A stretch of DNA of 64,000 nucleotides from a bacterium (GCA_965261085.1 OZ253442.1:448001-512000), one strand, 5' to 3'; positions 1-64,000 are shown, numbered from the stretch's first letter. A program made the numbers and translations. The notes: generated by a model not told the origin, from the letters alone.

Positions 1-142
1 AATCGGAATCGGCCTCTACCGAAGCCATCTCACCGCCCTTCTCCTGAACGGGCGGTTGGAACTCACAGCGACTCCCGAGGTCGGCGCATCCTTCATCGTC
101 GAGTTTCCCGTTCATCAATCACAATATCCTGCTCTTTCATAG
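1..142 (+). CDS. C-terminal end of a sensor histidine kinase (HATPase_c), partial
   Basis: Frame from nt 2 reads IGIGLYRSHLTALLLNGRLELTATPEVGASFIVEFP..., matching the G2 box and terminal beta strands of HATPase_c; TAG at 140-142. Confidence 0.65.
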   Translation, partial: IGIGLYRSHLTALLLNGRLELTATPEVGASFIVEFPVHQSQYPALS

Positions 143-154
143 GAATCCATCTAC

Positions 155-1228
155 ATGACCGAGAAGAAGCGAATTTCCGAAGAAGCGCTCGTTCGTTTCG
201 CCACGAAAATCATCATGGCCCTCGGAGCCAGCGAGGAGCGCGCCAAAGTGACGGCGGAAATCCTCGCGGCGGCGGATATGCGCGGAATATCGAGCCACGG
301 CGTGGCGGGCGGGACGGGCTTGCGCGAACTCGTCGAGCGCATCCGAAAAGACGCCATCGACCCGAAAGCCACGCCGAGCGTCAAGCGAAATGAAAACTGG
401 GCCGTCGCCACCATGGACGCGCGAGCCGGCATCGGCCCGGCGGCGGCGATGGATGCGACCCGCCTCGCGGGCGATTTGGCAGAAAAATACGGCATCGGAA
501 AAGTCTATGTGCACAACGCCAATCACTTCGGGGCGGCATGCGTGTATGTAGAGGCGCTCATCGAACAGGGCCTGGCCGGCCGCGCCACATGCACCTCCGG
601 CGCCTGGATGAAGCCATTCGGGGGAAAAAAGATTCGGCTGGGAACCAACCCCATCGCCTGGGGAGTGCCTGCGGGAGATCAGGCCATCGTCATCGACGTG
701 GCCACCACGCAGCGCGCCGTGAGCCCCGCCATTCGCGCCAGCCGTGCGGGAGAGGCAATACCGCCCGATTATTTTCTTTATAAAAACGGAGAGGTCATGT
801 CCGGTCACGTGGCGTATGACGAACTGATCAAAGGCTCCGTCCTGCCCCTGGGAGGAACGCAGTTCGGCTACAAGGGCTCCGGCCTCGCCGTGCTCGTGGA
901 TTTGGACGGCGTCATCGGCGGCGGCGCGACGCAAAGCATTCCGACGCTGCGCGTTCAACCCGACGCCCGCATCACCCAGACGATAGAAGCCTGGAGGCTG
1001 GACGCGCTCTATCCTTTAGAGGATGCAAAGAAGCTGTTGGCCGAGGCGGTGAGAGACATCAAAAGCTGCGGGGGACCGGAGATGCTGCTTCCGGGAGAAC
1101 GCGAGGCGCGGAAAAAAGCGGACGCGGAGAAAAATGGCATCCCCTATGAAGCCAGTCAGTGGGACACACTCAAAATGATAGGAGGCTGGCTGGGCGTCGA
1201 GCCGCCCGAAGCTATGCAGGAGAATTGA
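155..1228 (+). CDS. Ldh_2 family (malate/L-lactate/ureidoglycolate-type) oxidoreductase
   Basis: ADMRGISSHG, NHFGA, LGTNPIAW, GYKGSGL and LLPGERE motifs. Confidence 0.9.
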   Translation: MTEKKRISEEALVRFATKIIMALGASEERAKVTAEILAAADMRGISSHGVAGGTGLRELVERIRKDAIDPKATPSVKRNENWAVATMDARAGIGPAAAMDATRLAGDLAEKYGIGKVYVHNANHFGAACVYVEALIEQGLAGRATCTSGAWMKPFGGKKIRLGTNPIAWGVPAGDQAIVIDVATTQRAVSPAIRASRAGEAIPPDYFLYKNGEVMSGHVAYDELIKGSVLPLGGTQFGYKGSGLAVLVDLDGVIGGGATQSIPTLRVQPDARITQTIEAWRLDALYPLEDAKKLLAEAVRDIKSCGGPEMLLPGEREARKKADAEKNGIPYEASQWDTLKMIGGWLGVEPPEAMQEN

Positions 1229-1299
1229 TACACTGAACAAGCTGCTTTCAGGACATCAGCCCAAGAGCGCGCGCCGGAGCCGCATCCGCAAATTACCGT

Positions 1300-2550
1300 C
1301 TAAGCGTTTCGCTCCAGGCGAACGGTTTCTATCTGCCGCTCGTTCGCCGATTCTACGGTGAGCGTCCAGCCCTCCAGGGATATGTACTCGCCTTCATTTG
1401 GGATATGCTCGAACCGCTCCAGAAGATAGCCCGCCAAGGTCTCGTAATCCCCCTCGGGTATAGGCAGCGAAAGCGCCTCGCGCACGTCCTCGACCTCCAT
1501 GCGGGAATCAACGAGATACTGCTCCTCGCCCATCTTGTGGAACATGCGGACTTCGTCGACGTCATACTCGTCAGCGATGTCGCCCACGATCTCCTCCACC
1601 AAATCCTCCATGGTCACGATGCCGGTGCAGGCCCCGTACTCATCCACCACCACGGCCATCTTCTCTTTTCGACTCATCAACTCATCGAGAAGACTATCGG
1701 CGGGCTTCGTTTCCGGCACGAAATAAGCGCTCCGGATGAGGCCTTCTTTTTCCCTGAGGCTTCCAGCGGCATCCGCCCCCAGTCCGAGAATATCCCTCGC
1801 ATGAACGACGCCCACGATGTGGTGCAGGTTTTCCCTGTAGATCAGAATCCTCGAGTGGCCATCGTCCTCGATTTTTTCGATCACCTCCCCCACCATGCTC
1901 TCCTCGTCCACCGCCGAGAGATCCACGATGGGCACCAGCACGTTTTCCATGTCCAACTCGCCGAACGTGAAGATGCGGCCTATCATCTGTCGCTCGAGAA
2001 CCTGCACGTCTCCATCGCTTTGCTCTTCCATGAGCGATTCGAGTTCCTGCCGCGTGACGAAAGGCGTGCTTTCTCCATTGCGTGTTCCCAGCCCCAAAGC
2101 GGCGCCGATGAGCGCGCTGATCAGCCAAACCAACGGATACACCAGCAGCCTGGCGCCCCAGACGATGCGCGCCAACAAAGGGGCGAGCTCATCAGCGCGA
2201 TCCTGGCAATACCCCTTGGGAACCACCTCGCCGAACACCACCAGAAGCGGAATCACGAGGGCGACCGATAGCGCCTCCCCATAGGTGGGACCGACGAAAT
2301 TGATAGCCGCGATGGTGGCCAGAGAAACGTTCGTCACGAAACTCGCGTTATGACAGGTGAGAATCGTTCCCATGAGCCATTCGGGTTTTTCCAGAAGCGC
2401 CAGGGCGAGCGAAGCGCCCCTGTTCCCTTCTTCCGCCTTGGCCTTCAGACGGGCGCGATCCGCGGAAACGATGGCGATCTCCGCACCCGAGAACAACGCC
2501 TCCACCAGGAGCAGGATGAGGCCGATGATGATGACCGAGTAGATATCCAA
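1300..2550 (-). CDS. CNNM/HlyC-CorC family membrane protein (DUF21-CBS-CorC)
   Basis: FSGAEIAIVS, FGEVVPK, HSRI, VVDEYG, EDLVEEIVGDIADEYD; probable TTG start at 2550, 1 nt after the upstream stop. Confidence 0.9.
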   Translation of the reverse strand: MDIYSVIIIGLILLLVEALFSGAEIAIVSADRARLKAKAEEGNRGASLALALLEKPEWLMGTILTCHNASFVTNVSLATIAAINFVGPTYGEALSVALVIPLLVVFGEVVPKGYCQDRADELAPLLARIVWGARLLVYPLVWLISALIGAALGLGTRNGESTPFVTRQELESLMEEQSDGDVQVLERQMIGRIFTFGELDMENVLVPIVDLSAVDEESMVGEVIEKIEDDGHSRILIYRENLHHIVGVVHARDILGLGADAAGSLREKEGLIRSAYFVPETKPADSLLDELMSRKEKMAVVVDEYGACTGIVTMEDLVEEIVGDIADEYDVDEVRMFHKMGEEQYLVDSRMEVEDVREALSLPIPEGDYETLAGYLLERFEHIPNEGEYISLEGWTLTVESANERQIETVRLERNA

Positions 2551-2551
2551 C

Positions 2552-3823
2552 TCAGAATTCCCTCCGTCTTCGCGCGCGCACCTGCAGGACGCGGGAGCCA
2601 CTCGTCTCGGTCACCGTGAATTCCACGTTCCCCAGGCGAACCTGCTCGTTCAACGAGGGCACACGGCCAAGCATCGTGAAAACCGCGCCGCCCAGCGTGT
2701 TCGCCTCCTCGTAGTCGGGGAGTTCCCAGCCGCTCACCGCCGAGAATTCAGCCAGGGGAACACGTCCCTGACACAGGTATGAATCCTCATCTTCCTGCTC
2801 AATCCAGGTTTCCTCGACTTCTTCATGTTCATCCTTGATTTCGCCGAAAATTTCCTCGAGCAGATCCGTCATCGACACCAGGCCGAGGGTGCCGCCGAAT
2901 TCATCCTGAACGATGGCGACGTGGGTTCGCTCGTTCCGAAACCGCCGGAACAAACGGTCGAGCTTCATGCCGCCCGGAACCATGAGGGGAGGACGCAACA
3001 TCTGTTTCGTCAAACGCTCCTCGGGGCCGAAATTATTTCGCCCCACCTGGCGCAGAAAATCCTTGACATACAAAACGCCTACTATCTGATCCCTGTCCCG
3101 TTGGAAAATCGGGATGCGTGAATGCGTCGCCGTGCGAACGCGATTGACCACTTCGGCGACGGGCAGGTCCATCTCCCAGCACTCCAGATCCGTGCGTGGC
3201 ACCGCCACTTCCGAGATAGTTCTGTCGTGAAAACCAAACACGTTGTGAATGAGCTCGCGCTCGCCCTCTTCGAGTTCACCTTCGGCATGGCCCGCGTCCA
3301 CAAGATGCAAGAATTCGTCTTCCATGAGAATGCTCTGCGGATCGCGCGGGGGCGCCCCCATGCAGGAGAGCACGCCGTTCGCCACCTGTAAAAAGACCCA
3401 CCGCAACGGAGAGATGACACGCGCGAAGACGGATATGGGATACGCCAGGAATCGCGAGAACCGCTCCGGATACCGGGCCGCCAGGGATTTGGGCGTGATC
3501 TCACCGAATACCATGAGGATCGGCGTCATGAACACGGGCGCGAGCCACCTCTTCTCGGGCTCCAGATAAGCCACCACGACGCCCGTGAACAACGCGGAGG
3601 AAACAATGTTCACGATTTCGTTGCCCATCAAAATGGAGGTGATCAGTCGCCTGGGCCTGTCCAGAAGGTCGGATATCCGCTCGCCCATGCCCCCTTCCCG
3701 GCGCATGGCGCGCACCCTGGGACGCGGAAGGGAGAAAAGGGCCGTCTCGCTGGCCGAGAAACCGGCGGAGCAAAACATGAGGATAACAAAAGCGGCGAGC
3801 CGGAAGAGCAGGTCGGCATCCAT
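2552..3823 (-). CDS. CNNM/HlyC-CorC family membrane protein (DUF21-CBS-CorC)
   Basis: FSASETALFSL, FGEITPK, HSRIP, DEFGGTLGLV, DLLEEIFGEIKDE. Confidence 0.9.
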   Translation of the reverse strand: MDADLLFRLAAFVILMFCSAGFSASETALFSLPRPRVRAMRREGGMGERISDLLDRPRRLITSILMGNEIVNIVSSALFTGVVVAYLEPEKRWLAPVFMTPILMVFGEITPKSLAARYPERFSRFLAYPISVFARVISPLRWVFLQVANGVLSCMGAPPRDPQSILMEDEFLHLVDAGHAEGELEEGERELIHNVFGFHDRTISEVAVPRTDLECWEMDLPVAEVVNRVRTATHSRIPIFQRDRDQIVGVLYVKDFLRQVGRNNFGPEERLTKQMLRPPLMVPGGMKLDRLFRRFRNERTHVAIVQDEFGGTLGLVSMTDLLEEIFGEIKDEHEEVEETWIEQEDEDSYLCQGRVPLAEFSAVSGWELPDYEEANTLGGAVFTMLGRVPSLNEQVRLGNVEFTVTETSGSRVLQVRARRRREF

Positions 3824-3899
3824 CAGTCAATGCCTCCCGGCTGATTGTGATGAAGATGTATCCACCCCGGAGGTTCGGGGTCAGGCGCAGGTTCTTCCG

Positions 3900-4781
3900 C
3901 TACCATGAGGCTGTCAATCTCCTTAAATAATTGCGAAATGCGGGGCCGATATCCTCGCGATCCAGGGCGAACTCGACCGTCGCCTCCAAAAAACCCAGTT
4001 TATCGCCCGCATCATAGCGCTTGCCCTCATACTCATAGGCGTAAAGCCGGGTGTGCTCCAGCAGCCCCCGCAACCCGTCGGTGAGTTGAATCTCTCCATT
4101 CGCATCCGGCCTCACGCGCTCGAGGACCGTGAAAATCTCGGGCGGCAGAACGTAGCGGCCGATGATTGCGACATCTGAGGGCGCATCTTCCGGTTCGGGT
4201 TTTTCCACCATCCCCTTGAGCGGCGTGACGCCCGGGGCGGGCGACGGTTCGCTGGAAGGATCGATAATACCGTATTTGGAGAGGTCGTGTTTTTCGACCC
4301 GCAGTCCTGCGACCACGCCGCCGCCATACGCATCGAACACGCGCACCAACTGGCCGATGGCGGGCTCTTCGCTCCTGATGACGTCATCGGACAATATGAC
4401 GGCGAAAGGCTCATCTCCCACGGCCGGCTTCGCGCACAAGACCGCATGGCCCAAACCCAAAGGACGCTTTTGGCGGATAGACGTAATTTGCGCTTTACGG
4501 GAGATTTCCTCCACCACGGCCAATAGTCTCTCCTCACCCCTGTCACGCAAATGAGATTCCACCTCGAAGGCGACATCAAAGTGGTCCACCATCGAAACCT
4601 TCCCGCGTCCGGTGATGAATACAATCTCCTCGATGCCGGCGTCCAGCGCCTCCTGCACGCCGATCTGGATTTGCGGAGTGTCCACGATGGGAAGCATCTC
4701 TTTCGGGATCACCTTGGTGGCGGGCAAAAACCGCGTGCCGAGCCCCGCCACAGGAAAAACAGCCTTGCGAACCCGGCTCAT
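3900..4781 (-). CDS. galU: UTP--glucose-1-phosphate uridylyltransferase
   Basis: KAVFPVAGLGTRFLPATKVIPKEMLPIVD, LGLGHAV, VEKP, GEIQLTD. Confidence 0.97.
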   Translation of the reverse strand: MSRVRKAVFPVAGLGTRFLPATKVIPKEMLPIVDTPQIQIGVQEALDAGIEEIVFITGRGKVSMVDHFDVAFEVESHLRDRGEERLLAVVEEISRKAQITSIRQKRPLGLGHAVLCAKPAVGDEPFAVILSDDVIRSEEPAIGQLVRVFDAYGGGVVAGLRVEKHDLSKYGIIDPSSEPSPAPGVTPLKGMVEKPEPEDAPSDVAIIGRYVLPPEIFTVLERVRPDANGEIQLTDGLRGLLEHTRLYAYEYEGKRYDAGDKLGFLEATVEFALDREDIGPAFRNYLRRLTASW

Positions 4782-4869
4782 GAGAAAGTTTCCATGAGAA
4801 AAAAGATATGTCGGTGCGCGTGAATACGTGACATTTGTCCTAGATCATAAAAAAAGGGATAAGCAGAGG

Positions 4870-6969
<2,100 letters not shown>

Positions 6970-7974
6970 CTAGAGCGATTCGAGGCGCTTTCGGGCGGTG
7001 GCCGCCGCACTCGAATCCGGATATTTGCCAATCACGCGGCCAAGCAACTCCCGGGCGCTTGCGTGATCGCCCAAGTTGAAAAACGAGAGCGCCTCCAGAA
7101 GAAGGGCCTCCGGCGCCTTGTCCCCGTTGGCGTAATCTACCTGCACCTTGTTAAATGCCAGGATGGCGCGCTCGAAATTCTTCTCCTGAAAATAGGACTG
7201 TCCTATCCAGTACTGCGCATCATCCGCCAACTCATGCGTGGGATATTTGGAGATGAACACGTTCAGCAGATCGCGCGCCTTCGCGAAACTTCTCTCATCG
7301 CGCAAGACGCGAATGGCCTGGGTATAGTCCTCTTCGGGATCGGGTGGCCTCGGCGCAGGCTTTTGTGGTCGACTCGCCGGCTCTTTGGGAATGACGGCGA
7401 CGCGCGCGTCTACGGCGGGCTGACCCACGGCCTGAGCGTCCTGGCTCTGCGGCAAGCCCGCGGATGCAATTTGCGTGTTGGCGGAAGGAGCGCCTACAGG
7501 CGACAACCGGGACGGCGTACCCGCCAGCGTGACGACAACCTCCTCTTTTTTTTGCGCAGCTACCAAAGGAGCCTTCGAGCGCAACTGGCTCACTTCATTT
7601 TCGAGCTTTTCGATCCGCTCTTGAAGTTTCGCTATGGCCTTCCCGGCTTTCTCCAGAGAGTTCTCGGAATCTTTCCGCGCGCGTTCGACCTCATCCGTGA
7701 TTTCCTGAATCGCTTCGCGCGCCTCCTCGATACGCTGCTCCTGGTTCCGCATTCCGCGCCTGAAACCTTGCAGATTCTTTTCGATCGCCGAAACATCGAC
7801 CGATGGATTCCGCGCGGCGACCTGAGCCGGCGGCGCGGGGCGAGATGGTGAACTCGTTCCCGGAACGATTCCCGGGCCTCCCCCCGGGGTATTCGCCTCG
7901 GGACAACCGAGCAAAACAAGAGACAGCGCAATCAACGAGAATGCTTGAAGACTGGATGCCTTGAAAGTTTTCAT
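6970..7974 (-). CDS. cpoB: Tol-Pal system protein CpoB/YbgF (lipoprotein signal, coiled coil, TPR)
   Basis: LLGC lipobox, coiled coil, LADDAQYWIGQSYF...KAPEALL TPRs, position after pal; start taken at MKTFK. Confidence 0.88.
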   Translation of the reverse strand: MKTFKASSLQAFSLIALSLVLLGCPEANTPGGGPGIVPGTSSPSRPAPPAQVAARNPSVDVSAIEKNLQGFRRGMRNQEQRIEEAREAIQEITDEVERARKDSENSLEKAGKAIAKLQERIEKLENEVSQLRSKAPLVAAQKKEEVVVTLAGTPSRLSPVGAPSANTQIASAGLPQSQDAQAVGQPAVDARVAVIPKEPASRPQKPAPRPPDPEEDYTQAIRVLRDERSFAKARDLLNVFISKYPTHELADDAQYWIGQSYFQEKNFERAILAFNKVQVDYANGDKAPEALLLEALSFFNLGDHASARELLGRVIGKYPDSSAAATARKRLESL

Positions 7975-8012
7975 AAAGAAAAACTCCCCGGCGGCCTGTG
8001 CCGACGGGGAGT
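7975..8012 (-). terminator. Intrinsic terminator-like hairpin between pal and cpoB
   Basis: Minus strand ACTCCCCGTCGGC-ACAG-GCCGCCGGGGAGT followed by TTTTCTTT. Confidence 0.7.
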
Positions 8013-8054
8013 CCTTTTCCTTAAAACACCCTTTTGCGCAGGACTGTCGGGCGA

Positions 8055-8636
8055 CTAGTTCATGCCCGCCGGAATACCGCCGATGACGTTGAACTTCGCT
8101 CGCCGATTCTTGGCCCATCCCGCTTCGTTGGAACGCGAGTCGGCCGGACGCTCCTCGCCATAGCTCACCGTATCGACCCGGGAAGGCTTGACGCCGAGCG
8201 ATACGAGATAATCGCTGGAACTTTGTGAACGCCTGTGCCCGAGCGCGATGTTGTATTCCACCGTGCCGCGCTCGTCGCAATGCCCCTCGACCTGCAGCCG
8301 AATGCTCGGGAACTCTTGCAGGAAGCGGGCCTTGGCGTCCAGGATCGCGCGCATGTCGGGGCGGATATCCGATTTGTCAAAATCGAAGTACACCAAGTCG
8401 TTTTCAAACTCGGCCAACGAGCGCTTGAAGGCGGCGCGCTTTTGACGGCGATCCGACTCCGTCATGCTCATTTCCTTTTTCATCTCGGGTTTAGGAGGTT
8501 GCTTTTTTCTCACCATGGGAGCCGGCGGTTTGGGCGGCGGCAGTTCTTCGGTTTCCACCGTCTGTTTCACGCAACCCACGGCGAATACGAGCATCGTAGC
8601 TATCAATAAAGATTTAACACGACCCGATAACAACAT
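8055..8636 (-). CDS. pal: Peptidoglycan-associated lipoprotein
   Basis: AVGC lipobox; VYFDFDKSDI, VEGHCDERGTVEYNIALG, VSYGEERP, NRRA. Confidence 0.97.
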   Translation of the reverse strand: MLLSGRVKSLLIATMLVFAVGCVKQTVETEELPPPKPPAPMVRKKQPPKPEMKKEMSMTESDRRQKRAAFKRSLAEFENDLVYFDFDKSDIRPDMRAILDAKARFLQEFPSIRLQVEGHCDERGTVEYNIALGHRRSQSSSDYLVSLGVKPSRVDTVSYGEERPADSRSNEAGWAKNRRAKFNVIGGIPAGMN

Positions 8637-8824
8637 ACAGACATCCCCCTCGGAGTCTCTAGTTCATATATGTTCAGAGTGAGAAGCGTGATACATCACG
8701 GAGCGGAAACTCTTCCCCTCTTCATCCATCCACAGACATACGCAAGCGAAGTATAAAGGGCGAATGCGCGATGAGCAAGCCCAATTCTCATTTTTTCGAG
8801 AGATATCTCCTGATTTTTAAAATT

Positions 8825-10129
8825 TTACCTCGACATGGGCGACCAGGCGGGTTCCTGGCCGAGTTGAAGCCGCTTGAGTTGCGTGCCGGCGGAGGTCATC
8901 ACATATACATATTTTCTGCCGCTCCGATCGGAGGAGAAGGCGATGTGCCGGCCATCGGGAGACCAGGTGGGGGATTCATTGCGGCCCTGGCTGCCCGTGA
9001 GGCGGCGCAAGTCGGCGCCATCAACGTTCATCGTGGCGATGTCTATTTCCTTTCCCTGTTTGATGCGACTCGTCAGGGCGATTCTGTCCCCCCGGGGGCT
9101 CCATTCGGGTTCGGTATTGTATTTTCCCTTGAACGTGATGCGCCTCGGGCTGGAGCCGTCCACATTCATGACGTAAATGTGGGGATTTCCCAAACGACTC
9201 GACGTAAAGGCGATTTTTTTACCATTCGGCGAAAACGTGGGAGATACGTCGATGCCGAAGCTCCGGGTGAGCCTTCTCTTCACGCGGGTACGCAAATCGT
9301 AGCGGAAAATCTCATAGTTTCGCCTCACGAGCTCGGCAAACGCGAAGTAGCGCGAATTCGAAGAAAAAGCGCCTCCGATGGCTTGCGCGAGAGAAGAACT
9401 CACCTTGAACTCGCGCGCCCCGTTCGTGGGCAGCAGAAACACGCCGGGCGGCATGGATTTGAACGAAGAATACGCCATCCATCTTCCGTCGGGAGACCAC
9501 GCGGGCGCGTTGTTGCCCATTCCGTTACGCGTCACCCGCCTGAGTTCGGAGCCGTCCCAGTCCATGATGTAGATCTCTCCGCGTTCCTTGAGCGAACGCC
9601 TCGAGACGAATGCTATCTGGGTGTCGAACACTCCCTTCTCGCCCGTGTAACGCTCGAGCACCGCGTTGGCGAATCGGTGGGCCAGCAAACGCCAGCCGCT
9701 CCTGGGGTAGCGATACCGCTTACCCAACTCCTGGGCGAAGCTTTTCGTATCGTAGAGGTAGACTTCCGCGGTGATGGTATTTCCAGAAATGGTGTAGCCG
9801 CCCTTGATGAGGGCATCCACCTTGACCACCTTGCTCCAGTCGGAGAAGCGCTGCTCGTCCTTGCGAATCCCCGCGCGCAGGGGATTCTCCAGATAGCCCT
9901 TGCGATTAGGGATGAAAAACAAGCCGCTGCGCTTGAGGTCTGATTCGATGACTTGCGCCATCTTGAGGCCCAGTGGGTCGCGCCGGTCGTCGAGGGCGCG
10001 AAACTCGGGAATCGCCAGTCGTATCTTTCTGGCTGTGGGGGAATAGATATCGATGAACACGCGAGCGGCGTCAGCAGCTTGCGGCCATGAGAAAATCATG
10101 ATGATGAGAAAAATCGCCCGACGAAGCAT
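8825..10129 (-). CDS. tolB: Tol-Pal beta-propeller protein TolB
   Basis: Signal peptide, TolB N-domain (AHRFAN...G.F.TQIAF), repeated PAWSPDG/PTFSPNG/PEWSPRG. Confidence 0.95.
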   Translation of the reverse strand: MLRRAIFLIIMIFSWPQAADAARVFIDIYSPTARKIRLAIPEFRALDDRRDPLGLKMAQVIESDLKRSGLFFIPNRKGYLENPLRAGIRKDEQRFSDWSKVVKVDALIKGGYTISGNTITAEVYLYDTKSFAQELGKRYRYPRSGWRLLAHRFANAVLERYTGEKGVFDTQIAFVSRRSLKERGEIYIMDWDGSELRRVTRNGMGNNAPAWSPDGRWMAYSSFKSMPPGVFLLPTNGAREFKVSSSLAQAIGGAFSSNSRYFAFAELVRRNYEIFRYDLRTRVKRRLTRSFGIDVSPTFSPNGKKIAFTSSRLGNPHIYVMNVDGSSPRRITFKGKYNTEPEWSPRGDRIALTSRIKQGKEIDIATMNVDGADLRRLTGSQGRNESPTWSPDGRHIAFSSDRSGRKYVYVMTSAGTQLKRLQLGQEPAWSPMSR

Positions 10130-10173
10130 CCGGCCCTCCCGCAGGTGTGGTCTGGTTTGAATTTTTTCTCGCA

Positions 10174-11223
10174 TCAACGGCAAAAATCCCTGCCGCAGAA
10201 TCGAAAACCGAGGAAAAGCCAGTTTTCCTTTATCGTATCAGGCGGCTTGGGCAGGGAGGGTTTGGCGGCCCGCTCCACGGCGCGCAGCGCCGCCTGATCG
10301 TAAATATTGTTCCCGCTGTAGCGCACGATCCGCAGATTGCGATAATTTCCTTCCCTATCCACATCTATCGTGACGTCGGTCTTGAGTCGGCTCAGCTCAG
10401 CGATGCCTGGGGGCACCGTCCATAAACCCCGAATTCGCTCCGCCAGAAGTCCATAATATCTCTCCTTGTCCGTTCGCGCGACGCCGCCGCTGCCGCCCGC
10501 GCGGCTGCCGCCGCCCTGGCCGTCGCCTCCCCCCTCGCCGGCGTATCCCTTCAAAGGCCCCCGGTTCCTGGGCGCGAGGTCCGCTTTTGCGAGGCGATCG
10601 TCACTCATCCTGTTATCGCGAGGGCGTTTTTTCGTTTTAGCCGGTGTTTTTTTTTCGTTTTTCTTGAAACGATTGCGCCAACGCCTGGCGCGCTCTCTAC
10701 GCTCGTGTATCCGCCTGAGGCGCGCTTCGCGCACAGGATCGTGCTTTTTTTTCCGCACGACCTTTTGGGGATTCTTTTTCGGGATGCGTCGAACTTCTTT
10801 ACGGGGGGTTTTCTTCTTGACGACCTTTTTTTTCTTCTTCTTGGCGGGCGCGGTTTTTTTCTCGGGCGCCGCTATCTTCCTCGTCCCCTCGTCCGGCCCT
10901 TTTCGAGGAACGGGCGCTTCCACGTCCTCGGGTCGATCGCCGGATTTTCCCCGCGCAGAACCTCCCGGAATTTCATCCACTCCCACCAGGCTGACGGCCG
11001 TTCCGCTTCCGAAAAACCGGTATTTCGGCTGAGAGGGCGCCAGGCTCACCCAGATGAAGAGAGCGGCGTGCAAAACAACGGAAGCCGCCAGCGCCCGGAG
11101 AAACCGGTGATCGCGGAGCAACCCGCCCCTCTCGCCGTTCGCCACCCGAAGGCTCCCGCCCGAGCGGGGTGAATGCGCGCCTGGAGGATTGGAATTTTGC
11201 GAGAACTCCGGTTTTTTATTCAT
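10174..11223 (-). CDS. tolA: TolA / TonB C-terminal domain protein
   Basis: TM helix with SVVLH, Lys/Arg-rich linker, SGNNIYDQAALRAV C-domain; lies between tolR and tolB. Confidence 0.85.
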   Translation of the reverse strand: MNKKPEFSQNSNPPGAHSPRSGGSLRVANGERGGLLRDHRFLRALAASVVLHAALFIWVSLAPSQPKYRFFGSGTAVSLVGVDEIPGGSARGKSGDRPEDVEAPVPRKGPDEGTRKIAAPEKKTAPAKKKKKKVVKKKTPRKEVRRIPKKNPQKVVRKKKHDPVREARLRRIHERRERARRWRNRFKKNEKKTPAKTKKRPRDNRMSDDRLAKADLAPRNRGPLKGYAGEGGGDGQGGGSRAGGSGGVARTDKERYYGLLAERIRGLWTVPPGIAELSRLKTDVTIDVDREGNYRNLRIVRYSGNNIYDQAALRAVERAAKPSLPKPPDTIKENWLFLGFRFCGRDFCR

Positions 11224-11238
11224 GGGGCCACTGGCTTC

Positions 11239-11679
11239 TCAGCGTCGGCGCCGCCCGCCCCGAGAAGATTCCAGGGGGTCGGTCACCATGTTGAGGTGGT
11301 TGATGCCCGCCGCGCGAATGATGGCCATGACCTTCACCACTTCGCCATAAGGAACCACGCGGTCCGCCCGGAGAAAGATTTCCTTGCGCCTCCTGTCCTT
11401 GAATAGCGCCGTGAGCTTCTCCTTCAACTCGGAGGCGACCAGCGGATTATCATTTATATACATGTCGTGTTTTTTGTCCAACGTGATGACGACGGCATCC
11501 TCGGCCACGTTCGCCTTCGCCGCCCGCACCTGCGGTAAATCCACGTTCACGGCCTGGTTCTGCGTCTCGAGCAGGGGGGCCGTAACCATGAAAATCACCA
11601 ACAACACCAGCATCACGTCCACGAGCGGCGTAACGTTGATGTCCGAGATGCTCGAACCTCGGTTCAGCTTAACGGCCAC
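11239..11679 (-). CDS. tolR: TolR (ExbD/TolR family)
   Basis: INVTPLVDVMLVLLVIFMVTAP, LRADRVVPYG. Confidence 0.95.
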   Translation of the reverse strand: MAVKLNRGSSISDINVTPLVDVMLVLLVIFMVTAPLLETQNQAVNVDLPQVRAAKANVAEDAVVITLDKKHDMYINDNPLVASELKEKLTALFKDRRRKEIFLRADRVVPYGEVVKVMAIIRAAGINHLNMVTDPLESSRGGRRRR

Positions 11680-11694
11680 GGGAGGCTCCGCTCG

Positions 11695-12456
11695 TCATAA
11701 ACGCATGAAATGGCGGTCAACCAGGTTGAGGAAATCCGCCGTGAAGTTTTCGATTTCATCTGCAATCACTTTCACGCGGCCCTGGTAGTGATTATAGGCG
11801 ATCACGGCGGGGATGGCAGCCAGCAGCCCGAGCGCCGTGGCGATGAGCGCCTCGCTGATGCCCGGCGCGACGACGGCGAGCCCGGCGGAGCCTTTCGCGC
11901 CAATCTCGCGAAACGAATTCATAATGCCCCACACCGTGCCGAAGAGCCCGATGAACGGCGTGGTGCTCGCCGTGGTGGCCAGAAAGGTCAGCATCCGCTC
12001 CAGCCTGCCCACCTGTTCGTTCGCGGCGCGCCTCAGCGCGCGTTCGACGCTCTCCACCCCCGTCATTTCCGAGGTGAGAACGCTCGAATCCTCATCTCCT
12101 TCCCGAGAGCGCGTTTTCAGCACCTGCTCGGCTTCCTGATAGCCCGCGGCGAACACCTCGCCCACCGGACTGCTCTCGTGCTCGTCGAGTTCCGCGTACA
12201 GCCTGTCGAGGCGCTTGGAGCGCCAAAACGCATCGACGAATTTCGCCGAGCGCCGCCTCGCTCCCCGAAGCTCCCAAAACTTCCAGATGATGACGGCCCA
12301 GGAAGAGAGCGAGAAAAAAATGAGCACGAGCAAAACGAAAAACACCATGCCGCCCGATTGGGTGGCGAGGGCGATGACGTCCATTTCTTCTTGAAGCGGT
12401 GCGAGTGGCGCGGAATCACCCGCCGGCAAGGCGACCGCGGCCAAAAACGGGAGCAA
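11695..12456 (-). CDS. tolQ: TolQ (MotA/TolQ/ExbB family)
   Basis: LATTASTTPFIGLFGTVWGIMNSF, VAPGISEALIATALGL. Confidence 0.95.
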   Translation of the reverse strand: MLPFLAAVALPAGDSAPLAPLQEEMDVIALATQSGGMVFFVLLVLIFFSLSSWAVIIWKFWELRGARRRSAKFVDAFWRSKRLDRLYAELDEHESSPVGEVFAAGYQEAEQVLKTRSREGDEDSSVLTSEMTGVESVERALRRAANEQVGRLERMLTFLATTASTTPFIGLFGTVWGIMNSFREIGAKGSAGLAVVAPGISEALIATALGLLAAIPAVIAYNHYQGRVKVIADEIENFTADFLNLVDRHFMRL

Positions 12457-12602
12457 GGCGATTCTCCTCCTGGGCGGAGCAGGCAGTATCGCCCTTTTTA
12501 CCGGTCGCCGTCAAACCAAACGGGCCGATGCAAATCGTTGACATCTCCTCCAAAGCCTGGTGATAATGAGCCTCCCGCCCGCCCCTGGAGGCGTCGCCCG
12601 CA

Positions 12603-13808
12603 GTGGATATACACGAGGCAAAGACCGCCATATCGAAGTTCATCGACGATGAGGCGGACGCGTTGTGGGCGCTCTCTCTCGCGATTCACTCCGACCCGGA
12701 GCCCAGCCTCGAAGAGCACCGTGCGGCGGATCGCCTGTGCGCCTACCTGGAAAGCAACGAATTCTCCCTCACCCGGGGCATGGCGAACCTGCCCACCGCA
12801 TTCCGCGCGGACAGGCCCACCGTGGATGAGAAAAAACCATCCGTATCGTTTCTCTCGGAATACGACGCGCTGCCCGACCTCGGGCACGCCTGCGCCCACA
12901 ACATCATCGGGGTCGCCAGCGCGGCCGCCGGCGTTGCGCTCAAAAAAACGCTCGGCCCCGAATACGGGGGCGTCACCGTTTTCGGCACGCCCGGAGAAGA
13001 AGGCGGAGGCGGCAAGGTCCTGATGGCGCAAACCGGCATGTTTCGAGAAGTGGACGCCGCCATGATGATGCACCCATCGGACGAAACCAGGGTGGACGTC
13101 GATTTTCTCGCGCTCTCAGAGCTTCGCTTTCACTTCAGGGGACGCGCGGCCCACGCCTCCGCAGCGCCCGAGCAAGGGGTCAATGCGCTCGACGCCCTCA
13201 TCGCCACGTTCAACGCCGTCTCCCTGCTTCGCCAGCAACTCCCCCGGGCAGATCGCGTACACGGCGTGATCACCGAGGGCGGGGAGGCGCCCAACATTAT
13301 CCCCGATAAAGCCTCCGCATGGTTTTTCGTGAGGAGTGAAACGATGGAGGGACTCGACGCGTTGCTCTCACGGGTCATCGCCTGCGCGGAAGGCGCGGCC
13401 CTGGCCACAGGCGCGGAACTCGAGACGGAGAAAAACCCCATTACCTACGCTCCCATGCGGGTCAACCTTCCTCTCGCGTCGTTGTTCCTGAAAAACCTGA
13501 ACCGGCTCGGCGTTCACGAACCCGACTCGCCGCCGCCCCTGCGGATGGGATCCTCCGACGCGGGAAACGTCAGCCAGCAAACGCCCACCATTCATCCGCA
13601 AATCCAGATGGTTCCTCAGGGTGTTTCCGCCCACACGCCGGAGTTCGCCGAGGCATCGGCGGGAGCGGAGGGCAGGCGCGTCCTGCTCACCGGCGCCAAG
13701 GCGCTGGCGATGACGGGCGCCGATTTTCTTCTGGATGAAGGAGCGCGCCAGGCCGTTCAGGATGAATTTGCGTGTCGGGGAGATGAAAAACACGGAGCGG
13801 AAAACTGA
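12603..13808 (+). CDS. M20 family amidohydrolase (ACY1L2/AbgB-like)
   Basis: EYDALPDLGHACAHN, GTPGEEGGGGK, MMHP, GSSDAGNVS. Confidence 0.9.
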   Translation: MDIHEAKTAISKFIDDEADALWALSLAIHSDPEPSLEEHRAADRLCAYLESNEFSLTRGMANLPTAFRADRPTVDEKKPSVSFLSEYDALPDLGHACAHNIIGVASAAAGVALKKTLGPEYGGVTVFGTPGEEGGGGKVLMAQTGMFREVDAAMMMHPSDETRVDVDFLALSELRFHFRGRAAHASAAPEQGVNALDALIATFNAVSLLRQQLPRADRVHGVITEGGEAPNIIPDKASAWFFVRSETMEGLDALLSRVIACAEGAALATGAELETEKNPITYAPMRVNLPLASLFLKNLNRLGVHEPDSPPPLRMGSSDAGNVSQQTPTIHPQIQMVPQGVSAHTPEFAEASAGAEGRRVLLTGAKALAMTGADFLLDEGARQAVQDEFACRGDEKHGAEN

Positions 13809-13809
13809 C

Positions 13810-16032
13810 ATGAAGCCACAATCCTGCATCATCGCTATACTCGGCATGTTTCTGCTTCCCGCGCTCGCATGGCCCGCGCCGAAAGCGCCTCCCGCGCGCG
13901 CGTCGAAACCGCCGCTTCCCAGCCAGGCCGCACGTCCTGCCCTGCCCGCAGGGCTCGAAAAACTCCTGGCGAAGGAGCGATACGACGAACTCATCCGGAC
14001 GCTGCGCCGGGAAAAAACGGCCCTGGGCGGCAGGCGCTCTTTTCTGCTGGGACATGCCCACTTGAAGCTCAAGCAATATCGCCCGGCCATCAAGTCGTTC
14101 CAAAAAGCGCTCGAGCAGATTCCCGCGCTCGAGAACTACTCGCTTCTGTTTCTGGCGAAAGCCGCGCTCGGAGCCAAGGATGACGACATCGCCCGGCGCG
14201 CGCTCGAGAGACTGGTCAAAAAAGGAAAAAAAACTCCCGAGCCTCCCTTCGTCTACGAAGAACTGATACGCATACACCGGGCGGAAAAGCGGCCCCTGCG
14301 CGCGGCGGAGGTCGCAAAGCGCTATCTCCTCCTGTTCCCGAAAAGCTTCGAGGCGCCCGACTTTCTGCTCAGGCGCGCCAAGGCGCTCCGCGCCGCGCGG
14401 CGAAACCGCCAGGCCGCGCTCGCCTTTCGGGGGTTGTGGCGGCGACACCCCGAGCACCCCGGCGCGCGCCGGGCGCTACGACGCTCGCTGAGAATCGGCG
14501 CCGCCCTCTCTCCACCGCTCAAAAAACCGGGACCAAAGGCCCACTACGAACGCGCCCGCCTCCTGCGAAAAAGGTATCATTTCGAAAAGGCGTTGAGAGG
14601 GTTTCGGGACTTGAAGCGCCTGTTTCCCAAGGCCCCCTACCACAAAGGCATCACTTTCAACGAAGCGCTCGCGCTCTTTTCCCTGCGCAAAACGAAAGAG
14701 GCGGACCCCGCCCTCAGACACGCCATCAAACACTACGCCCCCGGTGACCCCCGGCGCGCGGAGGCGCGGTATTATCTGGGCAGAAATCACCTGCGCAAAA
14801 AAAACCAACCCGCCTACGAAAAACAGGCGCATCGCTTGCTCAAGGAGACACGAAAAGGAAAATGGGCGGCGAAGACGCGCTTCCTCCTCGCCCGCGTATA
14901 CGAGGACGACCGCGCTTACAAAAAATCCGCGCGCTATTACAATGAGGTAATCTCCAAGCACCCGCGCTCCCCTCTCGCGCCCAAGGCGCTGTTCCAACTC
15001 GCATGGCTTCGCTTTCAGTCCAAAGACTTCCGCCGGGCGCACCAGGGATTCTCCAGGATGAAAACCACCTACCCCGATCACTGGCTGGTCTCATCCGCCA
15101 CCTACTGGGCCGCCGTCTCGGCGGAAAGAAGGGGTGAGCGAAAGAGCGCCCTCGTCCAGTACCGCGCTTGCGCCCGGGGGCATCGCCACCGCTATTACGG
15201 ACAACTCGCCCTGCGCGCGCTCGACCGTCTCGCGCGCGGGGGAGATTCGAGCGCACCGAAACCGCCCCCCCTGAGTGAAGCCGGCTACCGCGAGTGGCTG
15301 CAGCCTCCCGCGAGGAGCGCTCGGGTTCGAGAAGTAGCCGCGCTGCTCTCTTCCATGGGTTTTCATGAACTCGCCGCCAAGGAGTACCGCCGCCTCGGCC
15401 CATCGCCATATTCGCGCTACCACGCGGCGCGCGCCTTCACGGCGGCAGGCCAGAGCCACCGCGCCATTTACCTGATCAACGAATCCTTCTGGGATGCGGT
15501 GCGCGCGGGCGGAAGCGACCTGCCGAGGGAGTTTTGGGAAATCGTCTATCCTCTCGTCGTCAAACGCAAAGAGCCCGGAGGGGCGAACCCCTATCTGGTG
15601 AATGCCGTTATCCGGGCGGAGAGCGCCTTCGACCCACGCGCATTCTCGCCCGCCGGCGCCCGGGGGCTGATGCAGCTCATGCCAGCGACCGGACGCAGGC
15701 TCGCGAGGAAGCACAAAGTCCGCATCAAGTCCGTGGACGACCTGTTCGACCCGAAGATCAACACCCGCCTGGGCGCAAGGCACCTGGGCGCGCTCATTCG
15801 CGAGTTCGGCGGCGCGCTCGTTCCCGCGATAGCGAGCTACAACGCGGGCCGCAAGCCCGTCAAAAAGTGGTGGAAAGCCGGACGCAACAAGCCGGTGGAA
15901 ATCTTCATCGAGGAAATTCCCTACCAGGAAACGAAAAATTACGTCAAAAGAATTTTGGGCTACTACCACGAATATAAAAGAATCTACGGGAAGGCGAACC
16001 GCTCGAAACGGGGGAGAATGCCTCCCTCATGA
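13810..16032 (+). CDS. Soluble lytic transglycosylase with TPR repeats (Slt70-like)
   Basis: Signal peptide, TPRs, C-terminal AVIRAES, GARGLMQLMP, ASYNAG, ETKNYV. Confidence 0.92.
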   Translation: MKPQSCIIAILGMFLLPALAWPAPKAPPARASKPPLPSQAARPALPAGLEKLLAKERYDELIRTLRREKTALGGRRSFLLGHAHLKLKQYRPAIKSFQKALEQIPALENYSLLFLAKAALGAKDDDIARRALERLVKKGKKTPEPPFVYEELIRIHRAEKRPLRAAEVAKRYLLLFPKSFEAPDFLLRRAKALRAARRNRQAALAFRGLWRRHPEHPGARRALRRSLRIGAALSPPLKKPGPKAHYERARLLRKRYHFEKALRGFRDLKRLFPKAPYHKGITFNEALALFSLRKTKEADPALRHAIKHYAPGDPRRAEARYYLGRNHLRKKNQPAYEKQAHRLLKETRKGKWAAKTRFLLARVYEDDRAYKKSARYYNEVISKHPRSPLAPKALFQLAWLRFQSKDFRRAHQGFSRMKTTYPDHWLVSSATYWAAVSAERRGERKSALVQYRACARGHRHRYYGQLALRALDRLARGGDSSAPKPPPLSEAGYREWLQPPARSARVREVAALLSSMGFHELAAKEYRRLGPSPYSRYHAARAFTAAGQSHRAIYLINESFWDAVRAGGSDLPREFWEIVYPLVVKRKEPGGANPYLVNAVIRAESAFDPRAFSPAGARGLMQLMPATGRRLARKHKVRIKSVDDLFDPKINTRLGARHLGALIREFGGALVPAIASYNAGRKPVKKWWKAGRNKPVEIFIEEIPYQETKNYVKRILGYYHEYKRIYGKANRSKRGRMPPS

Positions 16033-17243
16033 ACGACCATCGCCCTCTTCTGGCCATCGGCCTGATGTCGGGAACCTCCGCCGATGGCGTGGACGCCGCC
16101 TTGGTGCGGATTTTCCCGGGCAAGCGCGCCGAAGTCGAAACCCTGGGCTTTCACGCCGCCCCCTACAATAGGAAGTTAAGAGAGCGAATTCTGCTCGCCG
16201 GGGGCGAGGAGGGCGCCTGGACGGAGGAGATATGCTCTCTGCGCCGGGAGGTGGGCGAAGCATTCGCCACAGCCGCCCTCGAAGTGGCGTCACGCGCCGG
16301 CACCGCCCTTGAGAAAATCGATTTTCTGGGCAGCCACGGCCAGACGGTCCGCCATCTCCCGGAGGGCATGGAGGGTACGCGCGGGCCGCTGCTCCCCTCC
16401 ACCTTTCAGATAGGCGATCCCGCCTTCATCGTCGCGGGCACGGGAATCACCTGCGTCAGCGATTTCCGCCCGCGCGACGTGGCCGCAGGCGGCGCGGGCG
16501 CTCCTCTCACTCCCTGGGCGCACCGGATTCTCTTCAGCCGGGAAAACGCCGCCTCCGCCTTCTTGAACCTGGGCGGCATCTCGAACGTCACCTACCTCCC
16601 CCCCGCAGGAGAGGAGGGTGTTTTCGGTTTCGATTGCGGACCTGCGAACATGACGCTCGATGTCCTTGCGGGGCGGATAACGAACGGCGAGATGACCCAC
16701 GACACAGGCGGCGACCTCGCGGCGGCGGGCCGCGTATGCACCGAAACCCTGGCCGAACTCCGCCGACACCCCTACCTGAAAAGAAAACCACCCAAAAGCA
16801 CGGGCAGAGAGATGTTCGGTGAGGCGTTCGTCGATGAAACCGTGGAACGCATGGCTTCGCGCGGAGACGGCCCAAAAGACGCCATCGCCACGCTCACCGC
16901 CTTTTCCGCTTCGTGCGTCGCGGATGCGATTCGGGATTTCTTTCCAAAAGACCCGCCACTCGCCGAGGTGGTGGTCGGCGGCGGCGGCGTCCACAACAAT
17001 ACTCTCATGCGCCGTTTGCGCGACGCCCTGGGCGATCTCCCCCTCGCCAGAAGTGACGCGCGGGGCGTCTCGCCCGACGCGGTCGAGGCCGTCTGTTTCG
17101 CTTTGCTGGCGTGGGGCACGCTCACTGGACAGACGAACAACCTGCCGCGCGTCACCGGTGCGAAGGAGGCGGTATGTCTCGGGAACATCACGCCGGGACG
17201 GAATTTCGCCTCGTTGATGAGGCGTTTCCACGATTCCGCGTGA
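16029..17243 (+). CDS. anmK: Anhydro-N-acetylmuramic acid kinase
   Basis: IGLMSGTSADGVD, GSHGQT, DFRPRDVAAGGAGAPL, NLGGISN, PPKSTGRE; ATGA overlap with slt. Confidence 0.96.
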   Translation: MNDHRPLLAIGLMSGTSADGVDAALVRIFPGKRAEVETLGFHAAPYNRKLRERILLAGGEEGAWTEEICSLRREVGEAFATAALEVASRAGTALEKIDFLGSHGQTVRHLPEGMEGTRGPLLPSTFQIGDPAFIVAGTGITCVSDFRPRDVAAGGAGAPLTPWAHRILFSRENAASAFLNLGGISNVTYLPPAGEEGVFGFDCGPANMTLDVLAGRITNGEMTHDTGGDLAAAGRVCTETLAELRRHPYLKRKPPKSTGREMFGEAFVDETVERMASRGDGPKDAIATLTAFSASCVADAIRDFFPKDPPLAEVVVGGGGVHNNTLMRRLRDALGDLPLARSDARGVSPDAVEAVCFALLAWGTLTGQTNNLPRVTGAKEAVCLGNITPGRNFASLMRRFHDSA

Positions 17244-17315
17244 GTCGGCCCATACACAAATCCCTCAAAATGCGGCATCATGTTCTCTCGATTCTCAACC
17301 AGCAGGAGACAAAAC

Positions 17316-18503
17316 GTGGATGCGGCCATCGAGGCGCAAGCCGTCTCACTCACCAAGGAGTTGATCGGGATTCCCAGCGAGAACCCCACGGGCGATGAGT
17401 TCGCCATGGCGGATCGGATGGAGGCGTTTTTCCGGGGCATCGGCCTCGAGGTTACGCGTGAGCGCGTCTCCGAGAGACGCGAGAACGTGACGGCGGAGAT
17501 CACCGGCGCGAGAGGCGGTCCCGCCCTCGTCATCCTCAATCACATGGATACAGTGCCGGTGGGTGAGGGCTGGTCGCGCGATCCGTTTCTCGCCGCAGAG
17601 GGAGACGGAAAAATCTGGGGACGGGGAAGCTGCGATATGAAGGGCGGCATCGCCGCCGGCCTCGCGGCGATAGAAAACCTTAAAAAACAAATCGACAGCG
17701 GCGCAAAGGCGAGGCGCACGATTCGCTTCTGCATGGTGGTGGATGAAGAAAGCGGCTGCATGACCGGCACCGAGGCGACCATCGCGAGCGGACACATCGG
17801 CGTGGATGACATCGTGATTTCCTGCGAGCCGACCGAACTCGCCCTGGTGACGGCGCAAAAAGGCGCCATGTGGTTCGAGCTCATCTTCAGGGGAAAGAGC
17901 GCCCACGCCGCGACGCCTCACATGGGCGCGGACGCGATTCACGCCGCATCCCACGCCGTGGTGGCTCTCCAGGAAGCGGTGGCGCAACTCCCCCACGAAG
18001 ACCCCCTGCTGGGACGATGCACCATGATCACCAGCATCATCGAGGGAGGCCACAAAACCAACGTGGTCTCCGAGAGATGCGCGATGCAGATAGACTCCCG
18101 CTTCGTCCCTCCCCTGCGGACGGCCGATATCCAGGGGATTATTCACGAGAAAGCCGCCCAGGCTTGCGCCCGGGTGAGCGGGGTCGAATTCTCCCTGCGC
18201 GCCACCATCGCGGACCGCCCACCCGTGACGGCGGACATCGACAGCGCGGGCGCGAGAGTTATTCTGGAGACTTTGGAAGAAATCCTGGGCGCCGAACCCG
18301 AGCCTGCGGGCGTGAGCTATTATTCGGACGCAGGCATGGCCGCGGCCCAAACTGGAAGCCGAAACTGCTTTCTCTTAGGTCCGGGAAACATCGAACAAGC
18401 CCACACGCCCGATGAATTCATCGAAGTCGATTCGCTGAAAAAAGCAGCCCGCCTCTACGGCAGGCTGCTCGAGAAATTCGCGCTGGGCGAAGACTCACCG
18501 TAA
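17316..18503 (+). CDS. ArgE/DapE-family M20 deacylase
   Basis: HMDTVP, GRGSCDMKGG, DEE, CEPT, AHTPDE; GTG start after AGGAG. Confidence 0.9.
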   Translation: MDAAIEAQAVSLTKELIGIPSENPTGDEFAMADRMEAFFRGIGLEVTRERVSERRENVTAEITGARGGPALVILNHMDTVPVGEGWSRDPFLAAEGDGKIWGRGSCDMKGGIAAGLAAIENLKKQIDSGAKARRTIRFCMVVDEESGCMTGTEATIASGHIGVDDIVISCEPTELALVTAQKGAMWFELIFRGKSAHAATPHMGADAIHAASHAVVALQEAVAQLPHEDPLLGRCTMITSIIEGGHKTNVVSERCAMQIDSRFVPPLRTADIQGIIHEKAAQACARVSGVEFSLRATIADRPPVTADIDSAGARVILETLEEILGAEPEPAGVSYYSDAGMAAAQTGSRNCFLLGPGNIEQAHTPDEFIEVDSLKKAARLYGRLLEKFALGEDSP

Positions 18504-18512
18504 ATATCGTCA

Positions 18513-20888
18513 TCACTCATCGCCGCGCTTGTCCAGCGCCCGGAGCATCCCCATGATGCTGTCGAGCGCCTCCGCCGCGCCGAGTTCCTGAAAGATTCGG
18601 CGCGCCATGCTCAAGCATTCGCGCGCAGCCTCCCACTCATGACCCTCGAAATGCACCCGGCCCAGGCTCCCGAGCACCACCCCCTGCGCGAGAACGCTCC
18701 CTTGCTCGCGGCTGATCTCCAGAGCAGCTTCGTACGCTTCGCGCGCTTCAGGCAAATCGCCCCGCGCGTAGTGAATGTTCCCCATGCCGCTCAGGTTCGC
18801 CGCCTCGCCTTTTCTGTTCTCGAGTCCGCGATTCAGGCGCAAGGCGTTCTCGTAATACCGGAGCGCGCGCGTAAATTGCTCCTGCGCCGCAAAGCTCATC
18901 CCCATCTGACCATACACCAGTGCTTCGCCTGCCTTGTCTCCGATTTTCTGGCAGAGATTCAGGGCGTCATCCAGACTCACCTGCGCCGCTTCGTACTCGC
19001 CCGTCTCGCTCAGGACGGAGGCCAGCGCGGTGTGCGCCCGCGCTTCGTTGCGCCTGTCTCCCAATCTGTGGAACAGGTGCGCCGCCTCGGAAAGATGCTC
19101 CCTGGCTTTTTCCTTATCCCCCAGACGGCGGAACAATCGACCGACCCGCATGCGCAAGGTGGATAGTTGATTGATCCCTCCCTGCGACCCAACATAAGCC
19201 AGCGCCTTCTCGTAGGATTCCGCCGCCTTCTCGTCATCGCCCTTGCGCTGGTAGAAATACCCCAGATTCATGTAGACCACCGACTGCATCGGAACATCCC
19301 GACCCGCTTCGCGCAAAGCCTCGCGAGAATAGGAAATCGCGGGATCCATTTTTTCCCGCCGGTAGGAAGCCACGGCCAGGGCGTTGAGAACGGGCGCGAG
19401 CCGACTCGTGCGCCGCAGCGATTCCTTGAGGTGGTCCGTCGCATCTTCGTTGCGCCCCAGGATCATCTCGAGAATGGCCAGACGCAGATATTCTTCGGAC
19501 GCGGGCGTTTGCCGGGCACTCTCGCGTTGGCCGAGATCGATGCCGGCGGCGTTCACCACGCCCGGGGTCCAGGCGGGAAGTTTCTGCTCCATGTTTTCCG
19601 CCAGGAGCAAATCTCCCGGACAAATATCCGCCACGAGTTCGCGTATCAATTCAGAGGGCGTGTTCGCCGGAGCCTCATGCGAGGCGGCCGGTGGCGGCGC
19701 GGCGGCGCGAACGAGTTCCTCCACGTCATCTTCCAGCGAAAAATCAAGCGCCTCGGCGTCTTCTTCCGCCTCGGGTTCCTCGGGCGCAGCGGCGCTATGC
19801 GAAAAAGCGTCATCCTCTGCGCGTTCGCGCTGAATGAGCGAGATGAGATCCTCCTCGGCAGCGGTTTCCGGCGCGGCTTTCTCTTCCGGCTCCGGGGGCG
19901 AAGGCGCCTCATCGGGTTCATCTTCCTCGAAAATCGATCCCTCATTCCAAGATGGCGACTCTTTGTCCTCCTGCTCCTCGAGTCGAGGTTCCGGCGATGA
20001 TTCCCGCGCGACTTCCAGGACCTCATCATCCACCCGATCCTCACGCGCGGGTTCTGCGGGCGCAGCCGCCACGCCCTCGCCCTCACGCGTGAGGCGGAAG
20101 ACCTCGCTTTCTTCCTCGCCATCGCGCGCATCCTCGCCGGAAGCCGCGTCGTCTCGAACTTCACTGACGGCGGGAATGCGCATTCGCAGGGGGATGTCCG
20201 CGTATTCGCTCGTTTCGGCGACTCCCGGAGCCTCCTCCTCATCGGCGAGAACGCCTCCGGCAGTGACCTGCGTTTCGCTGTCGAGTTCGGCCGCCGCCCG
20301 GGCGTCTTCCATCGAGCGTTGAGAGGGCTCGTCTTCCGCCGGCGACTCGGGCGGCTCGTCCAGGGCGGCGTCCAGCAAGTCATCCGCCACGCGGCGGTAT
20401 TCCGCACCCTCGGGCGTGGGCAAATCCTCCCACCAGGGAGCGCCCGGCTCCGCGGTGGGCGCTTCTTCCACGAGAAGTACAGGCTCTTCGTCATCTTCAG
20501 GCGGAGCTTCGTCTTCGGGTGGGAGAGCCTCTTCCTCTGGAAGAACCTCGCGACTTTCCTCCTTGATTACCCGCACGCCTTCTTCCACGTCATCCAGCGA
20601 TCCCGGGGAATTCCCGACTGCCTCCCGGACGATTCCGCTCTGAGCAGATTCATGTTTCTCCTCCTCGACTTCAGGAATGAAATCTTCGATAAAGCGTGAT
20701 GAAACATCCTCCCAGATGTCGGGCGTAGTGCCCCTGGAGCCGTCTTCCAAAAGACCGCCCCAAGCATGCGCCGAACCTCTTGCGCGACTCATGGCGCGGC
20801 GGCGCATCCATAAGACGACGGGGATACCCAAAAGGGCGAGCACTCCCACCGCGCCGAGCAGCGTCTTCCAGGCAGCCGCCTCAAACAT
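18513..20888 (-). CDS. Single-pass membrane protein with long acidic low-complexity linker and C-terminal TPR repeats
   Basis: N-terminal TM followed by RRR, about 400 aa rich in E/D/P/A, repeated (N/Q)LG..Y...G....A...Y..AL TPR motifs. Confidence 0.8.
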   Translation of the reverse strand: MFEAAAWKTLLGAVGVLALLGIPVVLWMRRRAMSRARGSAHAWGGLLEDGSRGTTPDIWEDVSSRFIEDFIPEVEEEKHESAQSGIVREAVGNSPGSLDDVEEGVRVIKEESREVLPEEEALPPEDEAPPEDDEEPVLLVEEAPTAEPGAPWWEDLPTPEGAEYRRVADDLLDAALDEPPESPAEDEPSQRSMEDARAAAELDSETQVTAGGVLADEEEAPGVAETSEYADIPLRMRIPAVSEVRDDAASGEDARDGEEESEVFRLTREGEGVAAAPAEPAREDRVDDEVLEVARESSPEPRLEEQEDKESPSWNEGSIFEEDEPDEAPSPPEPEEKAAPETAAEEDLISLIQRERAEDDAFSHSAAAPEEPEAEEDAEALDFSLEDDVEELVRAAAPPPAASHEAPANTPSELIRELVADICPGDLLLAENMEQKLPAWTPGVVNAAGIDLGQRESARQTPASEEYLRLAILEMILGRNEDATDHLKESLRRTSRLAPVLNALAVASYRREKMDPAISYSREALREAGRDVPMQSVVYMNLGYFYQRKGDDEKAAESYEKALAYVGSQGGINQLSTLRMRVGRLFRRLGDKEKAREHLSEAAHLFHRLGDRRNEARAHTALASVLSETGEYEAAQVSLDDALNLCQKIGDKAGEALVYGQMGMSFAAQEQFTRALRYYENALRLNRGLENRKGEAANLSGMGNIHYARGDLPEAREAYEAALEISREQGSVLAQGVVLGSLGRVHFEGHEWEAARECLSMARRIFQELGAAEALDSIMGMLRALDKRGDE

Positions 20889-22488
20889 TCGCCTTCCCCC
20901 GCCGCGAAAGTTTGCGCAGCGCTCGGCCGGGACGCGCTCCGGTATGGTTTCCACCCTCCACGACGACCTCTCCGTTCACCAGAACCATCTCGACCCCCGA
21001 GGGGTATGCAATGGGACGCTCATAGGTGCACTCATCACGTATCTCGTCAGGGTCGAACAACACGAGATCGGCCTTCATCCCGACCGCGAGACGTCCCCGG
21101 TTCGCTATGCCCAGCCGATCGCAGGGAGCGGAAGTCATCTTCCGGATCGCCTCGGTGAGCGGGAACAGGCCCTCGTCTCGCGCCAGCGCGCCCAGGACAA
21201 AGGGAAAAGTGCCGAAATTTCTCGGGTGAGGCCTGCCCGCGCCCAGGGGCGGCTCGTGCGTGAGCGCGCCCGCGTCCGAACCCACCATGACATAGGGCTT
21301 GCCGAGAATGCGCCGCATGTTCTCCGCACTCATCATGAAAATGAGAATCTCGACGTTCATCCTCTCCTCGATCAGCAAATCGAGCATCGCATCCACGGGG
21401 GCAGCGCCTCGGGTCTCGCCCAGGCGCGCGAGGGTGAGGCCCTCGCAAGGCTGGTTCGCCTCCGTGAACACCCGGCTGATCAGGATGTTCTCCCAATAGG
21501 AGGGCTCGGGGTGCGCTTGTATGATTTCGCCCCTTATCCTCGCCCTGGTTTCCGTGTCCGCGAGACGCTCCGTCTTCTCATCGAGAGCGCCGTCATGCGC
21601 CCAATCGGGCAAAAGCGCGCTCAAGTGGGTGTTCGAGGCCGTATAGGGATAGCGATCGCAGGTCACGTCCTCTCCCCTCTCTCTTGCGCGCTCAATGCGG
21701 GCAAAGGCCTCATCGAGCTTGTCCCAATTACGCTCGCCCGCCGTCTTCAAGTGGCTGATCTGAAGCGGCAGCTCCGCCGATGCGGCCGCGCCCATCACCT
21801 CGTCCATCGCCTCGAGCAGCGCATCTCCCTCGCTGCGCATGTGGGTGGCGAGCAGTCCCCCGCCCCGCGCCGAGACCCGGCAAAGCGCCGTGAGTTCCTC
21901 TTTATCCGCAAAACAAACCGGCGCATAGACCAATCCGGTGGACAGGCCGAAAGCCCCCTGCGCCATCCCGGCGGAGAGCATCTCCTCCATCGCGGCGAGT
22001 TCCTCCGCGCGGGCCGGGCGCGCCTCACCCCCCATCACGCTCGCGCGAATCGTGTTGTGGCCCACCAGATGGGCGTAGTTGATCGATACGCCCACCTCGT
22101 CCACGTGATGAAGATGCTCACTTACGCTCTGAAACGGGAGGTCCAGATCGAATTGCTTCCGGTACCATTTCTTGCGCTCCTCGAACTCGGCTCCGTAAAT
22201 CGGGGAGGCGGCGTAGCCGCAGTTGCCTCCCACGTCGGTCGTCACCCCCTGACGGATCTTCGCGTGAGCCTCGGGATTGATGAGCAGGTAATAATCCGAA
22301 TGACCATGAATGTCGACGAACCCCGGACTCAAGGCCAGGCCGCGTGCGTCGACCTCGCGGCGTGCGGAGCCGCTCACCTCGGGGCCGACCCCCTCAATGG
22401 CGTCACCGCGAACGGCGAGCGCACCTTCATACGGGGGGTCGCCTAGACCATCGAATATCATGGCATGGTGAAATATGACGTCATACAT
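20881..22488 (-). CDS. N-acyl-D-amino-acid deacylase (D-aminoacylase)
   Basis: PGFVDIHGHSD, GNCG, HMRSE, SHLK, GSDAG, HPRNFGTF. Confidence 0.92.
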   Translation of the reverse strand: MYDVIFHHAMIFDGLGDPPYEGALAVRGDAIEGVGPEVSGSARREVDARGLALSPGFVDIHGHSDYYLLINPEAHAKIRQGVTTDVGGNCGYAASPIYGAEFEERKKWYRKQFDLDLPFQSVSEHLHHVDEVGVSINYAHLVGHNTIRASVMGGEARPARAEELAAMEEMLSAGMAQGAFGLSTGLVYAPVCFADKEELTALCRVSARGGGLLATHMRSEGDALLEAMDEVMGAAASAELPLQISHLKTAGERNWDKLDEAFARIERARERGEDVTCDRYPYTASNTHLSALLPDWAHDGALDEKTERLADTETRARIRGEIIQAHPEPSYWENILISRVFTEANQPCEGLTLARLGETRGAAPVDAMLDLLIEERMNVEILIFMMSAENMRRILGKPYVMVGSDAGALTHEPPLGAGRPHPRNFGTFPFVLGALARDEGLFPLTEAIRKMTSAPCDRLGIANRGRLAVGMKADLVLFDPDEIRDECTYERPIAYPSGVEMVLVNGEVVVEGGNHTGARPGRALRKLSRRGKANV

Positions 22489-22557
22489 CGTGGACTGCCC
22501 GGGGCGGATTCGGCTCGACCGTCGAGCTCAACAGCAAACCGAATTATGGGCGAATCT

Positions 22558-23775
22558 TCATCCGCCTGCAATCGGCGGCGCGCCCGATGCCCACTTTCCA
22601 CCGATCATCACGGCGAGCGGTTTCAGAGAGTCGGGATCGAGAACACAAAAATCCGCGCGCAGGCCCGGAGCGAGACGGCCTTGCCCGGATTCCAGGCCAA
22701 GGACGCGCGCGGGGTTTCGCGTGGCCGTCGCCAGGGCGCAGGCGGTGTCGAGCCCACTCCACTCCCGAAGCCGGGGAAGCATTTGTGAGAGCGCGAGACG
22801 GCTGCCGCTCAATACGCCCTCGCGCATCAGCGCGTCACCCGGCATCTCGCCGCTCGTCCCCTCCTCGTCGCCTTGGGGCCTTAACCCTCCCTCGGCCACC
22901 AGGTCCGAGGTGAGGACCGTCCGCTCCCAGCCCCTCGCGCGAACGAACGACGCGAGCGGACGCGGGGCCACGTGCACGCCGTCCGCTATCAGGCCGGCGG
23001 AGAGCCTCGCGTCGTTTAGCACGAAATCCATGGGCGAGGCCCCCCTGTGCGCGGGAGTCTCCGGATGCCCGTAGCGATTAAACGCATGAACCGCGAACGC
23101 ACCGCCCGCCTCCAGAAACGCCTCCACGCAAGCGGCCTTACCTCGAGTGTGTCCCATCGCGGGGACGACGCCCTTCCCCACCAGCCAACGGGTGAATTCC
23201 GCGGCGCCCGCCACCTCAGGCGACAGGGTGACCATGGCCAACCCCGGCGCACCGCCCACGCCCAAGCCCCCGGCGGCCCGGGCGATCACCTCGACCTCTT
23301 CTTTCGAGGGCGTGCGGATATGCTCTCCTGGATGCGCCCCCCTCATACGCGGCTCCAGATAAGGGCCCTCCAGATGAACGCCCAGTATTCGCGCCTCGGC
23401 GCCGCCTTCTTTTTCCTGAAGCGCCCATGCCTCGCTCACCGCGCGGGCCGCGCGAATCAACTCATCCCGGGGAGCCGTGGTGAGGGTGGGCAAAAAAGCG
23501 GTCGTCCCGCGCTCCGCCAACTCCCGGGCGATTCGCCGCACACCGGCGACGTCGGACGTCAAGAGCGCATCCCCGCCCAGTCCGTTGACCTGAAGATCCA
23601 CGAAACCGGGACACGCCAGCGCGCCCTTTAGGTCGAGCACGCGCGCTCCAGGAGACAAAGGCCGCGCGCCGCGCGGTCCCACATACGAAAAAACGCCCTC
23701 CTCGATAACGAGGAGGGCGTCGGCTATCTTCTCAAGCGGCGTATACGCCGTCACACCCACGAGGAACAGGGCCAT
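22558..23775 (-). CDS. nagA: N-acetylglucosamine-6-phosphate deacetylase
   Basis: PGFVDLQVNG, GTTAFLPT, HLEGPY, GAH, MVTLSPE, HAFN, IADGVHV. Confidence 0.93.
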   Translation of the reverse strand: MALFLVGVTAYTPLEKIADALLVIEEGVFSYVGPRGARPLSPGARVLDLKGALACPGFVDLQVNGLGGDALLTSDVAGVRRIARELAERGTTAFLPTLTTAPRDELIRAARAVSEAWALQEKEGGAEARILGVHLEGPYLEPRMRGAHPGEHIRTPSKEEVEVIARAAGGLGVGGAPGLAMVTLSPEVAGAAEFTRWLVGKGVVPAMGHTRGKAACVEAFLEAGGAFAVHAFNRYGHPETPAHRGASPMDFVLNDARLSAGLIADGVHVAPRPLASFVRARGWERTVLTSDLVAEGGLRPQGDEEGTSGEMPGDALMREGVLSGSRLALSQMLPRLREWSGLDTACALATATRNPARVLGLESGQGRLAPGLRADFCVLDPDSLKPLAVMIGGKWASGAPPIAGG

Positions 23776-23784
23776 GACGCGGGT

Positions 23785-24423
23785 CTACTTCTTCTTCTTT
23801 GCGCTTTTTTTCAGTTCCGCGCGCACTTTCGCGTTCGCGTCGATGAGCGACTCGACGTTCCCTTTCGCTACCTCATACAGGGAGGATTGCACCCGTTCGA
23901 GTATCAGGCGGCCCGCCAGGGTAGTGACGCCCGGAACTTTAGGGGGCGCCTCCTTGCCGCTCGAGCCTTTTGTAATCTCCTCGATGTCCTTGAGGATATC
24001 CTGATCGTCGTAGAGTTCATTCTCTTCATACTGATAGGTGAGCTTCACGTAATCTCTTTCTTTCCTCTCCTGGTCGCGCGTTTCGCGGACGATGTTCTCC
24101 ATGTCGGCGGAAACGGGTTTTTTCACCGAGCCGCTGCGCTTCTCGATCTGCTTGAAATACTTGGAATGATCGTAAGACTCGGGCAGTTCCTCGCCCGGTA
24201 TCTTCGAGCTGATCTCGAAGCGAATCGCCTTGTCGGCATCCACGAATTTCGGCGGGCCGATTTCGTAGGTGATGCCCTCGACGTTGAACCGATCGCCCTT
24301 CTTGGGCTCGAATTTCTTCTGTAAGTCTTTCGTTAAACGATTGAGCGTAACAGAAGCGGTTTCCATAAAAAGCTGCGATTGAAGTGAAGACATTTTCTCG
24401 ATCTCCTCGGCTTCGAAGGACAA
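23785..24423 (-). CDS. Hypothetical Lys/Glu-rich soluble protein
   Basis: Clean 212-aa ORF ending 9 nt before nagA, protein-like composition; no motif recognised; start uncertain. Confidence 0.7.
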   Translation of the reverse strand: MSFEAEEIEKMSSLQSQLFMETASVTLNRLTKDLQKKFEPKKGDRFNVEGITYEIGPPKFVDADKAIRFEISSKIPGEELPESYDHSKYFKQIEKRSGSVKKPVSADMENIVRETRDQERKERDYVKLTYQYEENELYDDQDILKDIEEITKGSSGKEAPPKVPGVTTLAGRLILERVQSSLYEVAKGNVESLIDANAKVRAELKKSAKKKK

Positions 24424-24601
24424 ATCAGAGGATGGAACATGCCCCAGCGCGTCAAACGAGTCAAGCTGCGGAGTGTTTCGATAACCTGTATGACAATACT
24501 GAAAGCATCCGTGTTCCCATCGGAGAAAGAGGCTATATGTGATAGGGTCGCGCTATTCAAGTGCGCTTCACCCCCACATCCTCGAAAAGGAGCGATTTCA
24601 G

Positions 24602-25528
24602 ATGGCCGAGCCGGTCCACATCCGCATCGGGGGCTATTCCCCGCCCGATACCTCCCATAGCCGCGCGATGGTTATCTTCGGGGAGAAGATGGCCGAACGG
24701 CTGGGCGACGGCGTCAAGACGGACATCTTCTGGAACGTGATGGATTTCGGCTACGCCGCGCCCGACCTTCTCGCCATGGTGGAATGCGGGATGCTCGGCA
24801 TGTGTTATTTCTCGACGAGCTATCTCGCCGACAGGGCGCCCGAACTGGAAATCGTCGACCTGCCCTTTTTGTTCGAGGATTCCGCCCACGCCTACGGCGC
24901 GCTCGACGGCGCGCTCGGCGCGCATCTCACCGAACGAATCGAGGCGCAGACGGGTTACAAGAACCTGGGCTTTTGGGACAACGGATTCCGCCATCTCTCG
25001 AACAGCGTCCGCGACGTGAGAACGCCCGAGGATTGCCGGGGCTTGCGGGTCCGCTTACAGCCCAACGAGACGCACGTGAAGACCTTCGAACTCCTCGGGG
25101 CCGAACCGGTGCCGGTGGAACTCAAGGAAGGAATCGCCATGATCGAATCAGGCGAGGTGAATGCGCAGGAAAACCCGCTTTCCAACACCGTGACCTACGG
25201 CGTCACGAACCACCAAAGGCGCATCACGATGAGTGGTCATTTCTACGGGGCGCGCGCCCTGCTCGCCCACCGGGAGAGTTTCGACGCCTGGCCCGCGCAG
25301 GTACAGGAGGCGGCGCGCGCGTGCATTCGCGAGGCCATCGACCACCAGAGAAAGGCCGCCCAGGTGGGGGAGATCGCGATTCGCAGGCGCCTTGAAGAAG
25401 AAGGCGTCTCCTTCGTGGACCTGACCGATGAGGAGCGCGCGTCGTTCACGGACGCGACGGAACCTATCCGCACCGAAGCCAGGGAAAGGCTCGGGGACGC
25501 GTTGTTCGATCTGGCGATGAGAAAATAG
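24602..25528 (+). CDS. TRAP transporter substrate-binding protein (DctP family)
   Basis: DLPFLF, WDNGFRH, TPEDCRGLRVR, LGAEPVP, AQENP. Confidence 0.9.
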   Translation: MAEPVHIRIGGYSPPDTSHSRAMVIFGEKMAERLGDGVKTDIFWNVMDFGYAAPDLLAMVECGMLGMCYFSTSYLADRAPELEIVDLPFLFEDSAHAYGALDGALGAHLTERIEAQTGYKNLGFWDNGFRHLSNSVRDVRTPEDCRGLRVRLQPNETHVKTFELLGAEPVPVELKEGIAMIESGEVNAQENPLSNTVTYGVTNHQRRITMSGHFYGARALLAHRESFDAWPAQVQEAARACIREAIDHQRKAAQVGEIAIRRRLEEEGVSFVDLTDEERASFTDATEPIRTEARERLGDALFDLAMRK

Positions 25529-25651
25529 GAAAAGCGCGGTGCGGCTGAGCCGCGCCCGGTACTCCTCGCCATCGCGCCCTCACTCCGGTTAAAATCTATC
25601 CCCGTACAGCGCGAATCGAGAACAGGTTCTTCATAGAAGGCGCGAAAAACC

Positions 25652-26641
25652 TTGCGTGTATTCTACATCGCCGCATGTCTGGCCGGCATCGCCGTTATCG
25701 GCACGATCGGCTATACCCTGATTGAGGAATGGGACGTCGTCGATTCTTTCTACATGACGATAATCACCCTCACGACGGTGGGCTACGGCGAGGTGCGCGA
25801 GCTGAGCCTGGCGGGACGCATGTTCACCGTAGCGCTCTTGCTCGTAGGCGTGGGCATGGTGTTCTACGGCGCAGCGACCATCGCCGAGGCGAGGTTCGAA
25901 GAGCGGATACGTCAGATTTTCGGGAGGCGAAAACTGGTGAAAGAACTCGATAAACTCGAAAACCATCACATTATCTGCGGGTATGGGCGCATCGGCTCCA
26001 CCGTCGCGGGAGAATACGCCAGAGAGTCGATGCCCCACGTCATTATCGAGAGCGACGAGTCCATCGCCTCGCATCTCGATCAGGAGGGGAAACTCGTTAT
26101 CCTCGGTGACGCCACGCTCGATGAAACCCTCATCGAGGCGCAAGTGGAGAAGGCCAGGAGCCTCGTCTGCGCCCTGCCCACGGACGCGGAAAACGTGTTC
26201 GTCACCCTCACGGCGCGGGCGCTCAACCCCAATCTCTTCATCCTGAGCCGCGCCGCTCGTGAGAGTTCCATCGGCAAGATGGAGGCGGCGGGCGCGAACC
26301 GCGTGGTCTCGCCCTACATCATGGGCGGCATGCGCATTGCGCAGTCCGTCCTGAGGCCCAAGCTCGCCGGTTTTATCGACGAGGTGATCGGCCACGCGAC
26401 GACGGACTTAGACTTCGACGAGGTGACCGTGCCCGAAGGTTCGAACCTGGTCGGCATGGCGCTCAGGGAATCGAAGATCAGCCAGGAGACAGGCGTGTAC
26501 CTGCTATCCATCCGCCACAGCAGCGGGGAAATGCGCTTCAACCCGGGGGCCGATTTTCAGATCCAGGCGGGAGACCACCTCTACGCCCTGGGCACGCCCG
26601 AGGAGGTGGAATCCCTGCGCAGGCGCGTTCACGCGAAGTAG
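25652..26641 (+). CDS. Potassium channel with RCK (TrkA-N/TrkA-C) domains
   Basis: TTVGYGE selectivity filter, ICGYGRIG, GDAT, VVSPY. Confidence 0.93.
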   Translation: MRVFYIAACLAGIAVIGTIGYTLIEEWDVVDSFYMTIITLTTVGYGEVRELSLAGRMFTVALLLVGVGMVFYGAATIAEARFEERIRQIFGRRKLVKELDKLENHHIICGYGRIGSTVAGEYARESMPHVIIESDESIASHLDQEGKLVILGDATLDETLIEAQVEKARSLVCALPTDAENVFVTLTARALNPNLFILSRAARESSIGKMEAAGANRVVSPYIMGGMRIAQSVLRPKLAGFIDEVIGHATTDLDFDEVTVPEGSNLVGMALRESKISQETGVYLLSIRHSSGEMRFNPGADFQIQAGDHLYALGTPEEVESLRRRVHAK

Positions 26642-26653
26642 CAACCGCCCCCA

Positions 26654-27388
26654 CTACCCGAGGGCGTTCAGCTTCAACCCCTCCGCCAGACGCAGGAGTT
26701 TGGCTGCGGTCTCGGTTCCCGGAGCTGCGCGCGCGATAATCTCATCCACCCCCGCAAGGTGGGGAATCACGCCCAAAAGTGGAGCCTCCTCCCCACAAAG
26801 CGCGGCGATGGCCGCCGGATTTCGCTCCGCCGCCGGCGTGGCCTCCCCCGTCGTGTCGGATAAGATGACGCCCAGGATTTGAAGTCCCTGCCTCCCGGCT
26901 TCGCGCACGCTCAAAAGAGTGTGGTTGATGCTCCCGAGCCCCAGCGGGGCGACGAGCACAAGGGGCAGATTCGCGCGGCGCGCCAAATCGCTCATCAAGA
27001 CGCCTTCGGCCAAAGGGGCCAGAAGACCACCCGCTCCCTCCACGAGCAGGGGCCTCCCTTCTTCTCGGAGCGCTTCTATCGAACCTGCGATGCTTTCTAA
27101 ATCGGGCGCCCCGCCCTCGCGCTCCGCCGCGTGAGCGGGCGTCAAGGGAATTTCGTATCGGTAGGGGCAAATCTCATGCACATCCCGTGGGTCGCCCGAG
27201 GCCGTCTTGAGGGCCAGAGCGTCGCGGGGAACGAGGCGACCGCCCTCGAGCGCACAGCCCGATTCGGCCGGCTTGATGACCCTGGGGCTTCGGCCCTGCG
27301 CCGCCCAGTGAGCCGCGATAATACAGCCCGCCACCGTCTTTCCCACGCCGGTTCCCGTTCCGGTCAAAAAAATGGCAATATCGGACAT
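26654..27388 (-). CDS. bioD: Dethiobiotin synthetase
   Basis: TGTGTGVGKT, KPAESG, LVEGAGGL, LGSINHTLL. Confidence 0.95.
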   Translation of the reverse strand: MSDIAIFLTGTGTGVGKTVAGCIIAAHWAAQGRSPRVIKPAESGCALEGGRLVPRDALALKTASGDPRDVHEICPYRYEIPLTPAHAAEREGGAPDLESIAGSIEALREEGRPLLVEGAGGLLAPLAEGVLMSDLARRANLPLVLVAPLGLGSINHTLLSVREAGRQGLQILGVILSDTTGEATPAAERNPAAIAALCGEEAPLLGVIPHLAGVDEIIARAAPGTETAAKLLRLAEGLKLNALG

Positions 27389-27414
27389 TGGGGGAACCTC
27401 ATGAGGAGCAATAA

Positions 27415-27645
27415 GTGACGCACGCCAAAACCATCGACCTCACGGGCGAAACCTGCCCCATGAACTGGGTGCGAACGAAACTCACGCTCGAGTCGATGGC
27501 GCCGGGCGATACGCTCGAAGTATGGCTCGACCCGGGCGAACCCGCCACCAGCGTCCCCAAAAGCGCCGCCGCCGAAGGCCACGCCATACAGAGCGCGACG
27601 CCCGAGCCGGAGGGCCGCGTCCGCGTCGTCATAAGGAAGGGGTGA
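27415..27645 (+). CDS. TusA/SirA family sulfur carrier
   Basis: IDLTGETCPMNWVRTK, GDTLEVWLD. Confidence 0.9.
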   Translation: MTHAKTIDLTGETCPMNWVRTKLTLESMAPGDTLEVWLDPGEPATSVPKSAAAEGHAIQSATPEPEGRVRVVIRKG

Positions 27646-27767
27646 CCTAATACCCCACATTCAAGCACTTTTCTGCTTATTTCTGGACCGACCGCTGCAT
27701 TTCTGCTGTTGACTTAATAACAACATTCCTTCATCTTCGAGGAGGATAAAACAAAAGGGGGCGAATC

Positions 27768-28256
27768 ATGAAATGCAGAGAATGCGGACAAGACTACATG
27801 GAATCAACGGGAGACTACCATTTCAAGTCATCCGGACTGGATAACGCATACATCCAGGATGCGAATCTCATTAACTGCGGATGCGGCGTCGGGCTGAAAA
27901 TCAGGGGTATGGGTTCCGTGCTGGATGAACTCGGGAACGCCGTCATAAACAAGCCGGGGCCCCTCAATGGGCCGGAAATTCGCTACTTGAGAAAAAATGC
28001 AGGTTTGAGCGCCCGGGAGTTCGCCAGAATGCTGGAGGTGAACCACACCACGCTCTCCAAATGGGAAAACGGAAGAGCGCCCGGGCGACCGAACGACCTG
28101 TTGATTCGCCTCGTCTATGCGGCATGGAAAGGGTACGAACACCCGAAACGGATTTTCGATATTTTCGAAAAAGTGCGCAAACAGAGAAAACGGAACTTCG
28201 ACATCAAACTCATTCCCGCCGCCAGGGAGGGTTTCGAGGTCGAATACGCCGTATAG
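27768..28256 (+). CDS. MqsA-like antitoxin: N-terminal Zn ribbon + Cro/XRE HTH
   Basis: MKCRECG...CGC, then EIRYLRKNAGLSAREFARMLEVNHTTLSKWENG. Confidence 0.8.
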   Translation: MKCRECGQDYMESTGDYHFKSSGLDNAYIQDANLINCGCGVGLKIRGMGSVLDELGNAVINKPGPLNGPEIRYLRKNAGLSAREFARMLEVNHTTLSKWENGRAPGRPNDLLIRLVYAAWKGYEHPKRIFDIFEKVRKQRKRNFDIKLIPAAREGFEVEYAV

Positions 28257-28386
28257 GTAATCGCTTCCATATATTTGAAGGCGTCCCTTTTCCCCGCTCA
28301 TGGAATAGTGGGCGTCGCCACCAACCAAGCCAAAACGACTACTGAACAAGCAAGCAGGTCGATTCAACACATCTACGCCAAATAGT

Positions 28387-28460
28387 GTGTCAAACAACGT
28401 GTCAAATAGCGTGTCAAATAATGTTAAATATGATTTGATTTTATCAGATATAATTTGACA
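28387..28460. repeat. Iterated GTGTCAAA direct repeats (12-bp period) plus one inverted copy, putative operator upstream of fic
   Basis: GTGTCAAA at 28387, 28399 and 28411; TGTTAAA at 28422; TTTGACA at 28454-28460. Confidence 0.7.
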
Positions 28461-28540
28461 ATCATATTATATTCATATATTTAGTAATTAGTATTTGCTG
28501 TTAAATTGCGTGCCAAATAAATCGCCAAATAGGAGGTAAA

Positions 28541-29731
28541 ATGGATTGGGTGAAATTTGATTTCGAATATCGTTACGAAAATTCGGACCTTAGAAATACG
28601 ATCGTCTCCATAGAAGCGTCCAAAGAAGCGGCCATGAGTCTCGTTCTACCACCTGATTGGAGAGAGACGCTGAACAAACTGAACCGCGTTCGCGCGATTC
28701 ATGGCACCACGGCCATTGAAGGAAATCCCCTTTCAGAAGCCGAAGTTTCACGACAAATCGAGATTCAAGAACAATCCGTCCATCATCCGGATACAACGAC
28801 ACTTAGCAAGGAACAAATTCAGATCAGAAACGCCGGGGACGCGCAAGCGTGGATTCAAGATAGGTTCAAACCCAGCAGCGGCCCTTTCACCTTCTCTGAC
28901 ATTTTGAAAATGCACAAAATGATTACCGAGAATGCGGACATGACCGACAATATGCCCGGAAACCTGAGAGCTTTTTCGGTTACCGTCGGAAGCCCATCTC
29001 TGGGAGGCGTTCACCGGGGGGCGCCACATGAGCAATTACCAGGCTTGATGAGCAAATACATCGAATTCTTGATATCCCGCCAAATGGAGGCGGAACACCC
29101 CGCCATTCGGGCATTGCTGGCGCATTTTTTCCTGGTGACAATCCACCCGTTCGGCGATGGGAACGGCAGAACCTCGCGTCTGGTGGAGGCAGGGATATTA
29201 TTTCAGGGGGGGTATAACGTACACGGGTTCTATGGGCTGTCGAATTATTTCTATCGCCACGACGATGAATACAAGAGGTTGCTTCAAAAGTGCAGAGAAA
29301 AACAGCCCTTCGACGTTACCCCGTTTATTGCTTTCGGCTTGCAGGGATTCATGGAGGAGTTGAGGGGAATCAACAATTTCATCAAGACGAAGCTGAATCG
29401 AGTCATCTATCGAAACATGCTGGTTCAGGCGCGCAACAAGAAGATATCCGAAAGGAGATATCTGATTAACGACAGGGAATACAATCTTCTTGATTTTTTA
29501 ATCACAGAAACCGAACCCGTCGATCCGTTTTCCGAGCAACCCTCGAAGATGATCGGTATACAGGAGTTGTTCGAATCCCCATACATTCGAGGAGCATACA
29601 GAAACGTAACTACTAGAACTCTCGTAAGAGAGCTAACGCGACTGGCGCAGTCCGGTTTCATTAAATTCTCGGACACACCATCCAATGGATGGGTTATCGA
29701 ACTGGACTTCGACGCCATCGGGAAATACTAA
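28541..29731 (+). CDS. Fic family protein with C-terminal HTH-like extension
   Basis: HPFGDGNGRTSR catalytic motif, TTAIEGN inhibitory helix, TRTLVRELTRL at the C-terminus; AGGAGG RBS. Confidence 0.93.
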   Translation: MDWVKFDFEYRYENSDLRNTIVSIEASKEAAMSLVLPPDWRETLNKLNRVRAIHGTTAIEGNPLSEAEVSRQIEIQEQSVHHPDTTTLSKEQIQIRNAGDAQAWIQDRFKPSSGPFTFSDILKMHKMITENADMTDNMPGNLRAFSVTVGSPSLGGVHRGAPHEQLPGLMSKYIEFLISRQMEAEHPAIRALLAHFFLVTIHPFGDGNGRTSRLVEAGILFQGGYNVHGFYGLSNYFYRHDDEYKRLLQKCREKQPFDVTPFIAFGLQGFMEELRGINNFIKTKLNRVIYRNMLVQARNKKISERRYLINDREYNLLDFLITETEPVDPFSEQPSKMIGIQELFESPYIRGAYRNVTTRTLVRELTRLAQSGFIKFSDTPSNGWVIELDFDAIGKY

Positions 29732-29732
29732 A

Positions 29733-30449
29733 TTGACTTTCCTATCCGACCCGCAGATTTGGGCGGCGCTCTTCACGCTCACGGCGCTGGAAGTGGTGCT
29801 CAGCATCGACAACGTGATCTTCATCTCCATCGTCTCGGCGCGCCTGCCCGAAGCGGAAGCCTCGCGCGCGCGAAGGCTGGGTCTCATCGGCGCGCTGGCG
29901 ATGCGGGTGTGCCTTCTTCTCAGTATCGTCTGGCTGGCGCAACTCAGAACGCCCGCCTTTCATCTATTCGGCCTGGGGGTCACCTGGCGGGACTTGATCT
30001 TCCTGGGCGGCGGGCTGTTTCTACTCGCCAAGGGAACGTATGAAATTCACCATACCATCGAGGGAGAAGAAGACGCGCGGGATTCGGGGGCCAAAAGTTT
30101 CGCCTCCGTCATCGCGCAGATCATGGTGCTGGACCTCGTCTTCTCGCTCGATTCCATCATCACCGCCGTGGGAATGACGGACAATATTCCCGTGATGATA
30201 TGCGCCATCATCATCGCCATCGCCATCATGCTGGGGGCGGCGAATTCGGTGAGCGCCTTCATCGAGCGGCACCCGACCTCGAAGATGCTGGCGCTTTGTT
30301 TTTTGCTGCTCGTGGGCGTCGCGCTCATCGCCGATGGGCTGCACTTCCACATACCGAGGGGGTATCTCTATTTCGCGATCTGCTTCTCCATCCTGGTGGA
30401 AAGCCTGAACCTCTGGGTGAAAGCAAGACGCAAAACCACGAAGGCGTAG
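29733..30449 (+). CDS. TerC family membrane protein
   Basis: LTALEVVLSIDNVIFISI, GGLFLLAK, DLVFSLDSIITAVGM; probable TTG start. Confidence 0.92.
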   Translation: MTFLSDPQIWAALFTLTALEVVLSIDNVIFISIVSARLPEAEASRARRLGLIGALAMRVCLLLSIVWLAQLRTPAFHLFGLGVTWRDLIFLGGGLFLLAKGTYEIHHTIEGEEDARDSGAKSFASVIAQIMVLDLVFSLDSIITAVGMTDNIPVMICAIIIAIAIMLGAANSVSAFIERHPTSKMLALCFLLLVGVALIADGLHFHIPRGYLYFAICFSILVESLNLWVKARRKTTKA

Positions 30450-30489
30450 ACGGGAGGGGTTGCCCGCTCGCGGCTTTATGTTCCTCTAT

Positions 30490-30969
30490 TTACGGCAGCG
30501 GCTCGTCCCTGAGCCAGCGGGCGAGGGCCTTTTCGGGGTCTGCTATCTCATCGAGCGAGGTGTAGAAGTAAGCCTCCCAGCCGACCTCGGGCAGGCCGGT
30601 GAAGATCATGAGGTTCAGCGGATAGCTCTCACAATCGGTGCAGCGCCTGAAATCATCGCGAAACAAGAAGACGGGCTTTCCCCAGGCGACGGCCATGCCG
30701 AGTTCCACCATCACGCCCTCATCCGGCGGGCAGCCGTTCACCACGCCGAAAAAACCCGCCGACTCGCGCACGTCGCGCATGTCATCCTGGCCCACGCGGT
30801 ACGCCCAGCCGGGACTCGCGAGCCGCTCGGGCTGGTTGTTGCGGGTAAACGGCTCCCACACCTCCGCGCCTACGGCCTCAAGCGCCGCCACCAAGGCGGG
30901 CAGAGGCCCCTCACGCTGTTGTAGGGAAAAGCCGTAAGGACTGGCCAGATACAGGGTCTTCTCCGTCAT
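30490..30969 (-). CDS. Nucleoside 2-deoxyribosyltransferase-like protein
   Basis: YLASP, PDEGVMVELGMAVAWGKP. Confidence 0.85.
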   Translation of the reverse strand: MTEKTLYLASPYGFSLQQREGPLPALVAALEAVGAEVWEPFTRNNQPERLASPGWAYRVGQDDMRDVRESAGFFGVVNGCPPDEGVMVELGMAVAWGKPVFLFRDDFRRCTDCESYPLNLMIFTGLPEVGWEAYFYTSLDEIADPEKALARWLRDEPLP

Positions 30970-31129
30970 GCTCACCCCCTCTCCTCTATCATTCACCTCG
31001 CGCCATCAATAAGGGAGCGCGCACCATACTCCCACACGATGAGAAGGGCCGTCCAGCGCAGACCCGGCCACTCCCGAGCCCATCAGTTCACCCACAGCGC
31101 CTCCTTCAAGCGCAAGTGGGCGTTCGGCC

Positions 31130-32284
31130 TCACTTCACGTTCTCGCCGAAGACGGCGAAGGCCAGCCCCGCGCACAGCGCCAGACCCGCGCCGACGTGGA
31201 GCAGCGTCACGAACCCCCAGATCGGGAGCAGCCAGCCCGCCGCGAGCGCGCCGAGCGTGGAGCCGACCCCCCAGGTGGCGGCGCTGTAGAGGGATTGCGC
31301 CGTGTTCTTCGTCGCGGGGCTGCTCAGGCGGTCGACGTACTGAATCGCGCCCGCGTGAAAGACGCCGAAGGCGACGCCGTGTAAAAGCTGGATGAGGATG
31401 AGCAGAAAAGCGTCCGTCGTGAGGGCGACGAACTCCCACCTCAGGCCTGCGGCCATCATGCCGACGGCTATCATCCACTTGAGGCCGAACCTCGTCTGTA
31501 TGGCCTGCGCGTAGATGAGGAAAAATATCTCGCTCACCACGCCCACCGTCCACGCCAGGGCGATCAGGTCCGCCGACATGCCCAACTCTTTAAGCCTGAT
31601 GCTGAAATAAATCCCAAAGGGCCCTGCGGACATCGAGGCGAACGTCGTCGTGAGGAGGAAGACGGCGAGCGGGCTGCTGCGGAGCAAAAGGCTCAGGTCG
31701 GCCCTAAAGCGCGGGCGCGCGCGGCCCGTCTCCTTCGGCAGATGGAAGATCACGAAAATGAGCAGAAGGCCCACGCACGCCACCACCGGAAAGATGGAGG
31801 CGACCTCGGTGGTCTCCACCAGGCGGCCCGCGCCCATGGCCGCGACGATGAAGCCCAGCGAACCCCACAGGCGCACCCGGCCGTATTGCGCGCCCGTGGC
31901 CTCGATCTCGCGCAGGCAAAGATTCTCGGCTATCGGCACGAGGGGGGCTCTCAGGGCGGAGAAGAATGTGATCAACACGAACAGGGCGACAAAACCGCTC
32001 GCCCCCCACAAGAGGAGCGCGAGCAGAGAACTCGCGACGGCGCACGTGAAGGCCACGCTGCGGCCCAGGCGAAACTTGTCCGCAAGAGCTCCGAACAGGG
32101 GCGGAGCGAGCGCGCTCGAGAGGCGGGGCGCCGCGTTCAGCAGGCCGAGCTGAAACCCGCTCACGCCTACGGAATGATAAAAGATGTTCAGGAACGGGAG
32201 CATGGCGCCCACGGCGAAAAAATGCAGAAAATAAAACGCGGGCATCCGCCAGAAGGGGATTGCGCCGGGGGCTTGCGCGCTCAT
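31130..32284 (-). CDS. MFS transporter (MFS_1_like/HcaT type)
   Basis: About 12 TM segments, GALADKF, YGRVRLWGSLGF, QLLHG. Confidence 0.9.
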   Translation of the reverse strand: MSAQAPGAIPFWRMPAFYFLHFFAVGAMLPFLNIFYHSVGVSGFQLGLLNAAPRLSSALAPPLFGALADKFRLGRSVAFTCAVASSLLALLLWGASGFVALFVLITFFSALRAPLVPIAENLCLREIEATGAQYGRVRLWGSLGFIVAAMGAGRLVETTEVASIFPVVACVGLLLIFVIFHLPKETGRARPRFRADLSLLLRSSPLAVFLLTTTFASMSAGPFGIYFSIRLKELGMSADLIALAWTVGVVSEIFFLIYAQAIQTRFGLKWMIAVGMMAAGLRWEFVALTTDAFLLILIQLLHGVAFGVFHAGAIQYVDRLSSPATKNTAQSLYSAATWGVGSTLGALAAGWLLPIWGFVTLLHVGAGLALCAGLAFAVFGENVK

Positions 32285-32585
32285 CGGCGCGCGCGGGGAA
32301 AACGGGGCATCCGGGACCTCTTCACCCGGGCGGGAAAGCCCATTCGACCACGATGTGAAAATGATTTCCACCCGAGCGGCGGCTTCCTTCTTCGGCAGGG
32401 TTTTGCTATCCTCCTCGCCCGATGGGTTGTTTTGTTCCAAACCAAAAAATCGAACGCGGGGCGGACCGGAATTCGGCGTCCGCACCGGCGAATCCGAAAG
32501 CGACGAAAAGCAGGAAAACCCCCATGGGGCGGGGGAAATTCTTCTAACTTCTTCACCTCATGGCAAATCTTGCGGGAGCGAAATC

Positions 32586-33614
32586 ATGAGCATGAACGAC
32601 CTGGCGAAAATCGCCAACCAGATGGTGGCGCCTGGCAAAGGCATCCTCGCGGCGGACGAGAGCACGGGCACGATTCAAAAGCGCCTCGACAGCATCGGCA
32701 TCGAATCCACCGAGGAGAACCGGCGCGCCTATCGCGAGCTTCTCTTCACGACGGAGGGAATCGAGGAATACATCAGCGGCGTCATCCTCTTCGACGAAAC
32801 GCTGCGCCAGAGCGCGGCGGGCGGAACGAACTTCGGCGCGCTGCTCGCCTCGCGCGGCATCCTCCCCGGCATCAAGGTCGACATGGGCGCCAAGGATCTG
32901 GCTTTCGCCCCGGAGGAGAAGGTCACCGAGGGTCTCGACGGCCTGCGCGAGCGGCTGGCGGAATACGCCTCCCTGGGCGCTGCGTTCACCAAATGGCGCG
33001 CCGTCATCTCCATCGGCGAGGGAATCCCCTCGGCGTATTGCATCGAGGCCAACGCGCACGGCCTCGCGCGCTACGCGGCGCTCTCCCAGGAAGCGGGCCT
33101 CGTGCCCATCGTGGAGCCCGAGGTGCTCATGGACGCGGACAACACCATCGAGGTCTGCGAGGAGGTGACGAACGAAACGCTCGAGAGCGTCTTCCACGCC
33201 TTACACCGGCACCGCGTCTCGCTCGAGGGCATGATCCTGAAACCCAACATGGTGATCTCGGGCAAAAAATGCCCGACCCAGGCGGGCGTGCAGGAAGTGG
33301 CCGAAGCCACGGTGCGCTCTCTCACCAGAAACGTGCCCGCCGCCGTGCCCGGCATCTGCTTCCTCTCGGGCGGGCAGAGCGACGCCGTCGCCACCGCGCA
33401 CTTAAATGCGATGAACGCGATGGCCCCCCACCCCTGGGAGCTCAGCTTCTCCTACGGGCGCGCGCTGCAGGCGCCGGCGCTCAAGGGCTGGGGCGGCGAG
33501 GCGGCGAACGTAGCCCTCGCCCAGAGACTCTTCCTCCATCGCTGCAAGTGCAACGGCGCCGCGCGCACAGGAGCGTATGAGGACGCGATGGAAAAAGAAG
33601 CCGCCGCCGCGTAG
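32586..33614 (+). CDS. Class I fructose-bisphosphate aldolase (eukaryote-like glycolytic family)
   Basis: KGILAADES, KWRAV, VPIVEPEV, LKPNMV, FLSGGQS, FSYGRALQ. Confidence 0.96.
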   Translation: MSMNDLAKIANQMVAPGKGILAADESTGTIQKRLDSIGIESTEENRRAYRELLFTTEGIEEYISGVILFDETLRQSAAGGTNFGALLASRGILPGIKVDMGAKDLAFAPEEKVTEGLDGLRERLAEYASLGAAFTKWRAVISIGEGIPSAYCIEANAHGLARYAALSQEAGLVPIVEPEVLMDADNTIEVCEEVTNETLESVFHALHRHRVSLEGMILKPNMVISGKKCPTQAGVQEVAEATVRSLTRNVPAAVPGICFLSGGQSDAVATAHLNAMNAMAPHPWELSFSYGRALQAPALKGWGGEAANVALAQRLFLHRCKCNGAARTGAYEDAMEKEAAAA

Positions 33615-33652
33615 CCTGGCAAGCGACCGCCCACCAAGGAGCAAGAGAGAGG

Positions 33653-34693
33653 ATGCAGCAGGAAACCACCACCGCCGGCACCACGAAATTCAGGGGAATG
33701 ACGCTCGAGCGCCACATTCGCGAGGAAGAAAGAAACCACCCGGGCGCGCGGGGTCTCTTCACCCGCCTCGTCACGCAGATCACCCTGGCCGCCAAGATCA
33801 TCAACGCCGAAGTCAACAAGGCGGGCCTCGTGGACATCCTCGGGCTGACCGGCGAGGTCAACGTGCAGGGCGAAGAAGTCCAGAAACTCGATGAATACGC
33901 CAACGAGGTGATGAGAAAGGCCCTCGACCACACCGGCTCGGTGGCCGCCCTGGCGAGCGAGGAGATGGAAGAGGTCTATGCCGTCCCCGGCGAATACATC
34001 GAGGGGGGCGAGTACGTGGTGCTCTACGACCCTCTGGACGGCTCCTCGAACATCGACGTGAACGTGAGCATCGGCTCGATTTTCTCCATCCTGCGCCGCA
34101 AGGGCGAGAGCGGCCCCACGGCGCTCGACGACTTCCTCCAGCCGGGCTTGGCGCAGATTTGCTCGGGCTACGTCATCTACGGTTCATCCACCATGCTGGT
34201 CTACACCACCGGCAACGGCGTCGACGGATTCACGCTCGACCCCTCGGTGGGCGAGTTCTTCCTCTCCCATCCCAACATCCAGATTCCCGAACGAGGGAAG
34301 ATTTACAGCATCAACGAGGGCAATTCCTCGAAATGGAACGAATCGACCTCCCGCTACGTCGCATACCTAAAAGAGGAAGACGCCGAATCGGGCCGTCCCT
34401 ATTCGGGGCGCTACATCGGCTCGCTGGTGGCCGATTTCCACAGAAACCTCCTCAAGGGCGGCATCTTCCTCTATCCGGGCGACAAGAAAAAACCCAACGG
34501 CAAGCTGCGCCTCCTTTACGAGTGCAACCCCATATCCTTCATCGCGGAACAAGCCGGCGGAGCAGCGAGCGACGGCTACCGCAGGGTGATGGAAATCCAG
34601 CCCGAAAAGCTGCACCAGCGCATTCCTTTCATCGTCGGAAGCAAGCGCGACGTCGCCGACGCCACCCGCTTCATTTCCAGAGGAGAGGATTAA
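33653..34693 (+). CDS. fbp: Class 1 fructose-1,6-bisphosphatase
   Basis: NVQGEEVQKLD, DPLDGSSNIDVN, RYIGSLVADFHR, GKLRLLYE. Confidence 0.97.
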   Translation: MQQETTTAGTTKFRGMTLERHIREEERNHPGARGLFTRLVTQITLAAKIINAEVNKAGLVDILGLTGEVNVQGEEVQKLDEYANEVMRKALDHTGSVAALASEEMEEVYAVPGEYIEGGEYVVLYDPLDGSSNIDVNVSIGSIFSILRRKGESGPTALDDFLQPGLAQICSGYVIYGSSTMLVYTTGNGVDGFTLDPSVGEFFLSHPNIQIPERGKIYSINEGNSSKWNESTSRYVAYLKEEDAESGRPYSGRYIGSLVADFHRNLLKGGIFLYPGDKKKPNGKLRLLYECNPISFIAEQAGGAASDGYRRVMEIQPEKLHQRIPFIVGSKRDVADATRFISRGED

Positions 34694-35592
34694 TGCAGAC
34701 CCATCGCTTCGCTTTTTTATTCCTCGTCATCTTTGCGCTCACCGGCTGCGTGGGCATCGAAGACTATGAGCGAAAAACGGATGAAGCAGCGGGCCTCAGG
34801 GGCGAAATCACAAAAACTGAGGACCAGATCAAGGAACTTCACGTCAAGATCGAAGAACTCGAAGGGCGAATCAAACAAAAAGACCTGGAAAACCAGGAGC
34901 TCAGTCAGTCCCTCACCATGGCCAGGCGCCACAGCCAACAGACGGAGACGCGCGTGGCCGACCTGCGCGCGCAGATGAATTCCCAGCAAACGCAGCAAAC
35001 CGAGAGCGCCAAGAAAGCCATACGTTTCGAGCGCGCATACAACGCCGGTATCAAGCGGGTTCGTAAACTGCAGAAAAACCTCGTCGCCATGCATAAGAAA
35101 CTCCTGCGCTTCGAGGACCGGATTCGTTTCCAGATTCAGCTCGAAAAAGACATGAAAGCCCAGTTGGAAAGAGAACGCCGCCGCGGAATCGTGGAGGTGC
35201 GCCGCGCGGGCGACCGGGTCGTGATCAGCATTGCGAGCGCCATCCTCTTCAAGTCGGGAAGCGCCAAAGTCCGCTCCGAAAGCAAGGCCCTGCTCGTTAA
35301 ATTCTCAAGCCTCCTGCGCCGCTACGCGAACCGCGAGGTGCAGGTGCAGGGGCATACCGACAACGTGCAGATATCCGATCGTTTGGCGGAGCGCTGGGAG
35401 ACGAATTGGGAGCTTTCCGCCGCGCGCGCCACGCGGGTGCTGCGCTACTTCGTCGAGGTGGGAAACCTCGAACCGCGCAGGGTCTCGGGGGCGGGAATGG
35501 GCGAGTATCGTCCGGTCGCCGACAACAATACGCGCAATGGCCGTCGGGCGAACCGACGAATCGAAATCGTCATCTTTCCCCCCGATTCCTAA
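34693..35592 (+). CDS. OmpA/MotB-domain lipoprotein with coiled coil
   Basis: LTGC lipobox, coiled coil, LFKSGSA, GHTDN, NWELSAARA, NRRIEI. Confidence 0.88.
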   Translation: MQTHRFAFLFLVIFALTGCVGIEDYERKTDEAAGLRGEITKTEDQIKELHVKIEELEGRIKQKDLENQELSQSLTMARRHSQQTETRVADLRAQMNSQQTQQTESAKKAIRFERAYNAGIKRVRKLQKNLVAMHKKLLRFEDRIRFQIQLEKDMKAQLERERRRGIVEVRRAGDRVVISIASAILFKSGSAKVRSESKALLVKFSSLLRRYANREVQVQGHTDNVQISDRLAERWETNWELSAARATRVLRYFVEVGNLEPRRVSGAGMGEYRPVADNNTRNGRRANRRIEIVIFPPDS

Positions 35593-35633
35593 GAGGCGAG
35601 CCTCTCTCGCCGCGACCTGAGAAAGGACTTTTC

Positions 35634-36296
35634 TTGATCCTCGAGCGGATACCCGTCGGCCCGTTTCAGATGAACAGCTACGTCTTGGGCTGTGAAGAGA
35701 CGAAAGAGGGCGCCTACATCGACCCGGGCGCGGAGGTGGAGCGCGTCATCGCGGTCGCGCGCGAACACGGCCTCACCCTCACCAAGATCATCGGCACCCA
35801 TGCGCACCTGGATCACGCCGAGGGCGTCGCCGAAGCGAAGGAAAAGCTCAGGGTTCCCTACTGGCTCCACGAGGCGGAACTCTTCAACCTGCGCAACATG
35901 CCGAACGCGGCGCGCGGCTACGGGTTCCCCGAGCCGCCGGTTCCCGAGGTGGACGCGCACCTCGCGCCGGGCGAGACGATTTCGGTCGGAAACCTGGAAT
36001 TCGAGATCAGGCTCACCGACGGGCACGCCCCCGGCAACGTCACCCTGTACCGGCCGGGGGACGGGACGGAGGCGGGGCACGCCATCGTGGGCGACGCGCT
36101 GTTTGCGGGTTCGATCGGGCGAACCGACCTCTACATGGGTGATGCGAACGTGCTACTCAACAGCATCCGCACGCAACTGCTCACCCTCCCGCCCGAGACC
36201 ATGGTGCACCCGGGCCACGGGCCTGAGACCACCATCGGCCACGAGAAATCCACCAACCCCTTCTGCCGGCCCGGAGCCGAAAAATTTCTGGCTTAA
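35634..36296 (+). CDS. MBL-fold metallo-hydrolase (glyoxalase II-like)
   Basis: THAHLDH, GHAPG, GDALFAGSIGRTD, PGHG; TTG start after AAAGGA. Confidence 0.92.
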   Translation: MILERIPVGPFQMNSYVLGCEETKEGAYIDPGAEVERVIAVAREHGLTLTKIIGTHAHLDHAEGVAEAKEKLRVPYWLHEAELFNLRNMPNAARGYGFPEPPVPEVDAHLAPGETISVGNLEFEIRLTDGHAPGNVTLYRPGDGTEAGHAIVGDALFAGSIGRTDLYMGDANVLLNSIRTQLLTLPPETMVHPGHGPETTIGHEKSTNPFCRPGAEKFLA

Positions 36297-36337
36297 GCCC
36301 GGACGCCCCCCAAGCGCATCCCCATCTCGGAGGCGGG

Positions 36338-36841
36338 GTGAAATTCTGCGTCTCCTGCGGAAGCCCGCTCGTCTATCGCCCCTGGACGGAGGGAGACGAC
36401 ACCATGCAGCTTTGCTGCAGCGCGGCCTCGTGCAACCACGTCCATTTCTTGGACCCCAAGGTGGCGGCGGGCGTCGTGGCGACCATCGGGGGAGAGGCCG
36501 TGCTCGTGCGGCGCGCCCACAACCCCGGCAAGGGACTCTGGACCTTCCCGGGCGGTTTCGTGAACCGGGGCGAAGTGGTCTCCGCCGCCGCCGCGCGCGA
36601 GGCGAAAGAAGAAGCGGGAATCGAGGTGGAAGTGGATTCGCTCCTGGGGGTGTACTCCTTCGAGGGAAACGCCACCGTGCTCATCGTCTACACGGGCGCC
36701 GTAACGTCCGGCTCCCCCCGCGCCCTGTCCGAGACCACCGAAGTCAAGCTCGTCTCGCCCGATGCGATCGACTTTGGTGAACTCGCCTTCGACACCACCC
36801 GCGCCGCCATGCGCGACTGGCAAGCGAGTGTGCGCGGGTAG
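36338..36841 (+). CDS. NUDIX hydrolase with N-terminal Zn ribbon
   Basis: FCVSCG...C; Nudix box GGFVNRGE....AAAREAKEEAG. Confidence 0.92.
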   Translation: MKFCVSCGSPLVYRPWTEGDDTMQLCCSAASCNHVHFLDPKVAAGVVATIGGEAVLVRRAHNPGKGLWTFPGGFVNRGEVVSAAAAREAKEEAGIEVEVDSLLGVYSFEGNATVLIVYTGAVTSGSPRALSETTEVKLVSPDAIDFGELAFDTTRAAMRDWQASVRG

Positions 36842-36856
36842 GGGCAACAAGCCGTA

Positions 36857-36905
36857 GTAGGGACAAATCCCTTCTCGGGGTCGTCCCACAGGTCGTGACC
36901 TGTCC
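36857..36905 (+). repeat. REP element, left of RAYT
   Basis: GTAGGGAC-initiated hairpin plus ACAGGTCGTGACCTGT palindrome; 44/49 nt identical to 37451-37499. Confidence 0.85.
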
Positions 36906-36941
36906 CCAAAAACCATAGGATGAAAACCAGGATTTTGGAAG

Positions 36942-37454
36942 ATGAAAAACCGACGGCTGAACAGGATGGGGGGATATGATTATTCCCAGGCCGGATGTTA
37001 TTTCGTGACGATTTGCGCACAGGACAGGCAATGTTTGTTCGGCGAAATCATCGACGACAAGATGGTTTTGAACGAGGCGGGCAGGAGAGTTGTCAATTGG
37101 TGGAGGGAAACAGAGAACAAATTTCCCCATGTCGAATTGGATGAATATGTCCTCATGCCGAATCACCTGCATGGCATCGTGATCATTCATGGCGCGTTTC
37201 AGGACAGGTCGCGACCTGTCCCTACGAGAACCACGAAAACCAAATCATTATCTGAATTGATCGGCGCGTTCAAAACCACGTCGTCGAAACAAATACGTGA
37301 AAACGGCTTCGCCTCTTTCAAATGGCAACGATCGTTTCACGACCACATCGTCCGCGATGATGACGATCTCAACCGGGTTCGAGAATATATCCTGAACAAC
37401 CCGCTTCAATGGGCGCTCGATGCGGAAAACCCGGACAATCGGGCAGGGTTGTAG
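36942..37454 (+). mobile_element. REP-associated tyrosine transposase (RAYT, Y1 HUH family)
   Basis: YFVTIC, MPNHLH (HUH), WQRSFHDHIVR, YILNNP; flanked by GTAG REPs, with an internal REP at 37201-37225. Confidence 0.92.
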
Positions 37455-37532
37455 GGACGAACCCCTACTCGGGGCCGTCCCACAGGTCGCGACCTGTCCG
37501 AAAAAGGGACAACCACGGGGGGTTGTCCCTAC
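37451..37532 (+). repeat. REP doublet, right of RAYT
   Basis: GTAGGGAC...GTCCC, ACAGGTCGCGACCTGT, then AGGGACAACC...GGTTGTCCCTAC. Confidence 0.85.
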
Positions 37533-37675
37533 GTTGTCCTTACCGCTCCCCCCCTATTCTCATCGCGCGGGCGATCGTATAATCCGGCCTCCTGAGAATT
37601 TTCATGTCTTTTAGACCCATGAGGGGCGCGCGCGGCGCGGCCGGGGCCGCCCCTTTTCGCATGAGGAGACGATAG

Positions 37676-38353
37676 ATGACGCTATCTGGTGAAACGCTCG
37701 CAAAGTTGAGAGAAATCGACACGCCCACGGTGTCGAACGCGGTGGAATCCTTCGGCGTGCGCCCGAGGACGCTGGGCCATACCGACGCGAGCATCGAGTG
37801 CATGTTCCCCGATATGGGCGTGGCGCTGGGCTACGCCGTGACGTTCACGACCAGCGAGTACGCCCCGGGCGAGGAGCGCACGCACACATCGCGCATCGCG
37901 CTCTATGAGGCCGTGGCCGCCGCGCCCAAGCCCTGCGTTCTCGTGCAACAGGACGTCGGCCCCAGGCAGCACTCGGCGTGCCTTTGGGGGGAAATCATGT
38001 CGAACCTCTTCTCGCGCCTGGGGGCGGAGGGCGTGGTGACGAACGGGGTGGTGCGCGACCTGGAAGCCATGCGCGAGGCGGGCTTCAAGACCTGGTGCGC
38101 GGGCATGACGGTCTCGCGCGGCGACGTGCGCGTGGTGGCGGTGAACACGCCGGTCGCCGTCGGCGGGATGGCCGTGGTTCCGGGCGATCTGATCCACGCG
38201 GACGGCGGTGGCGCGGTGGTCGTGCCCAAGGAAATCGCGGCGGAGGTTCCCGAAACCGCAGAACGCGTGCTCGCCAAAGAAGCGGGACTCCTCTCCGCCA
38301 TCCGCGCGGATGACTTCAGCCTGGAGGATTTGGTGAAGAGGTTTTATTCGTAG
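37676..38353 (+). CDS. RraA family / HMG aldolase-like protein
   Basis: DTPTVSNA, GYAVT, WGEIM, GVVTNGVVRD, PGDLIHAD. Confidence 0.9.
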   Translation: MTLSGETLAKLREIDTPTVSNAVESFGVRPRTLGHTDASIECMFPDMGVALGYAVTFTTSEYAPGEERTHTSRIALYEAVAAAPKPCVLVQQDVGPRQHSACLWGEIMSNLFSRLGAEGVVTNGVVRDLEAMREAGFKTWCAGMTVSRGDVRVVAVNTPVAVGGMAVVPGDLIHADGGGAVVVPKEIAAEVPETAERVLAKEAGLLSAIRADDFSLEDLVKRFYS

Positions 38354-38620
38354 GAGGGGGGGAGGGGCAAACCCATGTGTCCGCGCTCGAGTTTTATTTT
38401 CTGCAACATGTAATAAAAAACGAAAGCGGATTCGTTAAAATTCCTGCGCATCCTAGTGGCTCCCTGCCGAACCATCGTGTAGCCTCCTCCAATGTCCGGC
38501 TCCGATTCCACGATATTCGCCATCCTGATTCCTGAATCGGGGTTTTTGTGGTTCAATAGGACGGCTGGGAGTTTTTGGAGACGAGATAATACATGCAAGA
38601 CTAAATTAGTGAGCAACTCG

Positions 38621-39064
38621 ATGAGACACACACCGCTAAAAGCCCTAGATGGGAGTCTTACAAAGCAGAAGTATGGTGCTGTTAATCATCGAGTGTATGG
38701 TTTTGAACTCGTTCTTGACCTTCACGGGTGTGAAGCCGAGCTTTTCAACAGAGATTATATCGACAAGTTCTTTACTGATCTTTGCGAATTGATTGAAATG
38801 GAAAGGTGCGAAGTCCACTTCTGGGATGACGTAGGTGTTCCCGAGGAAGAACAGCAGACGTTGCCGCACACTAAAGGCACTTCAGCCGTCTGTTTCATTT
38901 TGACGAGTACAATCGTCATTCACACGTTGGATATTCTAGGCGCAGTGTACGTGAATATCTTTTCGTGTAAACCTTTTGAGCCGGATGTAGCGGCGGAATT
39001 CACAAGCAAACGGTTCAAGGCAGCATCCTGCAAAAAGACCTTTATTGAACGCACATTACGATAG
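38621..39064 (+). CDS. S-adenosylmethionine decarboxylase-like (SpeD/SpeH-fold) pyruvoyl proenzyme
   Basis: YGFELVLDLHGC, GTSAVCFILTSTIVIHT (T-S-T in place of canonical E-S-H), YVNIFSCKPF. Confidence 0.82.
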   Translation: MRHTPLKALDGSLTKQKYGAVNHRVYGFELVLDLHGCEAELFNRDYIDKFFTDLCELIEMERCEVHFWDDVGVPEEEQQTLPHTKGTSAVCFILTSTIVIHTLDILGAVYVNIFSCKPFEPDVAAEFTSKRFKAASCKKTFIERTLR

Positions 39065-39071
39065 GTGGTAT

Positions 39072-40454
39072 GTGGAGAATGAATTGCTTTTAAGAGAACT
39101 GGAACTTGACCTACCAGTAGCACTTGATAGACAGAATGCGCTTACACAAATTCGAGAGGCCATACGATTTCGGTTGCCTACCCACATCGTACCTCTTAGA
39201 TTCGCCATTACGAAATCAGGTGGTAGCCGTGTTAGTTGTGCGATCAGTAGCCTGGAGGCATCGCCTGAATCTGGCGATGCCGCGAACATTTCGATATTAG
39301 AATTTGTTCCGCGCAAGTATGAGAATACGAACCGGTTTAATGTCGTATTTTTGATTCCAACAGGCATAGGTGCCGAAATTGGTGGCCATGCGGGTGATGC
39401 TACGCCGGCCGCACGGTTGATTGCCGAAACTTGCGACACATTGATTTTGCACCCCAATGTTGTCAACGCATCCGACATTAACGAGATGCCAGCTAATTCT
39501 CTGTATGTCGAAGGTAGCGTAATCGCTCGGTTGTTGATGGGCACCATTGGCCTTGTTCCGACACGAGCGAACCGGGTGTTGGTCATTCTTGATGCCCATA
39601 AAGACGAGTTGTTCGTCAACGCCGCTGTCAATGCGGTGAGTGCAGCACGCTCATCTTACGGTCTGGTTAGCCCCGAAGTGATTAAACTTTTCCCACCCGT
39701 GAGGATGAGGGCTGAGTATACCGATTTTGGTACCGCTGCCGGCGAAATTAGCGGTCTTGAGCGTGTTTTTGCAGTGCTAGAAGAACAAGAGGGGGAATAC
39801 GATGCAATTGCTATTTCCTCAGTGATCTCAGTCCCGGAGGAGTTCCACCAAGGATACTTCGATGCCGCAGGAGAGATGGTTAATCCTTGGGGCGGTGTCG
39901 AGGCCATGCTCACCCATGCCGTATCAAGCCGATTCAACGTACCATCGGCACATTCGCCGATGTTCGAGACTCAGGATATTGCGAATCGGGACCCAGGGGT
40001 AGTGGAGCCGCGTATGGCAGCGGAAGCAATTTCCCTCACATTTTTCGAGAGTGTTTTGAAGGGACTTCACAAAAGTCCGCGAATCGTTACCGATTCATCC
40101 CAAGTATCCGATCCCGGTGTCATATCGGCATCTGACGTTTCGTGTTTAGTGATTCCTGACGGTTGTGTAGGTTTACCAACGCTAGCCGCGCTAGAACAGG
40201 GCATCCCGGTAGTAGCTGTGCGGGAAAACAAGAATCTAATGGAGAATGATCTGACCACGCTGCCTTGGCGATCCGACCAACTCCACATTGTTGAGAATTA
40301 TTGGGAGGCAGCAGGTGTACTCTGCGCGATTCGTGGAGGCATTGCGCCTGAGTCCGTTCGGCGGCCACTCTCACACACTCGGGTCACGACACGAAAGTTT
40401 GCCGACACCGAAAGTGAACAACATTCAGCGGAGAGAGCAAAACATTTCGGCTAA
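39072..40454 (+). CDS. DUF3326 domain protein with N-terminal extension
   Basis: IPTGIGAEIGGHAGDA, HPNVVN, LYVEG, NPWGGVEA, AHSP, PRMAAE, VENYWEAAG; GTG start 7 nt after the upstream stop. Confidence 0.82.
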   Translation: MENELLLRELELDLPVALDRQNALTQIREAIRFRLPTHIVPLRFAITKSGGSRVSCAISSLEASPESGDAANISILEFVPRKYENTNRFNVVFLIPTGIGAEIGGHAGDATPAARLIAETCDTLILHPNVVNASDINEMPANSLYVEGSVIARLLMGTIGLVPTRANRVLVILDAHKDELFVNAAVNAVSAARSSYGLVSPEVIKLFPPVRMRAEYTDFGTAAGEISGLERVFAVLEEQEGEYDAIAISSVISVPEEFHQGYFDAAGEMVNPWGGVEAMLTHAVSSRFNVPSAHSPMFETQDIANRDPGVVEPRMAAEAISLTFFESVLKGLHKSPRIVTDSSQVSDPGVISASDVSCLVIPDGCVGLPTLAALEQGIPVVAVRENKNLMENDLTTLPWRSDQLHIVENYWEAAGVLCAIRGGIAPESVRRPLSHTRVTTRKFADTESEQHSAERAKHFG

Positions 40455-40605
40455 AAAGTTGTACCAACATTACTCACTATCGAACTAAGCATACTCTTTT
40501 ATCAAGACTTACGCTTTAAATCTTAATAACGAATTTCCTTATTAAGCGTTTTCGCAACAAGGTTTACCCCCCCCCAATACCGCTCCGGCACGAAGGTCTG
40601 CTCGT

Positions 40606-40770
40606 TCACGGACGGGCATTGTAGAGGTTGGTGAGGCTATGAGCATTGAGTTCTCTCGCCGCCGTCCCGCCACGCGTGACCGAGCGTCCAGCCGGGTGTT
40701 GCAGGATAGGTAAGACATGATCCACCCTGGTTTTGCTCACAACTGTCTGTCAATTCCGCGGGTTAAGCGG
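40606..40770 (-). pseudogene. Decayed C-terminal fragment of an MmeI/YeeA-like (type IIL/IIG) DNA methyltransferase
   Basis: Minus strand reads ...LNP..., VDHV.P..., AARELNAHSLTNLYNARP*, resembling the conserved WLNPP...ELKKRTLTNLYNARP tail of this family; interrupted by stops/frameshift. Confidence 0.55.
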
Positions 40771-40896
40771 CGTCCGAGTTGAGATATCCTTGACTTTCAA
40801 GCAACATTGTTCCAAAAGGGCGTCTGGCAAAGTGGCTTGGATTATCCGGGACAGATCGGCTCGAAACTGACATAAAGAAAGGGTGGAGTTGCGCGA

Positions 40897-42204
40897 ATGT
40901 TCTACATTTCCCGCATACGGCTTTCCAACATCAAATGCTTTGAAGAAGTGGATATTAATCTCTCCCAACCGTCTCAGGACAACGCAAGTTGGACGCTGCT
41001 TCTCGGCGATAATGGCACGGGCAAGACGAGCCTTCTGCGTTCAATCGCCATGTGCCTTTGCGACAAGACAGGAGCCTCTGGTCTTCTGACCGAGTTGTCG
41101 GGGAACGTCATCCGTGATGGATACGATGAGGCTAAAATAGAGCTGAAACTTGTTTCCCCCACAGAGCCGGACGCAACCTACACGATAACCACGACATTTA
41201 AGAAAAATGATTCGAACACCGAGGATGTTGACCAAACAATCGAACCGGAAAAAGGTTTTTCTCGCGCGGAGCTACTCGCGTGTGGTTATGGGGCCGCGTT
41301 CGGCACCATTGGGAGTGAAGTCTTTGATCAATATCGCCTTATCGATGCCGTCTATTCCCTCTTTAATTACGCAGCCCGGCTTCAGAATCCCGAGAATGCG
41401 CTCTTCCGCATCTCGCGGGAGGGAGTCGACCTCAAACAACTACTGGAGCGGATCGATCGAATTTTAATGCTCCCAATCGGCTCTACTGCTTTGGACTCAT
41501 CCGGCCTCCGGGTTTGCGGGAAGTGGGGTGACTATGTTCCCGCAGGCGCGCTCGGCGATGGATACGCCGCAACGCTTTCATGGGTCTGTGACCTTCTTGG
41601 GTGGTCGCTTCTCGCTACCCGCAGCAAGTTCGACGTTCGTGTTCGGGGGATCGTGCTTCTCGACGAGATGGAAAGACATCTCCATCCATCGTGGCAGCGT
41701 GAAATAGTTGGGTTACTTGCCAGGGAATTTACCGGTGTTCAGTTCATCGCGAGCACACACGCGCCTCTGACCGTGATCGGGTCAGCCTCGCTTTCCGACG
41801 AATGCTGCCAGTTGATCCTCTTCGAACAGGGCCAGGATGGTGTCGAAGTTCAATCGGGCCTGAATCCACCGCGCGGTCGGCGTGCGGACCAAGTGCTCAC
41901 CTCGTACCTGTTTGGGTTGCCATCGACGACCAGCGATGACGTTATTCAGAAAATTGAGCGATATGCGAAATTGAAGCGATATGACTCATCGGACACTGAC
42001 ACTCGCGAGGAGATTGAAAACCTCCGTAAGTTCCTGACCGAGACGCTTGGAACGCCGGAGACGGAGTTGCAGCGCTCGGTGGAAAAAGCCGTTCATGACA
42101 CTTTGAACGCAATGCTACGGGAGGATTTGGACAGCGATGTGCTGAGGTGGGAGACGCGAAGACAACTCCGCGATTTGTTTGCTCCCAAGGGTAAGCACAT
42201 ATGA
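40897..42204 (+). CDS. ABC/AAA ATPase, Septu PtuA-like
   Basis: RLSNIKCF, Walker A GDNGTGKT, LGDGY signature, IVLLDEMERHLHPSWQR, STHAP. Confidence 0.88.
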   Translation: MFYISRIRLSNIKCFEEVDINLSQPSQDNASWTLLLGDNGTGKTSLLRSIAMCLCDKTGASGLLTELSGNVIRDGYDEAKIELKLVSPTEPDATYTITTTFKKNDSNTEDVDQTIEPEKGFSRAELLACGYGAAFGTIGSEVFDQYRLIDAVYSLFNYAARLQNPENALFRISREGVDLKQLLERIDRILMLPIGSTALDSSGLRVCGKWGDYVPAGALGDGYAATLSWVCDLLGWSLLATRSKFDVRVRGIVLLDEMERHLHPSWQREIVGLLAREFTGVQFIASTHAPLTVIGSASLSDECCQLILFEQGQDGVEVQSGLNPPRGRRADQVLTSYLFGLPSTTSDDVIQKIERYAKLKRYDSSDTDTREEIENLRKFLTETLGTPETELQRSVEKAVHDTLNAMLREDLDSDVLRWETRRQLRDLFAPKGKHI

Positions 42205-43049
42205 TCAAGATCAATTTTCAGGAGCCGACGAGTGAGGAATGGCAGGAATGGCGCCAAAAATGCGATGCTGCCCGCGACGAAATGATTGAGAGTTTTGAGA
42301 ACGGCCAGAAACTGAATGTCACGAATCTTTATAAGGACCTGCGTATGCAGAGCGTATACAAGTCAGGAAAAGCGCCTTTCTACGGTAAGTGCGTTTACTG
42401 CGAGTCCGATGTTCTGGTCAATCAGCCAGGAGACATTGAACATTGGCGGCCCAAGAATCGTGTAACCGACGAGAAGGGTTGCATCATTAAGATTGAAACT
42501 GAGGACGGTACGACGGTCTCGCATCCCGGCTACTATTGGCTCGCTTACGAATGGCGGAATCTTCTTTTGGCCTGCGCAGATTGCAACAGACCCTCGAAGG
42601 CGAAGACTGATCGGCGGATCGGAAAGTCGGATCAATTTCCTGTGGAGGATTTTAGAGCAACAAAAATGGGCGAAGAATCCCAAGAGTCCCCTATCCTGCT
42701 CAATCCTGTCGAGGAAGACCCCGCAGCTCACCTCGAAGTCGATGATACCGGAGTCATAATCGCCAAGACCGACCGCGGTCAAAAGTGTATTGATATTTTT
42801 GGGTTGAATGACCGCGAAGCGTTACGGGATGCAAGGCGGGAGTGTATCAAAAACACAAAATCACGGATTGAATCGATGGTTTGGAAGGTGTGGGCGGCGT
42901 CGCGGCAAGACGACGAAGAAGATGCAATGCGCGAGCTTTCCGAGAAAGTTGAAGAGATCGAGAGCGGTGCGGCTCCATATTCTGCATGTGGTCGCCTCGT
43001 TTTGCTTAAATCTAGGAACAAGTTGGGACGACTTGTTGGCCGTTTGTGA
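42201..43049 (+). CDS. HNH endonuclease, Septu PtuB-like
   Basis: KCVYCE, IEHWRPK, YYWLAYEWRNLLLACADCN, LLNP..EDP..HL; ATGA overlap with the ATPase. Confidence 0.88.
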   Translation: MIKINFQEPTSEEWQEWRQKCDAARDEMIESFENGQKLNVTNLYKDLRMQSVYKSGKAPFYGKCVYCESDVLVNQPGDIEHWRPKNRVTDEKGCIIKIETEDGTTVSHPGYYWLAYEWRNLLLACADCNRPSKAKTDRRIGKSDQFPVEDFRATKMGEESQESPILLNPVEEDPAAHLEVDDTGVIIAKTDRGQKCIDIFGLNDREALRDARRECIKNTKSRIESMVWKVWAASRQDDEEDAMRELSEKVEEIESGAAPYSACGRLVLLKSRNKLGRLVGRL

Positions 43050-43103
43050 ACTGTTGACCACCCAGACCGCCAGAGGTAGAGACCCGTTCGTCGCAAGCCG
43101 TTA

Positions 43104-43274
43104 ATGGGACAGGTCGGAAATGAAGAGCCGGCCCATCCAACACAGCGAATCCCTGATGGGCAAAAGGCTCTTCTCTGTGAGCCCAAGCAGGAAGAGCTAT
43201 ACGGAGGAGCGCTCATCCTTGATTTGCACGACTGCGATACCGCCATCATGCGCGCCGTGCGGACTCAACCCTGA
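43104..43274 (+). pseudogene. Truncated second AdoMetDC-like gene (N-terminal fragment, 56 aa)
   Basis: ATG at 43104; LYGGALILDLHDCD aligns with VYGFELVLDLHGCE of 38621-39064, then the frame ends at TGA 43272-43274. Confidence 0.65.
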
Positions 43275-43419
43275 CCCTCAAGGGGGGAGTGGTTTCTCCC
43301 TCATCGCTCGGAATTCACTTTGACACGCGCGGCCCGGAATGTGGTATGATTCGGCGCGTTATTGGTGAAACCCCCGCCGGGAGCGGGCGCGGATTCAAAC
43401 CTCAAGAGGATGCGACGCC

Positions 43420-43773
43420 ATGAAGGTGATGAACTATAAGGAAGCGGAACTCAAATCGGAGAAGGCGGCCAAGGGCGCGGGCATCCGCTGGCTGCTCAGC
43501 GAGCGCGACGGCGAGACCGAAATGGCGATGCGGGTCATCGAAATCGAAGCGGGCGGACAGACGCCCGACCATTCCCACTCCTGGGAGCATCAGGTGTTCA
43601 TGCTCAAGGGCGAGGGCCGCGTGACCGTCGAGGGCGAGTCGCGGGACATCGCGCCGGGCTCGGCCATATTCGTCGCCCCGGGCGAGAATCACACCTTCCA
43701 CAACGATTCGGACGAGACCATGGAGTTCGTCTGCATGATTCCCGTGAGCGCCACCCAGGCGTATGAGCACTAA
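43420..43773 (+). CDS. Cupin domain protein
   Basis: TPDHSHSWEHQVFMLKGEG, PGENHTFHN. Confidence 0.9.
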   Translation: MKVMNYKEAELKSEKAAKGAGIRWLLSERDGETEMAMRVIEIEAGGQTPDHSHSWEHQVFMLKGEGRVTVEGESRDIAPGSAIFVAPGENHTFHNDSDETMEFVCMIPVSATQAYEH

Positions 43774-43802
43774 GACGGGAAAACCTCTCGCTACAGCTTC
43801 AG

Positions 43803-43830
43803 AATATCTGAAAATATCGATAAATTCACG
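43803..43830 (+). repeat. Left copy of a 28-bp inverted repeat (partner at 56906-56933)
   Basis: AATATCTGAAAATATCGATAAATTCACG is the exact reverse complement of 56906-56933; imperfect similarity continues about 22 nt inward. Confidence 0.9.
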
Positions 43831-44113
43831 GCGTTATTCGATAAATTTCTGAAAAGGCGCCATCCGGCGGCTCTTCCCAAGCGCTACAATATATTGCGCT
43901 GAACAAAAATTCCTCACACAACATACAGGCGCTCTCCGTTCACTCGTAGAGAAACTCCCTCAAAATCAATTTTAAATACTATAACAAAGTAAATATCAAT
44001 AACTTATAATAATTCTTGCATAAACAACTTTAAGAGAGGCGGAATATCAATAAATTATATTATTTATAAAATCAATAAATACAATATGATATGGGGATTA
44101 GTAAAAAAACTAC

Positions 44114-44143
44114 TTGAAATAAATCCTAAGCCTTTGGTATATT
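44114..44143 (+). promoter_or_regulatory. Putative sigma70-type promoter for the GAF-mreB operon
   Basis: TTGAAA-18 nt-TATATT with TG extended -10, in an AT-rich intergenic region. Confidence 0.45.
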
Positions 44144-44179
44144 CCGCGAAGTCCCAATCCGTCCTATTGGGTGTTGGAA

Positions 44180-45634
44180 ATGACGAATCTGGAAAGAGAT
44201 ATTTTCTCCCTCATCACGCTCGTCAGCAACGTCACGGAAGCCTACTCCGCCTGCTTATTCCTTGAAAACAAAAGGCGTAAGACCTACCAACTCACCACAT
44301 ATCACAGCCTCAGCCCATACATTCTCGCGGATGCCTCGGTCGATGTAGGACAGGGCTTCATGGGTTGGGTTTTGGAGAACAATGAGCCGTTAAGTGTCAA
44401 TCAGTTCGACAAAGACACCCTGGTTCTCGGTTATTACAGCAGAAACGAGGATATCAAATCCTTCATGGCGACCCCCCTGCCCTCTTCAATCAACAAAGGG
44501 GCGCTCGCCATCGACAGTAAAAAAAGTTGGTGTTTCACGTCCAAAGACCAAAAAATACTCGCGGGGTTCGCCCAGCAATTCGCCTACCTTGCAGACGGTG
44601 CCTTGACGACCGTTCAAGTGGAGCGACGCTCCATGAACGTTCCCGCCTTCAGCAGATATTTGACTTCGCTTCGCTCAAGCGATAATGAAGATCAATTGCT
44701 GAATGCGATATGCCAGGTACCGCGCGAGTTGCTTCCCTTCGACGCCTGCTTCCTCGTCCTCATCGACGAGGAAGCAGGCGTCCCCCGTCTTATCCGAACC
44801 TCTGGGTTTGGGGAACTCTTTCTGGGCGAAGTGACCATTAGTGAACGCGCAAGTCTGGCAGGCTATGTATTAAGCAAAAAGGAAAGCTTAAGACTCCCGG
44901 ATCTGAAGGGGAAAAAGGGAACCAGGCCTCTCTTTCATCATGATGAACCCCGTCTTGAAGCGCGTTCCGCCGCGTGTCTTCCCCTCATCTCAAGGGGTGA
45001 AATTCTTGGTTGTCTAGGATTCGCAAGCAAACGTCGAGCCCAATTTGACGCTTCTTCTATCCAGCGTGGAGAAATCATTGCAGCTCTTGTGGCGGATGCC
45101 ATCGCAAACCGGAAAAACGAGTTGCGCTGGCAAGCACGTTTAGAAATCGACCCCCTTACCGGAGAACAGAATGTGGAATATCTACATTCTCGTCTTCATG
45201 AAATTATCTGCGAGGCGGAAACAAAGGGTCGTCAACTCGCGTTGCTCAGCATCGCTCCTGACGCTTCATCAGAATTCAGTGATACGCCTGAGGAAGAAGT
45301 TATTCTTCATCTCTCAAATTCGCTTAAACCATTCGCTGCTGGAAATGATATTTTAGTGCGGCATGAGGGGCCACGTTTTCTCTTGTTATTGCAAGACTCC
45401 TCCCAAGAATACGCTGAAGCCGTAGCAGAGCGAATTATACATGTAGTTAATCACACCCCCTTCTACCTCGGTGGGAAAGAGTTCGAAATCACAATTTCAA
45501 TAGGTGCTGCATGTTTCCCTGAAACTGCGCGAAGCTCAAAAAGCCTTATCAAGTCATCTCTTGAAGCATTAGGTTTTGCTCAAAAAGGGGGGGCGGTAAA
45601 TCAATTTTGTTTTATGGGGGGAGATAGATCATGA
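44180..45634 (+). CDS. Tandem GAF domains + degenerate GGDEF domain protein
   Basis: GQGFMGWV..., IKSFMATPL, second GAF (SAACLPL), DPLTG, RHEGPRF in place of RYGGDEF, ISIGAA.FP. Confidence 0.85.
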   Translation: MTNLERDIFSLITLVSNVTEAYSACLFLENKRRKTYQLTTYHSLSPYILADASVDVGQGFMGWVLENNEPLSVNQFDKDTLVLGYYSRNEDIKSFMATPLPSSINKGALAIDSKKSWCFTSKDQKILAGFAQQFAYLADGALTTVQVERRSMNVPAFSRYLTSLRSSDNEDQLLNAICQVPRELLPFDACFLVLIDEEAGVPRLIRTSGFGELFLGEVTISERASLAGYVLSKKESLRLPDLKGKKGTRPLFHHDEPRLEARSAACLPLISRGEILGCLGFASKRRAQFDASSIQRGEIIAALVADAIANRKNELRWQARLEIDPLTGEQNVEYLHSRLHEIICEAETKGRQLALLSIAPDASSEFSDTPEEEVILHLSNSLKPFAAGNDILVRHEGPRFLLLLQDSSQEYAEAVAERIIHVVNHTPFYLGGKEFEITISIGAACFPETARSSKSLIKSSLEALGFAQKGGAVNQFCFMGGDRS

Positions 45635-46668
45635 AACTACATTTTCTAAAGGGCCTCAGATCCTGGATGGGGCCCAATATCGCGATGGACCTAGGAACAG
45701 CGAATACCTTGGTTTACACAAAAAATGCCGGAATCGTTCTTGATGAACCTTCTGTTGTCGCTTTGAACTCAAAAAATGGAGGGGCCGTTCTCGCAGTAGG
45801 TAAGAAAGCCAAGGAAATGTACGGCCGGACCCCAGATTCAATTCGAACAATTCGTCCTATGAAAGATGGGGTGATCGCCGATTTTGACGTAACCAAAGCA
45901 ATGATACGTCATTTTGTTAAAGCAATTGTACCCAAAAGGTCTTTTAGCCGACCTACAATGATGGTTTGCGTTCCCTCAGGAATCACTAGTGTCGAAATGA
46001 AAGCCGTGATTGATTCCGCCACTCAATGTGGGGCCGGCAAGGTCCATCTAATAGAAGAACCCATGGCTGCGGCCATTGGAAGCAAACTACCAATCCATGA
46101 AATCGCAGGCTCAATGATTGTTGATATTGGGGGAGGAACAACCGAAATGGCCGTCATCTCCCAATATGCCGTTGCATATTCAGAATCTCTCCGTATGGCA
46201 GGAGATGCAATGGACGAATGCATACAACGCCACATCAAAAGACACCACGGTTTATCGATAGGATCATTCGAGGCTGAGCGCGTAAAAATGGAGATTGGCG
46301 CAGCTGCTCCTCCTTCAGAGCCGCTTGAAATGGAAATTTCAGGCGCAGATGTTTCCACTGGCATGCCTCGCACCATTAAGCTAACCGATGAATCAGTGCG
46401 AGAGGCTCTCGACGGCCCCGTGAAAGCCATAGTTGAATCAATCAGAAAAGCTCTATCCAAAACAAGCCCTGAGCTTGCTTCAGATATCTACCGACGAGGA
46501 ATCGTATTAGCGGGCGGGGGTTCGCTCTTAAAAGGACTCGGGACGAGGCTCCATGATGAGACAGGTCTCCCCATTTATAGAGTAAAAGACCCACTCACCA
46601 CAGTCGTCCGTGGAACTGGATACGTACTAGACCACTTAAAAGACTTCAAGCAAGTCTGTCTGAACTGA
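45631..46668 (+). CDS. mreB: MreB-family actin homolog (stand-alone paralog, no mreCD adjacent)
   Basis: DLGTANT, EPSVVA, RPMKDGVIADF, EEPMAAAIG, DIGGGTTE, LAGGGSLL; ATGA overlap with the GAF gene. Confidence 0.93.
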   Translation: MKLHFLKGLRSWMGPNIAMDLGTANTLVYTKNAGIVLDEPSVVALNSKNGGAVLAVGKKAKEMYGRTPDSIRTIRPMKDGVIADFDVTKAMIRHFVKAIVPKRSFSRPTMMVCVPSGITSVEMKAVIDSATQCGAGKVHLIEEPMAAAIGSKLPIHEIAGSMIVDIGGGTTEMAVISQYAVAYSESLRMAGDAMDECIQRHIKRHHGLSIGSFEAERVKMEIGAAAPPSEPLEMEISGADVSTGMPRTIKLTDESVREALDGPVKAIVESIRKALSKTSPELASDIYRRGIVLAGGGSLLKGLGTRLHDETGLPIYRVKDPLTTVVRGTGYVLDHLKDFKQVCLN

Positions 46669-46693
46669 TTTTCACGAGCACCACCCCCCCCAA

Positions 46694-46731
46694 CCGGGGG
46701 CCCGGCCCCATGCGCAATACCGGGCCCCCGG
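46694..46731. terminator. GC-rich hairpin after mreB (no U-tract)
   Basis: CCGGGGGCCCGG...CCGGGCCCCCGG 12-bp perfect stem. Confidence 0.45.
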
Positions 46732-46844
46732 CCCTTCCCACATAGAATGAATGTAGAGAGATTTTACTCTCAGTAACAATCGGTTAGAATCAGTGAGAAT
46801 TGCTAATCGTATTTAAAATTCTTAACTTCAGCTAGGAAAATAAA

Positions 46845-47117
46845 ATGGCTTTCTCACAACAAGGCGATTCATATTCATTCGAGTCATCAATAGAGGAGTT
46901 GAAACTCATATACAGAATATTACATCGCCACATCGGAGAACACCTGGAGCTTATGGATAGTGAGTTCATGGATGAATTGCAGATCGCGCTACAAACCAAA
47001 GCCCAAAAAGAAGGGGTGGACATAGGCCATCACGGTGCATGGGACCTATGGCTGGGCAATGATGCGGCAACGCCATGTGAAGAACGTGTGAAAAAACGAA
47101 AAACATTCGATAATTAA
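46845..47117 (+). CDS. Hypothetical protein (90 aa)
   Basis: Clean ORF with AGGA RBS, convergent with aroE. Confidence 0.7.
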   Translation: MAFSQQGDSYSFESSIEELKLIYRILHRHIGEHLELMDSEFMDELQIALQTKAQKEGVDIGHHGAWDLWLGNDAATPCEERVKKRKTFDN

Positions 47118-47992
47118 ACCTCACCCTTGAGGCGTAACTCCAACGCTTCGTGTAAAACTTCCATCACAATATCCGTAGGCATATCCACGCCCGTCCACAT
47201 TTTCCAAGCAGCCGCTCCTTGATATACCAACCAACCCGTTCCGCGAACAATTCGAGCGCCAGACCGTCTGGCTGATTTTAGAAATTCCGTATCAGGTGGA
47301 GTGTAAACAGCATCCGAGCAGATACAGCCTTTCGGTATAGCGTCTTCGGGAATCGGCTTGGTAGCCATACGCTCCGCGTCTCCCCACATCCCGAGGCTTG
47401 TTGTATTCACGATAATCTCACAACCATCAGCCGCCGAATACAAATCATCCAAACCACCACCCATTATTTTAGAAGATGGAATACTCTTCTCCACAAAGTG
47501 TGCTAATTCTAAGGCCTTTTCCGATGTTCGATTTCTGATTTCAAGATGAGCCGCTCCACACTGGGCTATTTTGACGGCAATGGCTCTCGCGGCCCCTCCC
47601 GCACCCAAAACAAGACATTTCTTTCCCTTGGGATGTTCTCCCGTTGTTTCCTCTAAAAATCGGAGCCAACCGATCCCATCTGTATTGTGACCAACGAGAC
47701 GACCGTCTTCTTCAAAAACTATCGTATTTACAGCACCCATCAACCGGGCATCCTCGCTGAGTTCATTCATCAGCTTAGCGACAGCCACCTTGTGCGGAAT
47801 TGTGATCGTGAGTCCACGAAATCCCATTGCCTGGGCTCCTCGCACAGCTTCTTCCAAATAATCGGGGTGTACCTCATACGAAAGATAATGGTAATTCACA
47901 CCCAAAACCTCAGCCGCTTTGTTATGGAGTACTGGTGATAAAATATGACCTGCCGGGTATCCAAAAACACCCAGTGGTATCGGATTTGGCAT
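47114..47992 (-). CDS. aroE: Shikimate dehydrogenase family
   Basis: LSPVLHN, TIPHK, GAVNT, GHNTDG, LGAGGAA, NRT, NTTSLGM. Confidence 0.9.
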   Translation of the reverse strand: MPNPIPLGVFGYPAGHILSPVLHNKAAEVLGVNYHYLSYEVHPDYLEEAVRGAQAMGFRGLTITIPHKVAVAKLMNELSEDARLMGAVNTIVFEEDGRLVGHNTDGIGWLRFLEETTGEHPKGKKCLVLGAGGAARAIAVKIAQCGAAHLEIRNRTSEKALELAHFVEKSIPSSKIMGGGLDDLYSAADGCEIIVNTTSLGMWGDAERMATKPIPEDAIPKGCICSDAVYTPPDTEFLKSARRSGARIVRGTGWLVYQGAAAWKMWTGVDMPTDIVMEVLHEALELRLKGEV

Positions 47993-48196
47993 GAGCAATC
48001 TCCTGAATATCATTTCATTTGGCTAACACGACATTGGCGTGATAAACTTATTACTATTACGATAGCCTAGAGTTTTCGGAACGCATTCGCAATCGAGATA
48101 TCACTGCATCTCTTTTGGGGTTTCATATCCTGAAGACTCGATTTCGCAACATAAAATACTAGATATCATTTAAATAAGCAGTATATTGGGGGCCCC

Positions 48197-50458
48197 ATGA
48201 GTGAATACAAGACAGCCGGGAAAAGTATCCCCAGGTATGATCTGCCAGATAAAGCTGTGGGCACGGCCAAATTCGCGGCGGACGTCACTACTGCGCAGCC
48301 CCTGGTCAGTTTAGTGCTCAGGAGCCCACACCCACATGCTCGTATCATTTCCATAACCACACAAAAAGCCAGAAAAATACCGGGCGTACGCACCTTATTG
48401 GTCAGCAATGATTGTCCGCCACACCTTTTCGGTCTTGAGATTAAAGATATCTGTTGGCTAGCTCGTGATGGTTACGTCCGATATATCGGAGACCCAGTTG
48501 CAGCTGTTGCGGCGGAATCAATGGATGCCGCCCAAGCGGCGCTAGACTCCATACAGGTGAACTACAAAGTGCTTGAGCCTGTAGTGGACCTTTTGGTGGC
48601 GCGTGACGGCAATGGCCCACTTGTTCACGAAGATTGGGAAAAAATAGGCTTAGGGCCCAATGGAGAAGGTAATGTGATCGGTCGCTATGAAAAATCCATG
48701 GGCAATGTGGATGTGGCCATGGATAAAGCAGACTATATCTTTGAACACACATTTCATACTCCATACGCGCACTCGGGATATCTCGAACCCCATGCTTGTG
48801 TGGCAGAACCAGGTGCCGATGGAAAAATCACCATTTGGACAACAACGCAAGCGCCCTTCGTTATCCGCGAACAAGTGGCAGCAGCTTTGGGGGTTCCTCT
48901 CACGAAAGTCAAAGTCATCCCCACGGAAATCGGCGGAGGATTTGGAGGAAAGATTCATTCGTTTATAGAACACATTATTGCATTACTTGCTCTGAAGAGC
49001 GGGCGCGCCGTGCGCCATGAGATGACGCGTGAAGACGATCATAATTGCGTCAGTCCCAGACAAGGGTTACGAATACACTTAAAAACCGGAGTGACCTCTG
49101 AAGGCAAAATCATAGCGCGTGAAGCAGATGTCATTGTCGACCATGGTGCATATGGGCCTGGTGCCCCGGGTCAGGCAAGTTCCCGCATCCCGATGTTCAC
49201 CAGTTGTTACAATATCCCTCATACTCTTGTGAAAATGACGAGCGTCTACACCAATGGTCCTATTTGTGGCTCGGTGAGGGGGCCATGTGGACCTCAGTGT
49301 TTCTTCGCAACGGAAGTGCATCTCGATATTATTGCGCGTGAGCTAGGTATCGACCCCCTTGAAATCAGACAAAAAAACGCCATACGAAAAGGCGACACCG
49401 GATTATTCGGCACGCAAAAAGACGATGGCATGCTCAAAGTTTTGGAAAGTACCGCCAAAGAAGGAAACTGGGGTGAGGCTATCAAGACGAATGTGAATTT
49501 AGAAGGTCCTGGCTGGAAGCTCGGTCGTGGCCTTGCCGTTAGTTTCTGGCGCGGAAATGGTGGAGCTTCCGCGTGCACGGCGCGCTTAAATGCAGACGGG
49601 AGTGTTCAACTCCTCAGTGGCTCCGTGAACCTTACGGGCGCAACAACCTCAATGTGCCAGATTGCTGCGGAAAAAATGGAGATTGACTTTGAGCAAGTAT
49701 CCTTTGACTGCGGTGATACCGACACTGCACCGGAATCCATCCACGCGGCGGGCAGTATGTTGACCCGCTCAATGGGTGCCGCCGTTGTTGTTGCTGTAGA
49801 CAATCTGAAAGAAAAAATTCGAGTTGTTGCCGCCGAGAAACTTGAAGCCGACCCGGAGGATCTAAAAATCGAAGGGGGGCGCGTTTTTTCCCGATCCACG
49901 CCCGATCGATCTATGTCACTGAGTGAAGTAGCCAAGGCGGCACCTGGGATTTCAGGCTATATTATGGGTCAAGCCGAAACACAAGCTCCGGGCCCTTGCC
50001 CCATCTACACGGCGCAAGTAGCGGAAGTGGCCGTAAATCTAGATTCGGGTGAAGTGAAAGTTTTAAGGCTAGTTTGTTCACAGGACGTAGGCTTTGCCAT
50101 GAATCCAATCTCAGTAATCGGCCAAATGGAAGGCGGGATGCTTCAAGGAATCGGTTTAGCGCTAATGGAAGAACAACCTCGTGATGGGGCCGGCAATATC
50201 TATGGAGGAACTCTCCATGAATACCTTCTGCCCACCAGTCTGGATGTTCCCGAACTGAAAGCTGTAATGATTGAAAACAAGGCGGATGATACGCCTTATG
50301 GCATGAGAGGCGTCGGCGAACCACCCATACTTGCCGCACCCGCGGCCATCATGAATGCTATCGCCGATGCAATAGGTACTCGATTTTTCAAGATCCCGGT
50401 GGGCCCGCACCACATATGTGAAGCGATCGGAACACAAAAAACGCGATTTAATTTTTGA
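48197..50458 (+). CDS. Xanthine dehydrogenase/CoxL family molybdopterin-binding large subunit
   Basis: RSPHPHA, YLEPH, IGGGFGGK, VRGPCGPQ, GQMEGG, RGVGE. Confidence 0.92.
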   Translation: MSEYKTAGKSIPRYDLPDKAVGTAKFAADVTTAQPLVSLVLRSPHPHARIISITTQKARKIPGVRTLLVSNDCPPHLFGLEIKDICWLARDGYVRYIGDPVAAVAAESMDAAQAALDSIQVNYKVLEPVVDLLVARDGNGPLVHEDWEKIGLGPNGEGNVIGRYEKSMGNVDVAMDKADYIFEHTFHTPYAHSGYLEPHACVAEPGADGKITIWTTTQAPFVIREQVAAALGVPLTKVKVIPTEIGGGFGGKIHSFIEHIIALLALKSGRAVRHEMTREDDHNCVSPRQGLRIHLKTGVTSEGKIIAREADVIVDHGAYGPGAPGQASSRIPMFTSCYNIPHTLVKMTSVYTNGPICGSVRGPCGPQCFFATEVHLDIIARELGIDPLEIRQKNAIRKGDTGLFGTQKDDGMLKVLESTAKEGNWGEAIKTNVNLEGPGWKLGRGLAVSFWRGNGGASACTARLNADGSVQLLSGSVNLTGATTSMCQIAAEKMEIDFEQVSFDCGDTDTAPESIHAAGSMLTRSMGAAVVVAVDNLKEKIRVVAAEKLEADPEDLKIEGGRVFSRSTPDRSMSLSEVAKAAPGISGYIMGQAETQAPGPCPIYTAQVAEVAVNLDSGEVKVLRLVCSQDVGFAMNPISVIGQMEGGMLQGIGLALMEEQPRDGAGNIYGGTLHEYLLPTSLDVPELKAVMIENKADDTPYGMRGVGEPPILAAPAAIMNAIADAIGTRFFKIPVGPHHICEAIGTQKTRFNF

Positions 50459-50545
50459 GTACACAACAGAGATGAGCGTCTTCGGTTACCCAGGCATTTT
50501 CATTGTCTGTGGGTTCGAAGGCTTAAGTTGTTCTGAGGTAAAGTT

Positions 50546-51463
50546 TCAAGAAACTTGAGGGACTTCGATCTGAATTGCACGCAGAAGGTGACCATCCAAA
50601 TACCACTTCATCGCTTTTATGTTCGAATCATCACTTAGAACCGTGACCGCGCCACACTTCAGCCACTCGTTTCTTCTTGTGCGCCACGCCCAGATAAGTA
50701 CACCTCGACAACCGTTAAGCCAAACAGGGCTGAATGTCAGTTTTTCTCCCATTTGGCTAAGAAGCTCGGTACAAGCCACAACCACAAAATCGTCACCCGT
50801 TCTCCGCTCCTCGCGGACAATTAGTTCTACATCGGGCGACATTAATCCTTGCAACAACACCTTATCTCGAAAACCGAGAGCTTCTACGAATCGTTCGAAC
50901 ACCCGCTCTGCTTTTACCTGATCCTGGATGGATGATAAGAAAACTTTCCTCCCCCAGTGCTTTTGAATTTCCGCTCGTTTTTTATCTGCACTGTCGGCAA
51001 TTTTGAAAATTTCTTGAATCTTCAACCTCATCGCGGATGCCGCAATCCGATCGCCATCCTCCGCCCCGTCCCTGAGCACGACAACAACACGCTGTTCGGG
51101 TGTCAAATATTCGAGGGGGAACAAAAACTCGAGCGAAACACTTGGCCATGTAGCACTCGCTTCTATCGATTTAGTCTCCTCATTCGTACTTGGACCTGTA
51201 GTTTGTATCAAATCGGGAAAGTCGAATTCATTCAACTGCAAAGGTTTTTTCTCTCGCAATCGAGAAAGCGCCGCTTCTGTGCATGAGATATAGAGCCACT
51301 CGGGATGATTTTTAATATTTTCAAGAGCCGGGCCCATTTCAATAGCTCGTAACATTGTATCTTGCACGATATCATCCGCATCTAAAATACTACCTGTGAG
51401 TCGATAAGCATGTTGGCGCATCAACCCCCAGTATTCTCGGGTATATTTTTCAAGATCAATCAT
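50546..51463 (-). CDS. ECF sigma factor with C-terminal SnoaL-like extension (degenerate)
   Basis: AYRLTGSILDADDIVQD (sigma2), LTPEQRVVVVLRD (sigma4), FERFVEAL...NGCRG tail. Confidence 0.75.
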   Translation of the reverse strand: MIDLEKYTREYWGLMRQHAYRLTGSILDADDIVQDTMLRAIEMGPALENIKNHPEWLYISCTEAALSRLREKKPLQLNEFDFPDLIQTTGPSTNEETKSIEASATWPSVSLEFLFPLEYLTPEQRVVVVLRDGAEDGDRIAASAMRLKIQEIFKIADSADKKRAEIQKHWGRKVFLSSIQDQVKAERVFERFVEALGFRDKVLLQGLMSPDVELIVREERRTGDDFVVVACTELLSQMGEKLTFSPVWLNGCRGVLIWAWRTRRNEWLKCGAVTVLSDDSNIKAMKWYLDGHLLRAIQIEVPQVS

Positions 51464-51472
51464 GATGGGGAC

Positions 51473-52156
51473 TCAAACAGTCGCAAACATCTCGCACAAG
51501 TCCGAAGCCACCCGCAAAGACGCTGCGGTTTTTTCCTGTACCTCACTCTCATTCACACCTGGTGCGAGTTCACGAAGCAAGAGCCCGTCGGTCTGCACCG
51601 TAATAACCGCCAGATCGGTAATGATGACATCCACCACGCCCTTACCAGTCAGAGGGAGTGTGCATGCTTCTACGATTTTCGGCGCCCCTCGCCTCGAAAC
51701 ATGCTCCATGGTGAGGATAACTTTTCGAGCACCTACGACGAGATCCATCGCACCACCCATACCAGATATCATCTTGCCAGGTATCGCCCAATTCGCCAGG
51801 TCACCATTCCCAGCAACTTCCATTGCTCCGAGTATAGTGACGTCTATATGCCCGCCCCTGATCATAGAAAATGACGTGGCGCTATCAAAATATGAACCAC
51901 CCGGCATAAGCGTCACGGTTTCTTTGCTGGCATTCAGCAAGTCGGGATCTTCATCGCCTTCGTATGGAAATGGGCCTACACCCAACACGCCGTTCTCCGA
52001 GTGGATGGTGACACCGTATTCCTCAGGTATGTAATTGCTCACCAAGGTAGGTATGCCCAGCCCGAGGTTAACATACCCCCCTCGGGGCACTTCCATGGCT
52101 GCACGTCTTGCAATATCGTGTCTGCTCAAAGGCAAATTAACTCTCCCCAAGACCAT
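51473..52156 (-). CDS. 3-oxoacid CoA-transferase subunit B (ScoB/AtoA family)
   Basis: [29 protein letters not shown]. Confidence 0.95.
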
Positions 52157-52856
52157 TTCGAGGGCGATTCGTCATAATTTCGATAGGTTTCTCAAAGTCT
52201 TCGCCTAAAACAACCCGCTGCACAAATATCCCTGGCGTATGCACATTTTCTGGCACAATTTCACCAATGGGAACGATTTCCTCCACTTCGGCGATGGTCA
52301 CCTCGGCAGCAGTAGCCATGATCGGGTTAAAATTTCGTGCGCTCATCCTGTATATCAGATTCCCACGCTCGTCTCCCCTCCAAGCCTTGATGAGAGTATA
52401 ATCCGCTTGAACTGGTTCTTCGAAAATATGTTCTCGACCTTCAATTATTCTCGTTTCTTTTCCTTCAGCAACGACGGTGCCTGCTCCCGTTGGTGTAAAA
52501 AAACCACCAATACCGGCTCCACCTGCTCGAATTCGCTCTATGAATGTTCCTTGAGGCGAAAGTTCAACTTCGATTTCTCCTTTCAGAGCTTGCTCTTCAT
52601 AAGCTTTGCAAGCTGGACCCACACGACTGGCGAGAATAGAGCGGATCTGTCGATTTTCAAACATCATACCCACGCCCCAACCGTCCATTCCACCGGCATT
52701 TGACACTAAATGGAAATCCCCAACATCTTTTCGTTTGCTCAGTGCTTTACATAAATTATGTGCCATTCCACATATGCCAAACCCACCGATAAGAATCGAT
52801 GCGCCTCTAGGAATATCCGAAACAGCTTCCATGGAACTCGATACAATTTTAGACAA
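52137..52856 (-). CDS. 3-oxoacid CoA-transferase subunit A (ScoA/AtoD family)
   Basis: [36 protein letters not shown]; probable TTG start. Confidence 0.95.
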
Positions 52857-52939
52857 ATGAGCCACCTCGATGCCAAAATTTTTATTGTTCTTGCTCAAAA
52901 TGCTCACGCATTCGTATATTAATAACTAAGGTGATTGGA

Positions 52940-55150
52940 CTAGCTTTCCATCACTCGCCCAACCAATGCTTTCACAGGCGAATACTGTTTATACACAATT
53001 ACTGTTTTGTCCGTGTGTTTAGCAACGTTTTCAGGAATAGAACCAAAAAGAATCCGCTTATAGAAACTCTCGCCAGCTGCACCCATGGCAATAGCGTCAT
53101 ATTCTTCCGACGCTTGGATAATTCCTACGGAGATAGATTTATGCGTGATGGTTTGGCTCTCTACATGAACGCTGCTCTCATCGTTGATTCGGCCTACCGC
53201 CTCGCTAAGGCCTTGTTCAACGGAATATTTATGACTTGCTCCGGCATCTGGAGAAACGACCGTAGATACAACAAGTCTGCCATTGTAAGCGCTTGCGATC
53301 GGGGCTGTGTATCGCTCCGCCAAACGTGCATGCATACCCCCAGTTGTGGGCAATAGAATATTTTTAAATTTCATTTCACCTACAAGTTTCACCAACATAA
53401 TATCCGCCCGCGCGAGATTCACGACATCGTCCACTACCTCACCCAAAATTCGATTAGCGGTAGAAGTATAGCCTTTCCAACCAAGCACAATTAGATCGCA
53501 ATAGCGCTCTCTCGCTGTCTCCAGGATAGCGCGCGCCGGATTACGCCCAATCGTTACCAGAGAACTGATTTTGACACCATTCGTCTTGGCCCGAACATGA
53601 GCCTGCTCCAAAATTCTTCTTTCTCGTTCAACATATGAAGTCTCGCGGCTCGTCGGTGACTGCTCAGGCAAAGATACAACCCGCATGGCGATGATTTCAC
53701 CATCATTTTCTTTAGCAATCGCTGAGGCCAGATCTATCAGGGGGGCGACGTTTGTCGGGTTTGCAATAGGAACCAACACGCGGAAATCGCTCTCCTGACC
53801 CTCCGTACTGACCTGCGCTACGCGGGATGGTTCCCCTGGCAAAAATTCCTCCTCAGCCTGAGAGCCTTTCCAAGCTAAGAAACCAAGCATCCCCACGATC
53901 AGCCATAGGACGGCCATGATAACTGGCTCAGAGTGCCGCAGTATCAGTGAGAGCAAATATATATTTGCCACAATTCCCAGAAGTGGCAATAATGGCACGA
54001 AGCGAACACGGAAAGGCCTCGGCAGGTTTGGAAATTTCTTCCGGTGGTAGATGAGCGCTGCATTCACCAAAATCAGAGCCAACAAAAGAATGGTGTCCGC
54101 AAAGTGCGCTAGCTTCTCGAGATGAAAACTTTGCGCAAAGAGAACAATGGCTCCTCCCACCAAAATAAGCGCAATAATGGGAGTACGTGTCTGTGAGTTG
54201 ATCGCGGCGATTCCTGAGGGCAAGTGCCCAAGTTGCGCCATGGACAAAACGACACGTGAACCCGCCAAAATCGATGCGTTAGATGCAGAAATCATTGAGA
54301 AAAGCGCACCTAAGACAATTATCATGCCGCCGATGGGGCCCAAGAAAAGACGCGCCGCATTACCCATCGCCGCTTCTGTATATTCCGTGAGGTTCGCGGC
54401 AACGATTACAAAGACCACTAAAGTATATAAAATAGTCACGATCATCATAGAAAGGAATATTGCGCGAGGAATTGTCTTGGTGGGATTCGCGACCTCCCCG
54501 GCCGACGCCGCAATTGCTGAAAAACCAAAAAAAGTAATAAAAACCAAACCAGCTGTCGCGCCAATCTTTGGAATGTCCATGCTCATTCTCTCGACAAGGG
54601 CTTTTGTATCCAAATTCTCTAGCCCACCATATACAAACCAAAATAAAAGGATGACCTTTCCGGCGGTAATGAGGACTTGAAAACGAGCCGACTCCTTTGT
54701 TCCCTTGATATTAAGCAATACGAGACAGATTAGTCCCACGATTCCTGATAATTGCTCATAGGGAGAATGCCAGACGAATTCGTTGAAATAAGAAGAAAGG
54801 CTACTGATGTAGAAAGCGCATGAGGAAGTGTAGCCAAGCACCAACGTCCACCCTACAAGATAGGCGAGTGGCGGAGGAAATGTCCTCCTTGCATAGAGAT
54901 ATCCTTCTCCGGACTCCGGATAGAGCGATGTGAATTCACAATAGGTGAGCGCTGTGAATGTGGCGACAAGCGCAGCGAGGAGAAAAGCGATGACGGCGGA
55001 TGAGCCGACATCCCTAACAGCCAGGCCAGATAACGTAAAAATACCCGCTGCTATCATTGTACCGACGCCGATAGAGAGCGCTGATGTGAGCCCCAAATCT
55101 CGACTGAGTTCGGTCTCAATATGCAGATTGTTGCCGTTTCGTTTGTTCAT
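52940..55150 (-). CDS. APC amino-acid permease fused to two universal stress protein domains
   Basis: GTMIAAGIF, P.SGEGYLY, FFGFS, then VLVPIANP / DLIVLGW / LFGSIPE. Confidence 0.9.
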   Translation of the reverse strand: MNKRNGNNLHIETELSRDLGLTSALSIGVGTMIAAGIFTLSGLAVRDVGSSAVIAFLLAALVATFTALTYCEFTSLYPESGEGYLYARRTFPPPLAYLVGWTLVLGYTSSCAFYISSLSSYFNEFVWHSPYEQLSGIVGLICLVLLNIKGTKESARFQVLITAGKVILLFWFVYGGLENLDTKALVERMSMDIPKIGATAGLVFITFFGFSAIAASAGEVANPTKTIPRAIFLSMMIVTILYTLVVFVIVAANLTEYTEAAMGNAARLFLGPIGGMIIVLGALFSMISASNASILAGSRVVLSMAQLGHLPSGIAAINSQTRTPIIALILVGGAIVLFAQSFHLEKLAHFADTILLLALILVNAALIYHRKKFPNLPRPFRVRFVPLLPLLGIVANIYLLSLILRHSEPVIMAVLWLIVGMLGFLAWKGSQAEEEFLPGEPSRVAQVSTEGQESDFRVLVPIANPTNVAPLIDLASAIAKENDGEIIAMRVVSLPEQSPTSRETSYVERERRILEQAHVRAKTNGVKISSLVTIGRNPARAILETARERYCDLIVLGWKGYTSTANRILGEVVDDVVNLARADIMLVKLVGEMKFKNILLPTTGGMHARLAERYTAPIASAYNGRLVVSTVVSPDAGASHKYSVEQGLSEAVGRINDESSVHVESQTITHKSISVGIIQASEEYDAIAMGAAGESFYKRILFGSIPENVAKHTDKTVIVYKQYSPVKALVGRVMES

Positions 55151-56010
55151 TTCAGATCTGCCAGAAACGCCTTGAGCTCTCGTTGCACAATGGTTGGCTC
55201 GGAAACACTCGGGAAATGCCCGGCTTTCGCACATACGACCGCTTGTGATTTCTTGGGTAGCGCGTTCATTAACAATTTTTCCGCTTTCTCACTAAATCGC
55301 TTACTTGCCCCTCCACGAAACACCAGAGATGGGCATTTTGTTCTCTTGGCCCAGAAAACGGGGTCGTAATCACTCGTGGAGGAGGCCTGCAATTCCCGTA
55401 ACCTGAGGATTCTGCTTTTCTCATAAGGAACCCTGCAAACGCCGTTCACACCATCGTGAACCAAAACATCATTTAAGAATCGTCTCGTTCTGGCGGGCGG
55501 CCAATTTCCTTCTTCGCTCTCTGTGATGAATTTCTGCGCCTGCGAGAGATCCTCGAACTCCATGGGGCGAGTCTGCGACGCCGCCAGGTTCGTATTAGCC
55601 CCTGAAGCGTCACGCACTGTCGGGTCCATCAACACGGTCGCAGCGACGCGATCCGGGCGTTTCGCAGCGACGGCCAAGGCGATTGAAGCGGCGAAGGAGT
55701 GCCCCATCACCACGAAGCGATCCAGCAAAAGCGTGTCGGCGAGGCCAATTACGTCTCTTGCGAAATCCGCTGCGGCATCACCCGCACCCGGGTCATCCGT
55801 TCGCCCAAATCCTCTTTGATCCGGGCAGATCATGCGTATCGCGCCCGCGCCTTCGGCGGTAGCATTCCACATACCGCTCTGAATCAGCGAACCATGCAAT
55901 GCGATAACGGGCAAAAACGAACTTTTCTTCGCCGGCTTCCAGTCCCGAAAGAACATTTGAAAATTCGATACCGTCTCAAAACCAGCATACCAACCACCTT
56001 TGCTACGCAT
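55147..56010 (-). CDS. Alpha/beta-fold hydrolase
   Basis: LHG, PDQRGFG, GHSFA nucleophile elbow, AGH. Confidence 0.88.
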   Translation of the reverse strand: MRSKGGWYAGFETVSNFQMFFRDWKPAKKSSFLPVIALHGSLIQSGMWNATAEGAGAIRMICPDQRGFGRTDDPGAGDAAADFARDVIGLADTLLLDRFVVMGHSFAASIALAVAAKRPDRVAATVLMDPTVRDASGANTNLAASQTRPMEFEDLSQAQKFITESEEGNWPPARTRRFLNDVLVHDGVNGVCRVPYEKSRILRLRELQASSTSDYDPVFWAKRTKCPSLVFRGGASKRFSEKAEKLLMNALPKKSQAVVCAKAGHFPSVSEPTIVQRELKAFLADLK

Positions 56011-56229
56011 ATGAGCCTCTTGTATGAGAAAGTGAATTTATATGTAAGGAATTCTATCAGATCGGGAAAAGGTCGTTTCATTCTCCTGCTGAAGGATTAG
56101 TCGATGAACCACACTTCGCCCATTCGGCGACTCACCGGACTTCAGGCCTCGTAAAGCATGAGCGAAAAAGCCCCGTTCCTCGATATTCCACCTTATTCTA
56201 TGGCTTTTTGCTCGTAGATCGGAAATCGC

Positions 56230-56823
56230 TCAGGAAGAATCACCCGTATAGGAAATCGAGACGCGGCGCGCGTAGAAGCGATTTTTTTCATCGTCGATGG
56301 GTTCAAAGAAATGACAGGCCTGCAAATCGCGCGGGTACACATGAATGGAAACCGCCACGTCATCGCGCCGGTTGCGCACCGTATGGATGTCCGCGCAGCC
56401 GCAAACCGAGTTCTGCTCACCTGCCGAAGGAGTATGGGGCGCATCGTTTCTCAACTCGACTTCACCCTCGGCAATCTCCGCATCCGCAAAATAATTGACA
56501 ACCTCCAGGCCACCTTCCACCATTCCGAGCATTCCCCAGGCGCCGTCATGATCGTGAATCGGGGTGCCTTGCCCGGGCTTCCACACCATGGCCGCCACGA
56601 CGAAGCGCTCCTCGAGGTCGCGATACAGCAAGTGGCGCGCATAGCTATTATCGGAGGGCTGCATCGCCTCGGGCGGCAGGAAAGAACCCGCGCCCAGCAA
56701 GCGTTTCAGAGCGGGTTCGGCGGCGCGGATGAAGTCTCGCCCACGTGCGCCGTTATCGTAAATGCCCGCAAGGTCCTCCGCGAGGCGGGTGATGGGAGCA
56801 CTCGGTGCGGCGGCTGTGTCCAT
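56230..56823 (-). CDS. Cysteine dioxygenase family protein
   Basis: YARHLL, W.PGQGTPIHDH, IHTV, SIHVY. Confidence 0.88.
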   Translation of the reverse strand: MDTAAAPSAPITRLAEDLAGIYDNGARGRDFIRAAEPALKRLLGAGSFLPPEAMQPSDNSYARHLLYRDLEERFVVAAMVWKPGQGTPIHDHDGAWGMLGMVEGGLEVVNYFADAEIAEGEVELRNDAPHTPSAGEQNSVCGCADIHTVRNRRDDVAVSIHVYPRDLQACHFFEPIDDEKNRFYARRVSISYTGDSS

Positions 56824-56905
56824 GGCGACCTCCTTGGCTTGCGGAAATCGATGTAAAGCGCTATATTTCAGATACTTAACCCTTCAGTTTTTTATCGAAA
56901 ACCAT

Positions 56906-56933
56906 CGTGAATTTATCGATATTTTCAGATATT
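56906..56933 (-). repeat. Right copy of the 28-bp inverted repeat (partner at 43803-43830)
   Basis: CGTGAATTTATCGATATTTTCAGATATT is the reverse complement of 43803-43830. Confidence 0.9.
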
Positions 56934-56992
56934 ATTACTTTCATTATACGCATATTTTCTATAATCTCCTCTAGTCACTTTCTCCCTGAAAA

Positions 56993-57793
56993 TCACCAGG
57001 GATGGTCCCGCTCGATGAGTGTTCCGGGCTCATCGGCGCTCCCGAGCAACTCGATCATATCATACAGCACGGTGCGCTGCTGTTCAAGATTTCCCGCTTT
57101 GCCAAAGGGATGGCCCAGGGGCCAGGGCACGAATATCGCACGCGGCGGCGCAAGCGCGAGCGTTATCTCCTTGACGATGCTCACCGAGACGGTCGCGATG
57201 CCCTCACGTTCCACCGCGTTCTGAATCAGCCCGACCGAGCGATTACAAAGCCCTCACGCGGGCGCGAGCAGCGCCACCTCCGCCCCCGCCTCGCGCAGCC
57301 GCCGCGCGGCAGCAGGCGCCGTCTCTTCCACGAGGCGCTCCACGAGTTCCTTGTCGATGTGGCCCATGAAGCTCACGTGCACGGGCGAGACCCCGCCTAT
57401 CGCGCCCTCCGCCGCCATCTCGGCCAGTCGCTCATGCGGGAAGACGACGTTCAGGTCCACATCCGCCCCCCGGTGGTCGTAATAATCGTGCGTTATCGTG
57501 AGCGCATCGCGCGCGGCGTCGCCCGGAATCTCGCGAAACGTCGGGTCGCCGTCGGGGTTTTCCATGTCGAAGGGGGCTTGCGTCTTCAAGTGCACCCCGC
57601 CCGTCGTCACCAACGCGACGCTGCATTCGCTCACGGGCTTCGCCGGCGGCGTCCAGGGGGTGAACCCGGCCCCTGCGCGATACCCGGCCATCTCGGCGGA
57701 AAAATCCCTGTTCCCCGACCATCTTTTCACCAGCCCCGGATACCGCGTCAGCAGACGCGCCACCATCCTGTCCTTCCACCTGCGCAAGCTCAT
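56993..57793 (-). CDS. Selenoprotein, GrdB/PrdB (glycine/D-proline reductase selenoprotein B)-like, 266 aa with Sec at codon 180
   Basis: ORFs 57254-57793 and 56993-57214 are in frame across TGA 57254-57256, reading ALLAPA-U-GLCNRSVGLIQNAVEREGIATV (UxxC); VALVTTGG, DLNVVFP and PPRA...LGHPFG motifs; SECIS-like hairpin follows. Confidence 0.88.
57220..57250 (-). promoter_or_regulatory. Bacterial SECIS-like hairpin
   Basis: After the UGA: UUUG(U)AAUC-GCUC-GGUC loop-GGGC-U-GAUUCAGA; the loop G lies 18 nt downstream of the UGA. Confidence 0.7.
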
Positions 57794-57849
57794 CGGGTTG
57801 TCTCGTTGGTTGGGATTGTCGTCATCGGGAACACATTTTGCCTGAACGC

Positions 57850-58044
57850 CTAGAAGGCTTTATCCAAGCCCGCTTGCTGAAGCACCGTGTTGGCCGTATG
57901 GCGGGATTTGATTTCATGATCGACGGGAAAACGCTTCGAGGTAATAGGGCTGTACCAGATTTCATGATCGCCCCTGCCTTACCGCTCGAAAGAACAGCCC
58001 GCTTCGCGTAATCGTTTTTTCAATTCCCTGGTGTAATCCCCCAC
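57850..58044 (-). pseudogene. HicA-family toxin inactivated by an internal TAA
   Basis: GTG start; LKKRLREAGCSFER*GRGDHEIWYSP...HTANTVLQQAG; stop at 57979-57981 precedes the catalytic His; absent from the ORF track. Confidence 0.8.
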
Positions 58045-58047
58045 GGA

Positions 58048-58293
58048 TCAGGCGAACTGAACTTCTCGCTCAAACGCGCTGAAGTGCGTTTTCGCCTGAC
58101 GAGGGAGAACGTCGTCAGACAAAAGATGGGCATTTAATTCCAGCAATTCGGGAATGAGAACTTTAAGTTTCTCTTCGAGTTCCTCGGGCGTGGACCCTTC
58201 CGCAACGAGGCCGGGCGCATCTTCGCTTTCCGCTACCCAGACTCGCGTTTCCGAATCCCACTCGGCGAAAACTTCAACGATGTCCCGCGCCAT
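58048..58293 (-). CDS. HicB-like/DUF1902 antitoxin
   Basis: WDSETRVWVAESEDAPGLVAEG.T.EEL...IPELL; 3 nt upstream of the hicA pseudogene. Confidence 0.82.
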   Translation of the reverse strand: MARDIVEVFAEWDSETRVWVAESEDAPGLVAEGSTPEELEEKLKVLIPELLELNAHLLSDDVLPRQAKTHFSAFEREVQFA

Positions 58294-58503
58294 CGCTCAC
58301 CTCCATTTATCTGTCCGCCAAACGACGGCAGGTGTTTCCATGTTATCCCTTTTGAATCTCGTGTCAATCTTTTGGGGACTTCTCTCAATCATCAATCGAC
58401 GATCTGTCCTGTGCGCACTGGTGAATCGTTTTGACTTTTCACGCGCTCCAAGCGAAACTGACCGGGCTTGCTGTCTCCACGAGGACAGACTGGAGAAAAC
58501 CGA

Positions 58504-58836
58504 ATGACGGAATACGAAGCCGCAAGCCTCGCCCTGCAACAAGCCGCCCTCGCGGCGCAACAAGCCGCCCTCTCGGCGCAACAAGCCTCCGTATGGGTCG
58601 CCGCCATCGTCGGGGCCGCGCAATGCTCTCTGATCGGTTATGGACTCTACATCATGCGCCGGGCCGCGATTCACCGCGACGCCCAACATAGAGAAACCAT
58701 GGCGGCCCTAAATGGTCGGCAGGAGGCGCAAAGCCACCAGCATCGAGAAACCATGAAGGCGCTGGAAGGCCAACAAACGGCGCTCATCGAGCTCATCCGA
58801 CGCACGTCCGCGTCGTCTGCGCCACAGGACAGTTAA
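58504..58836 (+). CDS. Hypothetical small membrane protein with heptad (21-nt) repeats
   Basis: QQAALAAQQAALSAQQ repeats, one TM helix, duplicated QHRETM motif; GGAG RBS. Confidence 0.65.
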   Translation: MTEYEAASLALQQAALAAQQAALSAQQASVWVAAIVGAAQCSLIGYGLYIMRRAAIHRDAQHRETMAALNGRQEAQSHQHRETMKALEGQQTALIELIRRTSASSAPQDS

Positions 58837-58870
58837 ACACGCGAGGGCGGCTACTTCACTGCCTCCGCCG

Positions 58871-59089
58871 TCATGTTTTCCCCCTCACCCCGCCCGTCGT
58901 CACCAGCGCGACGTTGCACTCGCTCACGGGCTTCGCCGGCGGCGTCCAGGGCGTGAACGCAGGCCCCGCGCGATACCCGGCCATCTCGGCGGAAAAATCC
59001 CTGTTCCCAGACCACTTTTTCACCAGACCCGGATACCGCGTCAGCAGACGCGCCACCATCCTGTCCTTCCACCTGCGCAAGCTCATCAT
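58871..59089 (-). pseudogene. Truncated duplicate of the 5' end of the GrdB/PrdB-like selenoprotein gene
   Basis: 58886-59086 aligns without gaps to 57593-57793 (about 12 mismatches by eye); diverges after VTTGGV and stops. Confidence 0.88.
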
Positions 59090-59212
59090 AGTGTCCTGTT
59101 CGTCGGGGGAATCGTTATTCAGCGGCGACCATCCCATGAATCAGCGGAAAACCCCAGCGCAACCAGCGGTCGGACGCGCTTTGTGGATGATTATCTCGTA
59201 GAAGTATGAATA

Positions 59213-59449
59213 CTATGATGGAAGAACTAGAGACGGCCAGAAATATTTAATAATCGTAATGGCTAGGCCTATACTTGCGACTATCCCGGTTATCACGCCT
59301 CTCAATATCCAAACTTTCAGATTGGTAACGTCTTTTTGGGTGGCACAATGTTTAAGTTCGGCTTCTATAGCTGCTATTCGTTCCCCATGTTTAGCTATAT
59401 CATTTTGCAATAGACGTGAGGGTGAAAGGGTTTCACCTTCGCTCATCAT
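59213..59449 (-). CDS. Hypothetical coiled-coil protein with C-terminal TM helix
   Basis: HGERIAAIEAELKH.ATQKDV..LK.W plus a hydrophobic tail; GGGAG RBS. Confidence 0.65.
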   Translation of the reverse strand: MMSEGETLSPSRLLQNDIAKHGERIAAIEAELKHCATQKDVTNLKVWILRGVITGIVASIGLAITIIKYFWPSLVLPS

Positions 59450-59472
59450 GGTCTCCCTGCGAGACTATATTG

Positions 59473-59742
59473 CTAATCCTCAATTCCTAGCGCCTTCAAA
59501 GAATAAAACTGGGCATTGCCGCAATTATTGCAGACAAGCACAGCCATTAAGAATCCCTCTTCCATTCTTGTCATGCCATCTCTCCAAATCAACTGTGTTA
59601 CAACGTGTTCCCCGGTTGATTTGCCTTTGTGCCCACATTGCGTACACGTCCCCACATTGGGATTACGTTGTCGCATAGTATTCAAAAAACGTTCACGCCA
59701 ATCGGCAGTAGGTTTAGCTGTATTTTTTTCGGGTTCAGACAT
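59473..59742 (-). CDS. Hypothetical Zn-ribbon protein
   Basis: CTQCG and CNNCG pairs; GAGG RBS. Confidence 0.7.
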   Translation of the reverse strand: MSEPEKNTAKPTADWRERFLNTMRQRNPNVGTCTQCGHKGKSTGEHVVTQLIWRDGMTRMEEGFLMAVLVCNNCGNAQFYSLKALGIED

Positions 59743-59900
59743 CTCGTATCCTCTTCAGTTTGCAAGTGGGAACAATTAACACAATATATTGCGCCAACCG
59801 GGTGGTCAAGATAACATCAGGCCCATCTGTAGGGCTAGCATTAGTTCCTATCCAGCCCATTGCGCCATTTACCGAAGTCGATCAGGTTGCGAAGAAAAAG

Positions 59901-60977
59901 TTAATACTGCTCCGTTTCGTCTGTGCTCGGCTCTACGAATTCATCCTCGTTGTCTGGACCAAGAAAACCTTCCAATTCTCCCGAACGAAGCACAGGAATC
60001 TCCAGATAGCGACCCCACAGTAAGCGTGCTTCATCAGAGGCTTCTCCGTTGCCCTTGATACGAAGTTTCACGGAATCATCCCTCTTAAAAATGGTGGAGT
60101 AAAACTTCTGAACAGCGTAATTTATACTGTCGACCTCATAAAAATAAAAACGTCCAGTTCCACGAGGCTCCCAGTTTGGAGTCACAATTGACTTCTTCCG
60201 ATTATCAAAGCTGACGTAATGAATGCGAGCCAATCGAGTCTGGTGATAATAAAGTTCGTAAAATCCGGCATGATTGTTGTCTGTACGAATCTCTCCGCGT
60301 GTCCATTCCTGATAACAATCCATGTAATCTTCAGCGTCAGTGGCTCTTAGCGTGAACTCGGGAAAAATTTTGTGATAAGAATCCGCATTACTTCTAAAAC
60401 TTTCGGGCAATGGTGACCAGGCATCAGGTTCCCGCAAATACCGCTTGGCCCTTTCAAAGGGAGGAATATCCAAACCAAAGCGTTCACGCCACATCCGTTC
60501 AACCTCGTGGGGCTGCGCAGCGTTATTTGGCGGGGTGTTCGTATCACAGATACGCGTATAAACATGGTGAGCGGGAATCTTTTTATATCTCTCAACGAGA
60601 TAGTAAGGCTTATGTGGAGCATCCTCGATTACCAAGACATCTAGTAATGTTCCTTCGATCGTGATTTCTTGCAAATAGAATTCAGGAAATCTGGATTGAA
60701 AAAACTTATTGGCATTATCGCGAAACCAACCAGCTAAATCTGTCTGAGTTCTCCGTCCGGAATCCTTATCTATTGAATGCAAATGGAAGCTATCAGGATC
60801 AACCCCGTATACCAAAAACCGAGCCCCATCATGTTTGGCGTTCGCCAGACATAGGACATCATGAATTAAATCATCTTTGTTTTTGTGATGCTCGAACTTG
60901 AAATCCCAATACGTTCCCTCGGCTTTCCGCTTTACAAGATTCGAGATGGTAACCTTTAGGGCGTCTTCTTTGATCAT
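59901..60977 (-). CDS. AlbA_2 (Schlafen-like) domain protein
   Basis: EGTYWDFK, DLIHDVLCLAN, FLVYGV, KPYYL, YTR..DTNTP. Confidence 0.8.
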   Translation of the reverse strand: MIKEDALKVTISNLVKRKAEGTYWDFKFEHHKNKDDLIHDVLCLANAKHDGARFLVYGVDPDSFHLHSIDKDSGRRTQTDLAGWFRDNANKFFQSRFPEFYLQEITIEGTLLDVLVIEDAPHKPYYLVERYKKIPAHHVYTRICDTNTPPNNAAQPHEVERMWRERFGLDIPPFERAKRYLREPDAWSPLPESFRSNADSYHKIFPEFTLRATDAEDYMDCYQEWTRGEIRTDNNHAGFYELYYHQTRLARIHYVSFDNRKKSIVTPNWEPRGTGRFYFYEVDSINYAVQKFYSTIFKRDDSVKLRIKGNGEASDEARLLWGRYLEIPVLRSGELEGFLGPDNEDEFVEPSTDETEQY

Positions 60978-61071
60978 ACTCGTCTTATCCTCACCCGTAC
61001 TTCCAACAACCCCACTCTTTCCCACGCAATGCGAAGTCATCGCTAACCTCGCTCATCCGGCTTCCTGTCGT

Positions 61072-61653
61072 TTATTTCTCTTTTGGTTCGAATTTCCTGA
61101 TCAGCCAATCGAGCGCGGCTTTTTGGTCGGCGGCGGATGCGCGGCGCAGTTGAGAGAGGAGCCACGCATGACTCGGCGGCTCCTGAACCACGTTCTTCGC
61201 CCCCTGATTGCAGGTGCTGCACAGAGCGCGAAGGTTCGAGAGTTCATCGGAGCCGCCGTGACTGTGATCCACGACGTGGCCGATATGCAGCCGCACCTTC
61301 CGGGCCGGGTTCAGATCGTCGTCATCGCCGGCCCCCGCACCGCACATCTGGCAGGTATAGCCGTTTCGCTCCAAAACCTGGGCGCGTACGCGGGTCGATA
61401 TGGGACGTGTGAATCGGTAGGCGTCGTGAACGGGTGGTTCGGAAACCAGTTTGTACTCACCGGGCTTCAAGGCGCCGTCGTCGTTGTGGGTGACGATCGG
61501 CCAGCCCTCGTCGTTTCGCAACTCACGCACCCGACGCGCCCATTCCGTCACGTGCAACCCGGCGGCCTCCCGTATCTGCCCGGAGGTGACGACTCGCCCT
61601 ACGTTGGCGCGTAAAAACTCGCGGATGCGAGCTTTGGAACCTCTACGGGACAT
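61072..61653 (-). CDS. HNH type II restriction endonuclease, KpnI-like
   Basis: FLRANVGRVVT...EWARRVRELR N-domain, VLERNGYTCQMCG, LHIGH, NLRALCSTCN; co-oriented with MTase and vsr. Confidence 0.8.
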   Translation of the reverse strand: MSRRGSKARIREFLRANVGRVVTSGQIREAAGLHVTEWARRVRELRNDEGWPIVTHNDDGALKPGEYKLVSEPPVHDAYRFTRPISTRVRAQVLERNGYTCQMCGAGAGDDDDLNPARKVRLHIGHVVDHSHGGSDELSNLRALCSTCNQGAKNVVQEPPSHAWLLSQLRRASAADQKAALDWLIRKFEPKEK

Positions 61654-62376
61654 TCATCCGACCTTGCGAAATGTATGCCGCATTAATTCCTGCCCGATGA
61701 ACCGGGAATAGACCGGCGGTATCGCTTCGTTGATTTCTTTTTTCATCATCCAATCGATTCCCATCGCATCGCGCGCGGCGGCGATGGTGCAATTACCGCC
61801 GCCTGTCACCTGAACGTAGTCCGTCCACTCGTCGGTCTTGCCGTAATGCGATTTTCTCCTATCGAACGTGTGGACCAGCGGATGCGGCTTGTGCGGCGGA
61901 GCGGTGATGGGGAAGTTCGTCTCGAACAATCTGTGCCGAAGCACGCGCAATTCATCGAACATCGTCCCGCACAGCACGATGTAATCGCGAAGCGGGGAGC
62001 CTTCGACGTTCTCGATGACGTAGGGCCGATTGGTCTGAACGAGCATGTCGCGCACCGCTCCGACCAAATCGGGCCACTCATGGGCGTTGCCGTTGCGCTT
62101 CGCCAGGTCAGAATAGGCCTGGCAAGGCGGTGAGGCGTGAATCACGTCGAACGATGCGAGAAAATCGGCATCGAGCGTCATCGCGTCCGCTTGAATGAAC
62201 GGGAACGGGTAATTCGGCTGGGGCTTGACGTCTACGCCGACAACGTCGAATCCGGCCTGGTGATATCCGAGGGCGGCCCCGCCGGCGCAACAAAAAAGGT
62301 CGAGCAATTTTGGTCGGGCCGCCATTGGATAAGCCTCCATACTCGAATCTTCTTCTTTTTTCGGGCGTAGGTTCAT
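61654..62376 (-). CDS. Short DNA (cytosine-5) methyltransferase
   Basis: Motif I LDLFCCAGG, motif IV SPPCQ, motif VI ENV, motif VIII-like RHRLFE, motif X-like EAIPP. Confidence 0.88.
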   Translation of the reverse strand: MNLRPKKEEDSSMEAYPMAARPKLLDLFCCAGGAALGYHQAGFDVVGVDVKPQPNYPFPFIQADAMTLDADFLASFDVIHASPPCQAYSDLAKRNGNAHEWPDLVGAVRDMLVQTNRPYVIENVEGSPLRDYIVLCGTMFDELRVLRHRLFETNFPITAPPHKPHPLVHTFDRRKSHYGKTDEWTDYVQVTGGGNCTIAAARDAMGIDWMMKKEINEAIPPVYSRFIGQELMRHTFRKVG

Positions 62377-62383
62377 AGTATAT

Positions 62384-62851
62384 CTATTTTCGCTTTTTGT
62401 CCACCTCGGGCGACAAAAAATCGACGAGTCTGGATTCGAGTTTCGATTTATCTTTCGTCTCGCATTCCCAGACGATCAGCGCATCCCACCCGAGCCGGTG
62501 AAGATCGGCTATTTTCTGCCGATCGCGGACGACGTTCACCCTGAATTTCTCCTCCCAGAAGGAAGTTCGCGTTTTCGGGGTGGTCGTCCTGTGGCATCCC
62601 TCGTGCCTGTGCCAGAAGCAGCCGTGAACGAAGATCGCCTTCTTGCGACCGAGGAAACAGATGTCGGGCGTTCCGGGGATATCCTTGCGATGCAGGCGAT
62701 AGCGGCAGCCGAGGCTATGCAGAAGTCTGCGAACGATCAACTCCGGCTTGGTGTCCTTCTGTCCGACGCGCGCCATCATCGCCCGCCGCTCGGGCGATGG
62801 CTCAGGTTCTCTCACCGGCTTCTGCGACGCTCGGCGGGGCATGGTCGCCAA
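62384..62851 (-). CDS. vsr: Very short patch repair endonuclease
   Basis: MARVGQKDTKPE, PGTPD, FVHGCFWHRH, NVVRD, WECE. Confidence 0.95.
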   Translation of the reverse strand: MATMPRRASQKPVREPEPSPERRAMMARVGQKDTKPELIVRRLLHSLGCRYRLHRKDIPGTPDICFLGRKKAIFVHGCFWHRHEGCHRTTTPKTRTSFWEEKFRVNVVRDRQKIADLHRLGWDALIVWECETKDKSKLESRLVDFLSPEVDKKRK

Positions 62852-62864
62852 TGCTTCCCCCCCC

Positions 62865-63329
62865 TCACTCGGTCAGGCCGCGTCTGGCTCTCGTTCGGGC
62901 GTCGAGGGAGAGGGGTCCGCTTCCCAGGAGAAGAACCGCGATCGTGGCGAGCAGGAGGAAAAGGGAGTATTCGTATCCACCGGCGACGGCGGCGCCGGTC
63001 TCGGGGTTCGTGACGATACCGCGCATGAAAAAGCCCTGATCGAAATGCACCAGCGCAGCGACGCCCGTCATGATGACGGCGTTCATCAAGGCGCCCAGGC
63101 GGGCGTAGAACCCGAGGAGCAGGAGCGCCCCGCCGAACAGATGGCCCAGCACGACGGCCCACGCCCCGATGGTGGGCAGAGGGATACCCATCGATGCGTT
63201 CAGGGCGGCGAGGCGCTCCACGCCGACCACCAGAAAGCCGTAATAACCATGAAGGATGTAGTAGACGCCCAGGGAGACGCGAAGCAAAGCGATTCCGTAT
63301 GTCTGATACGGCTTCAACCTCGGGTTCAT
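62865..63329 (-). CDS. DoxX family membrane protein
   Basis: LLRVSLG...HG, LLLGFYAR, GYEY, GSGPLSLD. Confidence 0.88.
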   Translation of the reverse strand: MNPRLKPYQTYGIALLRVSLGVYYILHGYYGFLVVGVERLAALNASMGIPLPTIGAWAVVLGHLFGGALLLLGFYARLGALMNAVIMTGVAALVHFDQGFFMRGIVTNPETGAAVAGGYEYSLFLLLATIAVLLLGSGPLSLDARTRARRGLTE

Positions 63330-63537
63330 CGACTCTCCCCCGCTTTGTGTAAAAAGGCATCTTCTCGCAATTGCGCGGATATCGCCACCCTTTTCTCGAA
63401 CACCAGAGCGATTTCACCCGCGCGTGAAATATGGTAGAAGCAAAACGTGGTTCGGGCGACATGCGCCTGGCCGCGAAACATACGGGCAGCCGCTCCTCTC
63501 GCGACGCAACCCCAAACACGAAAGCAGCCATCCGAAT

Positions 63538-64000
63538 ATGAGCGAATCCGAGAAAAAACTATCCTATAAGAACTTCATCATTCCGCTGGTTCTGGTCGTC
63601 GTCCTGGCGCTTTTCTTCTACTCGGGCCTGGGCCGATACCTCTCTTTCGAGGCTTTGAGGGAAAACCAGGGCGCACTCAAAGAGTGGGTGCGCGCGAACG
63701 GCGCGCTCGCCGTCATCGCCTACATGCTCACCTACGCGGCGGTGACTATCTTCTCACTCCCCGGCGGGTTGGTGATGAGCATCACCGGCGGATTCCTGTT
63801 CGGGACCCTCTGGGGCGCGCTCTACATCGTCGTGGGCGCAACGACGGGGGCGACCATTCTCTTCATCGCGGCCAAGACCTCGCTCGGTGACCCCCTTCGC
63901 GCGAAGGCGGGGCCCTGGCTCCAGAAGATGGAAGAAGGTTTTCAGGAAAACGCTCTGAGTTATCTGCTGGTACTAAGGCTCGTGCCCCTGTTTCCATTTT
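63538..64000 (+). CDS. TVP38/TMEM64 (DedA/VTT) family membrane protein, partial
   Basis: ATG at 63538; SLPGG..MSITGGFLFG, GATTGA, LRLVPLFPF; runs off the window end. Confidence 0.88.
   Translation, partial: MSESEKKLSYKNFIIPLVLVVVLALFFYSGLGRYLSFEALRENQGALKEWVRANGALAVIAYMLTYAAVTIFSLPGGLVMSITGGFLFGTLWGALYIVVGATTGATILFIAAKTSLGDPLRAKAGPWLQKMEEGFQENALSYLLVLRLVPLFPF

Follow-up and report, generated by a model that had tools for sequence, protein, structure and literature searches.

Why do genes for a SpeD-like decarboxylase and a DUF3326 protein lie beside the two genes of a Septu system, with the beginning of another decarboxylase-like gene on the far side? We addressed this question in a 64,000-nucleotide stretch of bacterial DNA (hereafter, the window), which starts at 0.448 Mb of a 4.27-Mb contig.

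An intact Septu pair next to a SpeD-like gene and a DUF3326 gene

Checked against the window sequence, the five elements of the original prediction are all found on the plus strand between positions 38621 and 43274 (Table 1). The SpeD-like gene is tightly coupled to the DUF3326 gene, as had been proposed: it stops at 39064, 7 nt upstream of a GTG start at 39072, or overlaps a TTG start at 39045, and its own open frame extends upstream to 38492. The second, truncated AdoMetDC-like gene (the stub) does start 54 nt downstream of the ptuB stop, with a weak match to the family. Neither a spermidine synthase nor a reverse transcriptase is encoded nearby, in line with the earlier description, and the genome carries speD-speE at 1.22 Mb and RVT_1 matches at 1.15 and 1.69 Mb. 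The proposed low-GC island is real in its base composition but not in its 4.6-kb extent, as the tract spans about 38.4 to 56 kb (GC 0.47-0.53, where the genome averages 0.587 with an sd of 0.038 per 10 kb), and mreB and a GGDEF gene are among the further genes it contains. The arrangement is covered by contigs from runs of three separate studies and is therefore not an assembly artefact: X1 spans 38293-43348 with 0 differences, X5 spans 37754-39019 and crosses the GC step, and X6 spans 39849-44500 and crosses ptuB, the stub, and a cupin gene.

Table 1. Coordinates of the features at the locus, counted from the first nucleotide of the window
Feature	Position	Strand	Basis or remark
Leader	38527..38607		in L004 and L005, precedes the ~400-aa membrane-protein gene TM11
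SpeD-like pyruvoyl-type decarboxylase (AdoMetDC-fold), 147 aa	38621..39064	+	Pfam PF02675
DUF3326 protein, 469 aa from TTG 39045 or 460 aa from GTG 39072	39045..40454	+	Pfam PF11805
Spacer DUF3326-ptuA, 442 nt	40455..40896		blastn vs L003, L006
PtuA, ABC/SMC-type ATPase of Septu	40897..42204	+	PADLOC, Pfam
PtuB, HNH nuclease of Septu	42201..43049	+	PADLOC; 4-nt overlap with ptuA
Second SpeD-like gene stub, 56 codons	43104..43274	+	HMM match, matching part about 43185-43247

The PtuA-like and PtuB-like assignments were borne out by PADLOC models (E = 1.6e-59 and 1.1e-48, respectively), and PtuA also matched AAA_21, AAA_15, and AAA_23 in Pfam. PtuA retains a Walker A motif (G37/N39/G42/K43), a Q-loop (Q163), a Walker B motif (D256-E257), and an H-loop (H288), each kept in at least 90% of 66 aligned rows. 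Directly downstream, the HNH protein PtuB retains its CxxC pairs and other conserved residues (C64xxC67-E68, H81, N120, and C125xxC128-N129; at least 90% of 47 rows). The first enzyme of the locus matched AdoMet_dc (PF02675; E = 1.6e-16, 61 bits, cut-off 25) and PHROG 3125 (E = 9e-16). Its Ser96, His101, and Cys116 do not vary across 14 homologs and correspond to the ES-S, IHT, and FTC positions in Thermotoga maritima AdoMetDC (1tlu). With the PF02675 match, this agrees with the AdoMet_dc fold of AdoMetDC/SpeD class 1b, its self-processing Ser, and its catalytic His and Cys. The DUF3326 protein matched its family over the full length (PF11805; E = 9.9e-90, 301 bits, profile positions 2-336 of 337). 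DUF3326 has an invariant GGHAGD loop. The dN/dS of the SpeD-like gene was 0.15 versus L006 and 0.08 versus L003; values were 0.09 and 0.08 for the DUF3326 gene, 0.16 and 0.21 for ptuA, and 0.19 and 0.28 for ptuB. The four intact genes have retained their catalytic motifs, with a dN/dS of 0.08-0.28.

Decarboxylase and DUF3326 genes follow ptuAB in most loci of one PtuA subfamily

From two decarboxylase-like genes flanking ptuAB, a recurring unit ptuA-ptuB-AdoMetDC-like-DUF3326 had been inferred. We scanned metagenome contigs with a PtuA alignment and used the best 80 of 228 relatives, among which the unit proved to be the rule. A decarboxylase gene comes right after ptuB in 46 of the 54 loci that extend at least 1300 nt downstream of ptuA (39 SpeD-like and 7 PLP-dependent nspC-like) and is absent from the other 8; both decarboxylase and DUF3326 genes are present in 20 of the 24 loci with at least 2800 nt downstream. 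The query alignment came from five PtuAs whose linkage to the pair was known beforehand, and the 80 loci therefore represent one subfamily rather than Septu at large; they include near-duplicates (L082-84, L125/128, and L090/142). Their PtuA proteins are 32 to 66% identical to that of the window, and pair-linked rows are spread over the whole PtuA tree. On this tree, the decarboxylase type was exchanged at least 7 times and the slot remained filled. Median gaps are about -4 nt between ptuA and ptuB, about 5 nt between ptuB and the decarboxylase gene, and 1 nt between the decarboxylase and DUF3326 genes, which suggests that the four genes are co-transcribed in this subfamily. In about a third of the loci, an MfnB-like aldolase gene lies immediately upstream. 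The correlation between PtuA and DUF3326 distances is weak (Mantel r = 0.29; 70 of 2000 permutations as high, n = 11). A literature search returned no paper connecting Septu with these decarboxylase or DUF3326 enzymes, and the window would thus appear to hold a Septu system of an undescribed subtype, in rearranged form. Many uncultured bacteria carry the four-gene operon.

The surroundings of these loci resemble defence islands. A defence gene lies within 5 genes in 12 of 20 SpeD-type loci versus 1 clear case among 51 other DUF3326 loci (Fisher, 1e-7, for loci that are not independent). Type I and IIG restriction-modification (RM), HmaC, Shedu, GmrSD, and SoFic (Fic) genes are among the flanking genes of the metagenome loci, many of which have such neighbours; the Pfam hits of 131 scanned flank proteins included no reverse transcriptase family. 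The genes are sparsely distributed: within the order, 5 of 44 genomes have DUF3326, and of the 401 genomes sampled from the phylum containing the genome of L013, 3 have the SpeD-like gene. As far as gene content can tell, the four-gene operon points to an undescribed, metabolite-linked phage defence.

The window carries a rearranged copy

The intact SpeD-DUF3326 pair of the window turned out not to be the native partner of this PtuAB, as the DUF3326 tree places it in another lineage, clustered with the TM11-type copies L002-L009 (SH-like support 100). Elsewhere, this lineage is headed by the membrane protein TM11. Window positions 38527-38607 match L004 at 8261-8345, whereas the match from 38609 onward resumes at 9562 of L004 (blastn). 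The leader thus abuts the SpeD-like gene directly and the TM11 gene is missing; a TM11 profile (A1) had no match across the whole genome.

Downstream of ptuB, the stub matched an HMM of 19 SpeD-like partners of DUF3326 (E = 0.0012, 15 bits, HMM positions 14-34), whereas a Pfam search gave no hit for 43104..43274. Because no other segment besides the intact gene matched this HMM when all 1621 six-frame segments were compared across the window, we take the stub to be real, if weakly supported. By tblastn, it is most similar to the SpeD genes downstream of ptuB in L081 and L117; the region is missing from L006 (blastn), and there is no trace of a second DUF3326 gene downstream of the stub. We suggest that the stub is a remnant of PtuAB's own decarboxylase gene. 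Both of the closest relatives retain the 442-nt spacer, with continuous blastn alignments across it (38609-43116 for L003 and 38397-43055 for L006). It gave neither an ORF family match nor a promoter or terminator signal exceeding shuffles, and is probably a seam joining two formerly separate cassettes. By these comparisons, the window holds a rearranged copy: the enzyme pair native to this PtuAB seems to be lost, and one from a different lineage sits upstream.

The decarboxylase-DUF3326 pair beyond PtuAB

DUF3326 is the constant partner of a decarboxylase, judging from its neighbours: among 71 DUF3326 genome loci, a SpeD-like gene adjoins in 20 and a PLP gene in 39. In Alphaproteobacteria, the two types alternate in the same slot of one conserved context, and an 831-aa fusion of DUF3326 with PF00278 (nspC-type) exists in relatives. 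In the pavettamine cluster, a triamine intermediate requires both PavA and PavB, of which PavB is a DUF3326 protein (cited passages of bioRxiv 10.64898/2026.06.12.731819). Since decarboxylase types interchange in identical contexts, a fusion exists, and PavB is needed for the triamine, we take decarboxylase and DUF3326 to form one functional unit, a two-enzyme module of the polyamine type; comparison shows their coupling, and the chemistry would follow from the nspC-like partner and from PavA/PavB.

PtuA is present in only 4 of 74 DUF3326 genome loci. The SpeD-DUF3326 pair occurs in 53 of 68 viral loci, and PtuA or PtuB in 0 of 68; because phages carry it without PtuAB, the pair has an existence of its own. 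Its phage neighbours are genes for DNA polymerase, primase, dCMP deaminase, and DNA methyltransferases, and a PurZ-like gene. The pair also occurs with TM11, with PspA/DUF2170/GSP-synthase-like membrane-stress genes, and in stable Dehalococcoidia contexts.

The DUF3326 model (AF2; pLDDT 83.6, pTM 0.86) was of no help in assigning a function, as no solved enzyme matched it by sequence or clearly by fold, and the fold searches gave no functional match. The other structure check proposed was weakly positive. The native PtuA and DUF3326 of L089 were predicted to form a complex with a score of 0.55 (runs 0.60, 0.47, and 0.55; best of 3 controls, 0.02), with at least 57% of contacts shared between runs and partner pLDDT of at least 85. 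Of 80 solved complexes, 58 passed the mark for a complex, as did 2 of 110 mismatched pairs, and scores up to 0.60 comprised 7 of those 80 plus both mismatches. The predicted complex therefore lends weak support to docking, and passes in its score range are more often wrong than right.

A carboxy-polyamine or amino-acid type substrate is more likely than SAM

The chemistry of SAM or dcSAM had been put forward for this locus: the SpeD-like protein would be a true AdoMetDC, and the system would make dcSAM, deplete SAM, or sense phage SAM lyases. The AdoMetDC fold with its pyruvoyl Ser, His, and Cys agrees with this idea, which several findings weaken. An nspC-like (carboxynorspermidine-decarboxylase-like) PLP gene fills the same slot in 7 of 46 decarboxylase-bearing loci (best 80 of 228 PtuA relatives), although the window itself carries the SpeD-like type; DUF3326-adjacent PLP-type proteins reach 278-313 bits on nspC (cut-off 409). 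The SpeD-like protein scores 30.9 bits on the AdoMetDC equivalog TIGR03330 (NCBIfam), far under the cut-off of 75.65, and has Thr in place of the Glu before the processing Ser (alignment to 1tlu). The operon lacks an aminopropyltransferase, and a canonical speD sits beside speE 0.73 Mb away in the same genome. Moreover, SpeD homologs that became ornithine or arginine decarboxylases are documented (cited passages of PMC10407285). SAM-centred chemistry is thus unlikely, and a true AdoMetDC serving the system in any of these ways very much so. Because an nspC-like PLP gene replaces the SpeD-like gene, the substrate that the two decarboxylase types share is more likely to be of the amino-acid or carboxy-polyamine type.

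Possible control of PtuAB by an amine-building module

Our main reading, to which we give a probability of about 0.55, is that the window holds a rearranged copy of an undescribed Septu subtype whose PtuAB is controlled by a decarboxylase-DUF3326 amine-building module. Judging from the nspC-like partner and PavA/PavB, the two enzymes would make a small amine of the polyamine kind in two steps, and may thereby work like a carboxy(nor)spermidine-type pathway, where an nspC-kind decarboxylase follows a condensing enzyme. The module may control PtuAB via this product, or via DUF3326 seated on PtuA, in a manner akin to retron Ec78, where RT-msDNA holds PtuAB; infection would then bring about a change that frees or arms the nuclease. 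In the window, the upstream pair probably substitutes for the stubbed decarboxylase and the lost DUF3326, and functional coupling in this copy is an assumption, since the pair is of a different lineage and lies 442 nt from ptuA. More tentatively, the decarboxylase and DUF3326 (with the MfnB-like aldolase where present) could be the core of a modular immune family, in which a polyamine-like metabolite holds or triggers PtuAB or TM11, and phages carry the pair to feed, mimic, or jam the metabolite. We consider this broader proposal possible but doubtful; if true, it would describe a metabolite-centred phage-host arms race of a so far undescribed kind.

The same observations may be read without cooperation. 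An ordinary two-gene Septu and a mobile, also phage-carried polyamine-biosynthesis pair might merely share variable islands, as the pair's life without PtuAB would suggest, be it in phages (53 of 68 with the pair, 0 with PtuA or PtuB), beside TM11 or PspA/GSP-synthase-like genes, or in stable Dehalococcoidia contexts, together with the foreign lineage of the window pair, its 442-nt distance from ptuA, and the weak PtuA-DUF3326 co-phylogeny. Such hitch-hiking is improbable given that order, strand, and few-base gaps are kept (46 of 54 loci; best 80 of 228) down to about 33% PtuA identity, and that the slot is still filled after at least 7 swaps of decarboxylase type.

Alternatively, the enzymes, joined by the MfnB-like aldolase in loci that have it, might follow an RM-like logic and make an amine on, or tightly bound to, host DNA or nucleotides that marks self, so that PtuAB attacks unmarked DNA and phages mimic the mark. 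The DNA and nucleotide metabolism genes around the phage pair, the frequent RM genes nearby, and the retention of another pair next door after PtuAB lost its own all fit. However, base hypermodification pathways involve DNA glycosylase, transferase, or kinase types, none of which is conserved in the operon; DUF3326 also serves plain polyamine synthesis in the PavB account, and its fold search gave no nucleic-acid enzyme. We see a small chance for such marking. Smaller still is that of a module outside immunity, serving stress or DNA maintenance, with the cell's own nucleic acids as the target of a special polyamine and the nuclease: the link to PspA/DUF2170/GSP-synthase-like membrane-stress genes and the targeting of host tRNA and plasmid DNA by retron Ec78 PtuAB (cited passages of PMC12819146) speak for it, but a sparse, patchy distribution and defence-island flanks fit accessory immunity better than housekeeping.

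Relation to known systems

A small-molecule enzyme module kept constant while effectors vary (here, PtuAB or TM11) would recall CBASS, Thoeris, and Pycsar, which are signal-based systems with swappable effectors, although the present system has no nucleotide cyclase or TIR domain. In PavA-PavB, a DUF3326 protein likewise acts with an Orn/Lys-decarboxylase-type domain; that pathway, as set out in the cited passages of the preprint and with PavB likened by its description, makes a secondary metabolite, employs Rieske and JmjC oxygenases, and has no nuclease, whereas a SpeD-fold decarboxylase is found here. The neofunctionalised SpeDA and SpeDC are similarly anomalous second SpeD homologs without adjoining speE (PMC10407285), and phages are known to carry SpeD homologs (PMC10407285 and PMC9992855). 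In the cited passages of those two papers, the homologs are paired with SpeE, HSS, SpeY, or CASDH/CASDC instead, and a full-text search for the term DUF3326 led to 3 other papers and to neither of these.

With type I Septu (PtuA-PtuB; Doron et al. 2018, cited through PMC8565338), the locus shares an ATPase and an HNH nuclease in overlapping genes, with strong PADLOC matches and kept motifs. Type I is a stand-alone pair, whereas the window's subfamily has two enzyme genes, often a third, fixed beside ptuAB (decarboxylase in 46 of 54 loci and DUF3326 as well in 20 of 24; best 80 of 228). Septu type II, or retron type I-A (Ec78 and Ec73, RT-ncRNA plus PtuAB), requires a reverse transcriptase (PtuC) adjoining ptuAB; here, there is no reverse transcriptase or ncRNA, the RVT_1 matches of the genome are confined to the two distant positions given above, and the accessory module consists of metabolic enzymes. 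Both nonetheless join PtuAB to a non-nuclease accessory module, and the PtuA of retron Ec78 has elements that dock accessory proteins (cited passages of PMC12819146).

A Septu locus with an intact decarboxylase-DUF3326 pair

All on the plus strand, the original prediction had placed SpeD-like (AdoMetDC-fold, pyruvoyl-type decarboxylase), DUF3326, PtuA (ATPase) and PtuB (HNH nuclease) genes, followed by a truncated second AdoMetDC-like gene, and profile matches bear out each of them. The truncated gene does start 54 nt after ptuB, and this stub matches an HMM made from 19 SpeD-like partners of DUF3326 (E 0.0012, 15 bits, HMM positions 14-34). When the window was read as 1621 six-frame segments, the stub was the sole match to this HMM besides the SpeD-like gene. 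No remnant of a second DUF3326 gene was found downstream of the stub in the window.

Coordinates of the window genes and of comparison loci (window positions for the window, locus positions otherwise)
Sequence	Feature	Position	Strand	Remark
Window	Y1 transposase gene, IS200-like	36942-37454		Pfam Y1_Tnp E 2.4e-6
Window	58-nt direct repeats	36854-36911; 37448-37505		86% alike
Window	SpeD-like gene	38621-39064	+	Pfam AdoMet_dc E 1.6e-16
Window	DUF3326 gene	39045 or 39072 to 40454	+	PF11805 E 9.9e-90
Window	Spacer	between DUF3326 gene and ptuA		442 nt
Window	ptuA	40897-42204	+	PADLOC PtuA E 1.6e-59
Window	ptuB	42201-43049	+	PADLOC PtuB E 1.1e-48; 4-nt overlap with ptuA
Window	SpeD-like stub	43104-43274	+	56-codon frame
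L080	MfnB-like gene	3100-3834		
L139	MfnB-like gene	5224-5952		
L089	MfnB-like gene	5149-5880	-	
L012	MfnB-like gene	6688-7455		
L086	ptuA-ptuB-DUF3326-SpeD-DUF3326	3934-7387		
L002	TM11 example	8347-11407		
L003	TM11 example	8350-11410		
L014, L016, L017, L067	TM11 examples			
L144	TM11 gene	907-2076		
L212	Viral pair	5610-6978		
L216	Viral pair	5574-7002		

PtuA keeps its Walker A, Q-loop, Walker B and H-loop, and PtuB the HNH-nuclease pattern CxxC...H...N...CxxC. Ser96, His101 and Cys116 are retained in the SpeD-like protein; they align with the processing Ser, His and Cys of Thermotoga maritima AdoMetDC and which we take to be catalytic. With dN/dS values of 0.08-0.28 against the two closest relatives, all four genes are under purifying selection. 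The layout is real, because the whole block with its stub, and the GC step at 38.4 kb too, is covered by contigs from runs of three studies. A scan of 38200-43600 found no promoter or terminator signals above shuffles.

Comparison links a PtuAB subfamily to the enzyme pair

PtuA lies near DUF3326 in only 4 of 74 genome loci, one of which, from Planctomycetota (L013), reads ptuA-ptuB-SpeD-DUF3326. A scan of metagenome contigs with the single window PtuA gave 188 pattern hits and no relative; an alignment of the PtuAs of the window, L003, L006, L012 and L013 retrieved 228 relatives, and the counts use the best 80 of them. Among these best 80 of 228, where counts describe one subfamily because all query PtuAs were already pair-linked, and where some loci are near-duplicates, a decarboxylase directly follows ptuB in 46 of the 54 loci whose sequence extends 1300 nt or more past ptuA (39 SpeD-like, 7 of the PLP-dependent, nspC-like type) and is missing from eight (L087, L097, L105, L111, L113, L143, L150 and L156). 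Decarboxylase and DUF3326 both occur in 20 of the 24 loci of these 80 with at least 2800 nt; the other 26 of the 80 were too short to judge, with a decarboxylase start visible in six. The recurring unit ptuA-ptuB-AdoMetDC-DUF3326, proposed from the window alone, is thereby recovered, and chance juxtaposition of Septu with a metabolic pair was dropped as the main reading after these counts.

Median gaps of about -4, 5 and 1 nt (ptuA-ptuB, ptuB-decarboxylase and decarboxylase-DUF3326) are of the operon type. On a FastTree phylogeny of 72 PtuAs, pair-linked members are scattered over the whole subfamily and the decarboxylase type switches at least seven times. PtuA and DUF3326 distances are weakly correlated (Mantel r 0.29, n=11, a value reached in 70 of 2000 permutations); for PtuA and PtuB, r is 0.75. 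Comparison across loci shows that PtuAB is linked to the enzyme pair at the operon level. The two DUF3326 copies in metagenome locus L086 come from different clades.

Some loci also carry, near ptuA, a gene for an MfnB-like aldolase that matches Pfam 4HFCP_synth at E 1e-37 to 1e-42. It lies within 400 nt upstream in 17 of the 46 loci with enough upstream DNA, co-directional or divergent, with short remnants in three of the 17, and may supply the accessory pathway with a third enzyme.

A decarboxylase accompanies DUF3326 across phyla

A scan of species-representative genomes found 74 DUF3326 loci in many phyla. Neighbors were counted in the 71 loci (70 genome loci and the window, leaving out L022, L029, L049 and L069) where ORF calling recovered the DUF3326 gene: the neighbor is SpeD-like in 20 and a PLP-dependent Orn_DAP_Arg_deC protein in 39, with neither in 12, two of them at contig ends. 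Against NCBIfam nspC (carboxynorspermidine decarboxylase), proteins of the PLP type reach 278-313 bits, under the cut-off of 409.

In Alphaproteobacteria, a conserved order of ion channel, DUF2170, PspA, GSP-synthase-like protein, decarboxylase and DUF3326 holds a SpeD-like protein in the decarboxylase slot in four loci and a PLP enzyme in six, a case of displacement in place. This context links the pair to a PspA membrane-stress cluster. The alphaproteobacterial MAG loci are L010, L011, L018, L032, L039, L047, L050, L052, L066 and L068. In Dehalococcoidia (L024, L030, L035, L043 and others), a conserved run of genes encodes DUF3326 and an nspC-like decarboxylase, followed by a 474-aa protein of unknown kind, a ~1058-aa SecA-like protein and another two unknown proteins.

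DUF3326 is also fused to PF00278 in a protein of 831 aa, and elsewhere to an adenylation-carrier pair or to NNMT/SET methyltransferase domains. Fusion examples (P0121, P0123 and P0126) include a SpeD-like domain with a GNAT acetyltransferase. Only three longer proteins matched the SpeD-like query, one with GNAT and one partially with PF11805; this search found no fusion to PtuA or PtuB. For the pavettamine cluster, a 2026 preprint (bioRxiv 10.64898/2026.06.12.731819) describes a triamine intermediate that requires both PavB (DUF3326) and PavA (Orn/Lys-decarboxylase domain). Taken across loci, the comparison shows that decarboxylase and DUF3326 are coupled.

SpeD-type loci lie among defense genes

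Co-occurrence of DUF3326 homologs with defense genes, the check proposed originally, came out in favor of a defense setting for the SpeD-type loci. Of 20 SpeD-type loci (19 genome loci and the window), 12 have a defense gene within five genes, as against one clear case, L008 with its TIR/PDC-S35 protein, and a few generic matches in 51 other DUF3326 loci, whose 534 neighbor genes were scanned as 210 cluster representatives. The Fisher value is 1e-7, or 3e-5 counting every generic match, and is a description rather than a probability because the loci are not independent. The defense neighbors include SIR2/ThsA-like, type I, II and IIG restriction-modification (RM), McrBC, SspE/GmrSD, SoFic and PtuAB genes, and transposases or a prophage lie beside other SpeD-type loci. 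Longer metagenome loci are flanked by type I/IIG RM, HmaC, Shedu, PDC-S11, GmrSD/HEC-06 and SoFic genes, and likewise by integrases and transposases.

Distribution is patchy: of 44 genomes from the window's order, 5 have DUF3326 (3 of 22 other genomes of its genus), and several single-contig relatives, 94-100% complete, lack it. Among 401 genomes sampled from the phylum to which L013's genome belongs, 3 carry the SpeD-like gene.

The pair also occurs with a membrane protein and in phages

A ~400-aa protein, TM11, precedes the decarboxylase gene in ten genome loci (SpeD-like in nine, PLP in L067). It has no Pfam, NCBIfam or PADLOC family, and its model (pLDDT 75.8) no Foldseek match at E 0.001. 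Sequence and model describe an all-helical protein with a hydrophobic C-terminal half, that is, a membrane protein, and a divergent ATP-grasp assignment was rejected on these grounds. The alphaproteobacterial counterpart in this slot is the GSP-synthase homolog. In L144, TM11 stands ahead of ptuA-ptuB-SpeD-DUF3326. TM11 may stand in for PtuAB as effector of this enzyme pair. TM11 loci adjoin SIR2, RM, SoFic, McrBC and SspE genes.

IMG/VR contigs hold 68 DUF3326 loci (L163-L230), with a SpeD-like gene beside 53 and no PtuA, PtuB, TM11, PLP decarboxylase or aldolase in any of the 68. Terminase, portal, DNA polymerase, primase, dCMP deaminase, exonucleases and DNA methyltransferases are among the 129 neighboring proteins scanned from 17 of these loci; these are phages, with the pair amid genes of DNA and nucleotide metabolism. 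In most viral copies of DUF3326, the first ~85 residues are missing. A tblastn search of GenBank phages with DUF3326 found no match, although IMG/VR holds these loci, and our literature search found no paper on SpeD-like/DUF3326 pairing in phages.

A candidate reaction and mode of control

DUF3326 was modeled with confidence (pLDDT 83.6). A PDB profile search gave nothing below E 0.16, Foldseek a TM of 0.21 or less, and the ESM Atlas no usable match; the best VIA-align hit was lumazine synthase (Z 9.6), followed by LacI/periplasmic-binding and GT-B Rossmann-like domains. These matches to the model are generic alpha/beta, Rossmann-like ones, and permit no functional call. Since such generic domains alone are matched, we infer the reaction from the carboxy(nor)spermidine route: by analogy, DUF3326 would carry out a condensing step yielding a carboxylated product, which the decarboxylase would finish, and the two would make a polyamine-type amine.

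We suggest that this enzyme module controls PtuAB. The model is retron Ec78, in which, according to PMC12819146, PtuA has elements that dock the accessory reverse transcriptase and msDNA. A predicted complex of native PtuA and DUF3326 from metagenome locus L089 scored 0.55 (best of three controls, 0.02), its runs agreeing in at least 57% of contacts with partner pLDDT of at least 85. Of 80 solved complexes, 58 reached the mark for a complex, as did 2 of 110 mismatches; only 7 of the 80 reached it with a score of 0.60 or less, and so did both mismatches. The prediction lends weak support, a hint of PtuA-DUF3326 contact and no more. Rivals to control of PtuAB by the module are hitch-hiking of the genes, RM-like self-marking, true SAM chemistry and a non-immune role.

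Septu is among the commonest defense systems, and the silencing and waking of PtuAB are understood only in part; to our knowledge, the retron is the known accessory module so far. If control by the module holds, a PtuAB subfamily tied to two or three small-molecule enzymes would represent a second, chemically tractable mode of PtuAB control. DUF3326, conserved from cyanobacteria and plants to phages, would gain a testable role as a decarboxylase partner, and bacterial immunity would be joined to polyamine chemistry, a known object of manipulation by phages. As the operon is small (~3.9 kb, easily cloned) and its predicted catalytic residues are clear, the question is open to settlement at the bench. 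In the main texts of papers open to full-text search, no DUF3326 paper concerns defense, and we found none pairing PtuA with S-adenosylmethionine decarboxylase, PtuA and PtuB with polyamine, or anti-phage with carboxynorspermidine decarboxylase. PADLOC-DB 2.0.0 holds no model matching the SpeD-like protein, DUF3326, TM11 or the aldolase, and the accessible part of the PADLOC paper gives only type I and type II (with reverse transcriptase) Septu.

The window copy appears to derive from two cassettes

The window DUF3326 clusters with copies of TM11-type loci L002-L009 (SH-like support 100; 78-90% identity), and most PtuAB-linked copies form a separate clade (27 rows, support 96). The window PtuA clusters with those of L080 and L081, both in the canonical four-gene order, and the stub best matches SpeD genes after ptuB in L081 and L117. 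Positions 38527-38607 match the TM11-gene leader of L004 and L005, and 38609 onward their SpeD gene; because this leader abuts the SpeD match, the TM11 gene is missing in the window. It is still present in L003 and is absent from L006 as well. In the simplest history, TM11-SpeD-DUF3326 and ptuA-ptuB-SpeD-DUF3326 cassettes would once have been adjacent, the downstream enzyme pair would then have been deleted save 56 codons, and TM11 would have been lost afterwards. Retention of one intact pair would fit a need of PtuAB for one.

Genomic background of the block

A lower-GC island of 4.6 kb, as originally described, did not hold up. The low-GC tract runs from ~38.4 to 56 kb (GC 0.47-0.53 versus a genome mean of 0.587, sd 0.038 per 10 kb), mreB and a GGDEF gene are among the further genes in it, and L006, an uncultured Nitrospinaceae MAG contig, is syntenic with 38397-50432; given this extent and synteny, the block is not such an island. 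Spermidine synthase and reverse transcriptase are indeed not nearby: a canonical speD (141 bits) adjoins speE at 1.22 Mb, and reverse transcriptase matches are confined to 1.15 and 1.69 Mb (the window begins at 0.448 Mb). Neither an MfnB-like nor a TM11 gene was found in this genome.

Upstream of the block, the Y1 transposase gene and its flanking repeats resemble a REP-associated tyrosine transposase with REP units. In each of four runs, contig depth at 43709-43975 is 10-15x that of the surroundings, and the stretch has joints to 36857 and 37227; this high-copy repeat is the right-hand border of the block. An OppC-like permease gene precedes the SpeD-like gene in L006, and strains differ at this spot. 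Loose contig ends with a common, unlike sequence lie just upstream of 38417 in all four runs; a breakpoint of recombination coincides here with the GC step.
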